This document shows positions 1-32,000 of a stretch of DNA of 32,000 nucleotides, piece after piece (within the stretch, counting starts at the first letter, position 1; each line of letters opens with the position of its first letter). Position numbers and translations under genes: made by a program. Origin of the DNA: Candidatus Electronema aureum (GTDB taxonomy: Bacteria > Desulfobacterota > Desulfobulbia > Desulfobulbales > Desulfobulbaceae); NCBI GenBank assembly GCA_004284765.1, contig NQJD01000029.1, positions 1,387-33,386 of the forward strand, in the 5' to 3' direction. Under the pieces are notes generated by a model. The model worked only from the letters and a program-made list of their open reading frames with translations. It was not told the origin of the DNA and ran no database searches.

Positions 1-160
1 AAGCAACGTTTTGGAAAAATGCACAGTGTTCCTCCTTTAATAGGGTTTCATTTTGAGTTCGTCCACCAGCCCGCATTGCAAAGCGAGCCACAATCGGCTA
101 TCTTTTCACACCCACAGAAAAAATGCACCAAAAAATTGAAAAGACAGGTGAAGAGAATAA

Positions 161-1246
161 ATGGATCGGAATTTTTATTATGCTCTCGGCAGGCCGCTGT
201 CGCCGCTCTACAGCTTGATCATGCGGCTGCGGGAGCAGTTTTATCTGAACGGGGTGCTGGCCTCAACCGCGCTTGACGTGCCGGTGATCAGCATCGGCAA
301 TCTGACCTTGGGCGGCACCGGCAAGACCCCGCTGGTGCAGCATCTCGCCCGCCTGCTTCAGCGCAACGGTTTCCGGCCCGCGATCATCAGTCGGGGTTAT
401 GGCGGCGCGACCAAGGAGCGGGTCAATATTGTCTCAGACGGCAACAAGGTGCTGTTGGCTGCTTCTTATGTCGGCGATGAACCGCGTATGTTAGCCGAAA
501 CTCTGCCCGGTGTACCAGTGCTGACCGGCGTGGTACGCAAGCTACCTGCGGCCAAGGCAATAGAAATGGGCGCGGATGTCCTGCTCCTCGATGATGGCTT
601 TCAGCATCTTGCTATCCACCGTGATCTTGATTTGGTGCTGTTTAGTGCGGATGAATTAGCAGGTAACTCGCGAGTTTTTCCTGGCGGCGATCTACGTGAA
701 CCGGTGCGTGCTTTGTATCGTGCTCATGCTTTTGTTCTCACCGGCACGGATGAGAGCAATATTGCGCGCGCGGTTGGTTTTAAAACGCTGCTTCAGAAAA
801 AATTTCCCGACAGACCGATCTTTTTCAGCGGCAGCCGAGCAGTTGGGCTGGTGCGGCAGGAGACAGACGGTAGCCGAACACAGGTGCAGCAAAACGAACT
901 GGCAGGCCGCCGCTGTTTAGCTTTTTGCGGTATTGCCCGACCTGACGGTTTCAGAAAAACCCTGACCCAGCTGGCAATCGAACCTACCTCCTTTAAAGCT
1001 CTACCCGATCATCATGCGTACAAAGAGCAGACTGTGCGCCAGCTTGTCCAAACAGCAGAGCAGACTCATGCCGATTGCCTACTTTGCACAGAAAAAGATT
1101 TGGTCAAACTGCGCGGGGTTGCGCTTAAACTACCGCTCTACGGAGTCATCATGCAGGCCGCGCCAGAATCGGGCTTAGATCAATTGGTACTGCATTGTGC
1201 TGCCAGGAAAAATCAGCGGTTGCCGCTGCCGGAGCAGTGTGTCTAA
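161..1246 (+). CDS. lpxK: Tetraacyldisaccharide 4'-kinase (lipid A biosynthesis)
   Basis: 361-aa ORF. The P-loop context VPVISIGNLTLGGTGKTP and the LLLDDGFQH motif are LpxK signatures. It lies directly upstream of lpxC. Confidence 0.9.
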   Translation: MDRNFYYALGRPLSPLYSLIMRLREQFYLNGVLASTALDVPVISIGNLTLGGTGKTPLVQHLARLLQRNGFRPAIISRGYGGATKERVNIVSDGNKVLLAASYVGDEPRMLAETLPGVPVLTGVVRKLPAAKAIEMGADVLLLDDGFQHLAIHRDLDLVLFSADELAGNSRVFPGGDLREPVRALYRAHAFVLTGTDESNIARAVGFKTLLQKKFPDRPIFFSGSRAVGLVRQETDGSRTQVQQNELAGRRCLAFCGIARPDGFRKTLTQLAIEPTSFKALPDHHAYKEQTVRQLVQTAEQTHADCLLCTEKDLVKLRGVALKLPLYGVIMQAAPESGLDQLVLHCAARKNQRLPLPEQCV

Positions 1247-1473
1247 AATCCCACAGATATCGGTACAATTATTTAGTGTGTCTTTTTTGCCACGATTTTT
1301 TACAAAGGAGCATTCTATACTCTGCGTATGCCATCTTTTCTTATCCTCCTGAATCATACTAAAAGTTTTCTTCTTTTTGGTTGAATGCAAAAAACAATTT
1401 TTTGGCCAGATTTTTGCATAAGAAAGTGGTACAAAGAAAGGAAAGAATAAATCCACAAAAGGGCATCATCAGG

Positions 1474-2487
1474 ATGAACCGGCACTCGGTGAAGAACATG
1501 ACAATCAACCTTGACCCGCATCAGCACACGCTTGAGCGTACTGTCAGCTGCTGCGGTATCGGTCTGCATTCCGGCAAACCTGTAAACTTAACCATCAGGC
1601 CAGCAGAAGAACACAGCGGCATCAGTTTCCGCCGCTCTGATCTGGGTAAAAAAAACGCTATTCCCGCACGGATGGAGCAGATTGTTGACACCACCTTAGC
1701 TACTACTCTTGGCAGCGGCAGTGAGCGTATCTCCACCACCGAACACCTGATGGCTGCCCTACACAGCGCGGGTATCGACAACGCTGAAATTGAATTAGAC
1801 GGCCTTGAAGTTCCGATTATGGACGGCAGCGCAGACCCTTTTGTCCAGCTTCTCAGCAGCGGCGGCAAAAAGAAACAACGCGCTCTGCGTAAAGTTATTC
1901 GCATCATCAAGCCGGTTTCCTGTATCTCCGGTGATAAATTTATCCGCATTGAGCCGCACAACGGCTTTAAAATCACCGGCAGCATCAGTTTCGGCACTGA
2001 ATTGATCAATGAGCAAAGCTACACTATTGATCTTAGCCAAGAGCGTTTTGCCCGTGAAATCGCTGGAGCACGCACCTTTGGCTTTGTCGAGCAGGTTGAG
2101 GAGCTGTGGCGCAACGGCCTCGCTCTTGGCTGCACCCTTGAAAATGTCATTGCCATTCACTGGAATCGCCGCAGCGTCCTTAATGAGGAAGGGCTGCGTT
2201 TCGAGGATGAGTTCGTCCGTCACAAAGTGTTGGATTTAATCGGTGACTTAGCCCTGTTGGGTAGTCCGATTCTTGGCCATGTAATCGCCAGCCGCTCCGG
2301 TCATGCCCTGCATCACAGCCTGATGAAAGCCATTGCCGATTCTCCAGACTGCTGGGAATACGTCGAATTTCGCAAGCCGGGTCAGCCCCACGTTATCGCC
2401 CCGGCAAAACCCCGGAAGAAGAGATTGTCTGTTTCTCTTCCGGGTATGTTGTTCCCCGCCGCTGCTCCTGCGCCCTGTCCGGCCTGA
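1474..2487 (+). CDS. lpxC: UDP-3-O-acyl-N-acetylglucosamine deacetylase
   Basis: The ORF-track frame 1381-2487 carries TLERTVSCCGIGLHSGKPVNLTIRPA, TTEHLMAAL, HKVLDLIGDLALLG and SGHALH, all LpxC motifs. The first ~31 residues of the long ORF look non-homologous, so ATG 1474 (or 1498) is preferred. The C-terminal ~40 aa form a P/A/K-rich tail that is not canonical. Confidence 0.9.
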   Translation: MNRHSVKNMTINLDPHQHTLERTVSCCGIGLHSGKPVNLTIRPAEEHSGISFRRSDLGKKNAIPARMEQIVDTTLATTLGSGSERISTTEHLMAALHSAGIDNAEIELDGLEVPIMDGSADPFVQLLSSGGKKKQRALRKVIRIIKPVSCISGDKFIRIEPHNGFKITGSISFGTELINEQSYTIDLSQERFAREIAGARTFGFVEQVEELWRNGLALGCTLENVIAIHWNRRSVLNEEGLRFEDEFVRHKVLDLIGDLALLGSPILGHVIASRSGHALHHSLMKAIADSPDCWEYVEFRKPGQPHVIAPAKPRKKRLSVSLPGMLFPAAAPAPCPA

Positions 2488-2528
2488 GCAGTTCCTGTTC
2501 TGTTGCCACGCTGTTTTTTTCTCTCCTG

Positions 2529-2563
2529 CCCGCTGGCCTTCCGCAGCCAGCGGGTTTCTTTTT
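2529..2563 (+). terminator. Rho-independent terminator candidate after lpxC
   Basis: Perfect 9-bp stem CCCGCTGGC / GCCAGCGGG with an 8-nt loop, followed by TTTCTTTTT. It starts 42 nt after the lpxC stop. Confidence 0.6.
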
Positions 2564-2571
2564 ACCTTTCT

Positions 2572-3327
2572 TCAGGTATTCTCCGTAGTCACCTTGATAA
2601 ACCGCTGCAAAGCCGCCTGAGCCTGCGTCTTCCCAGTTTCAGTCAGCATCAACGCAGATAAGCGGTTTAACTGCTCCTGAGTTGGTGGTTTTTCCTGATA
2701 TTCCTCAGCCATGTTGACGATCAAGTCAGCATCATATAGCACCTTAAAATTGATCGTCTCCTCAGCTCGTGGGGTGTGATGATGGCCAATAATGTCGCAA
2801 ACTTCATCAATCAGCTCTGGCTTGGCTCGGAGTGAATTGAGCAATTCTCGCGCCACTGGCGGCCCCTCGCTGTGCTGATAGCGGGCTGCTGAGGAATTAA
2901 ACTTGCGCTCGGCCTCACGGATGCCGATATCATGGAGATAGGCACAGGCCATGATCACCGACATGTCACCACCCGGCTCTTTTCTGCCGATCTGCTCGGC
3001 TTGCTCGGCCACAGCTTCAGCGTGATGAATACGCCTGCTGTCTTTGCCGAAATACTGGCGCATGGCGGCTGCAACTTTATCTTTGAACATCTCACGTTGC
3101 GCGGCAAGCAGTTCTGGCGAGAGCGAACCCAAGCACTGAGCCGCATGAGGGCAATAGGCAGCGCAGCCAAAATCCATCTTCGGATTAAAAACCTGATTAC
3201 CACAGCTCCGGCACCGCTGGCGACTGTCGTCTTTAAAGAATTCTACTGGCTGGCCACAGCTGGGGCAGCGGCTCTCAAAAACATCATCGCCGCTCCAGTA
3301 GCGGCTGTCTTGTCCAGGACATTGCAT
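2572..3327 (-). CDS. HD-domain metal-dependent phosphohydrolase with N-terminal Cys-rich zinc-ribbon region
   Basis: 251-aa ORF with a GGAGG Shine-Dalgarno 5 nt before ATG 3327. The N-terminus has CPSC-x14-CRSC plus further Cys residues. HD signature: AYLHDIGI ... IIGHHHTP. Confidence 0.75.
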   Translation of the reverse strand: MQCPGQDSRYWSGDDVFESRCPSCGQPVEFFKDDSRQRCRSCGNQVFNPKMDFGCAAYCPHAAQCLGSLSPELLAAQREMFKDKVAAAMRQYFGKDSRRIHHAEAVAEQAEQIGRKEPGGDMSVIMACAYLHDIGIREAERKFNSSAARYQHSEGPPVARELLNSLRAKPELIDEVCDIIGHHHTPRAEETINFKVLYDADLIVNMAEEYQEKPPTQEQLNRLSALMLTETGKTQAQAALQRFIKVTTENT

Positions 3328-3436
3328 GATATCCTCCTTTGGTATATATAAATTTTCACATCACGGCAAACTTATAACAGGGCAAACACGAGGGGCTTCC
3401 TTTTATTTACCCGCCGTCTTCAATATTTAAAATTAC

Positions 3437-3450
3437 TTGACATAGATCAA
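3437..3450. promoter_or_regulatory. CRP/FNR-family (FNR/HcpR-type) operator candidate upstream of hcp
   Basis: TTGACATAGATCAA matches TTGAT-N4-ATCAA at 9 of 10 positions. It is centred about 41.5 nt upstream of a TSS that would be served by a TACAGT -10 hexamer at 3473-3478. It lies in the divergent hcp / HD-gene intergenic region. Confidence 0.45.
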
Positions 3451-3533
3451 GGGAAAGAGGTCTTATTACGGGTACAGTATCGCTATACTCGTGAACCGAT
3501 ACACGCTGCAACTAAAAAATTCAGGGAGGAAAA

Positions 3534-5153
3534 ATGTATTGTAACCAATGCGAACAAACCGCCAAGGGCATCGCCTGTACCACTGCTGGAGTTTGCGGCA
3601 AAAACGGTGAGCTGGCCAATATTGAGGACGTATTAATTTACGCTCTCTGCGGCCTGTCGCTTTTTGCTGATGAAGCCCGAAAGCGCAAAATCGTTGACGC
3701 AGAGTTAGATCGTTTCACCATGAAAGCGGTGTTTTCCACGCTGACCAACGTCAATTTTGATCCAGAACGCTTTGCTGTCTTGATCAGCAAAAGTGTAGAA
3801 CTGCGGGAGGGTTTGAAGGCCAAGCTCGGCAAGATCGACTTTGCTCATCCGGCAGCGTCCTTCACCCCGGCAGACACGGTTGCTGGTCTTGCCGAGCAAG
3901 GCGCGGCCCTCAAGTTCATTGAGAATTTAGATGAGGACGTGAATATCCGTTCACTCAAGCAAACCTTGCTTTATGGTCTGAAAGGTATTGCTGCGTATGC
4001 TGATCACGCTGCCATTCTTGGTCAAGAAGACCCAGCTATTGCGGGCTTCATGTACGAAGCAATGGCTGCATTGCTGGCAGAAGGATTAACCATTACTGAC
4101 TGTGTGCCTGTGGCGATGAAGGCCGGTCAGATCAATCTGCGGGCGATGGAGCTTTTAGACGCAGGCAACACCGGCACGTATGGTCATCCGGTGCCAACTT
4201 CGGTGCCGCTGGGTCACAGGAAAAACAAGTGCATCCTGATCACCGGTCATGATCTGCGCGACCTTGATCTGCTGCTTCAGCAGACTGCTGGCAAAGGCAT
4301 TGACATCTACACCCACGGCGAGATGCTGCCCACGCACGGCTACCCAGAACTGAAGAAACATCCTCACTTCTATGGTCACTTTGGTACGGCTTGGCAGAAT
4401 CAGCACAAGGAGTTCCCGGAATTCCCCGGCCCGGTGCTGTTCACCACCAACTGTATTCAAAAGCCGCGTGAAGACTATAAAGAGCGTATCTTCACCACTG
4501 GCTTAGTTGGCTGGCCCGGCGTAACCCATCTTGAGGGTAAAGATTTCAGCCCGGTGATTGCCAAAGCTTTGGCGATGGACGGCTGGCAGGATGACGCGGA
4601 CAAAGGCAGCGTACTGGTGGGTTTTGCCCGCAACGCCGTGCTCGGTGTGGCAGACAAGGTGATTGAGGCGGTGAAGAACAAACAGATTCGCCACTTTTTC
4701 TTAGTCGGTGGTTGCGACGGAGCCAAGCCGGGCCGTGACTACTTCACCCGCTTTGTTGAGCAGGTGCCTTCAGACTGCGTGGTGCTGACCTTAGCTTGCG
4801 GCAAGTTTCGTTTCTTTGACAAAGACCTCGGCAACATTGGCGGCATTCCGCGCCTCTTGGACGTGGGCCAGTGCAACGATGCTTACTCGGCAATTCAGAT
4901 CGCAACAGCCTTGGCCGGAGCCTTCAACTGCGGCGTGAACGAGCTGCCGCTGTCGATGATTATCTCTTGGTACGAGCAGAAGGCGGCGGCCATCCTCCTC
5001 ACCTTGTTGTATCTTGGCATCAAAGATATTCGCCTTGGGCCGTCTCTGCCAGCCTTTATCAGCCCGGCAGTGCTTGCTTTCTTGGTTGCCACCTTCAATA
5101 TCAAACCAATTGCAGCCACGCCGGAAGAAGACCTGAAAGCGATATTGGGATAG
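3534..5153 (+). CDS. hcp: Hybrid cluster protein (hydroxylamine reductase / NO-stress protein)
   Basis: 539-aa ORF with a GGGAGG SD. The N-terminal Cys-x2-Cys-x8-Cys-x5-Cys cluster (MYCNQCEQTAKGIACTTAGVCGK) is followed by full-length Hcp-like sequence (GHDLRDL, TTNCIQKP, LVGGCDG, DVGQCNDAYSA). Confidence 0.92.
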   Translation: MYCNQCEQTAKGIACTTAGVCGKNGELANIEDVLIYALCGLSLFADEARKRKIVDAELDRFTMKAVFSTLTNVNFDPERFAVLISKSVELREGLKAKLGKIDFAHPAASFTPADTVAGLAEQGAALKFIENLDEDVNIRSLKQTLLYGLKGIAAYADHAAILGQEDPAIAGFMYEAMAALLAEGLTITDCVPVAMKAGQINLRAMELLDAGNTGTYGHPVPTSVPLGHRKNKCILITGHDLRDLDLLLQQTAGKGIDIYTHGEMLPTHGYPELKKHPHFYGHFGTAWQNQHKEFPEFPGPVLFTTNCIQKPREDYKERIFTTGLVGWPGVTHLEGKDFSPVIAKALAMDGWQDDADKGSVLVGFARNAVLGVADKVIEAVKNKQIRHFFLVGGCDGAKPGRDYFTRFVEQVPSDCVVLTLACGKFRFFDKDLGNIGGIPRLLDVGQCNDAYSAIQIATALAGAFNCGVNELPLSMIISWYEQKAAAILLTLLYLGIKDIRLGPSLPAFISPAVLAFLVATFNIKPIAATPEEDLKAILG

Positions 5154-5166
5154 AAGCCCTATCGTG

Positions 5167-5190
5167 AGGGCGAACTACGATGTTCGCCCT
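5167..5190. terminator. Hairpin between convergent hcp and grpE-like genes
   Basis: AGGGCGAAC / GTTCGCCCT 9-bp stem with a 6-nt loop, 14 nt after the hcp stop. It is followed only by a weak T-containing tract (TTCAGTCCTT). Confidence 0.4.
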
Positions 5191-5191
5191 T

Positions 5192-5668
5192 TCAGTCCTT
5201 ATTCCGAACCGTTATCACCTCGGCCTTACGAAGAACCGTGTTCCGCGCTGCGTCAAAGTAGCCGCGTTTCAGCACTGCAAGGATTTCTTCGTTCTCCTGC
5301 TCAGGGACGCTTTGCGTGTCCACTACCACACATTGTTCAACCTTGGCTCGGCGATCAGGGAAATGTAACGGCTCAATTTGGCGAGAACCGAGCAAACGGA
5401 GCAGCTTGCGTTGCACGGCTCTCATGCTGTTGAGCAGACCTTGGCTTGTTTTGTCTAATGCCTCCTGTTTGCGGCGGATATTTTTTTCAATGTTGTCAAA
5501 AACATCCAGCACCTCAAATAACTCGACGAACAGCTCGTGCTCCCGATGCAGACAAAGTTCCTCTTGCTCCTTCACTGACTGCTTCAACTCGACGATTTCT
5601 CGCTGAAAAGACACTAACTTTTCCCGCAGCAGATCACCGGGACTACTTGTCTTCTCTCCTGTTTTCAT
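5192..5668 (-). CDS. GrpE-like nucleotide exchange factor (short form)
   Basis: N-terminal coiled coil ending in ELFEVLDVFDNIEKNI (GrpE ...llpvlDnlerAl region). The C-terminal beta domain carries LKRGYFDAARNTVLRKAEVITV (GrpE GY..-..vlRpA.V.V motif). ATG 5668 is preferred over the ORF-track TTG 5677. The start lies 5 nt after the stop of the upstream J-like ORF. Confidence 0.7.
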   Translation of the reverse strand: MKTGEKTSSPGDLLREKLVSFQREIVELKQSVKEQEELCLHREHELFVELFEVLDVFDNIEKNIRRKQEALDKTSQGLLNSMRAVQRKLLRLLGSRQIEPLHFPDRRAKVEQCVVVDTQSVPEQENEEILAVLKRGYFDAARNTVLRKAEVITVRNKD

Positions 5669-5673
5669 TATGC

Positions 5674-5934
5674 TCAATCAAAAATCTCCAGCCGCTTGAG
5701 AGCATCAGCACTCAGCGGTTTCTCTCCCCTAACCGGCTGTCGCAGCAGTGGTTCAAGATCGGCAAAATAAATGAACGCCAGCACGGGCCGAGCTGATGGG
5801 TCCATCAGCTGTCGCCGAGCTTCGGCAATTTCGTATGCTGAATGCTGCTTTTCCCGTAACGCTAAGGCAGCGGCCTGCATGATTTCTTGTGCCGATGCTT
5901 CTGGGCCGATATTTAGTATTTTAAAGGGATTCAT
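5674..5934 (-). CDS. Small J-domain-like protein lacking the HPD tripeptide
   Basis: 86 aa. NPFKILNIGPEASAQEIMQAAALAL mirrors J-domain helices I-II (d.Y.iLgv...As..eIk.Ay..la). ARRQLMDPSAR mirrors helix III-IV (A...L.Dp.kR). No HPD is present. It overlaps the TPR gene end by 14 nt and is followed by the GrpE-like gene. Confidence 0.45.
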   Translation of the reverse strand: MNPFKILNIGPEASAQEIMQAAALALREKQHSAYEIAEARRQLMDPSARPVLAFIYFADLEPLLRQPVRGEKPLSADALKRLEIFD

Positions 5935-7612
5935 GCCGCGCCTCTATCCGCAATCCATCAAGAACGCGCCTGATCCGCCGTACCGCGCCGTGACTGGAGT
6001 CAACCGAGCTAACGCTGTCTAATAGCTCATTTAGCGTGAAAACCGCTGCTTCCTGATCCGCATAATCGCCCCGCTCAATCCGTGCCGCTACCTGCCGGGC
6101 AGTTTCAAAAAATTGCTCAACTGCCTGTGGAAAACGGCTGGCTGTGGCGATGCGGGCTGCTTCGGCAAAGCAGTCCCGGTCAAAGGCTTCGCCTATCTCA
6201 GTCAGCGCAAGGTCGCGGCGTACTTGGTCAAAAATCATTTGGGCAAAGTCATCGTTGGGATTCAGCGCAACCGCCTTTCTCATTGCAGCGTCGAGCAGTT
6301 TTGGCGATGCTTCCTCGCTGCTGCGCAACCGCACGACCTGATTGGTTAGGGTTGAGCAAAACACAGCACCCGTCTCTGCATTTTCCGGCAGAGTCAGAAT
6401 ACCTAAGCAAGCGGCTAATGCGGTACCGTCCTGATTGTCATCTCGCTCTATTGCCGCGAGTAGCTGTTTCTCCAGCTCTGCTGTCCAATGTGCTGGGCCA
6501 TTAATCAGAATTTGCTCCGCTTTCCGGCACTGACCTCTGTACAGATAATGCAGCCCGCAGGCTGTTCTCACCTGCGCCGCACCCCAAGCGACAAAGGGAT
6601 CATCGATTTCTTCTAATTCCACCAGCGTGTCCATCGCACCGTCGTAATCACCCTCTCTGACCAGCAGGAGAGCCTGTGCCGCTGATGAATAGACTGCGCC
6701 AGCGGCCATCCATTTGCTGCTATCAGCAAAAGCATCCCGGCTCTTTTGAATCAAGATGAAAAGCTGATCAGCAATCTTGGCCTGCAACGCCAGTGCCGGT
6801 GTAAAGATCGGCATTGCGGATAATCGGCTCATCCGTCGCAGCAAGGCAAGTTCCTCCTCCCACTGCCAGAGCAAAGAACCACCGTTGTTTAGTTGCCGTG
6901 CTGCTTGCCTGCGCAGCACGTCCACGCCAAAATCAAGCAGGGCCTGCCGCTGCGGCTCAGACTGTGGCCCAACCTCTGGGTGAAAAAGCAGCGATAGACA
7001 GCAGTTGATGAAATGCCGCGCTTGCGCCGTCGGAATCGTTATGTCTGCTTCCATCATGAGCTGGCAAGCGGCCTTGGCCTGCACGGCCAGCGCGGTAGGC
7101 TGAAGCCAGTCGGTCTCATCAGCCGAAGCAAAGATTTCTTCTATCTGTTCTTCCTGCCAAAGCCGAGCCAAACGCAGGCTGCGACAGCGAGTCAGCAGCC
7201 CGCCACCACTCGGCAGATAAGCCAAGGAAAATTCCTCCAACAGCTGGCGAACTTCAGCTTCCTGTTTCAGTGGATTTTCATCAAGGCGGCAATGCAGTTC
7301 CTCAATCAGCAACAAGCTGACCTGTTCTTTTTGAACAATAAAATCAGGATGAGTGCAGTCAAGCTGCCGCCAGAGCCGCAGGCAAGCAATAGCATCGCCC
7401 AGCTTCACCTGAGCAAAACCGGCATGATAGAGATCAGCGGGAGCGGATAGGTTTGCCTCGGTATAGGCATCTGCCGCCTGCTGCCACTGTCCGGCCAGCA
7501 GAGCATAGCGGGCTATCTGGAGGAATTGGGTCGGATCAGGATAAACCGTGACCTTAGTTCTGCAAAATTTCCTAACCCATGATAGAACAACAGCAAAAAC
7601 CTTGCCTCTCAT
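5921..7612 (-). CDS. Large all-helical TPR-like repeat protein, function unknown
   Basis: 563-aa ORF with an ATG start and a GGAAG purine tract upstream. The composition is A/L/Q/E-rich and repetitive-helical with TPR-like segments (e.g. ARYALLAGQWQQAADAY). No catalytic motif was recognised. Confidence 0.6.
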   Translation of the reverse strand: MRGKVFAVVLSWVRKFCRTKVTVYPDPTQFLQIARYALLAGQWQQAADAYTEANLSAPADLYHAGFAQVKLGDAIACLRLWRQLDCTHPDFIVQKEQVSLLLIEELHCRLDENPLKQEAEVRQLLEEFSLAYLPSGGGLLTRCRSLRLARLWQEEQIEEIFASADETDWLQPTALAVQAKAACQLMMEADITIPTAQARHFINCCLSLLFHPEVGPQSEPQRQALLDFGVDVLRRQAARQLNNGGSLLWQWEEELALLRRMSRLSAMPIFTPALALQAKIADQLFILIQKSRDAFADSSKWMAAGAVYSSAAQALLLVREGDYDGAMDTLVELEEIDDPFVAWGAAQVRTACGLHYLYRGQCRKAEQILINGPAHWTAELEKQLLAAIERDDNQDGTALAACLGILTLPENAETGAVFCSTLTNQVVRLRSSEEASPKLLDAAMRKAVALNPNDDFAQMIFDQVRRDLALTEIGEAFDRDCFAEAARIATASRFPQAVEQFFETARQVAARIERGDYADQEAAVFTLNELLDSVSSVDSSHGAVRRIRRVLDGLRIEARHESL

Positions 7613-7626
7613 TGGGTTGCTTCCAT

Positions 7627-7655
7627 TTGACAGAACGAGATTTTCCTGTCACTAT
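7627..7655 (+). promoter_or_regulatory. Sigma-70 promoter candidate for the hdeA-like gene
   Basis: TTGACA (7627-7632), a 17-nt spacer, then CACTAT (7650-7655). It lies about 55 nt upstream of ATG 7712, which has a GGAGG SD at 7702-7706. Confidence 0.4.
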
Positions 7656-7711
7656 CTTTATACGGTTTAGCCATTTTTCAACATATTCTATCAAACTTCA
7701 CGGAGGATTTT

Positions 7712-8038
7712 ATGCGTAAAACAAAGAAAGCAGCACTCTTAGCCATGCTGCTGTTGTTATCGATAGTTGTCGTGACAGGTGTTCAAGCCGCAGAAAAAGA
7801 GATTAAAAAAGACGAAAAGGTAGATATGGCTACCTACACCTGCGCTGATCTTCTGGCTGAAAACGAAGACGAGGTTGGCATGATTCTATTGTGGGTTGAT
7901 GGCTATTTGAGCGGTAAAACCAACGACACGGTCATCAACATGACCTTTATCGGCGAATTAGCTGAAAACGTCGGGAAAAAATGCGGCGAAAACGGAAAAG
8001 CCAAATTACTCGACGTGGTTAAAGAACTAACGGAATAG
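7712..8038 (+). CDS. HdeA/HdeB-family-like periplasmic protein (signal peptide)
   Basis: 108 aa. The signal peptide is MRKTKKAALLAMLLLLSIVVVTGVQA. The mature part has YTCADLL...LLWVDGYLSG...KKCGENG, i.e. the two-Cys and W.dGy pattern of HdeA-like acid/unfolding chaperones. Strong SD. Confidence 0.55.
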   Translation: MRKTKKAALLAMLLLLSIVVVTGVQAAEKEIKKDEKVDMATYTCADLLAENEDEVGMILLWVDGYLSGKTNDTVINMTFIGELAENVGKKCGENGKAKLLDVVKELTE

Positions 8039-8053
8039 CCCCGAATCGCTAGT

Positions 8054-9391
8054 TCAGCGGAGAATAATTTTGACCGTCTTGCCCGGTATGACCTCCTGAT
8101 TGCCGTAAAAAATCATGCTTGAATATCTGGGCAGAAAAAATCGAGCATAGATGGAACGCCACGTCTCGTCGGACCGCACTTGGTATTTCCAGAGTATGAG
8201 GCCCTCGCGCTGTTCAATCTTGCGTTGATAAAAGGCGGCAGCCTCGCGGCGGTCAGTAAAAAGTCGCACCGAGCTGCCCTTTCTGATGAAGCCGAGGAAA
8301 ATGTGGGGGTTCTGCTCCATTACCACCGGATAATATTTGCGGTTGCCGTAGAACCGCTCGGCAATGTCCCAAGCATTTTCTCCGTCCTTGACTAAATAAG
8401 AGAACGTTCCTCCGCGCTGTATTGGCGCGAAATTCTGCACCTGTTCAGCAGCAGGAGTACCGACTGTTTCCATCGCTATCGACTTCACCCGGTGCTTCCT
8501 GTACTTAGGCGTAAGAACTACAGGCGGCGTTTCCGGTAGAACGGCCAGTTCAGCATTGTTTTCCGATGGAATAGCCTGCGCTACGGCTAAAGCCTGTGGT
8601 TCAGCTACTACCACAGCCGCTTCTACTTCTGCCGGATTTGCTGATTTTTCCTCCGCTGGTGCCAATGGCACTGCTTGCTCCGTTGTTTTTTCAACAGGAA
8701 CTGGTGGTGGCATCTTACTGCCTAACAACTCTACCTCGGCTGTGTCCGGGAGTACCTCCTCTCGAACAACTTTTACAAGTTTTGTCGCCTCGTTCTCAGC
8801 TTCTACCGTTTTTTTCTGATCTACAGGAAGCTCATCCGGCACAAGGGCACGCTCGCTTTTTTCCTTGGCGACAACAGGCACAGCATTCTCCTCTGTATTC
8901 TTGCTGGAAGTCTGCTCGTGGTTTTCGCCTACAAGTTCCTGCTTTGCTGCGACAGTTTCCGTCTCTCGCTCATCCAAGATGCGCACCTGAGCATCAATAT
9001 GAATTTTGCTTTCAGGAGGCAGCACCGGTTCGACAACGTTTTTATTTTCTGGCGCGGATGACAATGACTCTTCGTGCTTTTTCTTCATTGCCGCCCGCTG
9101 TTCCGCCGCCTTGAGTTCGGCTAACTGGTGGTCTAATTCAGACAAACGACTTTTCATGCTCACTGATAGACCAGCAAGGAGCAACAGGACAGCAGTCACA
9201 ATGATCGCGATAGCAACCCAAGGAAAACGACGTTTGGGTAGCAGAGCTGCTGCTGTTTTGGCCGCTGCTGGGTCAGAGAGCGAATCTAAGGCTTGAAAAC
9301 AGGTCAGGTCTGCATCGCACTGAGGGCAGCTGCCGCAGTTCGGCGGTAAGCCGTGCCGTCCACAAACCGGACAGGTGTGCGTCTGACTCAT
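8054..9391 (-). CDS. Zinc-ribbon / single-TM / coiled-coil / low-complexity / LysM-like envelope-anchored protein
   Basis: 445 aa with these elements in order:
- N-terminal CPVC-x8-CGSCPQC.
- TM helix FPWVAIAIIVTAVLLLLAGLSV.
- Coiled coil (SELDHQLAELKAAEQRAA).
- About 200 aa of E/P/A/V-rich spacer.
- Two degenerate LysM-like units (YLVKDGENAWDIAERFYG..., YQVRSDETWRSIYARFF...).
Its start overlaps the Hsp70 gene stop (ATGA, 9388-9391). Confidence 0.7.
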   Translation of the reverse strand: MSQTHTCPVCGRHGLPPNCGSCPQCDADLTCFQALDSLSDPAAAKTAAALLPKRRFPWVAIAIIVTAVLLLLAGLSVSMKSRLSELDHQLAELKAAEQRAAMKKKHEESLSSAPENKNVVEPVLPPESKIHIDAQVRILDERETETVAAKQELVGENHEQTSSKNTEENAVPVVAKEKSERALVPDELPVDQKKTVEAENEATKLVKVVREEVLPDTAEVELLGSKMPPPVPVEKTTEQAVPLAPAEEKSANPAEVEAAVVVAEPQALAVAQAIPSENNAELAVLPETPPVVLTPKYRKHRVKSIAMETVGTPAAEQVQNFAPIQRGGTFSYLVKDGENAWDIAERFYGNRKYYPVVMEQNPHIFLGFIRKGSSVRLFTDRREAAAFYQRKIEQREGLILWKYQVRSDETWRSIYARFFLPRYSSMIFYGNQEVIPGKTVKIILR

Positions 9392-11703
9392 TTGCGAATA
9401 TCTCGGTGAATTTTCTGAATGCTGCGACCGTGCTGGTCCAGCACCTCTTCGACTTCTGGCATCACTGCCAGCACCTGTTCAAAACGCAGCTCCTCGCCCG
9501 CCTCAGCCGAGGCCAGCACCTCTGCTGCCGCCCGCATAAAACGCTTGGCCTTATCTGGCTCAGTTTGGTGGCAAATTTCGCAAGCATTCTCAATCTGCGT
9601 CAAGGCGTGTACCACCTCCAGTCCCGGATTCTCTAAAACATTGGACAGCTCATCCATTGCCTGCATGGTTTCCTCATAGCTTCCTTCTTCATCGGTCTCG
9701 CGCAGCTGCTGGATTTTTCTCAAAATGCGTTCCTGTAAGGCTGGCGCGATCAGCATTCCATAATCCGCCAACATGCTTTCTGCGTAATAAATCTGGGTTA
9801 GCGGAGCTTCCTCGGCTTCGGAGATGCGCACCGCCTTGTTGATCTTTTCCTCCACCCGACGGCAAGCAGCTCCATCAACCTCACCGGTTTGCGCATCAAC
9901 CACTTTATGGAGCGCGCGAATAATACCTTTAGCCCGACAGAGCAAATCGGCCACCGTATAGGTAGAGCAGCCTTTGCGGTCAGCCTCATTAATGATCTGC
10001 TCAAGGCGCAGAAAGAGTCGCTCATCCGCCTTGCCGCGCGAGAGCGTACCTTCCACCTTCCCCTTGAGTTGGCCGACTAAGGCCGCCTGCACTGAAACCA
10101 AATTATTTTCATCGATGTTCAAAGTGACAGCAAGACGCGGCAATTCTTCCGTCTGCGGCGCGGTTGTGCTATCTCGATCGATGCCTAACCAAAGGTCGCC
10201 GATGCGTTCCTCTTTGTTATTGACCACATTATAAAATTGCATATGCACCAGCTCTTGTTCGGCATCAACAAGCTGAAAAATCTCCGTGCTGGAGCAGGGT
10301 AATACACTGTTTTTTTTCACCAAGAGAAAACGCTGATCATTCTCCAAGCGGATGAAGTAGTCATGGGCCGCTGCATGAACGATATCGACCAGACCATGCT
10401 TGGTTGTGTAGGTTGCGAGATTAAATTGGCAATGCGGGCAGTTGGCGTTATGCTGGGATGTTTCCCCACCGCAGCTCGGACATTCCAGCGTATCTGCTAA
10501 TCGATGGCTGAGAATAGCTGCACCTTCGGCCACTGCCAACATAGGCCGCTCATGGAGTAACACTTTGTCTGCACCAAATTCCTGCCGCAGCGTCTTGATT
10601 ACACAGGGAATACGCGAACTACCGCCGACTAAAAGCACATGGTCAATCAAATCCGGGCTGAAATACGCCTCGGCCAGTAAATTTCGCAGCAATCGGAGCA
10701 TGGTTGTCAGCAAAGGAGCCAGCATCTCCTCTAACTGTTCTTGGCTCAATTCTGCTTCAATATGAATCGGATCGCCGTCCTCGTCCGTGAGCAAACCAAG
10801 CACAGCAATGCAGGCTTCGGGGCTGTCGCTGAGGGCAATTTTAGCCTTTTCTGCCGCCGTTTTTAGTTCGGCAAGCAAACGATTGCGCTGACTTGGCTCC
10901 AGCCGTCCGAGCAGAGCGCGGAGGCGAACATCATCCATGCCTTCCTTGGCCGCTGTTTCTCGCAGGGCATGGCTAATGATCAGGTTGTCGATGTCCTCGC
11001 CACCTAACCACATGTCGCCGCCTTTGGCCATTTCAATGATCTGGCCGCCGCTGATCGCCAGCAGCGAGAGGTCGAGAGTGCCGCCGCCGAAATCAAAAAC
11101 CAGCACGGTTTTGCCTTCGTCACTAGATATCTGATCCACGCCAAAGGAAATGGCTGCTGCTGTCGGCTCGGACAAAAGACGGCTGACTTTGAGACCAGCC
11201 AAAGCAGCAGCGGTGCGGGTGGCGTGCTTTTGTTTATCGTTGAAATAGGCAGGCACGGTGATCACTGCTGTCTCTACCTCATCACCGAGGATACGTTCGG
11301 CATCAGCCTTGATTTTAATGAGAATCTGGGCTGAAATTTCTTCTGGGCTGAACTCTCGTCCTCCGGCAGCAATCGCCAAACTGTTCTGAGAACCGCTGGA
11401 ATAGGGCGAGAGCGGACAGCGAAATCTGCCGTTTTTAATCAGTTCTTGCACTTCTGGATCGTGAAAATTGCGTCCAATTAGCCGCTTGACCGCTGTGATA
11501 GTGTTCTCCGGTTCCTGCCGCAGCCATTCCAAAGCGTGGCGACCGACGATGAACTCTGGTTTGCGTATCAGCCGTTTACGAACAGTGACGCAAGAAGGAG
11601 TGATGAAGTCACCTTCTGCATTTTTCAGCACCTCAACCCGCACTTTTTTAATCGCGGCAGCGGAATTGGTAGTTCCCAGATCAATGCCGATGGATTTTTT
11701 CAT
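9388..11703 (-). CDS. Atypical Hsp70-superfamily ATPase (771 aa) with inserted zinc ribbon and long helical tail
   Basis: Actin-fold nucleotide motifs are IGIDLGTTNS, DFGGGTLDLS and LLVGGSSRIP. CPSC-x10-CPHC (nt 10429-10482) sits right after the NBD (AVAEGAAILS). A beta-rich SBD-like segment follows, then about 200 aa of helical C-terminus. ATG 11703 (MKKSIGIDLG) is preferred over the ORF-track GTG 11763. Confidence 0.85.
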   Translation of the reverse strand: MKKSIGIDLGTTNSAAAIKKVRVEVLKNAEGDFITPSCVTVRKRLIRKPEFIVGRHALEWLRQEPENTITAVKRLIGRNFHDPEVQELIKNGRFRCPLSPYSSGSQNSLAIAAGGREFSPEEISAQILIKIKADAERILGDEVETAVITVPAYFNDKQKHATRTAAALAGLKVSRLLSEPTAAAISFGVDQISSDEGKTVLVFDFGGGTLDLSLLAISGGQIIEMAKGGDMWLGGEDIDNLIISHALRETAAKEGMDDVRLRALLGRLEPSQRNRLLAELKTAAEKAKIALSDSPEACIAVLGLLTDEDGDPIHIEAELSQEQLEEMLAPLLTTMLRLLRNLLAEAYFSPDLIDHVLLVGGSSRIPCVIKTLRQEFGADKVLLHERPMLAVAEGAAILSHRLADTLECPSCGGETSQHNANCPHCQFNLATYTTKHGLVDIVHAAAHDYFIRLENDQRFLLVKKNSVLPCSSTEIFQLVDAEQELVHMQFYNVVNNKEERIGDLWLGIDRDSTTAPQTEELPRLAVTLNIDENNLVSVQAALVGQLKGKVEGTLSRGKADERLFLRLEQIINEADRKGCSTYTVADLLCRAKGIIRALHKVVDAQTGEVDGAACRRVEEKINKAVRISEAEEAPLTQIYYAESMLADYGMLIAPALQERILRKIQQLRETDEEGSYEETMQAMDELSNVLENPGLEVVHALTQIENACEICHQTEPDKAKRFMRAAAEVLASAEAGEELRFEQVLAVMPEVEEVLDQHGRSIQKIHRDIRK

Positions 11704-11729
11704 ACCGTGTCTGTTCGGAGCAGAGGGGA

Positions 11730-12806
11730 TCAGAGGGCAGAAAGGGTAAAGCTGAAGACGCACCCTCTTTCAGCTTGATTTTCAGCTCGAAGAACACCAC
11801 CATGTAGCTCAATGATTTTTTTCACCACGGCCCAGCCGAGACGGCTATCTTTTCTACTGTCCGCCGGACCTGCTGGATCAGCAAACAAGTGTTCCAGCTC
11901 TTTTTCGCTCAAGCCCGGCCCTTGATCAGCAACCGCCACGCGGACTGCGCTGCCTGCCTGCTCCGCGCTCAAGACAACAACTGAGCCAGCCGGAGAATGC
12001 TTAACCGCGTTGCTCAAGAGATTATCTACCGCTTGTCGAATGCGGCTTGGATCAAGATTGAAAATCGGCAGCGTAGTCAGACGCTCAACAATGACGATTT
12101 GTTTCTTTGCTGCTGCTTGTTGCTGTAGTTGCGCTGCCTGCCGAAGAACTTCTGTGAGCGAGGCAGGCTGCCTGTTGATCTTAAAGGTACCATCACCAAC
12201 GGCGGAAACATCGAGCAAGTCGTTGATTAGGCGCTGCATGGCTGTGGCCGTCTCGTTAATGGCCAGCAGGTGCGTATCTATATTACTGCGCATTTCAAAA
12301 AAACTGCTATCCATCAGCATTTCGGTCATGGTGATAATGTAGCCGAGCGGATTGCGCAAATCATGGGCAGCAATGCGCAAAAAACGATCTTTAATCTTAT
12401 CTAATTCTAACAAGCGGTCGTGTGCCTCAACGAGCCGCCTGCCCACAGAAATTCGGCTGTGCAGTTCACCAATATGCACCGGTTTGCTGAGAAAATCATG
12501 CGCCCCATGATCTAAAGCATGAACCACATCCTCCTTGTCGCTTCTACCAGTGAGTAGAATGGTGTAGATCAGCGGCACAGCACCTTTTTCCTGCGCATTG
12601 AGCCGAGAGCAGATTTCTACCCCATCTAAGCCGGGCATCATCCAGTCTAACACCGCGATTCGGGGTGGTTCTGGGCTGCGCAGGATGGTCATGGCCTCCA
12701 GTCCATCCGCAGCCTCAATCACCTCATAGCCCCAGCGGGCCGCGCAATGCCGGAGCAAAATTCGGGTAGAAAGTTCATCGTCGGCGATCAGTAGTTTCAT
12801 GGACAT
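11730..12806 (-). CDS. Hybrid response-regulator receiver / histidine kinase (REC-HisKA-HATPase_c), no sensor domain
   Basis: REC domain: LLIADDE...VLDWMMPGLDG. H-box: RIAAHDLRNPL. N box: LLSNAVKHS. G boxes: DQGPGL and GWAVVKKIIELHGG. The stop lies 26 nt upstream of the Hsp70 ATG. Confidence 0.85.
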   Translation of the reverse strand: MSMKLLIADDELSTRILLRHCAARWGYEVIEAADGLEAMTILRSPEPPRIAVLDWMMPGLDGVEICSRLNAQEKGAVPLIYTILLTGRSDKEDVVHALDHGAHDFLSKPVHIGELHSRISVGRRLVEAHDRLLELDKIKDRFLRIAAHDLRNPLGYIITMTEMLMDSSFFEMRSNIDTHLLAINETATAMQRLINDLLDVSAVGDGTFKINRQPASLTEVLRQAAQLQQQAAAKKQIVIVERLTTLPIFNLDPSRIRQAVDNLLSNAVKHSPAGSVVVLSAEQAGSAVRVAVADQGPGLSEKELEHLFADPAGPADSRKDSRLGWAVVKKIIELHGGVLRAENQAERGCVFSFTLSAL

Positions 12807-12847
12807 GGTGCGTTTTTTTTCAAAAGACGGGGAAAAGGTGACGTGTC

Positions 12848-12876
12848 AACGTAAAGTAAAAACACAATGAAGTCAA
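12848..12876 (-). promoter_or_regulatory. Sigma-70 promoter candidate for the kinase-Hsp70 operon
   Basis: On the minus strand: TTGACT (12876-12871), a 17-nt spacer, then TACGTT (12853-12848). It lies about 40 nt upstream of ATG 12806. Confidence 0.3.
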
Positions 12877-13093
12877 CACGAACAGCCAGTAACTGCGAGC
12901 ATCTTCCGCAGATATTTTTCCTGCCAGCAAGTTGCCTGTTGCTCATTTTCAGAGGTATCATATATGATGGCAGCCTAATTTTGGTGTATTATACTCAGAC
13001 AGCGGCGGATTGTATATATTTTGGAAAAAATGAGCCAGCAGCGGCGCATCTTGCGCAGTTATTCAGCCTTTGTTTTTTGGCAAGAACAAAATC

Positions 13094-13690
13094 ATGACCA
13101 CTGATACCGGATTTTTGCTCTACGCCGCTCTGTACCGATTGGCTGTGCTGGCAGTTGGTGCGTTGTCTATTTGGCTGGGCTTTCGTTTGTTCAGCAATGC
13201 CAAGCAAGAGAACAGCTCGGCTGATGGCTCCGTCAGCGCGGAAGGCGGTGGTTTCAAGCTGGCCTTCACCAATTTGCTGCCCGGAACTTATTTCGCGTTG
13301 TTCGGCACGGTGATCATCAGCGTAATGCTATGGAAAGGCGAGCCGCAATTCTTTCAGCAGGAACTCAAGGAGCTGACCAAAGGCGAGAAGACAGTCACGA
13401 CAACAGAATTGCGCACCAGCATAGAACTGGAATGGAAAAAGCTGGATAAGTCCGGCATCACGCTGGCGGAAGCAGCCGAGACTATGGAAACCATTGCCAA
13501 GCTGCTGCGGCAGGAAAACCGCATCGGCGAAGCAGTGGCGATGGCAAAGCTGGCGGCTTTGTACGGCAAAGAAGAAGGCAGGGCGGAGCGTCTTGATTTG
13601 CTGGCTGAACTGCTGCGGGCAAATGGCAATGAGGAGGAGGCAGTGCAAACCGAGCAGGCCGCCGAATCCTTGCGGAGGCCAGAGAAATGA
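13094..13690 (+). CDS. Two-TM membrane protein with helical (TPR-like) C-terminal half, unknown function
   Basis: Hydrophobic helices are LLYAALYRLAVLAVGALSIWLGF and GTYFALFGTVIISVMLW. The C-terminal part is helical and E/A/L-rich. ATG 13094 is preferred over the ORF-track TTG 13070. Its stop overlaps the caspase gene start (ATGA, 13687-13690). Confidence 0.6.
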   Translation: MTTDTGFLLYAALYRLAVLAVGALSIWLGFRLFSNAKQENSSADGSVSAEGGGFKLAFTNLLPGTYFALFGTVIISVMLWKGEPQFFQQELKELTKGEKTVTTTELRTSIELEWKKLDKSGITLAEAAETMETIAKLLRQENRIGEAVAMAKLAALYGKEEGRAERLDLLAELLRANGNEEEAVQTEQAAESLRRPEK

Positions 13691-15090
13691 AGCTGCGCGG
13701 AAGACGCTTGCTGCTGCTGATCGCGCTGATCGCGCTGGCCGTGCTGCCTGCGGCGGCGCAGGCGCAGACAGCTTCCGGCTTTGGCCGTTGTTTTCATGCC
13801 GTGGTGATTGGGTGTCAGAATTACAAGCATCTCAGGACGCTGAAAACGCCGCTGGCTGATGCTAAAGCGGTCGCTAAGGTGCTGAAAGAGCAGTATGGCT
13901 TCACGGTGAACTTGCTGTTGGACAAAAACAGGGACGAAATTATGCTGGCCCTGTCCGAGCTGCGCAAAACCATGACTGCGGAAGAGGACAGCCTGCTGAT
14001 CTACTACGCCGGACACGGCTATTTGGACGAGGCGAGCGGAGCGGGGTACTGGCAGCCCGTGGATGCGGAGAAGGACAACATTGTTTATTGGCTTCCGACC
14101 TCAGAAATCAGCAATTTGCTCAGAGCAATCCGCGTTCGGCACGTGCTGGTGGTGGCAGATTCTTGCTATTCAGGGGAAATCGTCATGCGCAAATCAGAGG
14201 CGCAGCTTCCCGCCGCCGTCAGCAATGACGAATGGCTGCGGCGGATGCAGGCGAAACGGTCGCGCCAAGCCTTGACTTCCGGCCTGAAAGAGCCTGTAAT
14301 GGACGGCGGGGGCGGCGGCCATTCGATCTTCGCCAAGGCGTTGCTGGAGGCATTGCGGGAAAACCGGCAGATACTGGACGGAACAAGACTGTTCAGCCTC
14401 ATCAAAGATCCGGTCTCGAACAACGCCCTGCAACAGCCCGTGTATGACTCCATCCCGATGACCGGGCATGAGATGGGAGATTTTCTGCTGGTGCCGAAGG
14501 AGTTGCAGAAGGGAGGAATTCAGGCGCAGCCGGAGCACAAGGCGGATTTGAGTTTTCTGCAACGCAGCGGCGGTAACAGCGCAGCCACGCTGCCAGAAAA
14601 ACCGCGCCAGAATGCCGACCTACAGAAAGGCAGAACTATTGGGCAATATATTGATTATGGCGACGGCACGATAACTGACACGAAAAGCGGCTTGATGTGG
14701 AAACGCTGTCCAGAAGGTTTATTCGGCGTGAACTGCGAAGAGGGCAAGATTGAAACCTATAAATGGGATGATGTGTTTCAGCGTTTCAAGAATATCGAAT
14801 ACGCAGGCTATTCTGACTGGCGGCTGCCGACCATTGCTGAACTGAAAACTTTGGTATATTGCAGCAATGGAGTTAAAGACAAAGATTACGGTCGCTGCAA
14901 CGAGGGGTCTGAAGAACCGACGATCAATCAACAGGCTTTTCCGAATACTGAGGCAAATTACTTTTGGTCCGGGTCGCCGCATGCCGACAATTCGGACCTT
15001 GCGTGGTACGTCCATTTTGCCTATGGCAGTTCCTCCATCAGCAACCGCGTCAACAGCGATGCGGTACGTCTGGTGCGCGGCGGATGGTAG
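13687..15090 (+). CDS. Secreted caspase-family (peptidase C14) protein fused to a C-terminal DUF1566 (Lcl C-terminal, C-type-lectin-like) domain
   Basis: Sec signal peptide: MKLRGRRLLLLIALIALAVLPAAAQA. Caspase His/Cys dyad contexts: LLIYYAGHGY and VLVVADSCYSGE. The C-terminal 150 aa carry TDTKSGLMWKRC...YSDWRLPTIAELKTL...YFWSGSP...AWYVHFAYG...AVRLVRGG, the DUF1566 pattern. Confidence 0.85.
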   Translation: MKLRGRRLLLLIALIALAVLPAAAQAQTASGFGRCFHAVVIGCQNYKHLRTLKTPLADAKAVAKVLKEQYGFTVNLLLDKNRDEIMLALSELRKTMTAEEDSLLIYYAGHGYLDEASGAGYWQPVDAEKDNIVYWLPTSEISNLLRAIRVRHVLVVADSCYSGEIVMRKSEAQLPAAVSNDEWLRRMQAKRSRQALTSGLKEPVMDGGGGGHSIFAKALLEALRENRQILDGTRLFSLIKDPVSNNALQQPVYDSIPMTGHEMGDFLLVPKELQKGGIQAQPEHKADLSFLQRSGGNSAATLPEKPRQNADLQKGRTIGQYIDYGDGTITDTKSGLMWKRCPEGLFGVNCEEGKIETYKWDDVFQRFKNIEYAGYSDWRLPTIAELKTLVYCSNGVKDKDYGRCNEGSEEPTINQQAFPNTEANYFWSGSPHADNSDLAWYVHFAYGSSSISNRVNSDAVRLVRGGW

Positions 15091-15114
15091 GGACACGGCA
15101 TGCCGTGTCCCTAC
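15087..15114. repeat. REP-like 28-bp perfect palindrome (copy 1)
   Basis: GTAGGGACACGGCATGCCGTGTCCCTAC. Its TAG is the stop codon of the caspase gene. It lies 31 nt upstream of the RAYT ATG. The same core recurs at 15419-15446. Confidence 0.8.
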
Positions 15115-15144
15115 GGAATATGGTAATTATCACAGCACGATGTC

Positions 15145-15693
15145 ATGATATTCAACCCGGAAATCTACCGCCGCCGCTCCATCCGTCTGCCCGGTTACGA
15201 TTACACCAGAGCGGGCGCGTATTTCATCACCGTATGCGCCAGCGGCAAGGAATGCCTGTTCGGTGCGGTGGAAAACGGGCAAATGCGGCTGAATGATGCC
15301 GGTCGGATTGCCGATCAATGCTGGCACGACATTCCATTGCATTTTCATCATGCGATATTGGACGAATGGGTGGTAATGCCGAATCATGTGCATGGGATTG
15401 TTGTTCTTGACCATTGTCGTAGGGACACGGCATGCCGTGTCCCTACGACAATGGCGACAGCGGAACAATTTGGCCGTCCAGTTGCTGGCTCGATTTCAAC
15501 CATTGTCCGTTCATTCAAATCCGCTGTCACCCATCATCTCAACAAATTGCATGGTGCCGTCGGCGAAAAAATCTGGCAGCGCAATTTCTACGAACACATC
15601 ATCCGCAATGAAACAGAATTGCACGGCATCCGCGAATACATCCAGAACAATCCCGCCAAATGGGAATTGGATGAACTGCATGTCGCAGTGTAG
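15145..15693 (+). mobile_element. REP-associated tyrosine transposase (RAYT; IS200/IS605-type Y1 HUH transposase)
   Basis: 182-aa ORF containing RRSIRLPGYDYTRAGAYFITVC, the HUH motif MPNHVHGIVV, the catalytic-Tyr region WQRNFYEHIIRNE, and YIQNNPAKW. It is flanked 5' by the REP palindrome. Confidence 0.85.
15411..15454. repeat. 44-bp perfect palindrome inside the RAYT ORF (REP copy 2, extended arms)
   Basis: CCATTGTCGTAGGGACACGGCATGCCGTGTCCCTACGACAATGG is its own reverse complement. It encodes DHCRRDTACRVPTTMA in the linker between the HUH and Tyr motifs. The central 28 bp are identical to 15087-15114. Confidence 0.85.
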
Positions 15694-15694
15694 A

Positions 15695-15712
15695 GGCGAA
15701 AAATTTTTCGCC
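15695..15712. terminator. Palindrome / weak terminator candidate after RAYT
   Basis: GGCGAAAAATTTTTCGCC starts 2 nt after the RAYT stop. No strong T-tract follows it. Confidence 0.3.
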
Positions 15713-15747
15713 CCGGCTTGTTTTCCGCAACTTAATTCCCTCCAACC

Positions 15748-17481
15748 ATGACCAACCGAGCCATACTGCTCCGGCTGCGCGACGTGCTGCGGCCTTACAG
15801 CGGCAAGCTGCTCATCGCCATGGCCGCGATGATCGTAGTCGCCCTGTTCAACGCCGCCCAAGCCTACATGGTGCAACCGCTGCTGGACAAGATTTTTTAT
15901 GAAAAGAACGCTGCTTGGCTGACCGCGCTGCCGCTGGCCCTGCTGGCGATTTTTTTCGTCAAAGGGGTGTTTTATTTCTTCTATTCCTACCTGCTCGAAT
16001 GGGTTGGGCAGTCGGTGATCAAAGACCTGCGCAACAGCCTCTACGGCCATCTCCATGAGCTGTCGATGGGCTTTTTTTACAAGAATTCCACCGGCGAACT
16101 GATCTCGCGGATTATGAACGACGTGGCCATGCTCCAAGGCACGGTCTCGCACGCCCTGATCTACGTCCTGCGCGATTTTTTCAGCGTGGCCGGGCTGCTG
16201 GTGGTGATTTTTTACATGGACTGGCGGCTGGCCTTGGTCTCGCTTGTTTTCATTCCGATGGCCGCAGTGCCGATTGTGGTTTTCGGCAAGAAATTCCGCC
16301 GCATCAGCACCCGCTACCAGCAGGGCATGGGCGAGGCGAGCAATTTCCTCAACGAGACCATCCGGGGTGTCCGCATCGTCAAGGCCTTTTGCGCCGAGGA
16401 GCAAGAAAAACACCGCTTTGCGGCCAAGATGCAGCAGCTTTTCGACACCCTGATGAGCGAGACCCGCTACCGCAGCCTTGCCCATCCACTGATTGAATTT
16501 CTCGGCGGCATCGGCATGGCCCTGATCATCTGGTTTGGCGGCAGCGAGGTGCTGAAGGGCAACGCCACGCCCGGCACCTTCATGTCTTTTCTCACCGCTT
16601 TGGTCATGCTCTATGAGCCGATCAAGGGCGTGAGCAAGATCAATTCAACGGTGCAGTCGGGCATGGCTGGCGCGGCCCGCATCTTCGCGCTCTTGGACAC
16701 CGAGCCGGAAATCCGCGAGAAAGCGCAGCCGGTCGAGCTGCCGCCCTTCAGCCGCCAGATTGAATTCCGCAAGGTCAGCTTCGCCTATCAGCCCGGCGAG
16801 CTGGTGCTGCGCGATGTCAGCCTGACAATTGCGCGGGGCGAGGTGGTGGCCTTGGTCGGGCCGTCGGGCGGCGGCAAAAGCTCCTTGGCCAGCCTGCTGC
16901 CGCGCTTTCACGAGGTCACTGACGGCGCAGTCCTGCTCGACGGCCACGATCTGCGCGACCTCAGCCTGCGTTCGCTGCGCAGCCAGATTGCCATTGTCAC
17001 CCAGCAGACGATCCTGTTTAATGACACCGTGCGCAGCAACATCGCCTACGGCAGCCCGGATTGCACTGAGGAAGAGATCCGCCGGGCCGCCGCCGCTGCC
17101 TTTGCCTTGGATTTCATCGAAGCCTTTCCGCAGGGCTTTGACACCGTGATCGGCGAGTCTGGCGTGCGACTCTCCGGCGGCCAGCAGCAGCGGCTGTCCA
17201 TTGCCAGAGCGATCCTCAAGAACGCGCCGATCCTTATTTTAGATGAAGCCACGTCCGCGCTCGACACCGAATCTGAGCGCAAGGTGCAGCAGGCCCTCGA
17301 CAATCTGATGAAAAACCGCACCACCTTGGTCATTGCCCACCGCCTTTCGACCATCAAGAACGCCGACCGCATCGTGGTCATGCAGGACGGACGCATTGCC
17401 GAGGAAGGCGACCACGACAGCCTGCTCCGGCGCGGCGGCATCTACGAGGGGCTGCACAGCTTGCAGCACGCCGCCCGATGA
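15748..17481 (+). CDS. msbA: Lipid A export ABC transporter, fused permease/ATPase (MsbA-type)
   Basis: 577 aa with an N-terminal six-helix TMD. Walker A: GPSGGGKSS. ABC signature: LSGGQQQRLSIARA. Walker B: ILILDEATSALD. It heads an LPS-core operon, joined to the next gene by an ATGA overlap. Confidence 0.8.
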   Translation: MTNRAILLRLRDVLRPYSGKLLIAMAAMIVVALFNAAQAYMVQPLLDKIFYEKNAAWLTALPLALLAIFFVKGVFYFFYSYLLEWVGQSVIKDLRNSLYGHLHELSMGFFYKNSTGELISRIMNDVAMLQGTVSHALIYVLRDFFSVAGLLVVIFYMDWRLALVSLVFIPMAAVPIVVFGKKFRRISTRYQQGMGEASNFLNETIRGVRIVKAFCAEEQEKHRFAAKMQQLFDTLMSETRYRSLAHPLIEFLGGIGMALIIWFGGSEVLKGNATPGTFMSFLTALVMLYEPIKGVSKINSTVQSGMAGAARIFALLDTEPEIREKAQPVELPPFSRQIEFRKVSFAYQPGELVLRDVSLTIARGEVVALVGPSGGGKSSLASLLPRFHEVTDGAVLLDGHDLRDLSLRSLRSQIAIVTQQTILFNDTVRSNIAYGSPDCTEEEIRRAAAAAFALDFIEAFPQGFDTVIGESGVRLSGGQQQRLSIARAILKNAPILILDEATSALDTESERKVQQALDNLMKNRTTLVIAHRLSTIKNADRIVVMQDGRIAEEGDHDSLLRRGGIYEGLHSLQHAAR

Positions 17482-19946
17482 GCAGGCTCCGCAGCGGCGC
17501 AGGCCGGGCCAATGTCTGGCTGCCGGGCCTGCTCGCCTTTGCCCTGCCGCTTTCCACCTCGGCAGTGTCGGCAGTCGCCCTGCTAATCCTCCTGCTCTGG
17601 CTGATCGAAGGGAATTTCCTGCTCAAGCTGGCCGAGACCCTCTTCACGCCAGTCGCGGCGACAGTGCTGGGATACTTGGCCCTGCTCTGCCTCGGCCTGC
17701 TCTGGACAGCAAACCCGGCGGACGGCCTCAGCGTCCTGCAAAGCCACTGGAAGATTGCCCTGCTGCCGGTCTTCCTCACCGCTGTCCGCCACGAACGGCG
17801 CGCCTTCTACCTGAGCTGCTTCATCGCCGGGATGAGCGCGGCCATGCTCCTCACCTTCTTGGTCTGGCTCGGCCTTGTCCAGTACGCCGATGTCAGCCCG
17901 GCGCATCTCACGCCCAAGACCTTTCACGTCGTCTACAACCCTCTGCTGGCCTTCGCCATCTACCTGACCTTGCACAAGGCAGTCTGGGAGGAGCCAAGGC
18001 GGCGGGCGCGGGCGGGCCTCTTCGCGCTGGCCGGGCTGATGAGCGTCAACATGTTTATGACCGAGGGCCGCACCGGGCAGGCCGCCTTCTTCGTCCTCCT
18101 CAGCCTCTTTCTCCTGCAAGTCTTTGGCCGGAAGCGCGTGCGGGCGGTACTCCTCCTCTGTCTGCTGCTGCCTGCGGGCATCGCTGCCGGCTATGTAGCC
18201 AGCCCGGTCTTTCAGCAGCGGGTTGACTTAGCCCTGAGCGAAGCCTCCGGCTTTCACGACAACCCCAACACCTCAGTGGGTCTGCGCCTTCAGTTCTGCC
18301 AGAACGCGCTTGCCCTCATCCGCCAGCAGCCCTGCCTCGGCGTGGGCACCGGCGATTTCAAAGCCGCCTACGGTCTGGTCAACCAGCAGCGCAGCCCGCA
18401 CTGCGTCAGCACCGACAACCCGCACAACCAGTACCTCTTGAGCGCGGCGCTGCTCGGCCTGCCCGGCCTGCTCATCCTGCTGCTGGTCTTCTTCCTCATG
18501 CTGCGGCAGGCCCGCTCTGAGCAGGAGGACAGCCTCTGCCGTGCGCGTTTCGCCTTCCCGCTCTTCTTCGCAGTCATCATGCTGGCGGAGTCCTATCTCA
18601 AGGTCTATCAGACCGCCTTCCTCTTCGCCCTGATGACCGCTGTGCTGTACAAAAAAAAGCCACTGCCGCAGGCCGAGGGCCGCAGCTGGCTGATTCTCTC
18701 CTACCGGGCCAACATCCCCGGTTCAGCCTGCTCGCAGCATCTGGACGACCGGCTGCCGCACTTGCAGGCCCAAGGCATTGAACCGGTGCTGCTCACCGGC
18801 CCGGCTGGTCTTGCCCACCCGACATGGCGGCACTTCCGCACTGTCAGCCTCGCGCCCTCCGGCCTCCGCTTCGAGCTGCGCCATTACCTCCGACGCCGAC
18901 TGCGCCACCGCTGGCAGTTCAAGCTGGTTGAGACCCTGCTCCTCCTGCCGGTGCTGCCCTTCTACCTGCTGGAGAAGATCGTCGTCAATCTGGAGAGCGA
19001 ATGGTCCTGGGGCCTGCTTGCCTCGCTGCGCGGCCTGCTGCTCTGCCGCCAGCTCAGGCCGGAGCTGGTTTACTCGACCGGCGGCTCGGCCTCGGCCCAT
19101 GTCGCGGGCCTGCTGATCAAGCGCTGGACTGGCATCCGCTGGATCGCTGAGACCCAAGACCCGCTCGTGCACGACCAAGGCTGGCGACGCAGCCGTCTCG
19201 CTCTGCTGCTGTATACGAATCTGGAGCGGCGCATCTGCCAGCAAGCCGACCTCTTCGTCTTTCTCGTCGGCGCGGCGCTGGAGCACTGCCGCCAGCGCAC
19301 GGGCGGCGGCAGGCTGGCTGTAGTCTATCCCGGCGCGGAGCCGTCCTGGTTCGGGCAGCAGGAGCTATACAGCAAAGGCGGCCGCTGCTCCTTCGCGCAC
19401 TTCGGCTCGCTCTCCGGCACGCGCAACCTGGCAGTCTTCTTCCAGGCACTGGAGCAGGTGGTCAGCGGCAGGCCGGAGCTGCGCGGCAGGGCGCAGGTGG
19501 ACGTGTACGGCTCCTTTGACAGCCTGTCGGAGCGGGAGATGCAACGCCTGCGCCTGCACGACCTCGTCAGGGTGCATGGGCCGGTGCCGCGAGAGGAGGC
19601 CATAGCCCGAATGCAGCAGGCAGACTGCCTGCTCTTAGTGCAGAACATCATCTACTTCTCCTGCGAGACCATCCCGTCCAAGGTCTATGAGTACCTGCTC
19701 ACAGGCCGCCCGATCCTCGGCCTGCTGCATAATAATAAGGAGCTGGCCGCTATGCTGCGGGACAGCGGCCATCGCGCCACGCCTGCCGATGACGTGCAGG
19801 CCACAGCCGCAGCCATCGCCGCGATCTTGGACGACTGGGCTGCGGATAAGCTGACAGCCGCTATGGCGGTGGACAGGCCCTGGACTGTCGAGGCGGCGGT
19901 GCGCAAGCTGATCTGCCTGAGCGAGGGCTGTAGCTCCTGCGCATGA
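17478..19946 (+). CDS. Fusion protein: O-antigen-ligase-like (Wzy_C/WaaL-type) polytopic membrane domain + C-terminal GT-B glycosyltransferase-like domain
   Basis: 822 aa. The first ~400 aa are multi-TM and carry the NPHNQYLLSAALLGLPGLL motif typical of O-antigen ligase family loops. The second half is soluble with GT-B features (WLILSYRAN..., GSLSGTRNL, ETIPSKVYEYLLTGRPILGL). ATGA overlaps occur at both ends. Confidence 0.7.
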   Translation: MSRLRSGAGRANVWLPGLLAFALPLSTSAVSAVALLILLLWLIEGNFLLKLAETLFTPVAATVLGYLALLCLGLLWTANPADGLSVLQSHWKIALLPVFLTAVRHERRAFYLSCFIAGMSAAMLLTFLVWLGLVQYADVSPAHLTPKTFHVVYNPLLAFAIYLTLHKAVWEEPRRRARAGLFALAGLMSVNMFMTEGRTGQAAFFVLLSLFLLQVFGRKRVRAVLLLCLLLPAGIAAGYVASPVFQQRVDLALSEASGFHDNPNTSVGLRLQFCQNALALIRQQPCLGVGTGDFKAAYGLVNQQRSPHCVSTDNPHNQYLLSAALLGLPGLLILLLVFFLMLRQARSEQEDSLCRARFAFPLFFAVIMLAESYLKVYQTAFLFALMTAVLYKKKPLPQAEGRSWLILSYRANIPGSACSQHLDDRLPHLQAQGIEPVLLTGPAGLAHPTWRHFRTVSLAPSGLRFELRHYLRRRLRHRWQFKLVETLLLLPVLPFYLLEKIVVNLESEWSWGLLASLRGLLLCRQLRPELVYSTGGSASAHVAGLLIKRWTGIRWIAETQDPLVHDQGWRRSRLALLLYTNLERRICQQADLFVFLVGAALEHCRQRTGGGRLAVVYPGAEPSWFGQQELYSKGGRCSFAHFGSLSGTRNLAVFFQALEQVVSGRPELRGRAQVDVYGSFDSLSEREMQRLRLHDLVRVHGPVPREEAIARMQQADCLLLVQNIIYFSCETIPSKVYEYLLTGRPILGLLHNNKELAAMLRDSGHRATPADDVQATAAAIAAILDDWAADKLTAAMAVDRPWTVEAAVRKLICLSEGCSSCA

Positions 19947-21010
19947 AGCACCGCCGCATTCTCATTGTCAAGCCCAGCTCGCTCGGCGACATCGTCCACA
20001 CGCTGCCGCTGGCACACGCGCTCAAACGCTGCTGGCCGGACTGCCGCATCGGCTGGATCGTCCAGCAGGTCTTCGCGCCTTTGCTGGCGGCGGACGCGAG
20101 CATAGACCGCATCTACCCCATCCACATCCCCTCGACCAGCGAGCCGCAAGCGGGCCGCTCCGCCTGGCTGACCGCCTTCAGCGCGACCCTGAAGACCCTG
20201 CGCGGCCTGCGCCGCCAGTTGCAGGCGGAGCCGTATGACCTCATCCTTGACCTCCACGCCTCGCTGCGCAGCGGGCTGCTGGGCCGCTGCAATCCGGGCG
20301 GCCTGCGCCTTGGTTTCGCCGATGCCAAAGAGCTGAACACGCTCTTTCAGCAGCAGCTTGTCGCTGTCCCGGCAGACGTGCGGCACGCGCAGGATAAGAA
20401 CCTGCTTTTCTGCCAGCAGCTTGGTCTCAGTGTGACCGCAGCGGATTTCCACCTCCGCTGCGGCGCGGCAGACCGCGAGGCGGCGCAGGCCTTCTTGCGC
20501 GAGACGGACGCGGCTGGGAAGAGGGTCGTTCACGCCAACCCGGCGGCCCGCTGGCAGACCAAATTCTGGCCGCAGGAACGCTGGGCCGAGCTGGCCGACC
20601 GCCTGCAAGGCCAAGGGCTGGCCGTGGTCTTCGGCGGCAGCGGGCAGGACGCGGCCTATTTAGACGGCATTGTCCGCCTGATGCGCAGCCCGACTGTCAT
20701 CGCCGCTGGCAGGCTCAGTCTGCCGCAGGCCGCAGCCCTGATCGCCCAATCCGCCCTGCACATCGGCTTGGATTCCGGCCCAATGCACATCGCCGCCCTG
20801 GCTGGCGTGCCGGTCGCCGCGCTCTTCGGCCCGACGCACCCGGAACGCGTTGGCCCCTACGGCGTGCAGCACCGCATCATCCGCGCCGAAAGCCTGTCCT
20901 GCTTGGAGTGCCGCAAACGCAGCTGCTCCCATCTTTCCTGCATGAGAGGCATTTCTGTGCCAATGGTCTATGAAGCCGCGCTGTCTTTGCTTGAATTATC
21001 TGAGTCATGA
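19943..21010 (+). CDS. ADP-heptose:LPS heptosyltransferase (GT9; N-terminus WaaC-like)
   Basis: 355 aa. RILIVKPSSLGDIVHTLPLAHALK resembles the WaaC/RfaC N-terminus. Also present: GSGQD, DSGPMHIAAALGVP-like (DSGPMHIAALAGVP), and LFGPTHP. Confidence 0.8.
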   Translation: MKHRRILIVKPSSLGDIVHTLPLAHALKRCWPDCRIGWIVQQVFAPLLAADASIDRIYPIHIPSTSEPQAGRSAWLTAFSATLKTLRGLRRQLQAEPYDLILDLHASLRSGLLGRCNPGGLRLGFADAKELNTLFQQQLVAVPADVRHAQDKNLLFCQQLGLSVTAADFHLRCGAADREAAQAFLRETDAAGKRVVHANPAARWQTKFWPQERWAELADRLQGQGLAVVFGGSGQDAAYLDGIVRLMRSPTVIAAGRLSLPQAAALIAQSALHIGLDSGPMHIAALAGVPVAALFGPTHPERVGPYGVQHRIIRAESLSCLECRKRSCSHLSCMRGISVPMVYEAALSLLELSES

Positions 21011-21798
21011 AAATCAGTCTAATCATAACTACCTACAACTGGAAAGAGGCCCTGGAGCTGGTACTGAACAGTGCCCTTCACCAGAAGAAAAAGCCGATCG
21101 AGATCATCATTGCTGATGACGGTTCTAGACCCGACACCGCTGAGGTCATTGGTAGGATTGCTGCTACTGCACCGATTCCGGTAATTCATTCGTGGCAAGA
21201 GGACAAGGGCTTCCGGCTAGCGGCTAGCCGCAACAAGGCCATTGCTAAAACGCGGGGCGACTACATCGTCTTGATCGACGGCGACATCATTCTGGAGCGG
21301 CATTTTATCGCCGATCATGCTCGCTTCGCCCGCCCCGGCTGTTTTGTCCAAGGTACACGGGTACTCCTCGGTGAGCAGCTGTCTCAGAAAATCCTTTTCA
21401 ATAAAAAAATGCCCAGCGACCCCATTTGTTGCGGCGATGTGGAAAATCGGAAAAATTGCCTGCGCTCAGATATCTTGTCCTGCATGTTTTCCTATCGCGA
21501 CCGAGGTATGTACGGCGTGAGAACGTGCAACTTCGCCTTTTGGCGCAAAGATGCTCTGGCGGTAAATGGCTTTAACGAAGATTTTGTCGGCTGGGGGCGG
21601 GAAGATTCAGAATTCACTGCCCGATTACTCAATTGCGGTTTAGTACGGAGAAATCTTAAATTTAGTGCTATCGCCTACCACCTCTACCATCCACTCAGTG
21701 ACCGCGCTCATTTAGAGGCTAATGATCAGCTCCTCAAAATTACGGTTGAGCAAAAGCTAACCTGGTGCGCAAAAGGGGTACGTAGTTATCTAGGGTAG
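21007..21798 (+). CDS. Family 2 glycosyltransferase with galactosyltransferase-type C-terminal motif
   Basis: 263 aa with ISLIITTYNW, IIIADDGSRPDT, a DGD (DxD) motif and GWGREDSEF. Visibly lower GC than the three upstream genes. Confidence 0.8.
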   Translation: MKISLIITTYNWKEALELVLNSALHQKKKPIEIIIADDGSRPDTAEVIGRIAATAPIPVIHSWQEDKGFRLAASRNKAIAKTRGDYIVLIDGDIILERHFIADHARFARPGCFVQGTRVLLGEQLSQKILFNKKMPSDPICCGDVENRKNCLRSDILSCMFSYRDRGMYGVRTCNFAFWRKDALAVNGFNEDFVGWGREDSEFTARLLNCGLVRRNLKFSAIAYHLYHPLSDRAHLEANDQLLKITVEQKLTWCAKGVRSYLG

Positions 21799-21898
21799 AG
21801 CTGTACAAAGCCGTTTTTAGGCAGTATCATGAATACTGATAAAGTTCATCTGGCATGGCTGGAATCGAAAGCATTCATCAGCACGGGAGGCTGAAATC

Positions 21899-22156
21899 AT
21901 GAGCAGTGTGATGTGGATACTTTTTTTGGCCCTACTGGCCCTGCTGGTGTTGTCGCTGCTTTGGCTGATCTGGAAGCTGAGAAATTTTTCCCAGTCCCAA
22001 AATCAGACCGTGCTGGACGACCGGCTTTTACAAGCCATGCTCGGCGATGAGGTGCTGTCGAAAAAGGTGAAAAAGGCTTTGGTCAAAAAATCCGGGCGGA
22101 TCGCTGATACTGACGAAGAGGACGACGGGCAAGAGCAACCTCAAAAAAGCGATTAA
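21899..22156 (+). CDS. Small N-terminally anchored membrane protein with acidic tail, unknown function
   Basis: 85 aa with a GGGAGG SD 8 nt upstream. TM helix: WILFLALLALLVLSLLWLIW. The C-terminus is DTDEEDDGQEQPQKSD. Confidence 0.45.
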   Translation: MSSVMWILFLALLALLVLSLLWLIWKLRNFSQSQNQTVLDDRLLQAMLGDEVLSKKVKKALVKKSGRIADTDEEDDGQEQPQKSD

Positions 22157-22164
22157 TCTCATCT

Positions 22165-24288
22165 TTAGGCTCCCAGTGCGACTCGAAAGCCAGCTCGAAT
22201 AATCCGCAGGCCCGGCGAGAGGCAGAAGCGAAAATAGGAGCTGGCGAATTTGGCACTACTGTCCCATGAGCCGCCCCGTAGGACGCGGCCTGCACCCTGT
22301 TCTGCTCCGGCGGGATTTCGCACTGGATAGACGGTGTAACTGTCCTTGATATACCAATCTGCACACCATTCCCAAACATTACCGTGCATGTCATATAAAC
22401 CCCACGCATTGGGCTGCTTACCACCTACGGGCTGGGTTTTCCGCTCGGCATTGGTAACGTGCCAAGCATAACGGTCGAGCTGCTCGTCATCATCGCCAAA
22501 GCAATAGGCCGCACTACTTCCGGCTCGGCAGGCGTATTCCCACTCAGCCTCGGTGGGTAAATGATAATTTTTGCCAGTTTGCCGGGTTAGCCATTCACAA
22601 TAATCAGCGGCATCCTGCCAGCTCACGTTGATTACCGGTCGCTGGTCGCGGCCCCAGCCCTCGTCTCTGGGTCTCGCCCGACCTGTGGACATACAGAATT
22701 CGTCAAATTCAGCAAACGTGATCAGAAAACGGCTGATACCAAAGCTGTCCAATTCCACTTCATGGGCAGGATGCGTGTTATCCGGCCCTTGGCCTTGAAT
22801 GTCGCCCATGCGGAAACGTCCGCCCGGCAACATAATCATCTCTGGCCCTATCTGCTGCTTGCTACTTTTGCGGATGAAAGTATCCTGCCAAGAAAATAGA
22901 GTGCCGTAGCAATCAACATAACGATGGAGATTGAAGCCGGAAAAATCTAATCTGCCGAGATATGGGCTTATGCCATCAGCCAATTCAAGAAAGCGCAAGA
23001 GCATGTCCGTGGCCCGTACTAAGAAGGGCAGTGGCTGGCGGTCGTTGACCAAGGCATAGGCGAGCAAAAATTCTCGAAACGTGGCATGGCTGAAGCGGAA
23101 AGCCCGCTCCGAGGTTTTGCTGAGAAGGGAACACTGATCAGGTTCAAATCGATCCAACCAGCAGGTGTTGGCATCCTCACAGAGCAGCTCCCACAAATCT
23201 TTTTCTGCGATTTCCTGCCGATTATGTTGCTCCATCCAACGGGCCACCCGCACACAGGCACTGAACATTTCCACCCGCTCCGGCAGTCGGGCGCAACCAG
23301 AATGTTGCTCTTGGAGAATGCGTAGTTTGCGATCTAACCAGCGTTGCAGCAGCGTTTCATAGATGGTGTAGAGATTCCAATATCGCCGCTCGTCCGCTGC
23401 TTCCAGTAAGATTTCAATTTGCTGAATCAGCAAAGGGCAATGCTGTAGGTCATCGATTTGATCAAGGAGCTGAAATGCCCGCGTTCGCTGCCGGGCTGCG
23501 CCAAAGCTCTGTAAGCCCAGATAGCTGCTACCGCTCCAAGACAACTTTTTGCGAATCAGTGCATGTACTTGCCGACCGTCAAGAGGTGAGAGATGCAAAA
23601 CCGGGCAGTTGTAACCGGCTAGCCCCCGAATGAGTAATTGTCCGGCAGGGCTGGACAGCACGTCAGGAAAAAAATGGCTGCGGCAGGTGATGATTACCCT
23701 GCGGAAACCCCAGCTCGCATCGAGTAGGTCGAGCAACCGGGCATGAACTCGGCCTCGTGCAACGCGGTCTTCGTTGAGGCCGTCGAGGAGCAGTACGGTA
23801 TCGGACTTTCCGTCAATAGCTGCAATTTGGGCCAGCGTGTCCCCGCCGCCGAGGCGGAACAGTTCGCAGCGGCAGCCAGGTGGCCAAAATCCGGCTAACT
23901 GCATCAGCTTGATCATAAACAAAAGGGAACTCTTGCCCATGCCTGCGTCTGCGAGCAGGAACATCTGATGGCTACCATCACGATTCCGAGGCTGACCGCC
24001 GTCCAAAAAACAGTTGAGCAGTGAGAAGGCCGACTGCCGAGGTACCGGAGCATGAAGCCCGCGCCGCCGATCTGCCGGACTGCGCTCCTGAAGATGTGGC
24101 TCGGCGTAAAATTTGACTAATTCTTCAGGATCACCGAATTCATCTCGGAGCAAATTCAGTTCTTGCGCCCGGTCTCCGGCAAGGCGGCATAGCCGCTTGA
24201 GCAGCTGCCCGGCCAGCGCGGAGCTGACAAAGGATAAGGGTTCCATCCCCAGTCTCACGGTTGCCTCCTTATGGATTTCGCTTTCCAT
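22165..24288 (-). CDS. NACHT-like (STAND) P-loop NTPase fused to a C-terminal FGE-sulfatase (SUMF1/formylglycine-generating-enzyme-like) domain
   Basis: 707 aa. Walker A: LLADAGMGKSSLL. Walker B: VLLLDGLNED. NACHT-type RVIITCRSHFFP is also present. A helical middle follows. The C-terminal ~240 aa carry MIMLPGGRFRMGD, LPTEAEWEYACRAG, YDMHGNVWEWC and RVLRGGSW...GFRVA. There is no signal peptide. An AAGGAGG inside the first codons suggests GTG 24258 or ATG 24246 as alternative starts. Confidence 0.85.
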   Translation of the reverse strand: MESEIHKEATVRLGMEPLSFVSSALAGQLLKRLCRLAGDRAQELNLLRDEFGDPEELVKFYAEPHLQERSPADRRRGLHAPVPRQSAFSLLNCFLDGGQPRNRDGSHQMFLLADAGMGKSSLLFMIKLMQLAGFWPPGCRCELFRLGGGDTLAQIAAIDGKSDTVLLLDGLNEDRVARGRVHARLLDLLDASWGFRRVIITCRSHFFPDVLSSPAGQLLIRGLAGYNCPVLHLSPLDGRQVHALIRKKLSWSGSSYLGLQSFGAARQRTRAFQLLDQIDDLQHCPLLIQQIEILLEAADERRYWNLYTIYETLLQRWLDRKLRILQEQHSGCARLPERVEMFSACVRVARWMEQHNRQEIAEKDLWELLCEDANTCWLDRFEPDQCSLLSKTSERAFRFSHATFREFLLAYALVNDRQPLPFLVRATDMLLRFLELADGISPYLGRLDFSGFNLHRYVDCYGTLFSWQDTFIRKSSKQQIGPEMIMLPGGRFRMGDIQGQGPDNTHPAHEVELDSFGISRFLITFAEFDEFCMSTGRARPRDEGWGRDQRPVINVSWQDAADYCEWLTRQTGKNYHLPTEAEWEYACRAGSSAAYCFGDDDEQLDRYAWHVTNAERKTQPVGGKQPNAWGLYDMHGNVWEWCADWYIKDSYTVYPVRNPAGAEQGAGRVLRGGSWDSSAKFASSYFRFCLSPGLRIIRAGFRVALGA

Positions 24289-24433
24289 GCGGTTGAAAAA
24301 GAGCGGGCGGGAAAAGCAGCCAAGGTGTTTTTTTCCGCTCGTTGCGGATACTCAGATTAGCCTAAAACAAGAACCAGTTAAACTTTTTTTTCACTGACAG
24401 GTACATCTATAGGCGGAAAAAGATGTATTGAGA

Positions 24434-24463
24434 TTGAAAAAGAAAGACCGCATGGGGTATAAT
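24434..24463 (+). promoter_or_regulatory. Sigma-70 promoter candidate
   Basis: TTGAAA (24434-24439), an 18-nt spacer, then consensus TATAAT (24458-24463). It lies 116 nt upstream of the lipoprotein ATG. Confidence 0.45.
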
Positions 24464-24488
24464 CCTGCCAATCGCCAGCAAATTTCCG

Positions 24489-24518
24489 CAGTCGGCGGAA
24501 AAGCGGCGGCTGTTTTTT
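24489..24518 (+). terminator. Terminator-like imperfect hairpin + T6 in the leader of the lipoprotein gene
   Basis: CAGTCGGCGG-AAAA-GCGGCGGCTG forms an imperfect stem with 2 mismatches and 1 G-U pair. It is followed directly by TTTTTT, about 20-50 nt downstream of the predicted TSS. Confidence 0.3.
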
Positions 24519-24578
24519 AGCCTACATGCTAGATGCGGCTCCGCACTTGTGCAATAATTTAACACTTTGGAGATTTTC

Positions 24579-25025
24579 ATGAAAAAGACACATCTTATGG
24601 GTGCTGCTCTCACCGTACTTCTGTTTTCGTCGTGCGTTGGTGCCAACAAGGCACAGATGGGCGGCGTAGGCGGAGCGGCCGCAGGTGCTATTGCTGGCCA
24701 AGCCATCGGCAAAAACACTGGTGCCACCCTGATCGGCGCGGCTGTCGGCGGTACGCTGGGCTATATTATCGGCAACGAGATGGATAAATACGACCAGCAG
24801 CAATTGAGCAGAGCATACGAGACCGCACCTTCTGGCCAAACCACTTCTTGGGTGAATCCAGACAAAGGCAATCAGTATCAGGTTACGCCACAGCCCGCCT
24901 ACACCGCCCCTAATAACCAAATTTGCCGCAAGGCTGAGATCGTGGCAGTTATCGACGGCAGAACCGAACGCACCTACAGCACCGCTTGTCGCGATGGCTA
25001 CGGCAGCTGGCAGCTGCAAAATTAA
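24579..25025 (+). CDS. Glycine-zipper lipoprotein (17-kDa surface-antigen / RT0821-like family)
   Basis: A GGAG SD lies 6 nt upstream of ATG 24579. Lipobox: LLFSSC. Glycine zipper: GGVGGAAAGAIAGQAIG...GAAVGGTLGYIIG. C-terminal W.NPDKGN...CRKAE...ACRDGYGSWQL pattern. Confidence 0.8.
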   Translation: MKKTHLMGAALTVLLFSSCVGANKAQMGGVGGAAAGAIAGQAIGKNTGATLIGAAVGGTLGYIIGNEMDKYDQQQLSRAYETAPSGQTTSWVNPDKGNQYQVTPQPAYTAPNNQICRKAEIVAVIDGRTERTYSTACRDGYGSWQLQN

Positions 25026-25426
25026 TGAGTTCAGGTTTCTTCATGATGTCCACGAATTCCACTGCGGAGTTCGTGGACATCACCGAGCAGGCCCGGAAAG
25101 TAGTTAAGGTAGCGGAAATTGACGAAGGCATTCTTTACCTCTTCAACCCGCACACCACTGCTGGGCTAACCATCAACGAGGGCTGCGATCCAGCGGTGCG
25201 GCACGACCTGCTCGGCCTCTTCCAGCTGCTCATCTCCACCTCCTATCCCTGCTGTCACGCCGAGGGCAATTCGCCCGCCCACGCGCTGGCCACACTGACC
25301 GGCAGCTCTGTCACGGTGATCATTACCAAAGGCGAGCTGCAACTCGGTACGTGGCAGCACATTTTTTTTTGCGAATACGACGGCCCCAGAAACCGCAAGG
25401 TGTTCTGGAAGGTGCTGGCCGGATGA
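25025..25426 (+). CDS. yjbQ: YjbQ/UPF0047-family protein (secondary thiamine-phosphate synthase-like)
   Basis: EFVDITEQ, LFNPHTTAGLTINEGCDPAVRHDL, HAEGNSPAHALATLTGSS and GTWQHIFFCEYDGPR match the YjbQ family along its whole length. ATG 25025 overlaps the upstream TAA (TAATG). ATG 25043 is the alternative start. Confidence 0.85.
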   Translation: MSSGFFMMSTNSTAEFVDITEQARKVVKVAEIDEGILYLFNPHTTAGLTINEGCDPAVRHDLLGLFQLLISTSYPCCHAEGNSPAHALATLTGSSVTVIITKGELQLGTWQHIFFCEYDGPRNRKVFWKVLAG

Positions 25427-25677
25427 GCGCACAGCCGCCGGACACCGGCTTTTCCCAAATTTGCTTCGGCCTAAACCGGGAGCTTGACGAGTGCTCGCTT
25501 GCTCTCTTTCTCCGCTTGTTCAGCCGCGAGGAGCTGATGCACGCGCTAATTCCCCGCCTTGCTGATGAAGAAATCAGCAGCTTGGTTGATAATCTCACCG
25601 GCATTTTGCATAAACATTTGGAGGAAAAGGAATATCACGAACTTTTCCTCGGTGATTATGAGCATCATCATTCATAA
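25423..25677 (+). CDS. Small cytoplasmic protein, unknown function
   Basis: 84 aa counted from ATG 25423, which overlaps the yjbQ stop (ATGA). The sequence is helical and acidic, ending in EHHHS. No motif was recognised. Confidence 0.45.
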   Translation: MSAQPPDTGFSQICFGLNRELDECSLALFLRLFSREELMHALIPRLADEEISSLVDNLTGILHKHLEEKEYHELFLGDYEHHHS

Positions 25678-25704
25678 TCTACGCCACGTAATTAATAATT
25701 ATTG

Positions 25705-26847
25705 ATGAAAAAAACATTTATACCTTTTAACTGGCCTTACATGACAGGGAAGGAACTTTCTTGGATTGCAGAGGCGCACTTAAATGGAATTCTTGCTGGA
25801 GATGGTCCGTTCACTCAACGATGTAACGCTTGGTTAGAAAACCATACAGGCTGCTACAAAGCTTTATTGACTCATTCGTGTACAGCAGCTTTGGAAATGG
25901 CCGCGTTGTTGATAGATACTAAGCCTGGCGATGAAATTATTATGCCGTCATACACTTTTGTATCGACAGCAAATGCTTTTGTGTTGCGAGGAGGTATCCC
26001 TGTCTTTGTTGATATTCGTGAAGACACATTGAATATAAATGAAAGTTTGATCGAATCAGCTATCACAGATCGAACGAGGGCAATTGTACCTGTCCATTAC
26101 GCAGGAGTATCTTGTGAAATGGATACTATCATGTCGCTTGCTCAATATCATCAATTGAAAGTTATTGAGGATGCTGCTCAGGGCGTGATGGCTACATACA
26201 AAGGAAAAACACTCGGCACAATTGGAGATTTTGGTGCATATAGCTTTCATGAAACAAAAAATGTAATTTCTGGAGAAGGCGGAGCATTGTTAGTAAACGA
26301 TAAAAATTTATCTTTACGCGCTGAGATCATCAGAGAAAAAGGAACTGACCGTAGCCGCTTTTTTCGGGGAGAAGTTGATAAATACACATGGCAGGAAGCA
26401 GGTTCTTCTTTTTTGCCAGGTGAACTGACTGCCGCTTTTTTGTGGGCTCAATTAGAAGAAGCAGCTGTCATTACGGCAAGAAGGTTATCTCTTTGGGATA
26501 AATATCATGCTACATTTGCATCTATAGAGCGCGCTGGTCATGTACGTCGTCCAGTCGTTCCTGAAGAATGTGGTCATAATGCGCACATGTATTATCTCCT
26601 GTTGCGAGATATTCATGAAAGGACTTCCTTTATTGAGGCGATGAAACAAGATGGCGTTAATTGCGTCTTTCATTATGTACCTCTGCATTCTGCACCAATG
26701 GGATTAGCTTCTGGACGTACTGATGGTCTTTTGACTGTAACAAATGCAATATCAGAACGGCTCGTCAGGCTTCCGTTATGGCTTGGGTTAGAACAGCAAC
26801 AGGAACGTGTCATTGAAGCTGTAGAACGTTTTTTTATAGGTCGTTGA
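25705..26847 (+). CDS. dTDP-4-amino-4,6-dideoxy-sugar aminotransferase (DegT/DnrJ/EryC1 family, WecE-like)
   Basis: IPFNWPYMTGKELSWIAEAHLNGILAGDGPFTQRCNAWLENHTG parallels the WecE N-terminus. SCTAALEMAA, IMPSYTFVSTANAF and FHETKNVISGEGGAL (PLP-Lys region) are also present. The gene and both flanks are conspicuously AT-rich. Confidence 0.8.
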   Translation: MKKTFIPFNWPYMTGKELSWIAEAHLNGILAGDGPFTQRCNAWLENHTGCYKALLTHSCTAALEMAALLIDTKPGDEIIMPSYTFVSTANAFVLRGGIPVFVDIREDTLNINESLIESAITDRTRAIVPVHYAGVSCEMDTIMSLAQYHQLKVIEDAAQGVMATYKGKTLGTIGDFGAYSFHETKNVISGEGGALLVNDKNLSLRAEIIREKGTDRSRFFRGEVDKYTWQEAGSSFLPGELTAAFLWAQLEEAAVITARRLSLWDKYHATFASIERAGHVRRPVVPEECGHNAHMYYLLLRDIHERTSFIEAMKQDGVNCVFHYVPLHSAPMGLASGRTDGLLTVTNAISERLVRLPLWLGLEQQQERVIEAVERFFIGR

Positions 26848-26934
26848 TACAAAATAAATGGAGTGTTGGATAGAGCTTTAACTTGCGTCATTTCTGTTTG
26901 ATTATTTTTGTTCTGTTCTGCATTTGAGAAAAAC

Positions 26935-27825
26935 ATGTGCGTCGATCTCCACACTCATTCCGTTTATTCCGACGGTACTGCCACTCCGTCCCAACTGATC
27001 AGCATGGCTGTAGCAGGCGGCCTGACCGGTTTTGCTTTAACTGATCACGACACGGTAGAGGGCGTGCAGGAGGCGATGGTGCTGGGTGAGGAACAGGGAA
27101 TTGCTGTCATCAGCGGACTGGAACTCAGTGCCCGCCACGGCGAGGGCTGTATTCACATCCTTGGTTACGGCGTAGATGTAGAAAATTTACAATTAGCCGA
27201 AGGATTGGCCCAACTCCAAGAAGGTCGCACCGAGCGCAATTTGAAAATTCTGGCCAAACTGAACGGTTTGGGCATCGCCATTACCTCTGAGGAAACCGAA
27301 CGACTTTCCGGTTGCGGTCAGACCGGTAGGCCACACATCGCCCGTCTGCTGCTGGCTAAGGGCTATGTGCAGACGTTGAACCAAGCGTTCACGCTCTACC
27401 TTGGCAGAAACAAAGCGGCTTGGTGCGACCGATTTGCCTATTCAGCAGCGGAAACTATTGCTATAATACACGAAGCTGGCGGCGTGGCAGTGTTAGCTCA
27501 TCCCGGCATCATTGATCCAGAACTGAAAGCGCAGCCGCAGTTGATCCGTGAATTAGCCGAGCGGCATTTAGACGGAGTAGAAATTTACTACCCCGGCCAT
27601 AATTTCAAAATGATTCAGCTTTTCAGCGGGCTGGCCAAGCAGCACCGTCTGCTGGTCACTGGCGGCAGCGATTATCATGGCGACAGCCGGATCAAGGGAT
27701 TAGCTGGCAAGGCAACCGGCTTTTTTCCGCCTGATTCAATTATGGAACAAATCCGCGACCGCCTGCGCGTTTCTCGAACCCCGACCCCGGAAGTATTACA
27801 CCATGCAGACCATACTTGTTGTTGA
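26935..27825 (+). CDS. PHP-domain phosphoesterase (TrpH/YciV-like)
   Basis: MCVDLHTHSVYSDGTATPSQLI, GFALTDHDTVEG, VAVLAHPG and GGSDYHG are PHP metal-binding motifs. ATG 26935 is preferred over the ORF-track TTG 26908. Confidence 0.8.
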   Translation: MCVDLHTHSVYSDGTATPSQLISMAVAGGLTGFALTDHDTVEGVQEAMVLGEEQGIAVISGLELSARHGEGCIHILGYGVDVENLQLAEGLAQLQEGRTERNLKILAKLNGLGIAITSEETERLSGCGQTGRPHIARLLLAKGYVQTLNQAFTLYLGRNKAAWCDRFAYSAAETIAIIHEAGGVAVLAHPGIIDPELKAQPQLIRELAERHLDGVEIYYPGHNFKMIQLFSGLAKQHRLLVTGGSDYHGDSRIKGLAGKATGFFPPDSIMEQIRDRLRVSRTPTPEVLHHADHTCC

Positions 27826-29194
27826 CGATGAGCCGAATTATCTGATTGTTCTTTCTGAATTGCTGCGCGATGAGGACTACGAGGTCTTCACTGCCGATTG
27901 CGGTCCAGCAGCTCTGAAAATCGCCCGCGAGACCGATCTCGATCTGGTGCTGACGGACATGAAGATGCCGGGCATGGACGGCATTGAACTCTTAGCCCGG
28001 TTGAAGGAGTTTAACCGTCACTTGCCAGTGATCTTGGTCACGGCCTACGCCGAAGTGGGGAAAGCGGTCGAGGCTATGCACCTTGGTGCTTTCACGTACT
28101 TGGCCAAGCCTTTTTCCAATGAGGCTTTGGTCGCCTCGGTACGCAAGGCGGTAGAACATTACGGCCTCATCCGAGAAATCCACCGGTTACGCAGCGAAGC
28201 CGCACCTAAGTCTGGCTTTGGCGGCATGATTGGTAAAAATCCGAACATGCTGGCCGTTTATCGGCTGATTGAAAAAGTTGCTCCAGCCTTATCCTCAGTC
28301 TTGATTACCGGCGAATCTGGCACGGGCAAAGAGTTAGTGGCTCGCGCTGTTCACAATCTCAGCCCGCGCAAGGAAGCACCTTTTATTTCAGTCAACTGCG
28401 CCGCTTTGTCTGAGCATTTACTGGAAAGCGAGCTGTTCGGCCACGAGAAAGGCTCGTTCACCGATGCCTCGTTCATGCGCAAAGGCCGTTTTGAGCTGGC
28501 TGACACCGGTACCCTTTTCCTCGATGAAATCGGTGAGATGGCTCTGCCGCTTCAGACCAAGCTCCTCCGCGTTCTTCAAGAGCGAGCCTTTGAGCGGGTG
28601 GGCGGCAGCAAAACCATTCAGGTTGATGTCCGCATTTTGGCAGCCACGAACAAGGATTTGAAAGACGAAGTTGATAAGGGTAATTTCCGCGAAGACCTGT
28701 ATTATCGCCTCAATGTCATCCGCATTCAAATGCCGCCGTTGCGAGATCGGCAGGATGATATCCCGGCTTTGGTCCATCATTTCGTGGAGAAAAATTGTCG
28801 GCGGTTATCCAAAGAAAAACTTGAGATTACGCCAGAGGCTATGCGCTTGTTGGTCAGTCTGCCGTGGGAAGGCAACATTCGCGAGTTAGAAAACACCATC
28901 GAGCGAGCCGCAATTCTCTGTAATAACAACCGAATTGAAGCTGAGGATGTGCAACCGGATTCCAGTCAGCTGCCTACCCCTCAAGAGTGGAGTTCCGGCG
29001 TACAGCTGGAGCAGTTTGTGCCTGCTGGATTACCCTTAGCTGATATTCTCAACGGCATCGAGGAAAAGTTAGTGCGGCAGGCCTTGGAAGACTCAGAGCA
29101 AGTGCAGGCACGGGCGGCAGAAAAGCTCGGCATTACCAAGAGTTTGCTTCAATATAAAATGAAGAAATTCAATCTCCAGCGCAAGAAGAAATAG
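27803..29194 (+). CDS. Sigma-54-dependent response regulator (NtrC/Fis family: REC-AAA+-HTH)
   Basis: REC domain: ILVVDDEP...LVLTDMKMPGMDG. AAA+ domain: Walker A GESGTGKE, GSFTDA (GAFTGA-like sigma-54 contact loop), and LFLDEIGEM. C-terminal Fis-type HTH: AAEKLGITKSLLQYKMKKF. Its start overlaps the PHP gene end by 23 nt. Confidence 0.9.
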   Translation: MQTILVVDDEPNYLIVLSELLRDEDYEVFTADCGPAALKIARETDLDLVLTDMKMPGMDGIELLARLKEFNRHLPVILVTAYAEVGKAVEAMHLGAFTYLAKPFSNEALVASVRKAVEHYGLIREIHRLRSEAAPKSGFGGMIGKNPNMLAVYRLIEKVAPALSSVLITGESGTGKELVARAVHNLSPRKEAPFISVNCAALSEHLLESELFGHEKGSFTDASFMRKGRFELADTGTLFLDEIGEMALPLQTKLLRVLQERAFERVGGSKTIQVDVRILAATNKDLKDEVDKGNFREDLYYRLNVIRIQMPPLRDRQDDIPALVHHFVEKNCRRLSKEKLEITPEAMRLLVSLPWEGNIRELENTIERAAILCNNNRIEAEDVQPDSSQLPTPQEWSSGVQLEQFVPAGLPLADILNGIEEKLVRQALEDSEQVQARAAEKLGITKSLLQYKMKKFNLQRKKK

Positions 29195-30059
29195 GCCTGT
29201 GCTGGGCGGTGCGGATGCAGTCTGGTAGGGGTTTGCCACAGTCGCAACTGGCCCAGTTGAGTTTGCTACGGAGAATGGCAAAGTAGCCCTTGTGCGGTGA
29301 GCTGATCAGCCGCAGAGGTTTACTTGCTGCCACTACGGTCAAAAAGCTATTTTTCTGGATAACCCCAACCGGCATACCGTCTGCTACCACCTTAACTTTA
29401 CTGGCAGGCTGGGCCAGACTGGTTGTCACTTGGGTCTGCGGCGGCAGCAATACGGGCCGCGATTCGAGCATGAAAGGGCAGATCGGTGTGAGGAGAAGAG
29501 CCTGCAATCCAGCATGAGCGATAGGGCCGCCTGCGGAAAGATTGTAGGCGGTGGAGCCGGTGGGCGTAGAGATAATCAGGCCGTCGGCTTTGTACGTGGC
29601 CACGTATTCCTCGTCAGCCCAGCAACAGAGGCGCAGCAACGGCTCAGTGCTGCCCTTGAGGAGTACCACCTCATTGAGCGCAAACCAAGGCTTACCGACC
29701 GGTACTCCATTCCCATCCAGTAGCTGCGCCTTGAGCATCAGCCGTTCTTCAATGGTAATTCTACCGCAAAGTATCTCTTCTAAGGCTGGATACATTTCCT
29801 CTGCTGCCACCTCGGTGAGGAAACCGAGATAGCCAAGATTCACGCCAACCACCGGAATGCCGAGCCGAGCCGCCTGATCCGCGACGTGAAGCAGGGTACC
29901 GTCGCCGCCGAGGATAGTCAGCATATCCATATCCGGCTCAATCTGGTCTAAATCTGCCTTGATCGAGCGCTGCCTGAACCAAGCGGCCAGCTCTTCACCG
30001 ATCCGCTGCACCGGCGGCGAGTCTTTGCGAGTGATGATACCAACGCGGCGGATGCGCAT
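29169..30059 (-). CDS. nadK: NAD kinase
   Basis: GGDGTLL, VGVNLGYLGFL and STPTGSTAYNLSAGGPI motifs are present. About 25 extra C-terminal residues follow the usual ...LRSKLNW end. As a result the 3' end overlaps the convergent regulator gene by 26 nt. Confidence 0.9.
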   Translation of the reverse strand: MRIRRVGIITRKDSPPVQRIGEELAAWFRQRSIKADLDQIEPDMDMLTILGGDGTLLHVADQAARLGIPVVGVNLGYLGFLTEVAAEEMYPALEEILCGRITIEERLMLKAQLLDGNGVPVGKPWFALNEVVLLKGSTEPLLRLCCWADEEYVATYKADGLIISTPTGSTAYNLSAGGPIAHAGLQALLLTPICPFMLESRPVLLPPQTQVTTSLAQPASKVKVVADGMPVGVIQKNSFLTVVAASKPLRLISSPHKGYFAILRSKLNWASCDCGKPLPDCIRTAQHRPISSCAGD

Positions 30060-30064
30060 CGCGT

Positions 30065-30877
30065 TTATTTACCCAGCTCTTTCGAGCGGTCGGTTGCTGC
30101 TTTAACCGCTGCCATGACCGTGCCGCGCAGACCGTCCCGCTCCATCACCTGTAGCCCAGCAATGGTAGTGCCTCCGGGCGACGTGACTCGGCCTTTCAAC
30201 ACTGCTGCTGGCTCGCCAGTTTCCATCGCCAGCTTGGCCGAGCCAAAGAGGGTTTGTAAAGCTAACTGCTCGGCCAACGGTCGCGGGATGCCTGCCAAAA
30301 CTCCGCCGTCAATCAGTGCCTCTAAGAAAGTGAAGACATAGCCCGGCCCGGAACCACTGAGGCCAGTGACGGCATCGAGCAAATTTTCCGGCACTTCCAC
30401 GCAGGTACCGACAGCGGAAAATATCTGGCCGCACAGTGCCATGTCCTCGCGACTGGCGTTTTTGTTGCCGCTCATCGCCGAAGCACCAGCCAGCACTAAG
30501 GCGGGCGTATTGGGCATCACTCGGATGATGCGCATTTTCTCGCCGAGGCAGCGTTCCATCTGGCTGATCGTCACGCCAGCAGCGATGGAGATAAGCAGAT
30601 GCCTCGCGTTCAGATGCTCGCGATACAGAGCCAGCACCGGTTCCATAATCTGCGGTTTGATCGCCAGAATGATAATTTTGCTCGTTCCGGCGAGTTCAGC
30701 GGCGGATTCCGTGGTTTTCACCTGATACGTTGTTTCCAAGTATTCCCGACGCGTTACCGCAGGCTCGGCCACGGTGATGCTAGCTGCCTCAGATAAACCT
30801 GATTCGATTAGCCCGCGAATCAGAGCCTCGCCCATCTGTCCGCCGCCAATCATGCCGATAGATTGTAGTGCTATCAT
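30065..30877 (-). CDS. proC: Pyrroline-5-carboxylate reductase
   Basis: IGMIGGGQMGEALIRGL (Rossmann motif), RVMPNTPALV, GSGPGYVF and VTSPGGTTIAGL are present. GGAG SD. It sits 5 nt upstream of nadK. Confidence 0.92.
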   Translation of the reverse strand: MIALQSIGMIGGGQMGEALIRGLIESGLSEAASITVAEPAVTRREYLETTYQVKTTESAAELAGTSKIIILAIKPQIMEPVLALYREHLNARHLLISIAAGVTISQMERCLGEKMRIIRVMPNTPALVLAGASAMSGNKNASREDMALCGQIFSAVGTCVEVPENLLDAVTGLSGSGPGYVFTFLEALIDGGVLAGIPRPLAEQLALQTLFGSAKLAMETGEPAAVLKGRVTSPGGTTIAGLQVMERDGLRGTVMAAVKAATDRSKELGK

Positions 30878-31012
30878 TGTGTCTCCAATTTATTTTTAAA
30901 ATTACGCTTTCAGTTTTTCATTGAACATCGTTGCTGCAATCATCTCAGCCATATATTTTCCCATCCCGTTCATACGATGAAATCGCACATGTCCTCCCAG
31001 TGCTTCTTGTCG

Positions 31013-31312
31013 TCAATCAGCTGACATGTCGTCGACACGAATATTCAACCCGCACATTACCCGGCGTGGGGAAATCAAAGTGATCCCAGCGGACATCATG
31101 ATCGATCTCCAGTCGTCATCATGGGTGGGATTGGTGATGACAATGCGCGGCGAGCCAGCCGGAACCGGCTGCATTTCAAACGTCATCTTCGAGCAGTTGT
31201 TGTTCTCATCTGATTTAGGCACATTGCCCTGATAATCAGCGCAGGCCCTGGCGGTGTAGGTTCCCGGCGTGCTGGGAATATGCGCCCATGCTCGTCCGTG
31301 ATCTCCTCCCAC
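31013..31312 (-). pseudogene. Orphan gene fragment with CARDB/Ig-like motif
   Basis: The ORF contains PGTYTARACADYQGNVPKSDENNNC, which resembles the C-terminal strand pattern of CARDB-type domains (G.Y...v.aD..n.V.EsnE.NN). It has no credible N-terminus or SD and abuts the IS110 remnant. Confidence 0.3.
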
Positions 31313-31354
31313 TGCGCTGCGCCGGGATAAAGCTGATCGGCATCTGAACCGTCA

Positions 31355-31604
31355 TCAGATGCCTGCTGCGGAGCCGAACGCGCTGATCTGGGCCAGATTG
31401 ACCACGCTCACGGCATGGCCCTTTTTCGCGAGGAACGCGGCGGCGGCGGATTCCCAACAAATTCCGGTCGCCTCCATGCAGGAGGCCGTCAGCATCTCAA
31501 ATCCTTTCGGTGTGTTGGGAAATGACCTCGTTGCCATCTGGGAGCAGCAGGGCGACATCGAGCTTGGCTTTAGCGACATCGATTCCGAGAACGCTGACTG
31601 ACAC
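31355..31604 (-). pseudogene. IS110-family transposase/recombinase, 5' remnant with frameshift and truncation
   Basis: Minus-strand reading from GTG 31604 gives VSVSVLGIDVAKAKLDVALLLPDG, an IS110 N-terminal signature. It then shifts frame into ...RSFPNTPKGFEMLTASCMEATGICWESAAAFLAKKGHAVSVVNLAQISAFG (mEATG.Y...L...G..V.vvNp motif) and stops. The remaining ~250 aa of a normal IS110 protein are missing. Confidence 0.6.
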
Positions 31605-31719
31605 TCGTGACAAAACCTCCTGCAAACTTAACCTTGCGAATGCACGGCTTGGCCGGGCCATTGACACTTGCATCGGTCAGTTATATTCCGGTTGCGAAAA
31701 ATCTCAACTGAAATATAAA

Positions 31720-31835
31720 TAGGAGTTACGCAGTTCGATTGCCAAACCGTTGATTTTATTCAACTGGCGATTTATGCGGCAAAAAGACAACTTACTGTAA
31801 TGGTTGAGCTTCTCATTTCAACTGCGTAACTCCTA
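31720..31835. repeat. 16-bp perfect inverted repeat pair separated by 84 bp
   Basis: TAGGAGTTACGCAGTT (31720-31735) and AACTGCGTAACTCCTA (31820-31835) are exact reverse complements. The 7-mer TCAACTG occurs three times, at 31704, 31760 and 31818. Confidence 0.7.
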
Positions 31836-31849
31836 ACCCAAGTTGTGAC

Positions 31850-32000
31850 CTATAACATTGTTTTTTCAATGCCGTAAGCCAAGATAAAAAGAAAAACCTT
31901 CAATTCAAAGCCATGCGAGGTGACAGCATGAATATGCGCTGGAAATCTTTGGGTGATGACGCTGAATGCTGATTCGATGCGCTTTCGGATGAATTTGACT
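31850..32000 (-). mobile_element. C-terminal end of a DDE transposase (IS982-family-like), partial at window edge
   Basis: The minus-strand frame from 31999 reads VKFIRKRIESAFSVITQRFPAHIHAVTSHGFELKVFLFILAYGIEKTML*. The RKRIE..FS.....F......A.t..GF..K pattern is typical of IS982-type transposase C-termini. The N-terminal part lies beyond the window. Confidence 0.5.

Follow-up and report, generated by a model that had tools for sequence, protein, structure and literature searches.

The study of Hsp70s in bacteria rests on three types of protein, DnaK, HscA and HscC, the last of which has a partner located at the membrane (PMC8215388). In HscC with the tail-anchored DjlB and DjlC (E. coli), and in HscA with HscB, a non-essential Hsp70 paralogue with a specialised role has co-chaperones of its own, encoded alongside it. 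The many other DnaK derivatives, reported never to occur without a bona fide DnaK, were described in a 2026 review as unexplored “dark matter” and could only be guessed to assist DnaK (PMC13580251). GTPase-centred GAP1-N2 conflict systems, found mainly in Actinobacteria and Firmicutes and defined by a TRAFAC GTPase and FNIII-repeat proteins, place a non-housekeeping Hsp70 in one operon with a dedicated GrpE and with partners that carry TPRs or DnaJ (FNIII-DnaJ/TPR) (Kaur, Burroughs, Iyer, Aravind, 2020; PMC7159879). In the accessory CoCoNuT systems, CnuD, whose ATPase motifs are degenerate, joins an Hsp70-like NBD/SBD to helical (HEAT) repeats and is linked with McrBC-type GTPase/nuclease genes (PMC11090510).

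In a 32,000-nucleotide stretch of DNA from the cable bacterium Candidatus Electronema aureum (hereafter the window), we identified a conserved unit of five genes encoding, in order, an Hsp70-like ATPase, an anchor with a zinc ribbon, a TM helix and two LysM domains, a TPR solenoid, a J-like protein of ~90 residues, and a GrpE-like protein (Table 1). The identical order on one strand is found in at least 56 complete loci, from Desulfobacterota, Spirochaetes, Elusimicrobia, Verrucomicrobia, several Gammaproteobacteria, and one myxobacterium; just four cassettes are incomplete among the loci with sufficient downstream DNA. Loci were collected by a genome scan with a profile (A2) made from a six-sequence alignment of the Hsp70-like C-terminal region; this region sets apart a subfamily that comprises 108 clusters (50% identity). 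In 79 loci the Hsp70-like gene is followed by an anchor homologue, at a median distance of 0 nt; the median gaps across loci are 0, 10, 1, and −4 nt in gene order, and the pairwise divergences of the five proteins are correlated (Spearman 0.55–0.84). Such recurrence is far beyond chance: the cassette is real and co-inherited. Literature searches on this gene set returned no published description, and the cassette is apparently undescribed. One DnaK derivative now has a defined, conserved set of partners, which makes its function directly testable. Under the current genome annotation, “molecular chaperone DnaK” or “hypothetical”, the ATPase carries a wrong name and the module goes unseen.

A first-pass annotation of the window had described six ORFs, all on the minus strand, as a set distinct from the dnaK-dnaJ-grpE layout. 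Our coordinates, gaps and overlaps agree with it: the anchor ATG overlaps the TGA of the Hsp70-like gene (ATGA), the TPR-like and J-like genes overlap by 14 nt, and 5 nt separate the J-like from the GrpE-like gene. The distinctness from dnaK-dnaJ-grpE is borne out for five of the genes, which keep the same order and are inherited together; co-localisation in other genomes holds for these five and fails for the sixth, a kinase gene.

Table 1. Features of the cassette and its surroundings in the window
Feature	Residues	Position (nt)	Strand	Details
REC-HisKA-HATPase kinase gene		11730–12806	−	358 aa
Hsp70-like ATPase gene		9388–11703	−	771 aa counted from ATG
Hsp70-like: NBD	1–403	10495–11703		PF00012 match, residues 5–402
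Hsp70-like: zinc-ribbon insertion	~404–430	10414–10494		CxxC...CxxC type
Hsp70-like: SBD-β-like domain	~431–545	10069–10413		
Hsp70-like: helical C-terminal domain	546–771	9391–10068		~225 aa
Anchor gene (zinc ribbon/TM/LysM)		8054–9391	−	445 aa
Anchor: cytoplasmic zinc ribbon	7–25			
Anchor: TM helix	~55–79			KRR precedes
Anchor: E/A/V/P-rich periplasmic linker				~235 aa, after TM helix
Anchor: two LysM domains (by homology)	~330–445	8057–8404		
HdeA/HdeB-family gene		7712–8038	+	108 aa, PF06411
TPR-like gene		5921–7612	−	563 aa
J-like gene		5674–5934	−	86 aa
GrpE-like gene		5192–5668	−	158 aa, ATG at 5668; TTG at 5677 gives 161 aa
MsbA-like gene		15748–17481		window member of a 252-aa flank cluster

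The cassette shares with DnaK-DnaJ-GrpE an Hsp70 NBD with all catalytic residues, an SBD-β, a GrpE-fold exchange factor, a J-fold partner, and the clustering of the genes. The NBD of the Hsp70-like protein matches PF00012 (E 9e-104), which places it in the Hsp70 superfamily, and equivalents of DnaK D8, K70, E171, D194, T199, and D201 are invariant among family members (30/30), as mapped on a DnaK reference that agrees with the PDB alignments. Substrate-pocket positions are also kept (equivalents of F426, V436, I438, and Q433), the GrpE-signature loop is present in the family without deletion, and the equivalent of R167, a J-domain contact in DnaK, is retained in only 20 of 30 members. In phmmer searches of the PDB the NBD matches DnaK and mortalin, with a weak second stretch (residues 461–628) against the mortalin SBD, while the C-terminal profile A2 matches the SBDs of Ssc1, Hsc70, and DnaK (E 2e-4 to 1e-2, Ssc1 best); by sequence, the SBD-β and helical lid of the Hsp70 superfamily appear to be present, weakly but specifically. 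The three nucleotide motifs (phosphate-1, phosphate-2, and adenosine), the zinc ribbon at the NBD/SBD junction, and the helical tail of the first-pass annotation were confirmed, the tail being ~225 residues rather than ~200. These last two features, with an altered VLLLD linker, distinguish the protein from DnaK; the ribbon is found in 50 of 56 cassettes, and the tail closes with a conserved I-[YH]-K/R-D-I-x-K/R motif.

The matches of the Hsp70-like protein to equivalog models are confined to the NBD and fall far below cut-off for DnaK (NCBIfam NF001413 and TIGR02350; 340 versus 648 bits and 334 versus 823 bits) and for HscA (TIGR01991, 261 versus 709 bits). Similarly, the GrpE-like protein scores above the PF01025 cut-off (E 8.7e-8; 32.5 versus 25.8 bits; profile positions 30–163 of 165), and its family profile (A4) matches solved GrpE 4ani (E 2.2e-7), in support of the mini-GrpE proposed earlier, but the best score against NCBIfam housekeeping GrpE equivalogs is 21.3 bits versus a 137-bit cut-off. 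These scores, and the reported constant company of a bona fide DnaK beside DnaK derivatives (PMC13580251), indicate indirectly that the Hsp70-like/GrpE-like pair is probably not the housekeeping system.

The third partner, proposed to be J-like but without HPD, gives a match to PF00226 below threshold (E 0.042; 14.4 bits versus a cut-off of 27.8), over residues 3–21 only. Sub-threshold DnaJ matches recur in 31 of 54 homologues (best E 8.4e-5), and hhalign aligns the family with the E. coli DnaJ J-domain at E 2.3e-4 with a 10-residue gap spanning KYHPDRNQGD. The four-residue loop between helices II and III reads K-Q-H-S in the window and R-K-Y-S in the family consensus; HPD is absent. A profile search against PDB sequences was uninformative: designed coiled coils made up most of the matches, and J-domains reached just E 0.5–1.3. 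The AF2 models of the TPR-like and J-like proteins rest on shallow alignments (27 and 12 sequences); in that of the J-like protein (pLDDT 81.5 overall, >88 at residues 1–50), helices are predicted at residues 3–7, 15–28, 33–44, and 49–57, in keeping with a four-helix J-domain and its antiparallel helix II/III hairpin. Its top Foldseek matches are almost exclusively J-domains, with probabilities of 0.9–1.0 for most of the top 40, TM 0.42–0.6, and rmsd mostly 3–5 Å, but E 0.08–1. The alignment, the homologue matches, the model, and the Foldseek results together support an HPD-less J-like protein, which, compared with DnaJ, is only 86 residues long and lacks client-binding domains. It carries a conserved C-terminal L-x-x-L-x-[IL]-F-D motif.

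Because catalytic and pocket residues are kept, the GrpE-signature loop is present, and SBD and GrpE homology are detected, an active Hsp70 cycle is plausible. Prokaryotic DnaK derivatives have been proposed as co-chaperones of DnaK (PMC13580251), and the Hsp70-like protein might likewise serve housekeeping DnaK, as an Hsp110-like exchange factor or a disaggregation booster, rather than act autonomously. As a DnaK derivative it has diverged, the linker being altered and the lid extended, and no HPD-bearing J protein is encoded within the cassette, so that host factors may be needed. Nevertheless, we consider a co-chaperone role highly improbable: the catalytic and substrate-pocket residues are fully kept, the cassette has its own GrpE-like and J-like genes, which would be superfluous for an exchange factor, and a membrane anchor is obligatorily linked.

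The specialised Hsp70s differ in other respects. HscA and HscC work without an exchange factor and have no GrpE signature, whereas in the cassette family the loop is retained and a dedicated GrpE is encoded; HPD is found in DjlB, DjlC, and HscB, unlike in the cassette J-like protein; and membrane anchoring, the task of the J protein in HscC/HscA-type systems, falls to the LysM protein in the cassette. In Myxococcus xanthus, sglK is linked in an operon to the gene for a GrpE homologue, GrpS. SglK is a near-canonical, PRK00290-type DnaK that complements E. coli dnaK, whereas the cassette family is far more diverged and has another gene set. SglK and StkA are non-heat-shock Hsp70 paralogues that affect functions of the cell surface, among them exopolysaccharide, fibrils, and social motility (PMC8265645).

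Two obligatory components of the cassette, the LysM membrane anchor and the TPR solenoid, have no counterpart in DnaK-DnaJ-GrpE. In the anchor, zinc-ribbon residues C7, C10, C22, and C25 are invariant among 55 aligned homologues, of which 50 match LysM (PF01476; best E 6e-14) and 20 match Zn_ribbon_3; the family profile (A5) matches solved LysM proteins, including TsaP and Kbp. The window anchor by itself gives no Pfam LysM match and a weak NCBIfam one (E 0.0026), and keeps the LysM-conserved positions Y332, T339, W341, Y348, G351, N361, G408, and G437. The homologue and profile matches argue for the peptidoglycan-facing, zinc-ribbon/TM/LysM-like protein of the first-pass annotation, whose GrpE, LysM, TPR, and J-like fold calls each found support in our profile and structure searches of the six proteins. 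The TPR-like protein of the window is N-terminally shortened (563 residues versus a median of 688 outside cable bacteria); alone, it matches TPR_2 at E 0.044, with nothing above Pfam threshold. TPR_2 and TPR_19 are each matched by 33 of 53 homologues, among which no other domain types were found, and the family profile (A6) matches the consensus TPR at E 8e-15, mostly in the N-terminal region that is shortened in the window protein. The AF2 model is all helical (29 helices, pLDDT 90.8), and its Foldseek matches are APC/C TPR subunits, P58IPK, and Tom70/71 (E ~1e-4, TM <0.2). Family profile and predicted solenoid are consistent with the proposed TPR-like scaffold, which would lie in the cytoplasm.

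We favour, with moderate confidence, the view that the cassette encodes a dedicated Hsp70 cycle, tethered to peptidoglycan and membrane and separate from housekeeping DnaK, for envelope-associated clients. The anchor would fix the machine to the inner membrane and, via LysM, to peptidoglycan; translational coupling of their genes suggests that ATPase and anchor form a stoichiometric complex. The Hsp70-like ATPase would bind and release client segments through its ATP cycle, which the GrpE-like protein would reset through nucleotide exchange. Like Pam16 in the import motor of mitochondria, the J-like protein would occupy the J-site in the role of adaptor or regulator and not of catalytic activator. 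The TPR solenoid would provide a platform for binding clients or partners, with the conserved C-terminal tail of either the ATPase or the J-like protein as a possible ligand. No gene for a client, an effector, or an envelope machine was found in or consistently beside the cassette, so its role is deduced from domains alone; it would likely assemble or remodel an envelope-associated protein or complex, or sense its state. The lack of an HPD-bearing J protein in the cassette and the incomplete conservation of the R167 equivalent also speak against this view.

In the import motor PAM (mtHsp70/Ssc1, Tim44, Pam18, Pam16, Mge1), as in the cassette, a membrane-tethered Hsp70 is combined with a homologue of GrpE (Mge1), a scaffold at the membrane, and a J-like subunit without HPD (Pam16); the Ssc1 SBD is also the best PDB match of profile A2. 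However, nothing in the cassette corresponds to the HPD-bearing Pam18 or to a translocase channel, and Tim44 and the cassette anchor are unrelated; the likeness is one of architecture and function, an analogy and not membership. A bolder extension, which we hold to be possible but doubtful, is that the family is a fourth prokaryotic Hsp70 class beside DnaK, HscA, and HscC: a peptidoglycan-anchored inner-membrane motor, the bacterial counterpart of Tim44/Pam16/Mge1, which pulls or holds envelope proteins from the cytoplasmic side and whose ATP cycle is controlled without an HPD J-domain. The J-like subunit, the TPR platform, and the anchor zinc ribbon would then replace canonical J stimulation. 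The cassette raises the questions of whether an Hsp70 cycle can be productive with a J-fold protein lacking HPD, what purpose a dedicated second GrpE serves, and why an Hsp70 machine is tied to peptidoglycan.

The bitopic anchor, with its cytoplasmic zinc ribbon and periplasmic LysM, also resembles anti-sigma and sensor proteins. In a trans-envelope signalling system, LysM would report the state of peptidoglycan, and the Hsp70 cycle would hold or release the anchor zinc ribbon or a bound regulator, by analogy with DnaK and sigma-32; the output in Electronema would pass to the REC-histidine kinase, whose gene ends 26 nt upstream of the Hsp70-like gene. The REC-HisKA-HATPase identity given to this kinase in the first-pass annotation stands (Response_reg E 4e-23, HisKA E 1e-11, HATPase_c E 7e-21, all above Pfam cut-offs), and the protein is cytoplasmic, without a sensor or TM domain. 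Its place as a general component of the machine does not stand: directly upstream orthologues are confined to loci L004–L008 of the Electronema lineage and to L062, and a six-gene unit was rejected, the kinase being an Electronema-lineage addition. An unrelated hybrid kinase and response regulator lie directly downstream of the cassette in L085, but two-component genes adjoin it in a minority of loci only, and no DNA-binding or sigma-factor gene is linked. Signalling of this kind, which overlaps with the tethered Hsp70 cycle and does not exclude it, seems to us improbable.

The tethered cycle must further be weighed against an anti-phage or conflict system, in which LysM would sense wall damage or injection, the Hsp70 and TPR proteins would act as an NTP-dependent thresholding switch, as in the systems of Kaur et al. 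centred on chaperones and GTPases, and the effector would be unlinked or the neighbouring caspase. The patchy spread across phyla and the unrelated flanks, whose genes vary from locus to locus, suggest horizontal transfer, and some MAGs have two cassette copies (L065 and L072; P0051 and P0072); on the other hand, the family was not found in IMG/VR viral contigs or PLSDB plasmids. Type III CRISPR RAMP genes near the Desulfonema magnum cassette, occasional HepT/MNT pairs, and sporadic PADLOC matches among neighbours point towards defence, yet the flanks are not enriched in defence genes and contain no recurrent accessory gene, every Pfam family occurring in at most two of 102 flanking proteins. 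A 252-aa flank cluster considered as an accessory gene was rejected, since it consists of ABC-transporter ATPase-type ORFs at unrelated positions. Kaur et al. report conflict systems with Hsp70, GrpE, and DnaJ/TPR themes (PMC7159879). However, neither the GAP1-N2 or DO-type TRAFAC GTPase, the former defining those Hsp70/GrpE systems, nor an FNIII domain was found in the cassette or recurrent flanks, and the cassette occurs in other phyla and has a LysM anchor. In contrast to CnuD, its ATPase motifs are intact, and it has no McrB or McrC. The cassette has no effector domain (nuclease, protease, TIR, pore-former), and PADLOC-DB 2.0 models match none of the six proteins meaningfully, only the neighbouring caspase. 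In the window a caspase-Lcl_C operon adjoins the cassette divergently; this pairing and the lipid A setting had been pointed out in the first-pass annotation, but neither is conserved with the cassette, and a functional tie to either was rejected in favour of purely local context. A conflict role thus appears quite unlikely.

The layout in the window is likewise a local matter. The first-pass annotation divided the genes into two operons, a split that arises because an opposite-strand gene for an HdeA/HdeB-family periplasmic chaperone, which it missed (PF06411 E 7.2e-17, signal peptide), is inserted in the 441-nt gap between the anchor and TPR-like genes; in other loci the five genes abut. The only HdeA homologue among all loci is in L008, a close relative, at the same position, and the insertion divides the cassette into two transcription units in the Electronema lineage. 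The GrpE-like gene is missing at the cassette site in two Electronema species (L005, L006), and of the cassette in L008 only the first half is present, so this lineage may not require all five genes. Electronema has gained a REC-histidine kinase upstream, acquired the HdeA insertion, and shortened the TPR protein.

The non-NBD part of the Hsp70-like ATPase (residues 400–771) defines a distinct subfamily, represented by 108 clusters (50% identity) in a set of 1.84 billion representatives and with full-length members of 720–790 aa; full-length homologues at 50–99% identity are abundant in the Desulfobulbaceae and Desulfobacteraceae. With a C-terminal alignment as query, a scan covering one genome for each species returned 80 loci (numbered with L), the majority from Desulfobacterota and others from Spirochaetaceae, Spirochaetales, Elusimicrobia, Verrucomicrobia, Victivallales, Sandaracinaceae, Chromatiaceae, Methylococcales, and Thiotrichales. 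Iterated phmmer/hmmsearch searches of all locus ORFs identified 56 complete loci in which genes for the Hsp70-like ATPase, a membrane anchor, a TPR protein, a J-like protein, and a GrpE-like protein follow one another in this order on a single strand (the cassette), with median gaps of 0, 10, 1, and −4 nt. Only four loci (L005, L006, L008, and L083) are incomplete despite enough downstream DNA, the remaining non-complete loci being cut by contig ends. Independent gene calls with Pfam marks gave the same layout in several genomes, including Desulfonema magnum (CP061800), Electrothrix aestuarii, and a Spirochaete MAG, and the five proteins have correlated pairwise divergences (Spearman 0.55–0.84), the pattern expected of genes inherited as a unit. 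The co-localization proposed in the first-pass annotation is thus found for five genes, but not for the REC-HisKA-HATPase kinase that it had included in the machine, which is found upstream of the cassette in the Electronema-lineage loci L004–L008 and in L062 but at no other locus.

Within the window, the six minus-strand reading frames of that annotation were all recovered at the same positions, together with one gene on the opposite strand. Candidatus Electronema aureum, a cable bacterium from freshwater, has proteins that match the TPR-like and J-like proteins at 100% identity.

Genes of the cassette and its immediate additions (window positions)
Feature	Position	Strand	Length	Remarks
REC-HisKA-HATPase kinase	11730-12806	-	358 aa	
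Hsp70-like protein	9388-11703	-	771 aa from ATG	26 nt after kinase
Anchor	8054-9391	-	445 aa	ATG overlaps Hsp70 TGA
HdeA/HdeB-family gene	7712-8038	+	108 aa	signal peptide; PF06411 E 7e-17
TPR-like protein	5921-7612	-	563 aa	441 nt after anchor
J-like protein	5674-5934	-	86 aa	14-nt overlap with TPR-like
GrpE-like protein	5192-5668	-	158 aa	5-nt gap after J-like

Pfam assigns an Hsp70 NBD (E 9e-104) to residues 5–402 only. Alignment of 30 diverse family members to the E. coli DnaK sequence, consistent with the alignments to PDB sequences, confirmed the nucleotide motifs as intact, with catalytic positions invariant in 30/30. SBD-β is alignable along its length, the equivalent of Gln433 (DnaK numbering) is invariant and the hydrophobic pocket positions are retained; the C-terminal profile matches SBDs from Ssc1, Hsc70, and DnaK (E 2e-4 or weaker). 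The linker no longer reads VLLLD, Asp211, a J-domain contact, is deleted, and Arg167 is kept in only 20 of the 30 members. The GrpE-signature loop region is undeleted; the loop is deleted in HscA and HscC (PMC8215388). The zinc ribbon noticed at the NBD/SBD junction proved to be present in 50 of the 56 cassettes and is missing from many more distant Hsp70-like members, and the extreme C terminus is a conserved tail, I-[YH]-K-D-I-x-[KR].

As single sequences, the anchor, TPR-like, and J-like proteins of the window match nothing significant in Pfam, and NCBIfam holds no model for the latter two. The anchor has an N-terminal zinc ribbon with four invariant cysteines and one TM helix, which is preceded by basic residues, so that the N terminus is predicted to be cytoplasmic. 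LysM was matched in 50/55 anchor homologues (best 6e-14), with two copies in the alignment consensus, and the family profile matches solved LysM proteins, e.g. TsaP. The TPR protein is confidently predicted as an all-helical solenoid (pLDDT 90.8) whose likeness to TPR proteins is only generic; its family profile matches consensus TPR (E 8e-15), and TPR models were matched in 33/53 homologues, no other domain type being seen. For the J-like protein, sub-threshold DnaJ matches occur in 31/54 homologues, and hhalign against the DnaJ J-domain aligns helices I–III and places a deletion at the HPD loop (E 2.3e-4, probability 44%). Its predicted model contains the four J helices and retrieves almost purely J-domains in Foldseek, although the E-values are weak, the domain being so small; R-K-Y-S is the loop consensus and no HPD occurs anywhere in the family, in agreement with the initial description of an HPD-less J-like protein. 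The GrpE-like assignment is likewise upheld by Pfam (32.5 versus a gathering score of 25.8 bits), and the family profile matches solved GrpE (E 2.2e-7).

These comparisons show that an Hsp70 predicted to be catalytically intact is co-inherited with a putative exchange factor, a J-fold protein, a TPR solenoid, and a LysM membrane protein. The anchor would place the ATPase at the inner membrane and tie it to peptidoglycan, and the ATGA coupling of the two genes suggests equimolar synthesis. Nucleotide exchange would be supplied by the GrpE-like protein. Because it has no HPD, the J-like protein is probably no canonical ATPase activator; it is more likely a docking or regulatory subunit, like Pam16 of the mitochondrial import motor. 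Clients, or else the conserved C-terminal tails of the ATPase and J-like protein, may bind to the TPR protein as their platform. An envelope-associated role in assembly, remodelling, or sensing appears to fit the architecture best. A trans-envelope signalling device, which overlaps with such a role and is hinted at by two-component genes beside a minority of loci, is an unlikely alternative. It is still less probable that the Hsp70-like protein is an Hsp110-like helper of DnaK, as in PMC13580251, with which the intact substrate pocket, the dedicated GrpE, and the obligatory anchor all fit poorly.

By analogy, the cassette may work like a specialized Hsp70 system such as HscA-HscB or HscC-DjlB/C, from which it differs in retaining GrpE, in the absence of HPD, and in the addition of the anchor and TPR protein; its proteins fall short of the equivalog cut-offs for DnaK, HscA, and housekeeping GrpE. 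Themes are shared with the GTPase-centred Hsp70/GrpE systems of Kaur et al. (PMC7159879) and with CoCoNuT CnuD, but the defining GTPase of the former and McrBC components of the latter are missing here. None of the papers found describes this gene set, which is well suited to experiment. The patchy distribution of the cassette, its presence in two copies in some MAGs and the CRISPR or toxin-antitoxin genes now and then beside it would be compatible with a defence or conflict system; however, it contains no effector domain, the six proteins have no PADLOC match and the flanks are not enriched in defence genes, making such a function improbable. PADLOC matches in the flanks are sporadic, no flanking family clusters past close relatives, none of the Pfam families in 102 flanking proteins (about 45 loci) was seen more than twice, and the Hsp70-like family has no matches in IMG/VR viral contigs or PLSDB plasmids.

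The core of the first-pass annotation, a probable specialized Hsp70 set, therefore stands with five genes, whereas the kinase, the division into two operons, and the link to the caspase operon do not. Pfam confirms all three kinase domains. The anchor-TPR gap, which had been read as an operon boundary, contains the overlooked gene for an HdeA/HdeB-family periplasmic acid-stress chaperone, shared among all related loci only with that of the closest relative, UBA5173 (L008); the apparent two operons are thus a recent local interruption. In the Electronema lineage, a kinase has been gained upstream and an HdeA gene inserted. At the metagenomic locus L085 (6594-9762), a hybrid HisKA-HATPase-REC kinase gene and one for a stand-alone REC protein directly follow the GrpE-like gene, a second, independent link between the cassette and two-component genes. 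At other loci, neither the caspase operon nor its 206-aa partner is conserved beside the cassette.

Cable-bacterial cassettes (L002, L004–L016, L018, and L073) have shortened TPR proteins (median 534 versus 688 aa elsewhere) and longer anchors (median 384 versus 290 aa) with an extended periplasmic linker, which is E/A/V/P-rich in the window protein; that its length is tied to the unusual periplasm of these bacteria is speculation. Some cassettes are decayed or rearranged: the GrpE-like gene is missing from the site in Electronema sp. JC (L005), where the opposite strand then carries TatC- and TatA/B-like genes (13733-15126), and in E. halotolerans (L006, after 14185); everything beyond the anchor and HdeA genes is missing in UBA5173 (after 6800); and L083, from a delta-proteobacterial MAG, has the Hsp70 gene alone. 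Two distinct Hsp70-like copies, with the cassette also at least partly doubled, occur in single MAGs of Desulfotignum sp. S24.Bin131 (L065 and L072) and Desulfobacteraceae bacterium IS3 (loci P0051 and P0072). Family members on very short contigs from unexpected taxa are L047 (Victivallales, 1.5 kb) and L030 (2.6 kb, binned as Promethearchaeota), the archaeal assignment of which may be a binning artefact.

The neighbours agree with those first described: LpxK and LpxC lie to one side, while the other has the divergent caspase-Lcl_C operon together with an MsbA-like transporter and LPS glycosyltransferases. An HD-domain protein with an N-terminal zinc ribbon (251 aa, minus strand) and a hybrid-cluster protein (prismane, 539 aa) separate lpxC from the cassette (2572-5153), so that ~13 kb of unrelated genes interrupt the lipid A/LPS cluster. 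The caspase operon (13070-15090, plus strand) encodes the 206-aa protein, without known family, and, after a 4-nt overlap, a 467-aa caspase (Peptidase_C14) with a C-terminal Lcl_C/DUF1566 domain, which scores 80 bits against the NCBIfam "caspase, EACC1-associated type" (cut-off 140 bits); the two look like a conflict-system gene pair. It is bordered by a 182-aa ORF (15145-15693, plus strand) whose only match is to the C-terminal half of an IS200-like Y1 transposase, probably a transposase remnant. A second gene of conflict-system type lies within 10 kb of the caspase (22165-24288, minus strand); its 707-aa product has a C-terminal FGE-sulfatase domain (E 2e-54), a type that conflict systems of multicellular bacteria use as a binding module (PMC7159879), and a 480-aa N-terminal part without domain assignment. 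The G+C content is 0.61–0.67 at 16000-21000 and 26001-27000, where it is raised over the MsbA-like, Wzy_C-glycosyltransferase, and heptosyltransferase genes, versus about 0.50–0.55 elsewhere, and falls to 0.41 over a DegT-type aminotransferase gene; this variation suggests that the LPS genes are mosaic and horizontally acquired.

Follow-up and report, generated by a model that had tools for sequence, protein, structure and literature searches.

The window, as the whole analysed stretch of 32,000 nucleotides is called here, comes from a cable bacterium, Candidatus Electronema aureum, and carries a pair of overlapping genes on the + strand, on which all features described below lie. Gene 1 (13094, ATG, to 13690) encodes a 198-aa predicted inner-membrane protein with a conserved hairpin of two TM helices (2-TM), a linker and a TPR-like tail, and gene 2 (13687 to 15090) encodes a putative exported orthocaspase of 467 aa, in which Pfam places an Lcl_C/DUF1566 domain at the C-terminal end. 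A preliminary description had proposed a two-gene operon with ATGA coupling; its open reading frames were found to be exact, and the stop/start overlap (ATGA, 13687-13690) was read directly in the sequence together with a GGAGG (13674-13678) 8 nt ahead of the gene 2 ATG, and the segment 13674..13690 marks the translational coupling of a real two-gene operon. The 4-base overlap was present in 9 of the 12 cable-bacterial loci in which a caspase gene lies immediately 3' of the 2-TM gene. A TTG at 13070 was considered as the start of gene 1 and ruled out because, in the alignment of homologues, every one begins at the Met at 13094.

The intergenic stretch 5' of the pair (12807..13093) was designated a putative promoter region purely by consensus scan, which placed sigma-70-like hexamer pairs at 12932-12961 and 12967-12995 and counted 8 promoter-like sites in the stretch scanned vs 2.1 expected. 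Response-regulator/histidine-kinase and Hsp70 genes are divergent from the pair. This arrangement, pointed out in the preliminary description, is real, but a functional link to these genes is not supported: the kinase-Hsp70 neighbours were not found in any related locus compared and are incidental. The window also covers an LPS/lipid A region with LpxK, LpxC, MsbA and Wzy_C, and a STAND-like NTPase-FGE-sulfatase gene is located 7 kb from the pair.

TM helix 1 of gene 1 (13103..13195, aa 4-34, modelled by AF2 as a helix over the same residues) contains the invariant residues Y10, R15, L16, G22 and G29 and the LGFRLF motif in the alignments. The following inter-helix loop (13196..13279, aa 35-62) is basic, is predicted from charge counts to be cytoplasmic and was modelled as a low-confidence beta-hairpin (strands 48-51 and 54-57, pLDDT <50). 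TM helix 2 (13280..13333, aa 63-80) was assigned by AF2 and holds the invariant PGxYFALFG motif, whose residues P63, G64, F67, F70 and G71 were kept in 175-179 of the 179 family sequences. Family alignments showed that the 2-TM hairpin is the most conserved portion of the partner, with the motifs Y..R-L...G......LG[FY]RLF ... PGx[YF]FALFG and near-invariant residues within both TM helices across phyla, and that the linker is variable. In gene 1 the linker spans 13334..13423 (aa 81-110), is modelled with pLDDT <50 at aa 82-98 and includes R107 (codon 13412-13414, context TELR|T), a candidate caspase cleavage or docking site.

The two TM helices and helical tail described earlier agreed with the AF2 model, which refined the tail to a TPR-like domain (13424..13675, approximately aa 111-194). 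The tail was modelled as five helices (aa 99-194) with pLDDT mostly >90 (89-95 for the TPR-like domain), and its best Foldseek matches were consensus or designed TPR proteins (TMt ~0.7, maximum 0.74, E from 2e-3); the Pfam TPR_12 match was sub-threshold (15 bits vs a cutoff of 30). As modelled, the tail is a TPR domain of three repeats. Gene 1 had no family in Pfam, NCBIfam or PADLOC and, with E relaxed to 10, no Pfam or NCBIfam match. Its close homologues number 67, every named one from cable bacteria, and a profile search with the 2-TM domain retrieved 1281 clusters at 50% identity. We propose that the 2-TM hairpin partners of exported proteases constitute a large unannotated membrane-protein family. 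Among 179 family members, the mean number of K/R was 0.17 in the N-terminal tail (97% with none), 4.27 in the loop and 1.2 after TM2, the last vs 2.4 D/E. This charge bias, read by the positive-inside rule, and one natural fusion (at locus L037), in which an M48-like body directly follows TM2, predict that the TPR tail of gene 1 faces the periplasm.

Gene 2 begins with a Sec-type signal peptide (13687..13764, aa 1-26; predicted cut AQA|Q), recognized by inspection from the n, h and c regions MKLRGRR / LLLLIALIALAVL / PAAAQA|Q with an AxA site. The earlier assignment of a Sec signal was borne out by its conservation on partner proteases: an export signal was found in all cable-bacterial partner caspases and in most partners elsewhere (most of 49), and nearly all partner proteases had Sec or lipoprotein signals. 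Chloroflexota caspase partners were apparently without signal peptides. Tat export is unlikely because the twin Arg of the gene 2 signal is not conserved.

The Peptidase_C14 domain (13795..14451, aa 37-255) matched PF00656 with E 2.9e-20 and 73.4 bits vs a cutoff of 21.4, over profile positions 3-225 of 233. His110 (14014-14016) of the YYAGHG motif aligned with the His in YYAGHGY of MALT1, which we take to be the catalytic His415, and Cys160 (14164-14166) completes the dyad. Asp58 aligned with MALT1 D365 and Asp158 lies in the DxC motif; the MALT1 residues aligned with the two are presumably the acidic S1-pocket residues, making Asp58 and Asp158 candidates for this role. His110, Asp158 and Cys160 were invariant in 49 partner caspases, in which D58 was at least 90% conserved, and conservation of the dyad and DxC was 97-99% in 113 homologues (H110 98%, C160 97%). 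The intact His/Cys dyad of the preliminary description was thus confirmed in a catalytic alignment. AF2 modelled the domain with pLDDT 75-95 in a caspase-hemoglobinase fold, for which the best Foldseek matches were MALT1 (E 6.5e-12), GSU0716 and metacaspases. Judged from these alignments, gene 2 encodes an orthocaspase with an intact catalytic dyad, probably of the metacaspase/paracaspase type, for which Arg/Lys specificity is expected. Its orthologues in Electronema and Electrothrix share 60-75% identity.

The caspase domain is followed by a predicted disordered linker of ~60-70 aa (14452..14664, aa 256-326; AF2 pLDDT <50 from aa 277), for which the orthologue consensus contains DLxFLQRG. The corresponding DLSFLQR293|S (R293 codon 14563-14565) is a candidate autoprocessing site and a domain-swap boundary, and the nucleotide similarity of the window to the syntenic locus L005 stops at 14564. 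As described earlier, this linker leads into DUF1566, now Lcl_C (14665..15078, aa 327-464), a predicted C-type-lectin-like ligand-binding module that matched the full PF07603 profile (1-117) with E 8.8e-32 and 110.3 bits vs a cutoff of 34.9, so both domains for which a profile search had been suggested scored above the Pfam cutoffs. The AF2 model of the Lcl_C domain was poor (pLDDT ~30). DUF1566 was one of many interchangeable accessory domains on partner proteases, which included FGE-sulfatase, Sel1, WD40, TPR and SH3 as well as PG_binding and FGE/C-lectin. The architecture had been called unusual; it is not rare, given the 1492 caspase-family matches in cable bacteria and the number of 2-TM clusters.

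The survey of co-occurrence that the preliminary description had proposed showed that the pairing is conserved. Of 14 cable-bacterial loci, 13 had a caspase gene downstream of the 2-TM gene, and no third gene was conserved among these loci. At 46 of 80 metagenome loci a C14 gene was adjacent, in all four orientations, and further metagenome loci had a C14 gene at 728 bp (one) or a CHAT protease (four); overall, 51 of the 56 metagenome loci that were informative had a C14 or CHAT protease adjoining the 2-TM gene. A protease was likewise adjoining in 36 of 46 genome loci, whatever the gene order or strand. In 21 GTDB loci, an M48-like metallopeptidase weakly similar to BepA was encoded downstream of a distant 2-TM hairpin, a branch homologous to the gene 1 hairpin (hhalign 99.3%, E 2.7e-20). 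The 2-TM and caspase pair was also found in Marinobacter and in many metagenome contigs, with a copy number of 1-2 per genome, and E. aureum has a second pair. In the two long loci examined (L130 and L131), the neighbours were housekeeping genes and there were no defence genes. At the same locus in Electronema sp. JC, the flanks shared 94% nucleotide identity with the window and the pair ~76%, and TPR was present in place of Lcl_C. A widespread module, of which the pair is an example, combines a 2-TM partner with an exported protease. Its hairpin is constant, its protease comes from the C14 caspases, the CHAT proteases or the M48-like zinc peptidases, and the accessory domain of the protease is freely exchanged. 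The recurrence of the hairpin with these three kinds of protease indicates a general protease partner and not a lineage-specific oddity. The literature searched contained no published description of a two-gene module of a 2-TM protein and an exported protease, and the orthocaspase papers searched did not describe such enzymes as systematically exported or as obligatorily accompanied by the gene of a 2-TM partner.

The partner linker contained a single conserved column, the basic residue corresponding to R107 (R/K in 171 of 179 members; R in 128, K in 43), and in three linker-shuffle controls the best column reached at most 0.50-0.66. Gly followed the basic residue in 129 of 179 members and positions P2 and P4 were hydrophobic, giving the family motif Phi-x-Phi-(R/K)-G. 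The gene 1 product departs from this motif in having Thr behind R107 where the family has Gly, and R107 sits in the AF2 helix 99-117 (pLDDT ~70), outside the disordered stretch. Where the partner protease is M48-like, the motif becomes [YFW]-[SA]-G-Phi, and most partner caspases have a similar Phi-x-(R/K)-G motif behind their protease domain. The basic linker residue fits the Arg/Lys specificity expected for a caspase of the gene 2 type, and orthocaspases cut after basic residues (PMC6426788). The conserved basic motif suggests that the gene 1 product is likely a substrate or pseudo-substrate of the caspase; the motif could equally be a docking or a pseudo-substrate (inhibitory) element.

Two known kinds of protease and effector pairs resemble this organisation. 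Bacterial gasdermin is released by one cut that removes its inhibitory C-terminal part. This single-cut release is also cited in bioRxiv 10.1101/2025.11.14.688446. Operons of gasdermin and a protease likewise place a protease gene beside a latent membrane-damaging protein, but gasdermin is soluble, beta-rich and cytoplasmic, whereas gene 1 encodes a constitutive alpha-helical membrane hairpin with predicted action at the periplasmic face. The second pair, EACC1-caspase, was described by Kaur, Burroughs, Iyer & Aravind in 2020 as 'System 4' (PMC7159879). The EACC1 gene lies upstream of that for the caspase, and cleavage by the caspase turns the EACC1 protein into a pore-former (PMC7159879; bioRxiv 10.1101/2025.11.14.688446). 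In that pair as in ours, the caspase stands beside a small membrane protein in which a Gly-containing TM segment is unusually conserved, and in both the caspase domain is constant and the remaining domains are highly variable, a resemblance of organisation only; cleavage of the small protein by the caspase has been shown for EACC1 and is proposed here. EACC1 differs in having one TM helix, alpha+beta extensions and no TPR, in contrast to the two TM helices and TPR tail of gene 1, and its caspases are fused to Avs NTPases, DnaK-like and nucleic-acid-binding domains. From these fusions to intracellular modules we infer that the EACC1 caspase partners are cytoplasmic, whereas the protease of the window carries an export signal and its putative site faces the periplasm. 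Against the EACC1-associated caspase profile NF047832, gene 2 scored 80.2 bits, below the cutoff of 140, and the gene 1 hairpin showed no detected similarity to EACC1, SLATT or known pore-formers in Pfam and NCBIfam profiles. SLATT is similarly a two-helix membrane hairpin proposed as a conflict-system effector (PMC7159879), but is coupled to nucleotide signalling rather than to proteases; no Pfam match to it was obtained at E up to 10 in 10 family members.

The interpretation we favour, at a probability of roughly 0.4, is by analogy that of a module of a periplasm-side protease and its membrane partner, organised like EACC1-caspase, in which the caspase would cleave the partner. The hairpin would be inserted N-out/C-out, placing the linker and TPR tail in the periplasm beside the protease. 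The caspase would recognise Phi-x-Phi-(R/K)|G in the partner linker (R107 here) and cut there, and would probably also cut its own linker at FLQR293|S, freeing the lectin-like domain. Loss of the TPR tail would alter the state of the conserved hairpin, most likely leading to its oligomerisation, a membrane lesion or pore, and depolarisation, dormancy or cell death, an outcome that would parallel EACC1 and gasdermin with a trigger from the periplasmic side. Triggering or targeting would fall to the accessory domain, Lcl_C here, through its binding of a glycan or protein that is either foreign or part of the envelope. The conservation of the TM hairpin argues for more than a mere anchor, which would not need such conservation. 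The cells of cable bacteria share a periplasm. A bolder version, which we regard as speculative and rather unlikely, is that the pair is a periplasm-side counterpart of gasdermin and EACC1, in which the exported caspase would sense a ligand and cut off the tail and the hairpin would open or collapse the inner membrane; in cable bacteria this could act beyond the triggering cell and underlie ghost cells or filament breakage, and three unrelated protease families would use the hairpin as a general, protease-gated membrane effector.

A less probable but still serious candidate is an anchor, adaptor or inhibitor, in which the 2-TM/TPR protein would tether the exported protease to the inner membrane and either hold it inactive, with the R/K-G motif as pseudo-substrate, or present substrates to it, in routine envelope tasks, for example the processing or quality control of periplasmic, cell-wall or surface proteins. 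Such an arrangement is known from envelope proteases paired with a membrane-attached TPR protein: BepA unites an M48 protease and TPR in one chain, and NlpI-Prc and LbcA-CtpA each consist of a protease and a TPR partner. The protein-binding TPR fold of the tail, the predicted extracytoplasmic location of both proteins, the accessory domains typical of envelope binding (SH3, Sel1, PG_binding, Lcl_C, FGE/C-lectin) and the weak likeness of the M48-like partners to BepA all speak for it, as do the LPS/lipid A surroundings in the window itself; the housekeeping neighbours in Marinobacter and at L131 and the 1-2 copies per genome suit envelope maintenance as well as they suit a death switch. It leaves unexplained, however, the near-invariant residues in both TM helices across phyla. 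The TPR parts of BepA, NlpI-Prc and LbcA-CtpA belong to lipoproteins or are fused to the protease, are not 2-TM proteins, do not come as a coupled gene pair and go with other protease classes; known TPR adaptors are outer-membrane lipoproteins whose genes are not beside that of their protease. The linker motif, moreover, co-varies with the protease class as a cleavage site would, although a pseudo-substrate would do so too. Even if the adaptor model were true, regulation of envelope proteases by a membrane-tethered protein of this kind would be new.

A further alternative, close to the preliminary description, is that the pair works in conflict or programmed cell death particular to multicellular filaments; in cable bacteria it would kill or seal off cells via the shared periplasm, with ghost cells or filament breakage as the result. 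The strong expansion of the caspase family in cable bacteria, the second pair in E. aureum, the much faster divergence of the pair than of its flanks, with domain swapping, and the STAND-like gene nearby would suit this. The caspase genes of cable bacteria are mentioned, with role unknown, in the ghost-cell paper (PMC12163305), and EACC1-caspase is statistically associated with a multicellular habit (PMC7159879). The specific tie to multicellular or filamentous prokaryotes drawn in the preliminary description is not supported, however, since Marinobacter and many metagenome contigs also carry the pair, without a defence-island context, and PADLOC gave nothing for the partner and a generic caspase match alone for gene 2. 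Marinobacter is a unicellular genus, and we consider this explanation improbable. Highly improbable is a role in regulated proteolysis, in which the exported protease would make a site-1 cut in the periplasmic tail, in the style of DegS on RseA, and signal to a cytoplasmic output: the geometry fits, in that the protease would be periplasmic, its substrate would span the membrane and the conserved site would lie in a periplasmic linker, but the predicted cytoplasmic part is just a loop of ~30 aa without a recognisable output domain, and the neighbourhood has no conserved sigma factor, regulator or site-2 protease. That gene 1 is unrelated to the caspase, or no real gene at all, is barely credible; its lack of a family annotation would allow for this, but it has hundreds of conserved homologues and the neighbourhood survey of metagenome and genome loci contradicts mere adjacency.

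To our knowledge, the characterised prokaryotic modules of a protease and a latent effector (gasdermin, EACC1, Pepco, MBL and others) are described as cytoplasmic; under the favoured interpretation of a protease cleaving its membrane partner, the pair would move this logic to the periplasm, where the protease with its export signal would have a candidate cut site at the outer side of the inner membrane. For the family of 1281 clusters, the prediction made here is specific and concerns one conserved site, Arg/Lys-Gly, which corresponds to R107 in gene 1. Cable bacteria cannot be grown in pure culture, and the pair provides concrete candidate genes for their unexplained ghost cells and fragmentation.

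The gene 2 product and its relatives among the partner caspases further resemble the orthocaspases and metacaspase-like proteases known from cyanobacteria and other bacteria, such as MaOC1 and GSU0716 (PDB 3bij), in C14 fold, His-Cys dyad, expected Arg/Lys cleavage and fusion to FGE-sulfatase, WD40, TPR or Sel1 domains (PMC6426788). Its C-terminal end shares the Pfam domain of Legionella Lcl, whose C-terminal domain has a C-type-lectin-like fold by crystal structure, binds sulphated glycans/glycosaminoglycan and forms trimers (PMC11162425). The domain is carried on a collagen stalk in Lcl, whereas in gene 2 it is carried on a protease.

Two overlapping genes on the forward strand make up the feature: an open reading frame (ORF) of 198 aa at 13094-13690 (gene 1) and one of 467 aa at 13687-15090 (gene 2). 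Stop and start codons overlap in an ATGA (13687-13690), with a GGAGG 8 nt 5' of the second ATG. An in-frame TTG at 13070 was ruled out as the start of gene 1 because all homologues begin at the Met of 13094. Pfam analysis of gene 2 identified Peptidase_C14 (PF00656, aa 37-255) and Lcl_C (PF07603, formerly DUF1566, aa 327-464), both far over the curated cut-offs. The two-gene operon and the caspase-DUF1566 fusion read in the preliminary description are thus real. Gene 1, the 2-TM partner, matched no family in Pfam, NCBIfam or PADLOC even at E values up to 10, and the family searches returned no match to EACC1, SLATT or CATRA-type families.

In an alignment with the paracaspase MALT1, His110 of the caspase (YYAGHG) fell on the His of the YYAGHGY motif and Asp58 on the Asp of 'PLVDV'; in MALT1 numbering, these would be the catalytic His415 and Asp365. 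His110, Asp158, Cys160 and Gly163 were invariant in 49 caspases encoded beside a 2-TM gene and conserved at 96-99% among 113 homologues, indicating that the His/Cys dyad is intact, as first described. AlphaFold2 modelling of the full gene 2 protein gave a confident caspase domain (pLDDT 75-95) and a poor Lcl_C domain (pLDDT about 30). Structurally, the caspase domain was closest to MALT1, metacaspases and GSU0716 of Geobacter, all of which are on the Arg/Lys-specific side of the caspase family. Orthocaspases cut after basic residues (PMC6426788). The Lcl_C domain in the crystal structure of Legionella Lcl is C-type-lectin-like, binds sulphated glycans and trimerises (PMC11162425).

The N-terminus of gene 2, MKLRGRR-LLLLIALIALAVL-PAAAQA↓Q, displayed by inspection the three regions (n, h and c) of a Sec signal and an AxA site, and an equivalent signal was present in every cable-bacterial orthologue. 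Inspection and conservation thus agree with the Sec signal peptide proposed earlier, and gene 2 is predicted to be exported by this route. Tat export was rejected, because the twin Arg of the signal peptide is not kept in the orthologues.

A scan of GTDB species genomes yielded 14 cable-bacterial loci. The caspase gene directly followed the 2-TM gene in 12 of them, with a 4-base overlap in nine of the 12; of the other two, one had a caspase 2.5 kb downstream and one was on a contig ending past the 2-TM gene. ORF clustering of the 14 loci gave only the pair and antisense shadow ORFs, with no third conserved gene. The domain after the caspase varied among these loci, being Lcl_C, FGE-sulfatase, SH3 plus FGE-sulfatase, or TPR. 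At L013:6001-10982 (Electrothrix laxa), the 2-TM gene is truncated (161 aa), and 2.5 kb separate it from the caspase-FGE-sulfatase gene downstream. Lcl_C forms its own ORF after a 294-aa caspase at L012:6391-7791, and at L131:6708-9471 a caspase-SH3 gene is succeeded by one for an FGE-sulfatase; these separate accessory ORFs could have arisen by frameshift or be truly divided at the linker.

To follow the pairing beyond cable bacteria, a profile of the TM hairpin only (the two TM helices of gene 1) was searched against 1.84 billion proteins, and 1281 clusters at the 50% identity level were matched; most of the best 150 matches were 200-290 aa long with the hairpin N-terminal. A metagenome scan seeded with the broader hairpin group returned 80 loci, 24 of which were too short to judge. 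A C14 gene adjoined the hairpin gene in 46 of the 80, in downstream, upstream, convergent or divergent arrangement. One further locus had a C14 gene 728 bp off, and four had an adjacent protease of the CHAT type, also of the caspase superfamily, in place of C14 (L068:6168-9551, L070:3183-4892, L077:2512-3486 and L103:774-3467; Pfam E 1e-41 to 1e-60); those of L068 and L103 additionally had TPR repeats and began with a signal or lipoprotein signal. The hairpin was hence accompanied by a clan-CD protease in 51 of 56 informative loci, in agreement with the suggestion that the 2-TM protein is a partner of the caspase. All full-length partners scanned with Pfam were Peptidase_C14 (49/49), with Sel1 (10), FGE-sulfatase (9), WD40 (7), Lcl_C (5) or TPR (4) as extra domains. 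Among the named carriers of the pair are Marinobacter, Electrothrix and a gammaproteobacterial MAG. E. aureum, the freshwater cable bacterium of the window, has a second pair at L128:168-2173 (2-TM protein of 229 aa, caspase of 433 aa), which is a member of this broader group and not of the cable-bacterium-specific one.

A third class of partner was found in 21 GTDB loci, from Dongiaceae, Chromatiaceae, Myxococcales, Methylomirabilota/Rokubacteria, Acidobacteriota and Aliagarivorans, where a distant hairpin is followed, usually with a 4-base overlap, by a protein of ~450 aa with an M48-type HExxH region. The caspase-type and M48-type hairpins are homologous, as shown by hhalign (99.3% probability, E 2.7e-20) and by HMMER cross-matches for 16 of 17 sequences (E 5e-9 to 3e-4, scaled to the whole 1.84-billion library). 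The pairing therefore reaches much wider than the preliminary description suggested, extending beyond cable bacteria and across three protease classes.

The AlphaFold2 model of gene 1, built on 26 homologues, contained TM helices at aa 4-34 and 63-80 with a low-confidence hairpin between them, a disordered stretch (aa 82-98) and a five-helix tail (aa 99-194, pLDDT above 90) that matched consensus TPR proteins in Foldseek. The invariant residues clustered in the two TM helices (Y10, R15, L16, G22, G29, LGFRLF and P63-G-x-Y-F-A-L-F-G71). Among 179 caspase-type partners, the N-tail had a mean of 0.17 K/R (none in 97%), the inter-helix loop 4.27 K/R versus 2.82 D/E, and the 15 residues past TM2 1.2 K/R versus 2.4 D/E. 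By the positive-inside rule, this distribution suggests an N-out/C-out type topology, with the loop in the cytoplasm and the two termini, TPR tail included, in the periplasm. Across the three classes, nearly every partner protease starts with a Sec or lipoprotein signal. In a Rokubacteria MAG, a single ORF (L037:5962-7290) joins the hairpin straight to an M48-like body (profile positions 119-451) and lacks the partner tail, the peptidase signal peptide and the N-terminal part of the peptidase; either as a natural fusion or as a deletion, it places the protease on the same side as the hairpin C-terminus. The related MAG locus L042 looks degenerate.

A different arrangement was observed in Chloroflexota (L015:7-2731, L016:1955-5505 and L020:9-425), where a WD40-caspase is encoded upstream of a short hairpin protein (138-139 aa) whose tail carries F-x-A-R-G and whose charge distribution is less clear. 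The L016 caspase has no evident signal peptide, and the N-terminus of the L015 caspase reaches the contig end. The topology may be inverted here, with the tail meeting a cytoplasmic protease.

In an alignment of 179 tails from TM2 onward, the linker that runs from the G-x-P-[EQ]-[LF] at the end of TM2 to the TPR domain had a single conserved, fully occupied column. It was R in 128 and K in 43 of the 179 (95.5%), corresponding to R107 in the window protein, and was located 11-75 residues past TM2. Position -3 is hydrophobic, -2 variable and -1 L/M/I/V; the basic residue is followed by G in 129 tails and then by D/G/S/E. An alignment artefact from Lys/Arg-rich linkers was excluded, as three rounds of shuffling and realigning the linker residues gave a maximum of 0.66 versus the observed 0.955. 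The linkers of M48-type partners instead carried [YFW]-[SA]-G-hydrophobic and no conserved basic residue, indicating that the linker motif tracks the protease class. A similar hydrophobic-x-(R/K)-G/S motif was present in the caspases themselves, 20-45 residues past the protease domain, and is DLSFLQR293↓S in the window caspase. The R/K-G pattern resembles the sites cleaved by MALT1, in which P4 is hydrophobic, P1 is Arg and P1' is Gly.

The analysis establishes the anatomy of the pair with its dyad and export signals, a conserved hairpin whose gene adjoins members of three protease families, and a linker motif specific to the protease class. We favour the reading of the pair as a protease-gated membrane partner, because it is the TM hairpin that stays constant from one protease class to another, the tail and the linker motif vary with the protease, and the closest documented analogue, EACC1, works in this way. 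We infer that the caspase would cleave its partner at R107 and its own linker at R293, as we do the topology and the downstream consequence of cleavage. Its chief competitor is a reading in which the 2-TM protein serves envelope maintenance as an adaptor or inhibitor. This is favoured by the housekeeping genes that surround the pair in L130 and L131, the two long loci examined, and weakened by the conservation inside the TM helices; a pseudo-substrate inhibitor would account for the R/K motif as well as a substrate.

The EACC1 gene precedes that of a caspase whose extra domains vary, and its product, a small membrane protein, forms a pore once cleaved (PMC7159879; bioRxiv 10.1101/2025.11.14.688446). 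The pair is organised alike, but gene 1 matches no EACC1 profile and possesses two TM helices and a TPR tail, and the gene 2 caspase falls under the cutoff of NF047832, the EACC1-associated caspase type, and is predicted to be exported. The pair was thus rejected as a member of the EACC1-caspase system. A specific tie to multicellularity, raised in the preliminary description, is unsupported because the pair also occurs in Marinobacter, a unicellular genus. Its view of the architecture as unusual is not supported: gene 2 is ordinary as a caspase fusion, and it is the pair that belongs to a widespread, experimentally tractable partner system without description in the literature searched. Neither the pair nor caspase-DUF1566 fusions were described there, and cable bacteria and orthocaspases were joined only in one sentence of PMC12163305, according to which caspase-domain genes exist in cable bacteria and need study.

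In Electronema sp. JC, the pair occupies the same chromosomal position (L005:5947-7760 versus window 13069-15090). Nucleotide identity was 94% for the downstream MsbA/O-antigen genes and 91% for the RAYT gene, but about 76% for the 2-TM and caspase genes. Similarity ended at 14564, the R293 codon, beyond which a TPR domain takes the place of Lcl_C; the 2-TM partner of L005 is a short form (165 aa) missing part of the TPR tail. The pair therefore turns over much faster than its surroundings, through exchange of the module past the putative processing site.

The divergent four-gene run at 5921-12806 (reverse strand) encodes a response-regulator/histidine-kinase hybrid, an Hsp70 of 791 aa carrying a zinc-ribbon insert, a zinc-ribbon/TM/low-complexity/LysM-like protein of 445 aa and a helical protein of 563 aa that matched nothing in Pfam. 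By tblastn, none of the tested neighbours on this side was found near the pair in 46 related loci; the functional link to the kinase-Hsp70 operon was therefore rejected and the run regarded as unrelated to the pair. Shared neighbours were limited to the downstream RAYT, MsbA and O-antigen genes, solely with the Electronema sp. JC locus. The REP-associated tyrosine transposase-like (RAYT) gene at 15145-15693 (forward strand), directly after the caspase gene, matched Y1_Tnp in Pfam and scored 66.6 bits against NF047646, under the cutoff of 80. The region at 16000-21000 has a G+C content of 61-67%, versus about 50-55% on either side. It carries the genes for MsbA, for a fusion of a Wzy_C O-antigen ligase with a glycosyltransferase and, as assigned by eye, for a probable heptosyltransferase. 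Together with LpxK and LpxC at 161-2487, these genes indicate that the whole window is an envelope/LPS region. Seven kb from the pair, a 707-aa protein encoded at 22165-24288 (reverse strand) combines an N-terminal P-loop NTPase (LLADAGMGKSSLL, VLLLDGLNE; STAND/NACHT-like by eye) with a C-terminal FGE-sulfatase domain (Pfam E 1.7e-54), an architecture of the kind described for conflict systems.

Follow-up and report, generated by a model that had tools for sequence, protein, structure and literature searches.

The window, which is the whole 32-kb stretch of DNA that we analysed, contains at 22165..24288 on the reverse strand an ORF of 707 aa when read from its ATG codon. The real start is probably the GTG at window position 24258, 10 codons inside this ORF, giving a protein of 697 aa; the orthologues and the gene call in locus L005 begin at the position equivalent to V11 of the 707-aa ORF. 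The ORF and all the motifs quoted for it in an earlier prediction, made by reading the letters of the DNA, were found at the places given there. No TM segment or signal-like segment is present in the 707-aa sequence, consistent with the cytoplasmic location proposed in that prediction. Judged by gene geometry the gene is monocistronic, as had been claimed, and it is indeed convergent with a small neighbouring gene (an 85-aa ORF ending at 22156), while the lipoprotein gene at 24567 runs divergently from it. According to Pfam scans, the neighbours in the window are LPS, YjbQ, DegT, lipoprotein and housekeeping genes. The adjoining LPS genes are specific to the source strain and are not conserved neighbours.

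The nucleotide-binding domain (NBD) was delimited by conserved residues and by matches to the NLR fold, and corresponds to aa 61-250 (23539..24108, reverse strand, as for all the features below). It carries the Walker A motif GMGKS in the context ADAGMGKS (aa 116-120; 23929-23943), the Walker B motif LLLDGLNED (aa 166-174; 23767-23793) and the sensor-1 motif RVIITCRS (aa 197-204; 23677-23700). Helical domain 1, a winged helix and helical domain 2 follow (aa 251-470; 22879..23538), recognised from NLR alignments and from the invariant P285, F399 and H401; they include a GxP-like motif, CPLLIQ (23422-23439), and the winged-helix His motif FRFSH (23086-23100). Across 28 relatives the residues G116, G118, K119, L168, D169, P285, F399 and H401 are invariant, and most of them are also invariant across 66 distant relatives. 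Precisely, the Walker A residues G116, G118 and K119 (GxxxxGK[ST]) are invariant in both sets, D169, E173 and D174 are invariant among relatives, R203 of sensor-1 is kept in at least 90% of them, and F399 and H401 are the invariant positions of the winged-helix motif FRFSHxTxxEFLLA. Since the key residues are invariant across the 28 relatives and mostly across the 66 as well, the motifs, as read from the alignments, are not chance occurrences. In Walker B of the window protein, N172 replaces the first acidic residue of the NACHT signature hhhhD[GAS]hDE given by Kibby et al. (bioRxiv 10.1101/2022.07.19.500537); the family consensus, LLLD[AG]LDED (LLLDALDED), conforms to the D[GAS]hDE of this signature.

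A sequence profile of the N-terminal 470 aa gave only sub-threshold matches in the PDB (the P-loop region of G-alpha and, for the aa 251-470 part, the winged helix of NLRP3 in the region FSHMTFQEFFAA), so that the NACHT assignment required a structure model. The AF2 model of aa 1-470 had a pLDDT of 82.7 and a pTM of 0.85, and its top 44 Foldseek matches in the PDB were all NLR NACHT modules; the best was NOD2 (5irm, E=1.3e-11), followed by NLRC4 and NLRP3, and the alignments to these three span 370-530 columns. The window protein itself has no match to Pfam NACHT (PF05729) or nSTAND3 (PF20720) even at E<=1, in contrast to its relatives, which match both models from the P-loop to the sensor-1 region. 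For NACHT, there were weak matches in 10 of the 28 close relatives (best E=3.7e-4), and the distant relative P0094 scored 29.7 bits vs a cut-off of 26.7; for nSTAND3, weak matches were obtained in 16/28 and 27/66 relatives, P0087 being the sole relative seen above the gathering threshold (30.2 vs 27.2 bits). We also obtained a weak match to the EruA NACHT antiphage model. On the modelled fold and the conserved motifs, we considered the NTPase as a NACHT-clade STAND, in line with the original prediction; the fold search did not lead to a non-STAND family, the outcome that had been named as refuting it.

The extension preceding this domain comprises aa ~17-60 (24109..24240) and was defined from the AF2 model, with helices at 23-34, 39-51 and 54-59 and a pLDDT of ~90 over aa 21-70, and from clade conservation: profile matches begin at residue ~2-12 in most relatives. 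A helical module of ~90 aa had been proposed here, possibly an effector or an adaptor. The two or three helices at aa ~23-59 do form an extension, but residues ~61-100 are not a separate module; they contain a motif conserved clade-wide, Y-[VI]-E-P-x-x-Q-x-x-N-P (YAEPHLQERSP in the window protein), and a modelled beta-strand at 65-67 that precedes the P-loop strand. As for the proposed function, the extension is too small for an enzymatic effector, with no enzymatic fold in the model and no Pfam or PADLOC domain, and a partner for an adaptor was not found. In fact, an HMM of aa 15-62 searched against the six-frame ORFs of the window and of 89 loci (with +/-6-10 kb flanks) matched NTPase proteins only, and an EAD-type partner sharing the N-terminal module was rejected on this result; conserved-neighbour clustering of 79 loci did not return a universal partner gene. 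A TM-like segment in the first 80 aa occurs in 4 of 149 clade representatives and is absent from the window protein, so a pore-forming N-terminus would be pure speculation and the membrane-helix candidate was discarded. The caspase-Lcl_C gene 7 kb upstream was also considered as a trans effector, and was dropped because it is missing from the ±8-kb flanks of the Electronema sp. JC orthologue (L001). We regard the N-terminal helices as a candidate output or adaptor element.

The C-terminal part of the protein is an FGE-sulfatase domain with the C-type-lectin fold (aa 482-704; 22177..22845). It is complete, as had been predicted, with Pfam PF03781 matching at model positions 3-254 of 255 (E=1.7e-54), and includes HGNVWEWC (aa 635-642), RVLRGGSW (aa 668-675) and GFRVA (aa 700-704). 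Sequence comparison with the PDB places it closest to PvdO (5hha, E~3e-30), to the FGE of S. coelicolor (6muj/2q17) and to TvpA, a DGR variable protein of Treponema (2y3c, E~1e-29). The catalytic Cys pair of FGE lies in the motif GGS[YF]xCxxxxC, and at this site GGSWDSSAKFASSY was aligned with GGSYLCHDSYCNRY and GGSFLCHESYCNRY; from this alignment, both cysteines of the S. coelicolor and T. curvata FGEs are replaced in the window protein, by S677 and A682. Intact catalytic residues would have spoken for a true enzyme according to the original prediction, and the pair is lost. No sulfatase domain was found by Pfam scans of 20 window proteins and in the precomputed Pfam labels for the genes at 27.8-30.9 kb, again as predicted. 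Since both cysteines are lost and the window is without a sulfatase gene, the domain is, judged by its residues, catalytically dead and the protein is not a maturation enzyme.

In this domain, aa 676-699 (22192..22263), which are flanked by the anchors RGGSW and GFRVA, occupy the position of the variable region (VR) of DGR-targeted relatives, whose VR maps onto window aa 668-704; these residues are presumed to form the ligand-contact surface. The VR scaffold RGGSW...R...P..R...GFR is present in the window domain. The protein of locus L037 is 39% identical to the window protein end to end (E=6e-143), and in L037, L038 and L043 the homologue gene is followed by an RT gene, with bAvd in between in L043. 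Mismatches between the template repeat (TR) and the VR are adenine-specific at 14/14 (L037), 19/21 (L038) and 11/16 (L043) positions. Neighbour clustering of the 79 loci had exposed Avd and RT genes beside Competibacteraceae and Methylococcaceae relatives. The window VR equivalent aligns with the TRs of L037 and L089 without gaps and codon for codon, and 8 of the 11 AAC/AAT positions of the template are NNC/NNT codons in the window. Because the DGR VR of the homologues is the C-terminal face of the same FGE domain, and full-length homologues elsewhere are DGR targets, the role of ligand sensor that had been proposed for this domain is its best reading.

In the orthologue group (P0002-P0017) the FGE domain is the best-conserved domain, with 70-85% identity to the window protein, and the mean pairwise identity is 80% for the VR equivalent, 74% for the FGE body and 62% for the NBD. 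Within eight 90% clusters of this group, 0-8% of the VR-equivalent columns vary, and in every cluster that varies this variation is below that of the NTPase part (1-~470). Thus, in the orthologue lineage, no part of the protein is better conserved than the VR equivalent, and it matches no template repeat: its identity to the cable-bacterial TRs is 45-49%, and the mismatches involve all four bases. A search for direct and inverted repeats in the window gave none involving 22165-22400, a repeat search of four cable-bacterial loci did not find a template repeat, and neither Avd nor RT was found in the window or in 34 cable-bacterial loci. In the paralogue group, the mean pairwise identity of the VR equivalent is 34% vs 80% in the orthologues, and 50% of the VR columns vary in the paralogue cluster P0022. 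By these comparisons the paralogue group is hypervariable at the VR position, in a pattern that resembles retroelement-driven hypermutation. For the VRs of the Electrothrix paralogues no cognate TR was detected, the nearest values being 68-70% identity for the L091 TR and 78-80% for the L089 TR; when metagenomes were searched with patterns of the predicted TR, the first pattern had no match and the second located L089. Cable bacteria carry active DGR cassettes, one of them ~28 kb from the orthologue in Electronema sp. JC.

Each of the six Electronema species representatives has one orthologue and one paralogue, and Electrothrix has two or more copies. The synteny of the gene with lipoprotein, YjbQ and orf108 is kept in 6/6 Electronema representatives, and in both genera, Ca. 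Electronema and Electrothrix, its inheritance is vertical. The island-like defence context suggested in the original prediction was not borne out by this synteny, by the LPS and housekeeping flanks or by PADLOC, which had been proposed as a check: it assigned no defence system, with no match for the window protein and, among ten neighbouring proteins, a sole match to a caspase 7 kb away. The NTPase clade, defined at E<=1e-30, comprises 1,521 50%-identity clusters, is scattered over many phyla beyond cable bacteria, and has its own conserved N-terminal module and a motif Y-[VI]-E-P-x-C-Q-x-x-N-P-A-D. The C-terminal domains attached to the same NTPase module are pentapeptide repeats (47/66), FGE (18/66) and occasionally WD40 or TPR, and rare members of the clade have an N-terminal TIR or DUF4062. 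Walker A is GKG rather than GK[ST] in some orthologues (L017, L085), and some paralogues (L028 with 469 aa, P0027, P0030) have lost the FGE domain.

The architecture had been treated as unusual, but the fusion of STAND and FGE ('FGS') is an already published category (PMC8195603; bioRxiv 10.1101/2022.07.19.500537; PMC10907252; PMC13581612). NACHT/STAND-FGS proteins have been presented as putative antigen receptors in multicellular bacteria, where DGRs often diversify them (Kaur et al. 2021, PMC8195603; Dore et al. 2024, PMC10907252), and Kibby et al. referred to 'antigen receptor-type' FGS C-termini (bioRxiv 10.1101/2022.07.19.500537); CLec domains on STAND proteins are uncharacterised (PMC10907252). 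Literature searches combining cable bacteria with STAND/NTPase or with DGR found no report in the library covered. The window protein shares with the STAND-FGS receptors, including DGR clade-5D targets, a short N-terminus, a NACHT-type NTPase with winged helix and a C-terminal FGE domain, its end-to-end homology to the RT/TR-linked L037 protein, and a multicellular, filamentous host with several paralogues per genome. Unlike them, it has no DGR acting on its VR equivalent, which stays constant, no recognisable N-terminal effector, EAD adaptor or linked effector gene, and it is conserved and syntenic rather than a variable locus. With the bNACHT and Avs/AVAST defence proteins it has in common the NACHT-clade STAND core, with the motifs and fold of animal NLRs, the single-gene organisation and the C-terminal position of the sensor. 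The validated proteins carry nuclease, protease, TIR or other effectors or a short SNaCT C-terminus, whereas the window protein has none of these, its sensor is a lectin fold and not TPR-like repeats, and it has no PADLOC model match or defence-island context. The C-terminal domain shares its fold with FGE/SUMF1, PvdO and TvpA. It differs from FGE/SUMF1 in lacking the Cys pair, in being cytoplasmic and fused to an NTPase, and in the missing sulfatase partner; the Cys pair is likewise absent from PvdO, a non-FGE member, and TvpA links the domain to DGR variable proteins.

We consider as the best explanation, with a probability of about 0.6, that the gene encodes a NACHT-clade STAND switch with a non-catalytic FGE/lectin-fold sensor, acting as a conflict or cell-death receptor of fixed specificity. 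By analogy with characterised STANDs and NLRs, the resting protein would be autoinhibited, with ADP bound; one specific ligand that stays constant over evolution would release the autoinhibition by binding at aa ~676-699 of the lectin-fold surface, nucleotide exchange at the Walker A/B site would then lead to oligomerisation, and either the short conserved helical module at the N-terminus or an unlinked partner would deliver the output. It is likely that the protein is a fixed-specificity ('innate') receptor of the NACHT-FGS family, which is enriched in multicellular bacteria, beside a hypervariable paralogue. A link to conflict is suggested by the rare clade members with TIR or DUF4062 and by the literature, in which STAND-FGS proteins are assigned to the conflict systems of multicellular bacteria (PMC8195603, PMC10907252). 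Several observations count against this explanation: there is no effector domain, and no partner sharing the N-terminal module in the flanks examined; there is no PADLOC match and no defence-island context; and the window protein falls under the Pfam NACHT and nSTAND thresholds, with a Walker B of DGLNE and not D[GAS]hDE. Moreover, the sensor is more conserved than the NTPase and the gene is inherited vertically throughout the genus, a combination that is not typical of phage-sensing NLRs and that a non-immune ligand fits equally well.

This last point leads to a reading that we regard as possible but rather unlikely, in which the protein is a non-immune, lineage-specific regulatory STAND that controls some housekeeping or developmental process in the filament, its fixed lectin fold responding to an endogenous ligand such as a glycan of the envelope or related to LPS, a metabolite, or a protein specific to cable bacteria. 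The vertical inheritance in both genera, the conserved lipoprotein-YjbQ-orf108 order in Electronema, the LPS genes on the opposite flank, the constancy of the sensor and its VR equivalent and the lack of defence neighbours and of a PADLOC match would all suit it, and 391 of 589 STAND clades are not defence-associated (Nature 2026, PMC13581612). Against it, the protein lacks a domain for regulatory output, DNA-binding or otherwise, the LPS genes are strain-specific, relatives in the clade bear TIR or DUF4062 or are DGR targets, which points to conflict functions, and the scatter of the clade over many phyla is typical for mobile conflict genes. That the gene is a decaying relic of a former receptor, now functionless, seems very improbable: the missing effector and DGR, the GKG variants of Walker A and the paralogues without FGE could be read in this way, but every Electronema species has the full-length reading frame intact, the catalytic motifs are all invariant in the 28 and 66 relatives, and identity across the genera is high, above all in the sensor.

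Equally hard to sustain is an enzyme of the SUMF1/EgtB/PvdO or formylglycine-generating type, with an activity gated by the fused NTPase. The strong PF03781 match, source annotations such as 'SUMF1/EgtB/PvdO family nonheme iron enzyme' and a partial NCBIfam similarity to PvdO and EgtB suggest it; yet both copper-binding catalytic cysteines of FGE are replaced, and every NCBIfam enzyme score is far under its cut-off (PvdO 122 vs 500 bits, EgtB 83 vs 360). EgtB/OvoA enzymes require an N-terminal iron-binding domain, and such a domain is not evident here, since Pfam found no second domain. Sulfatase, pyoverdine and ergothioneine genes are absent nearby, and the nearest full-length homologues are DGR variable proteins. 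Alternatively, a retroelement located elsewhere in the genome could be diversifying the window gene in trans, which would make the gene a present-day DGR target, given that DGRs can act on remote targets (PMC8195603), that active cassettes exist in cable bacteria, one of them near the Electronema sp. JC orthologue, and that the VR equivalent and the templates align codon for codon with NNC/NNT at 8/11 AAC/AAT sites. We give this the least credence of all, as the VR equivalent is near-invariant between species and inside the 90% clusters, the cable-bacterial TRs are just 45-49% identical with mismatches at all four bases, and TR, Avd and RT are absent from the window and the 34 cable-bacterial loci examined.

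Beyond the original prediction, the analysis adds the vertical inheritance without a defence island, the frozen VR in a homologue of DGR targets, and the hypervariable paralogues in hosts with active DGRs. Building on the fixed-specificity receptor preferred above, we put forward, as a speculative and as a whole doubtful extension, that two matched NLR-like receptors with a lectin fold are maintained in cable bacteria, a DGR-like variable, 'adaptive-like' paralogue and the frozen, core, 'innate' window gene. The constant ligand of the frozen receptor could then be a self-derived danger or kin-recognition signal, and the receptor, once activated, would cause a cell of the centimetre-long conductive filament that is damaged or infected to be sacrificed or sealed off, with its output passing through the conserved N-terminal helices and not through an enzyme. 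NACHT-FGS proteins have been proposed as antigen receptors of an immune-like system in multicellular bacteria (PMC8195603). Compared with the hypervariable versions, a single-gene copy with a constant surface, conserved in two genera, is easier to approach; a single definable ligand is to be expected for it, and it offers a way to test signalling by an effector-less bacterial NLR. For the NACHT-FGE family, the names used in public annotation ('SUMF1/EgtB/PvdO family nonheme iron enzyme', 'formylglycine-generating enzyme') are misleading. With active DGRs and DGR-like hypervariable NLR paralogues, cable bacteria join the multicellular lineages having such systems. As a separate observation, the paralogue group adjoins a PIN toxin-antitoxin pair.

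The gene at 22165-24288 (-) is one uninterrupted ORF of 707 aa when read from the upstream ATG at 24288, as in a second public record of the sequence (P0193). A GTG at 24258, 10 codons downstream, is used by the orthologues and by an independent gene call of the same sequence; it gives 697 aa and, by this comparison, is probably the true start; residues below are numbered from the ATG. All six motifs quoted in the original prediction are present at their places in the protein: GMGKS (aa 116-120), LLLDGLNED (aa 166-174), RVIITCRS (aa 197-204), HGNVWEWC (aa 635-642), RVLRGGSW (aa 668-675) and GFRVA (aa 700-704). A hydropathy scan found no segment suitable for a signal peptide or TM helix along the protein, the top 19-residue value (1.2) being located at the P-loop. 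Because the gene is divergent from a lipoprotein gene at 24567 and convergent with an 85-aa ORF ending at 22156, it is transcribed alone, in agreement with its description as monocistronic and convergent with a small membrane-protein gene. The 85-aa ORF (21899-22156 (+)), 8 bp away, combines a TM helix at the N-terminus with an acidic tail and gave no family match; a 63%-identical copy (locus L029, 1243-1482) is located about 4.5 kb upstream of a paralogue of the window gene, of the group called B below, in another Electronema-related genome.

The NTPase is nearly invisible to sequence libraries alone. For the window protein, Pfam returned nothing outside the FGE-sulfatase domain, even at E ≤ 1, PADLOC (named as a check in the original prediction) gave no match, and NCBIfam gave a similarity of only 23.5 bits to EruA, a NACHT antiphage protein; no curated HMM threshold was passed by the NTPase. 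Relatives scanned singly had weak nSTAND3 matches in 16/28 cases and weak NACHT matches in 10/28. In the family alignment, the complete STAND motif set corresponds to invariant or near-invariant columns, namely Walker A (G116, G118, K119), Walker B (L168 and D169, plus E173 and D174), sensor-1 (R203, within FRRVIITCR), a GxP-like motif (R-P285-x-L-L) and a winged-helix motif (F-R-F399-S-H401-x-[ST]-x-x-E-F-L). The Walker B of the window protein reads DGLNE against the NACHT signature D[GAS]hDE, which the family consensus DALDE fits. An AlphaFold2 model of aa 1-470, built from 14 family sequences, was confident (mean pLDDT 82.7, pTM 0.85), and its Foldseek matches 1-44 in the PDB were only NACHT modules of animal NLRs, led by NOD2 (5irm, E = 1.3e-11) and followed by NLRC4 (4kxf), NLRP3, NAIP5, NLRP7 and NLRP9. 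The alignments extended over 370-530 columns and covered the NBD together with the helical and winged-helix domains; ORC, RuvB and SAMD9 ranked below all the NLR matches. From the invariant motifs and the NLR-only top matches, therefore, the protein is a NACHT-clade STAND NTPase, as had been predicted. In two Electrothrix orthologues (L017, 2294-4411; L085, 6001-8115) Walker A is G-x-G-K-G-S rather than G-x-G-K-[ST], hence the Mg-coordinating Ser/Thr position is Gly and their continued nucleotide hydrolysis is in question.

The sole Pfam domain is FGE-sulfatase (PF03781, aa 482-704, nearly the whole model, E = 1.7e-54). Among solved structures it is closest to PvdO (5hha), to bacterial and human FGEs and to TvpA (2y3c), which in Treponema is the variable protein of a diversity-generating retroelement (DGR). 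Alignment to the S. coelicolor and T. curvata FGEs pairs the catalytic motif GGS[YF]LCH[DE]SYCNRY with GGSWDSSAKFASSY in the window, so both copper-binding cysteines are replaced, by S677 and A682. No sulfatase gene is encoded in the 32-kb window, as the original prediction had noted, and its reading of the domain as a sensor rather than a formylglycine-generating enzyme was right; the counter-evidence that it had named, an intact cysteine pair together with a sulfatase gene close by, is absent. The public labels "formylglycine-generating enzyme" and "nonheme iron enzyme" are, with the cysteine pair lost and no sulfatase in the window, misleading.

Homologues of the gene in Competibacteraceae and Methylococcaceae are followed, within about 70 bp, by a small protein and then a reverse transcriptase (RT), as obtained by neighbour clustering of 79 loci; Pfam assigned the two to bAvd (PF22296) and RVT_1. 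A second copy of the 3′ part of the FGE domain follows the RT gene, and mismatches between this template repeat (TR) and the variable region (VR) lie on template adenines (14/14 in locus L038, 19/21 in L037 and 11/16 in L043). The VR encodes R-x-L-R-G-G-S-W...G-F-R-L-A, equivalent to window aa 668-704. Since the alignment of the window protein to the target in L037 spans both from end to end (39% identity, E = 6e-143), it is a full-length homologue of the STAND-CLec antigen-sensor candidates (Kaur et al. 2021; Dore et al. 2024).

An exhaustive profile search with aa 1-470 gave 10,489 clusters at E ≤ 1e-3 and 1,521 at E ≤ 1e-30. Target matches generally began at residue 2-12, and thus the short N-terminal region, NTPase and winged helix are one travelling module. 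Among 66 representatives, 47 had C-terminal pentapeptide repeats and 18 an FGE-sulfatase domain, with now and then WD40 or TPR; such exchangeable C-terminal sensors are a pattern typical of STANDs. Informative additional domains occur at the N-terminus of a few members (TIR in P0071, DUF4062 in P0087). In organisms other than cable bacteria the clade has a scattered distribution, with members in Thiosymbion, Methylococcaceae, Competibacteraceae, Thiotrichales, Verrucomicrobia, Aminicenantes, Acidobacteria and Nannocystaceae.

The close homologues of aa 1-480 are nearly all from cable bacteria (Ca. Electronema, Ca. Electrothrix), have the same ~690-aa architecture and form two groups: A, the orthologues, with N-terminal identity from 77% to 50%, and B, paralogues with about 45%. 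In six Electronema species representatives there is one group-A and one group-B gene apiece, Electrothrix genomes have at least two copies, and the genome carrying the window (2,938,053-bp contig) also encodes a group-B protein, P0029. The group-A gene adjoins a divergent lipoprotein-YjbQ-orf108 trio in 6/6 Electronema representatives and in the window strain; the neighbourhood in Electrothrix differs from this. On the other flank, GT2, GT9 and Wzy-GT occur in the window strain only (0/6 other representatives). The island-like, defence-type context that had been proposed is therefore not borne out by this anchoring, and the gene is vertically inherited and locally anchored, not defence-island cargo.

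Against the window protein, FGE is the best-conserved domain across group A (P0002-P0017; 70-85% identity); the NBD has 54-77%, and the part with the helical and winged-helix domains 43-78%. Mean pairwise identity within each group was then considered by segment: the VR equivalent (22192-22263 (-), aa 676-699) had 80% in group A against 34% in group B, the VR anchors 100% and 82%, the FGE body 74% and 71%, and the NBD 62% and 80%. Inside 90%-identity clusters, 0-8% of VR columns varied in group A, whereas in the group-B cluster P0022/P0219/P0220 this was 50%, versus 0.5% of the FGE body. Between two Electrothrix strains, group-B DNA differed at 18/72 VR nt versus 15/2,016 elsewhere, and 18/18 VR differences were at codon position 1 or 2. 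Electrothrix group-B paralogues (L007, 6001-8088; L018, 905-2992; L004, 8001-12652), hypervariable only in the VR-equivalent segment, occur as tandem pairs next to a PIN toxin-antitoxin pair. Other group-B paralogues (L028, 6001-7410; P0027, P0030) have no FGE domain; they are 469-528 aa long, with the winged-helix/helical region as their last part.

Within the window, the 3′ end of the gene takes part in no repeat, and no Avd or RT was found near these genes in the window or in 34 cable-bacterial loci. A template predicted from the Electrothrix group-B VRs was located in a metagenome contig (L089, 5077-10718), in the order Roc-COR GTPase, FGE target, HRDC accessory gene, RT, TR, second FGE target; mismatches of this TR to its own VRs are adenine-only (16/16 and 15/15), and 17/22 and 19/25 of those to the Electrothrix group-B VRs are at adenines. 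RTs 70-74% identical to that of L089 are present in Electrothrix sp. AR3, Electrothrix sp. GW3-4 and Electronema sp. JC. Adenine-specific TR/VR pairs were found in L090 (Ca. Electronema sp. JC, 7710-11500; 10/10 and 14/17), whose targets include an LRR-FGE, and in L091 (Ca. Electrothrix sp. GW3-4, 8695-15269; 12/12 and 13/13). All three cassettes are complete, with two FGE-domain targets, HRDC gene, RT and TR, and the Roc-COR GTPase adjoins that of L091 as well; in Electronema sp. JC the cassette is about 28 kb from the group-A orthologue. Diversification of the group-B genes by a DGR is thus strongly suggested and stays short of proof because no cognate TR was recovered for these NACHT-FGE genes. 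The L090 and L091 TRs have just 45-49% identity to the group-A VR equivalent, with mismatches at all bases. The window segment aligns codon for codon with the DGR templates, with NNC/NNT codons at 8/11 template AAC/AAT positions, and is for this reason compatible with descent from a former DGR target.

The original prediction's NACHT-FGE sensor reading thus stands; its island and defence context does not, nor does the novelty of the architecture. STAND NTPase-FGS proteins are widespread, with N-terminal EADs or effectors and often DGR-linked (Kaur et al. 2021, PMC8195603), among bacterial NACHT proteins FGS is one of two C-termini of the antigen-receptor type (Kibby et al., bioRxiv 10.1101/2022.07.19.500537), and FGE-sulfatase-like sensors are counted among defence-associated STANDs (Nature 2026 survey, PMC13581612). 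DGR clade 5D diversifies NACHT/nSTAND1-CLec targets, many with uncharacterised N-terminal extensions and none experimentally tested (Dore et al. 2024, PMC10907252). Unlike these, the window protein is effector-less, has no DGR at its gene and an invariant binding surface, and is encoded by a core gene of cable bacteria that coexists with a hypervariable paralogue. In the literature searched we found no paper linking cable bacteria to STAND NTPases or DGRs, and a frozen and a hypervariable paralogue in a multicellular conductor bacterium are a useful and tractable lead.

The window protein is an NLR-type switch with a lectin-fold domain that is a dead enzyme. In homologues the C-terminal face of this domain is the surface that binds the ligand, and in the lineage of the window gene this face is constant. 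By analogy with characterised STANDs, it would rest as an ADP-bound autoinhibited monomer, contact its ligand at aa ~676-699 and then undergo nucleotide exchange and oligomerisation. As for the N-terminal ~90 aa, described as a helical segment that could be an adaptor or effector, only two or three helices stand before the NBD (aa 23-59, AlphaFold2 model), and no known domain was found there by Pfam or PADLOC. The N-terminal module was on no other protein within the DNA examined, no neighbour was conserved across the clade in 79 loci, and a TM-like N-terminus was present in only 4/149 representatives. The output could possibly be the N-terminal helices acting upon oligomerisation, an unlinked partner that is recruited, or stoichiometric sequestration of the ligand.

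We consider a role in defence or cell-death signalling the main reading, with a probability of roughly 0.6, because of the TIR- and DUF4062-bearing relatives, the DGR-targeted relatives and the literature. A non-immune role with an endogenous ligand, which we regard as the less likely reading, is favoured by the frozen sensor, by the gene behaving as a core gene and by its housekeeping context.

The window also encodes LPS-related functions (LpxK, LpxC, an MsbA-like ABC exporter, Wzy-glycosyltransferase, GT9, GT2), an HD protein, a hybrid-cluster protein, three unknowns, an Hsp70-like protein, a hybrid kinase, a caspase-Lcl_C protein, a glycine-zipper lipoprotein, YjbQ, DegT, PHP, a sigma-54 activator, NAD kinase and P5C reductase. 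Against a ~52% GC background there is a compositional mosaic at 16000-21000 and 25500-27000, with a 64-67% GC block (MsbA-like exporter, Wzy-glycosyltransferase fusion, GT9 heptosyltransferase) and a 41% GC stretch (DegT aminotransferase). Six other Electronema genomes have none of these LPS genes at the corresponding place, which suggests that O-antigen or LPS modules next to the gene were exchanged horizontally. The only PADLOC match in the neighbourhood is the caspase (Peptidase_C14) protein with an Lcl C-terminal domain (467 aa, region 13070-15090 (+)), preceded by a 206-aa ORF without family match; the flanks retrieved with the orthologue of Electronema sp. JC (L001) contain no called caspase gene. 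A series of same-strand genes at 5921-12806 (-), comprising a hybrid response-regulator/histidine kinase (11730-12806), the Hsp70-like protein (791 aa, 9388-11763) and two ORFs of 445 aa (8054-9391) and 563 aa (5921-7612) that have no Pfam match at E ≤ 1e-5 and no PADLOC match, may represent an uncharacterised Hsp70-centred system.
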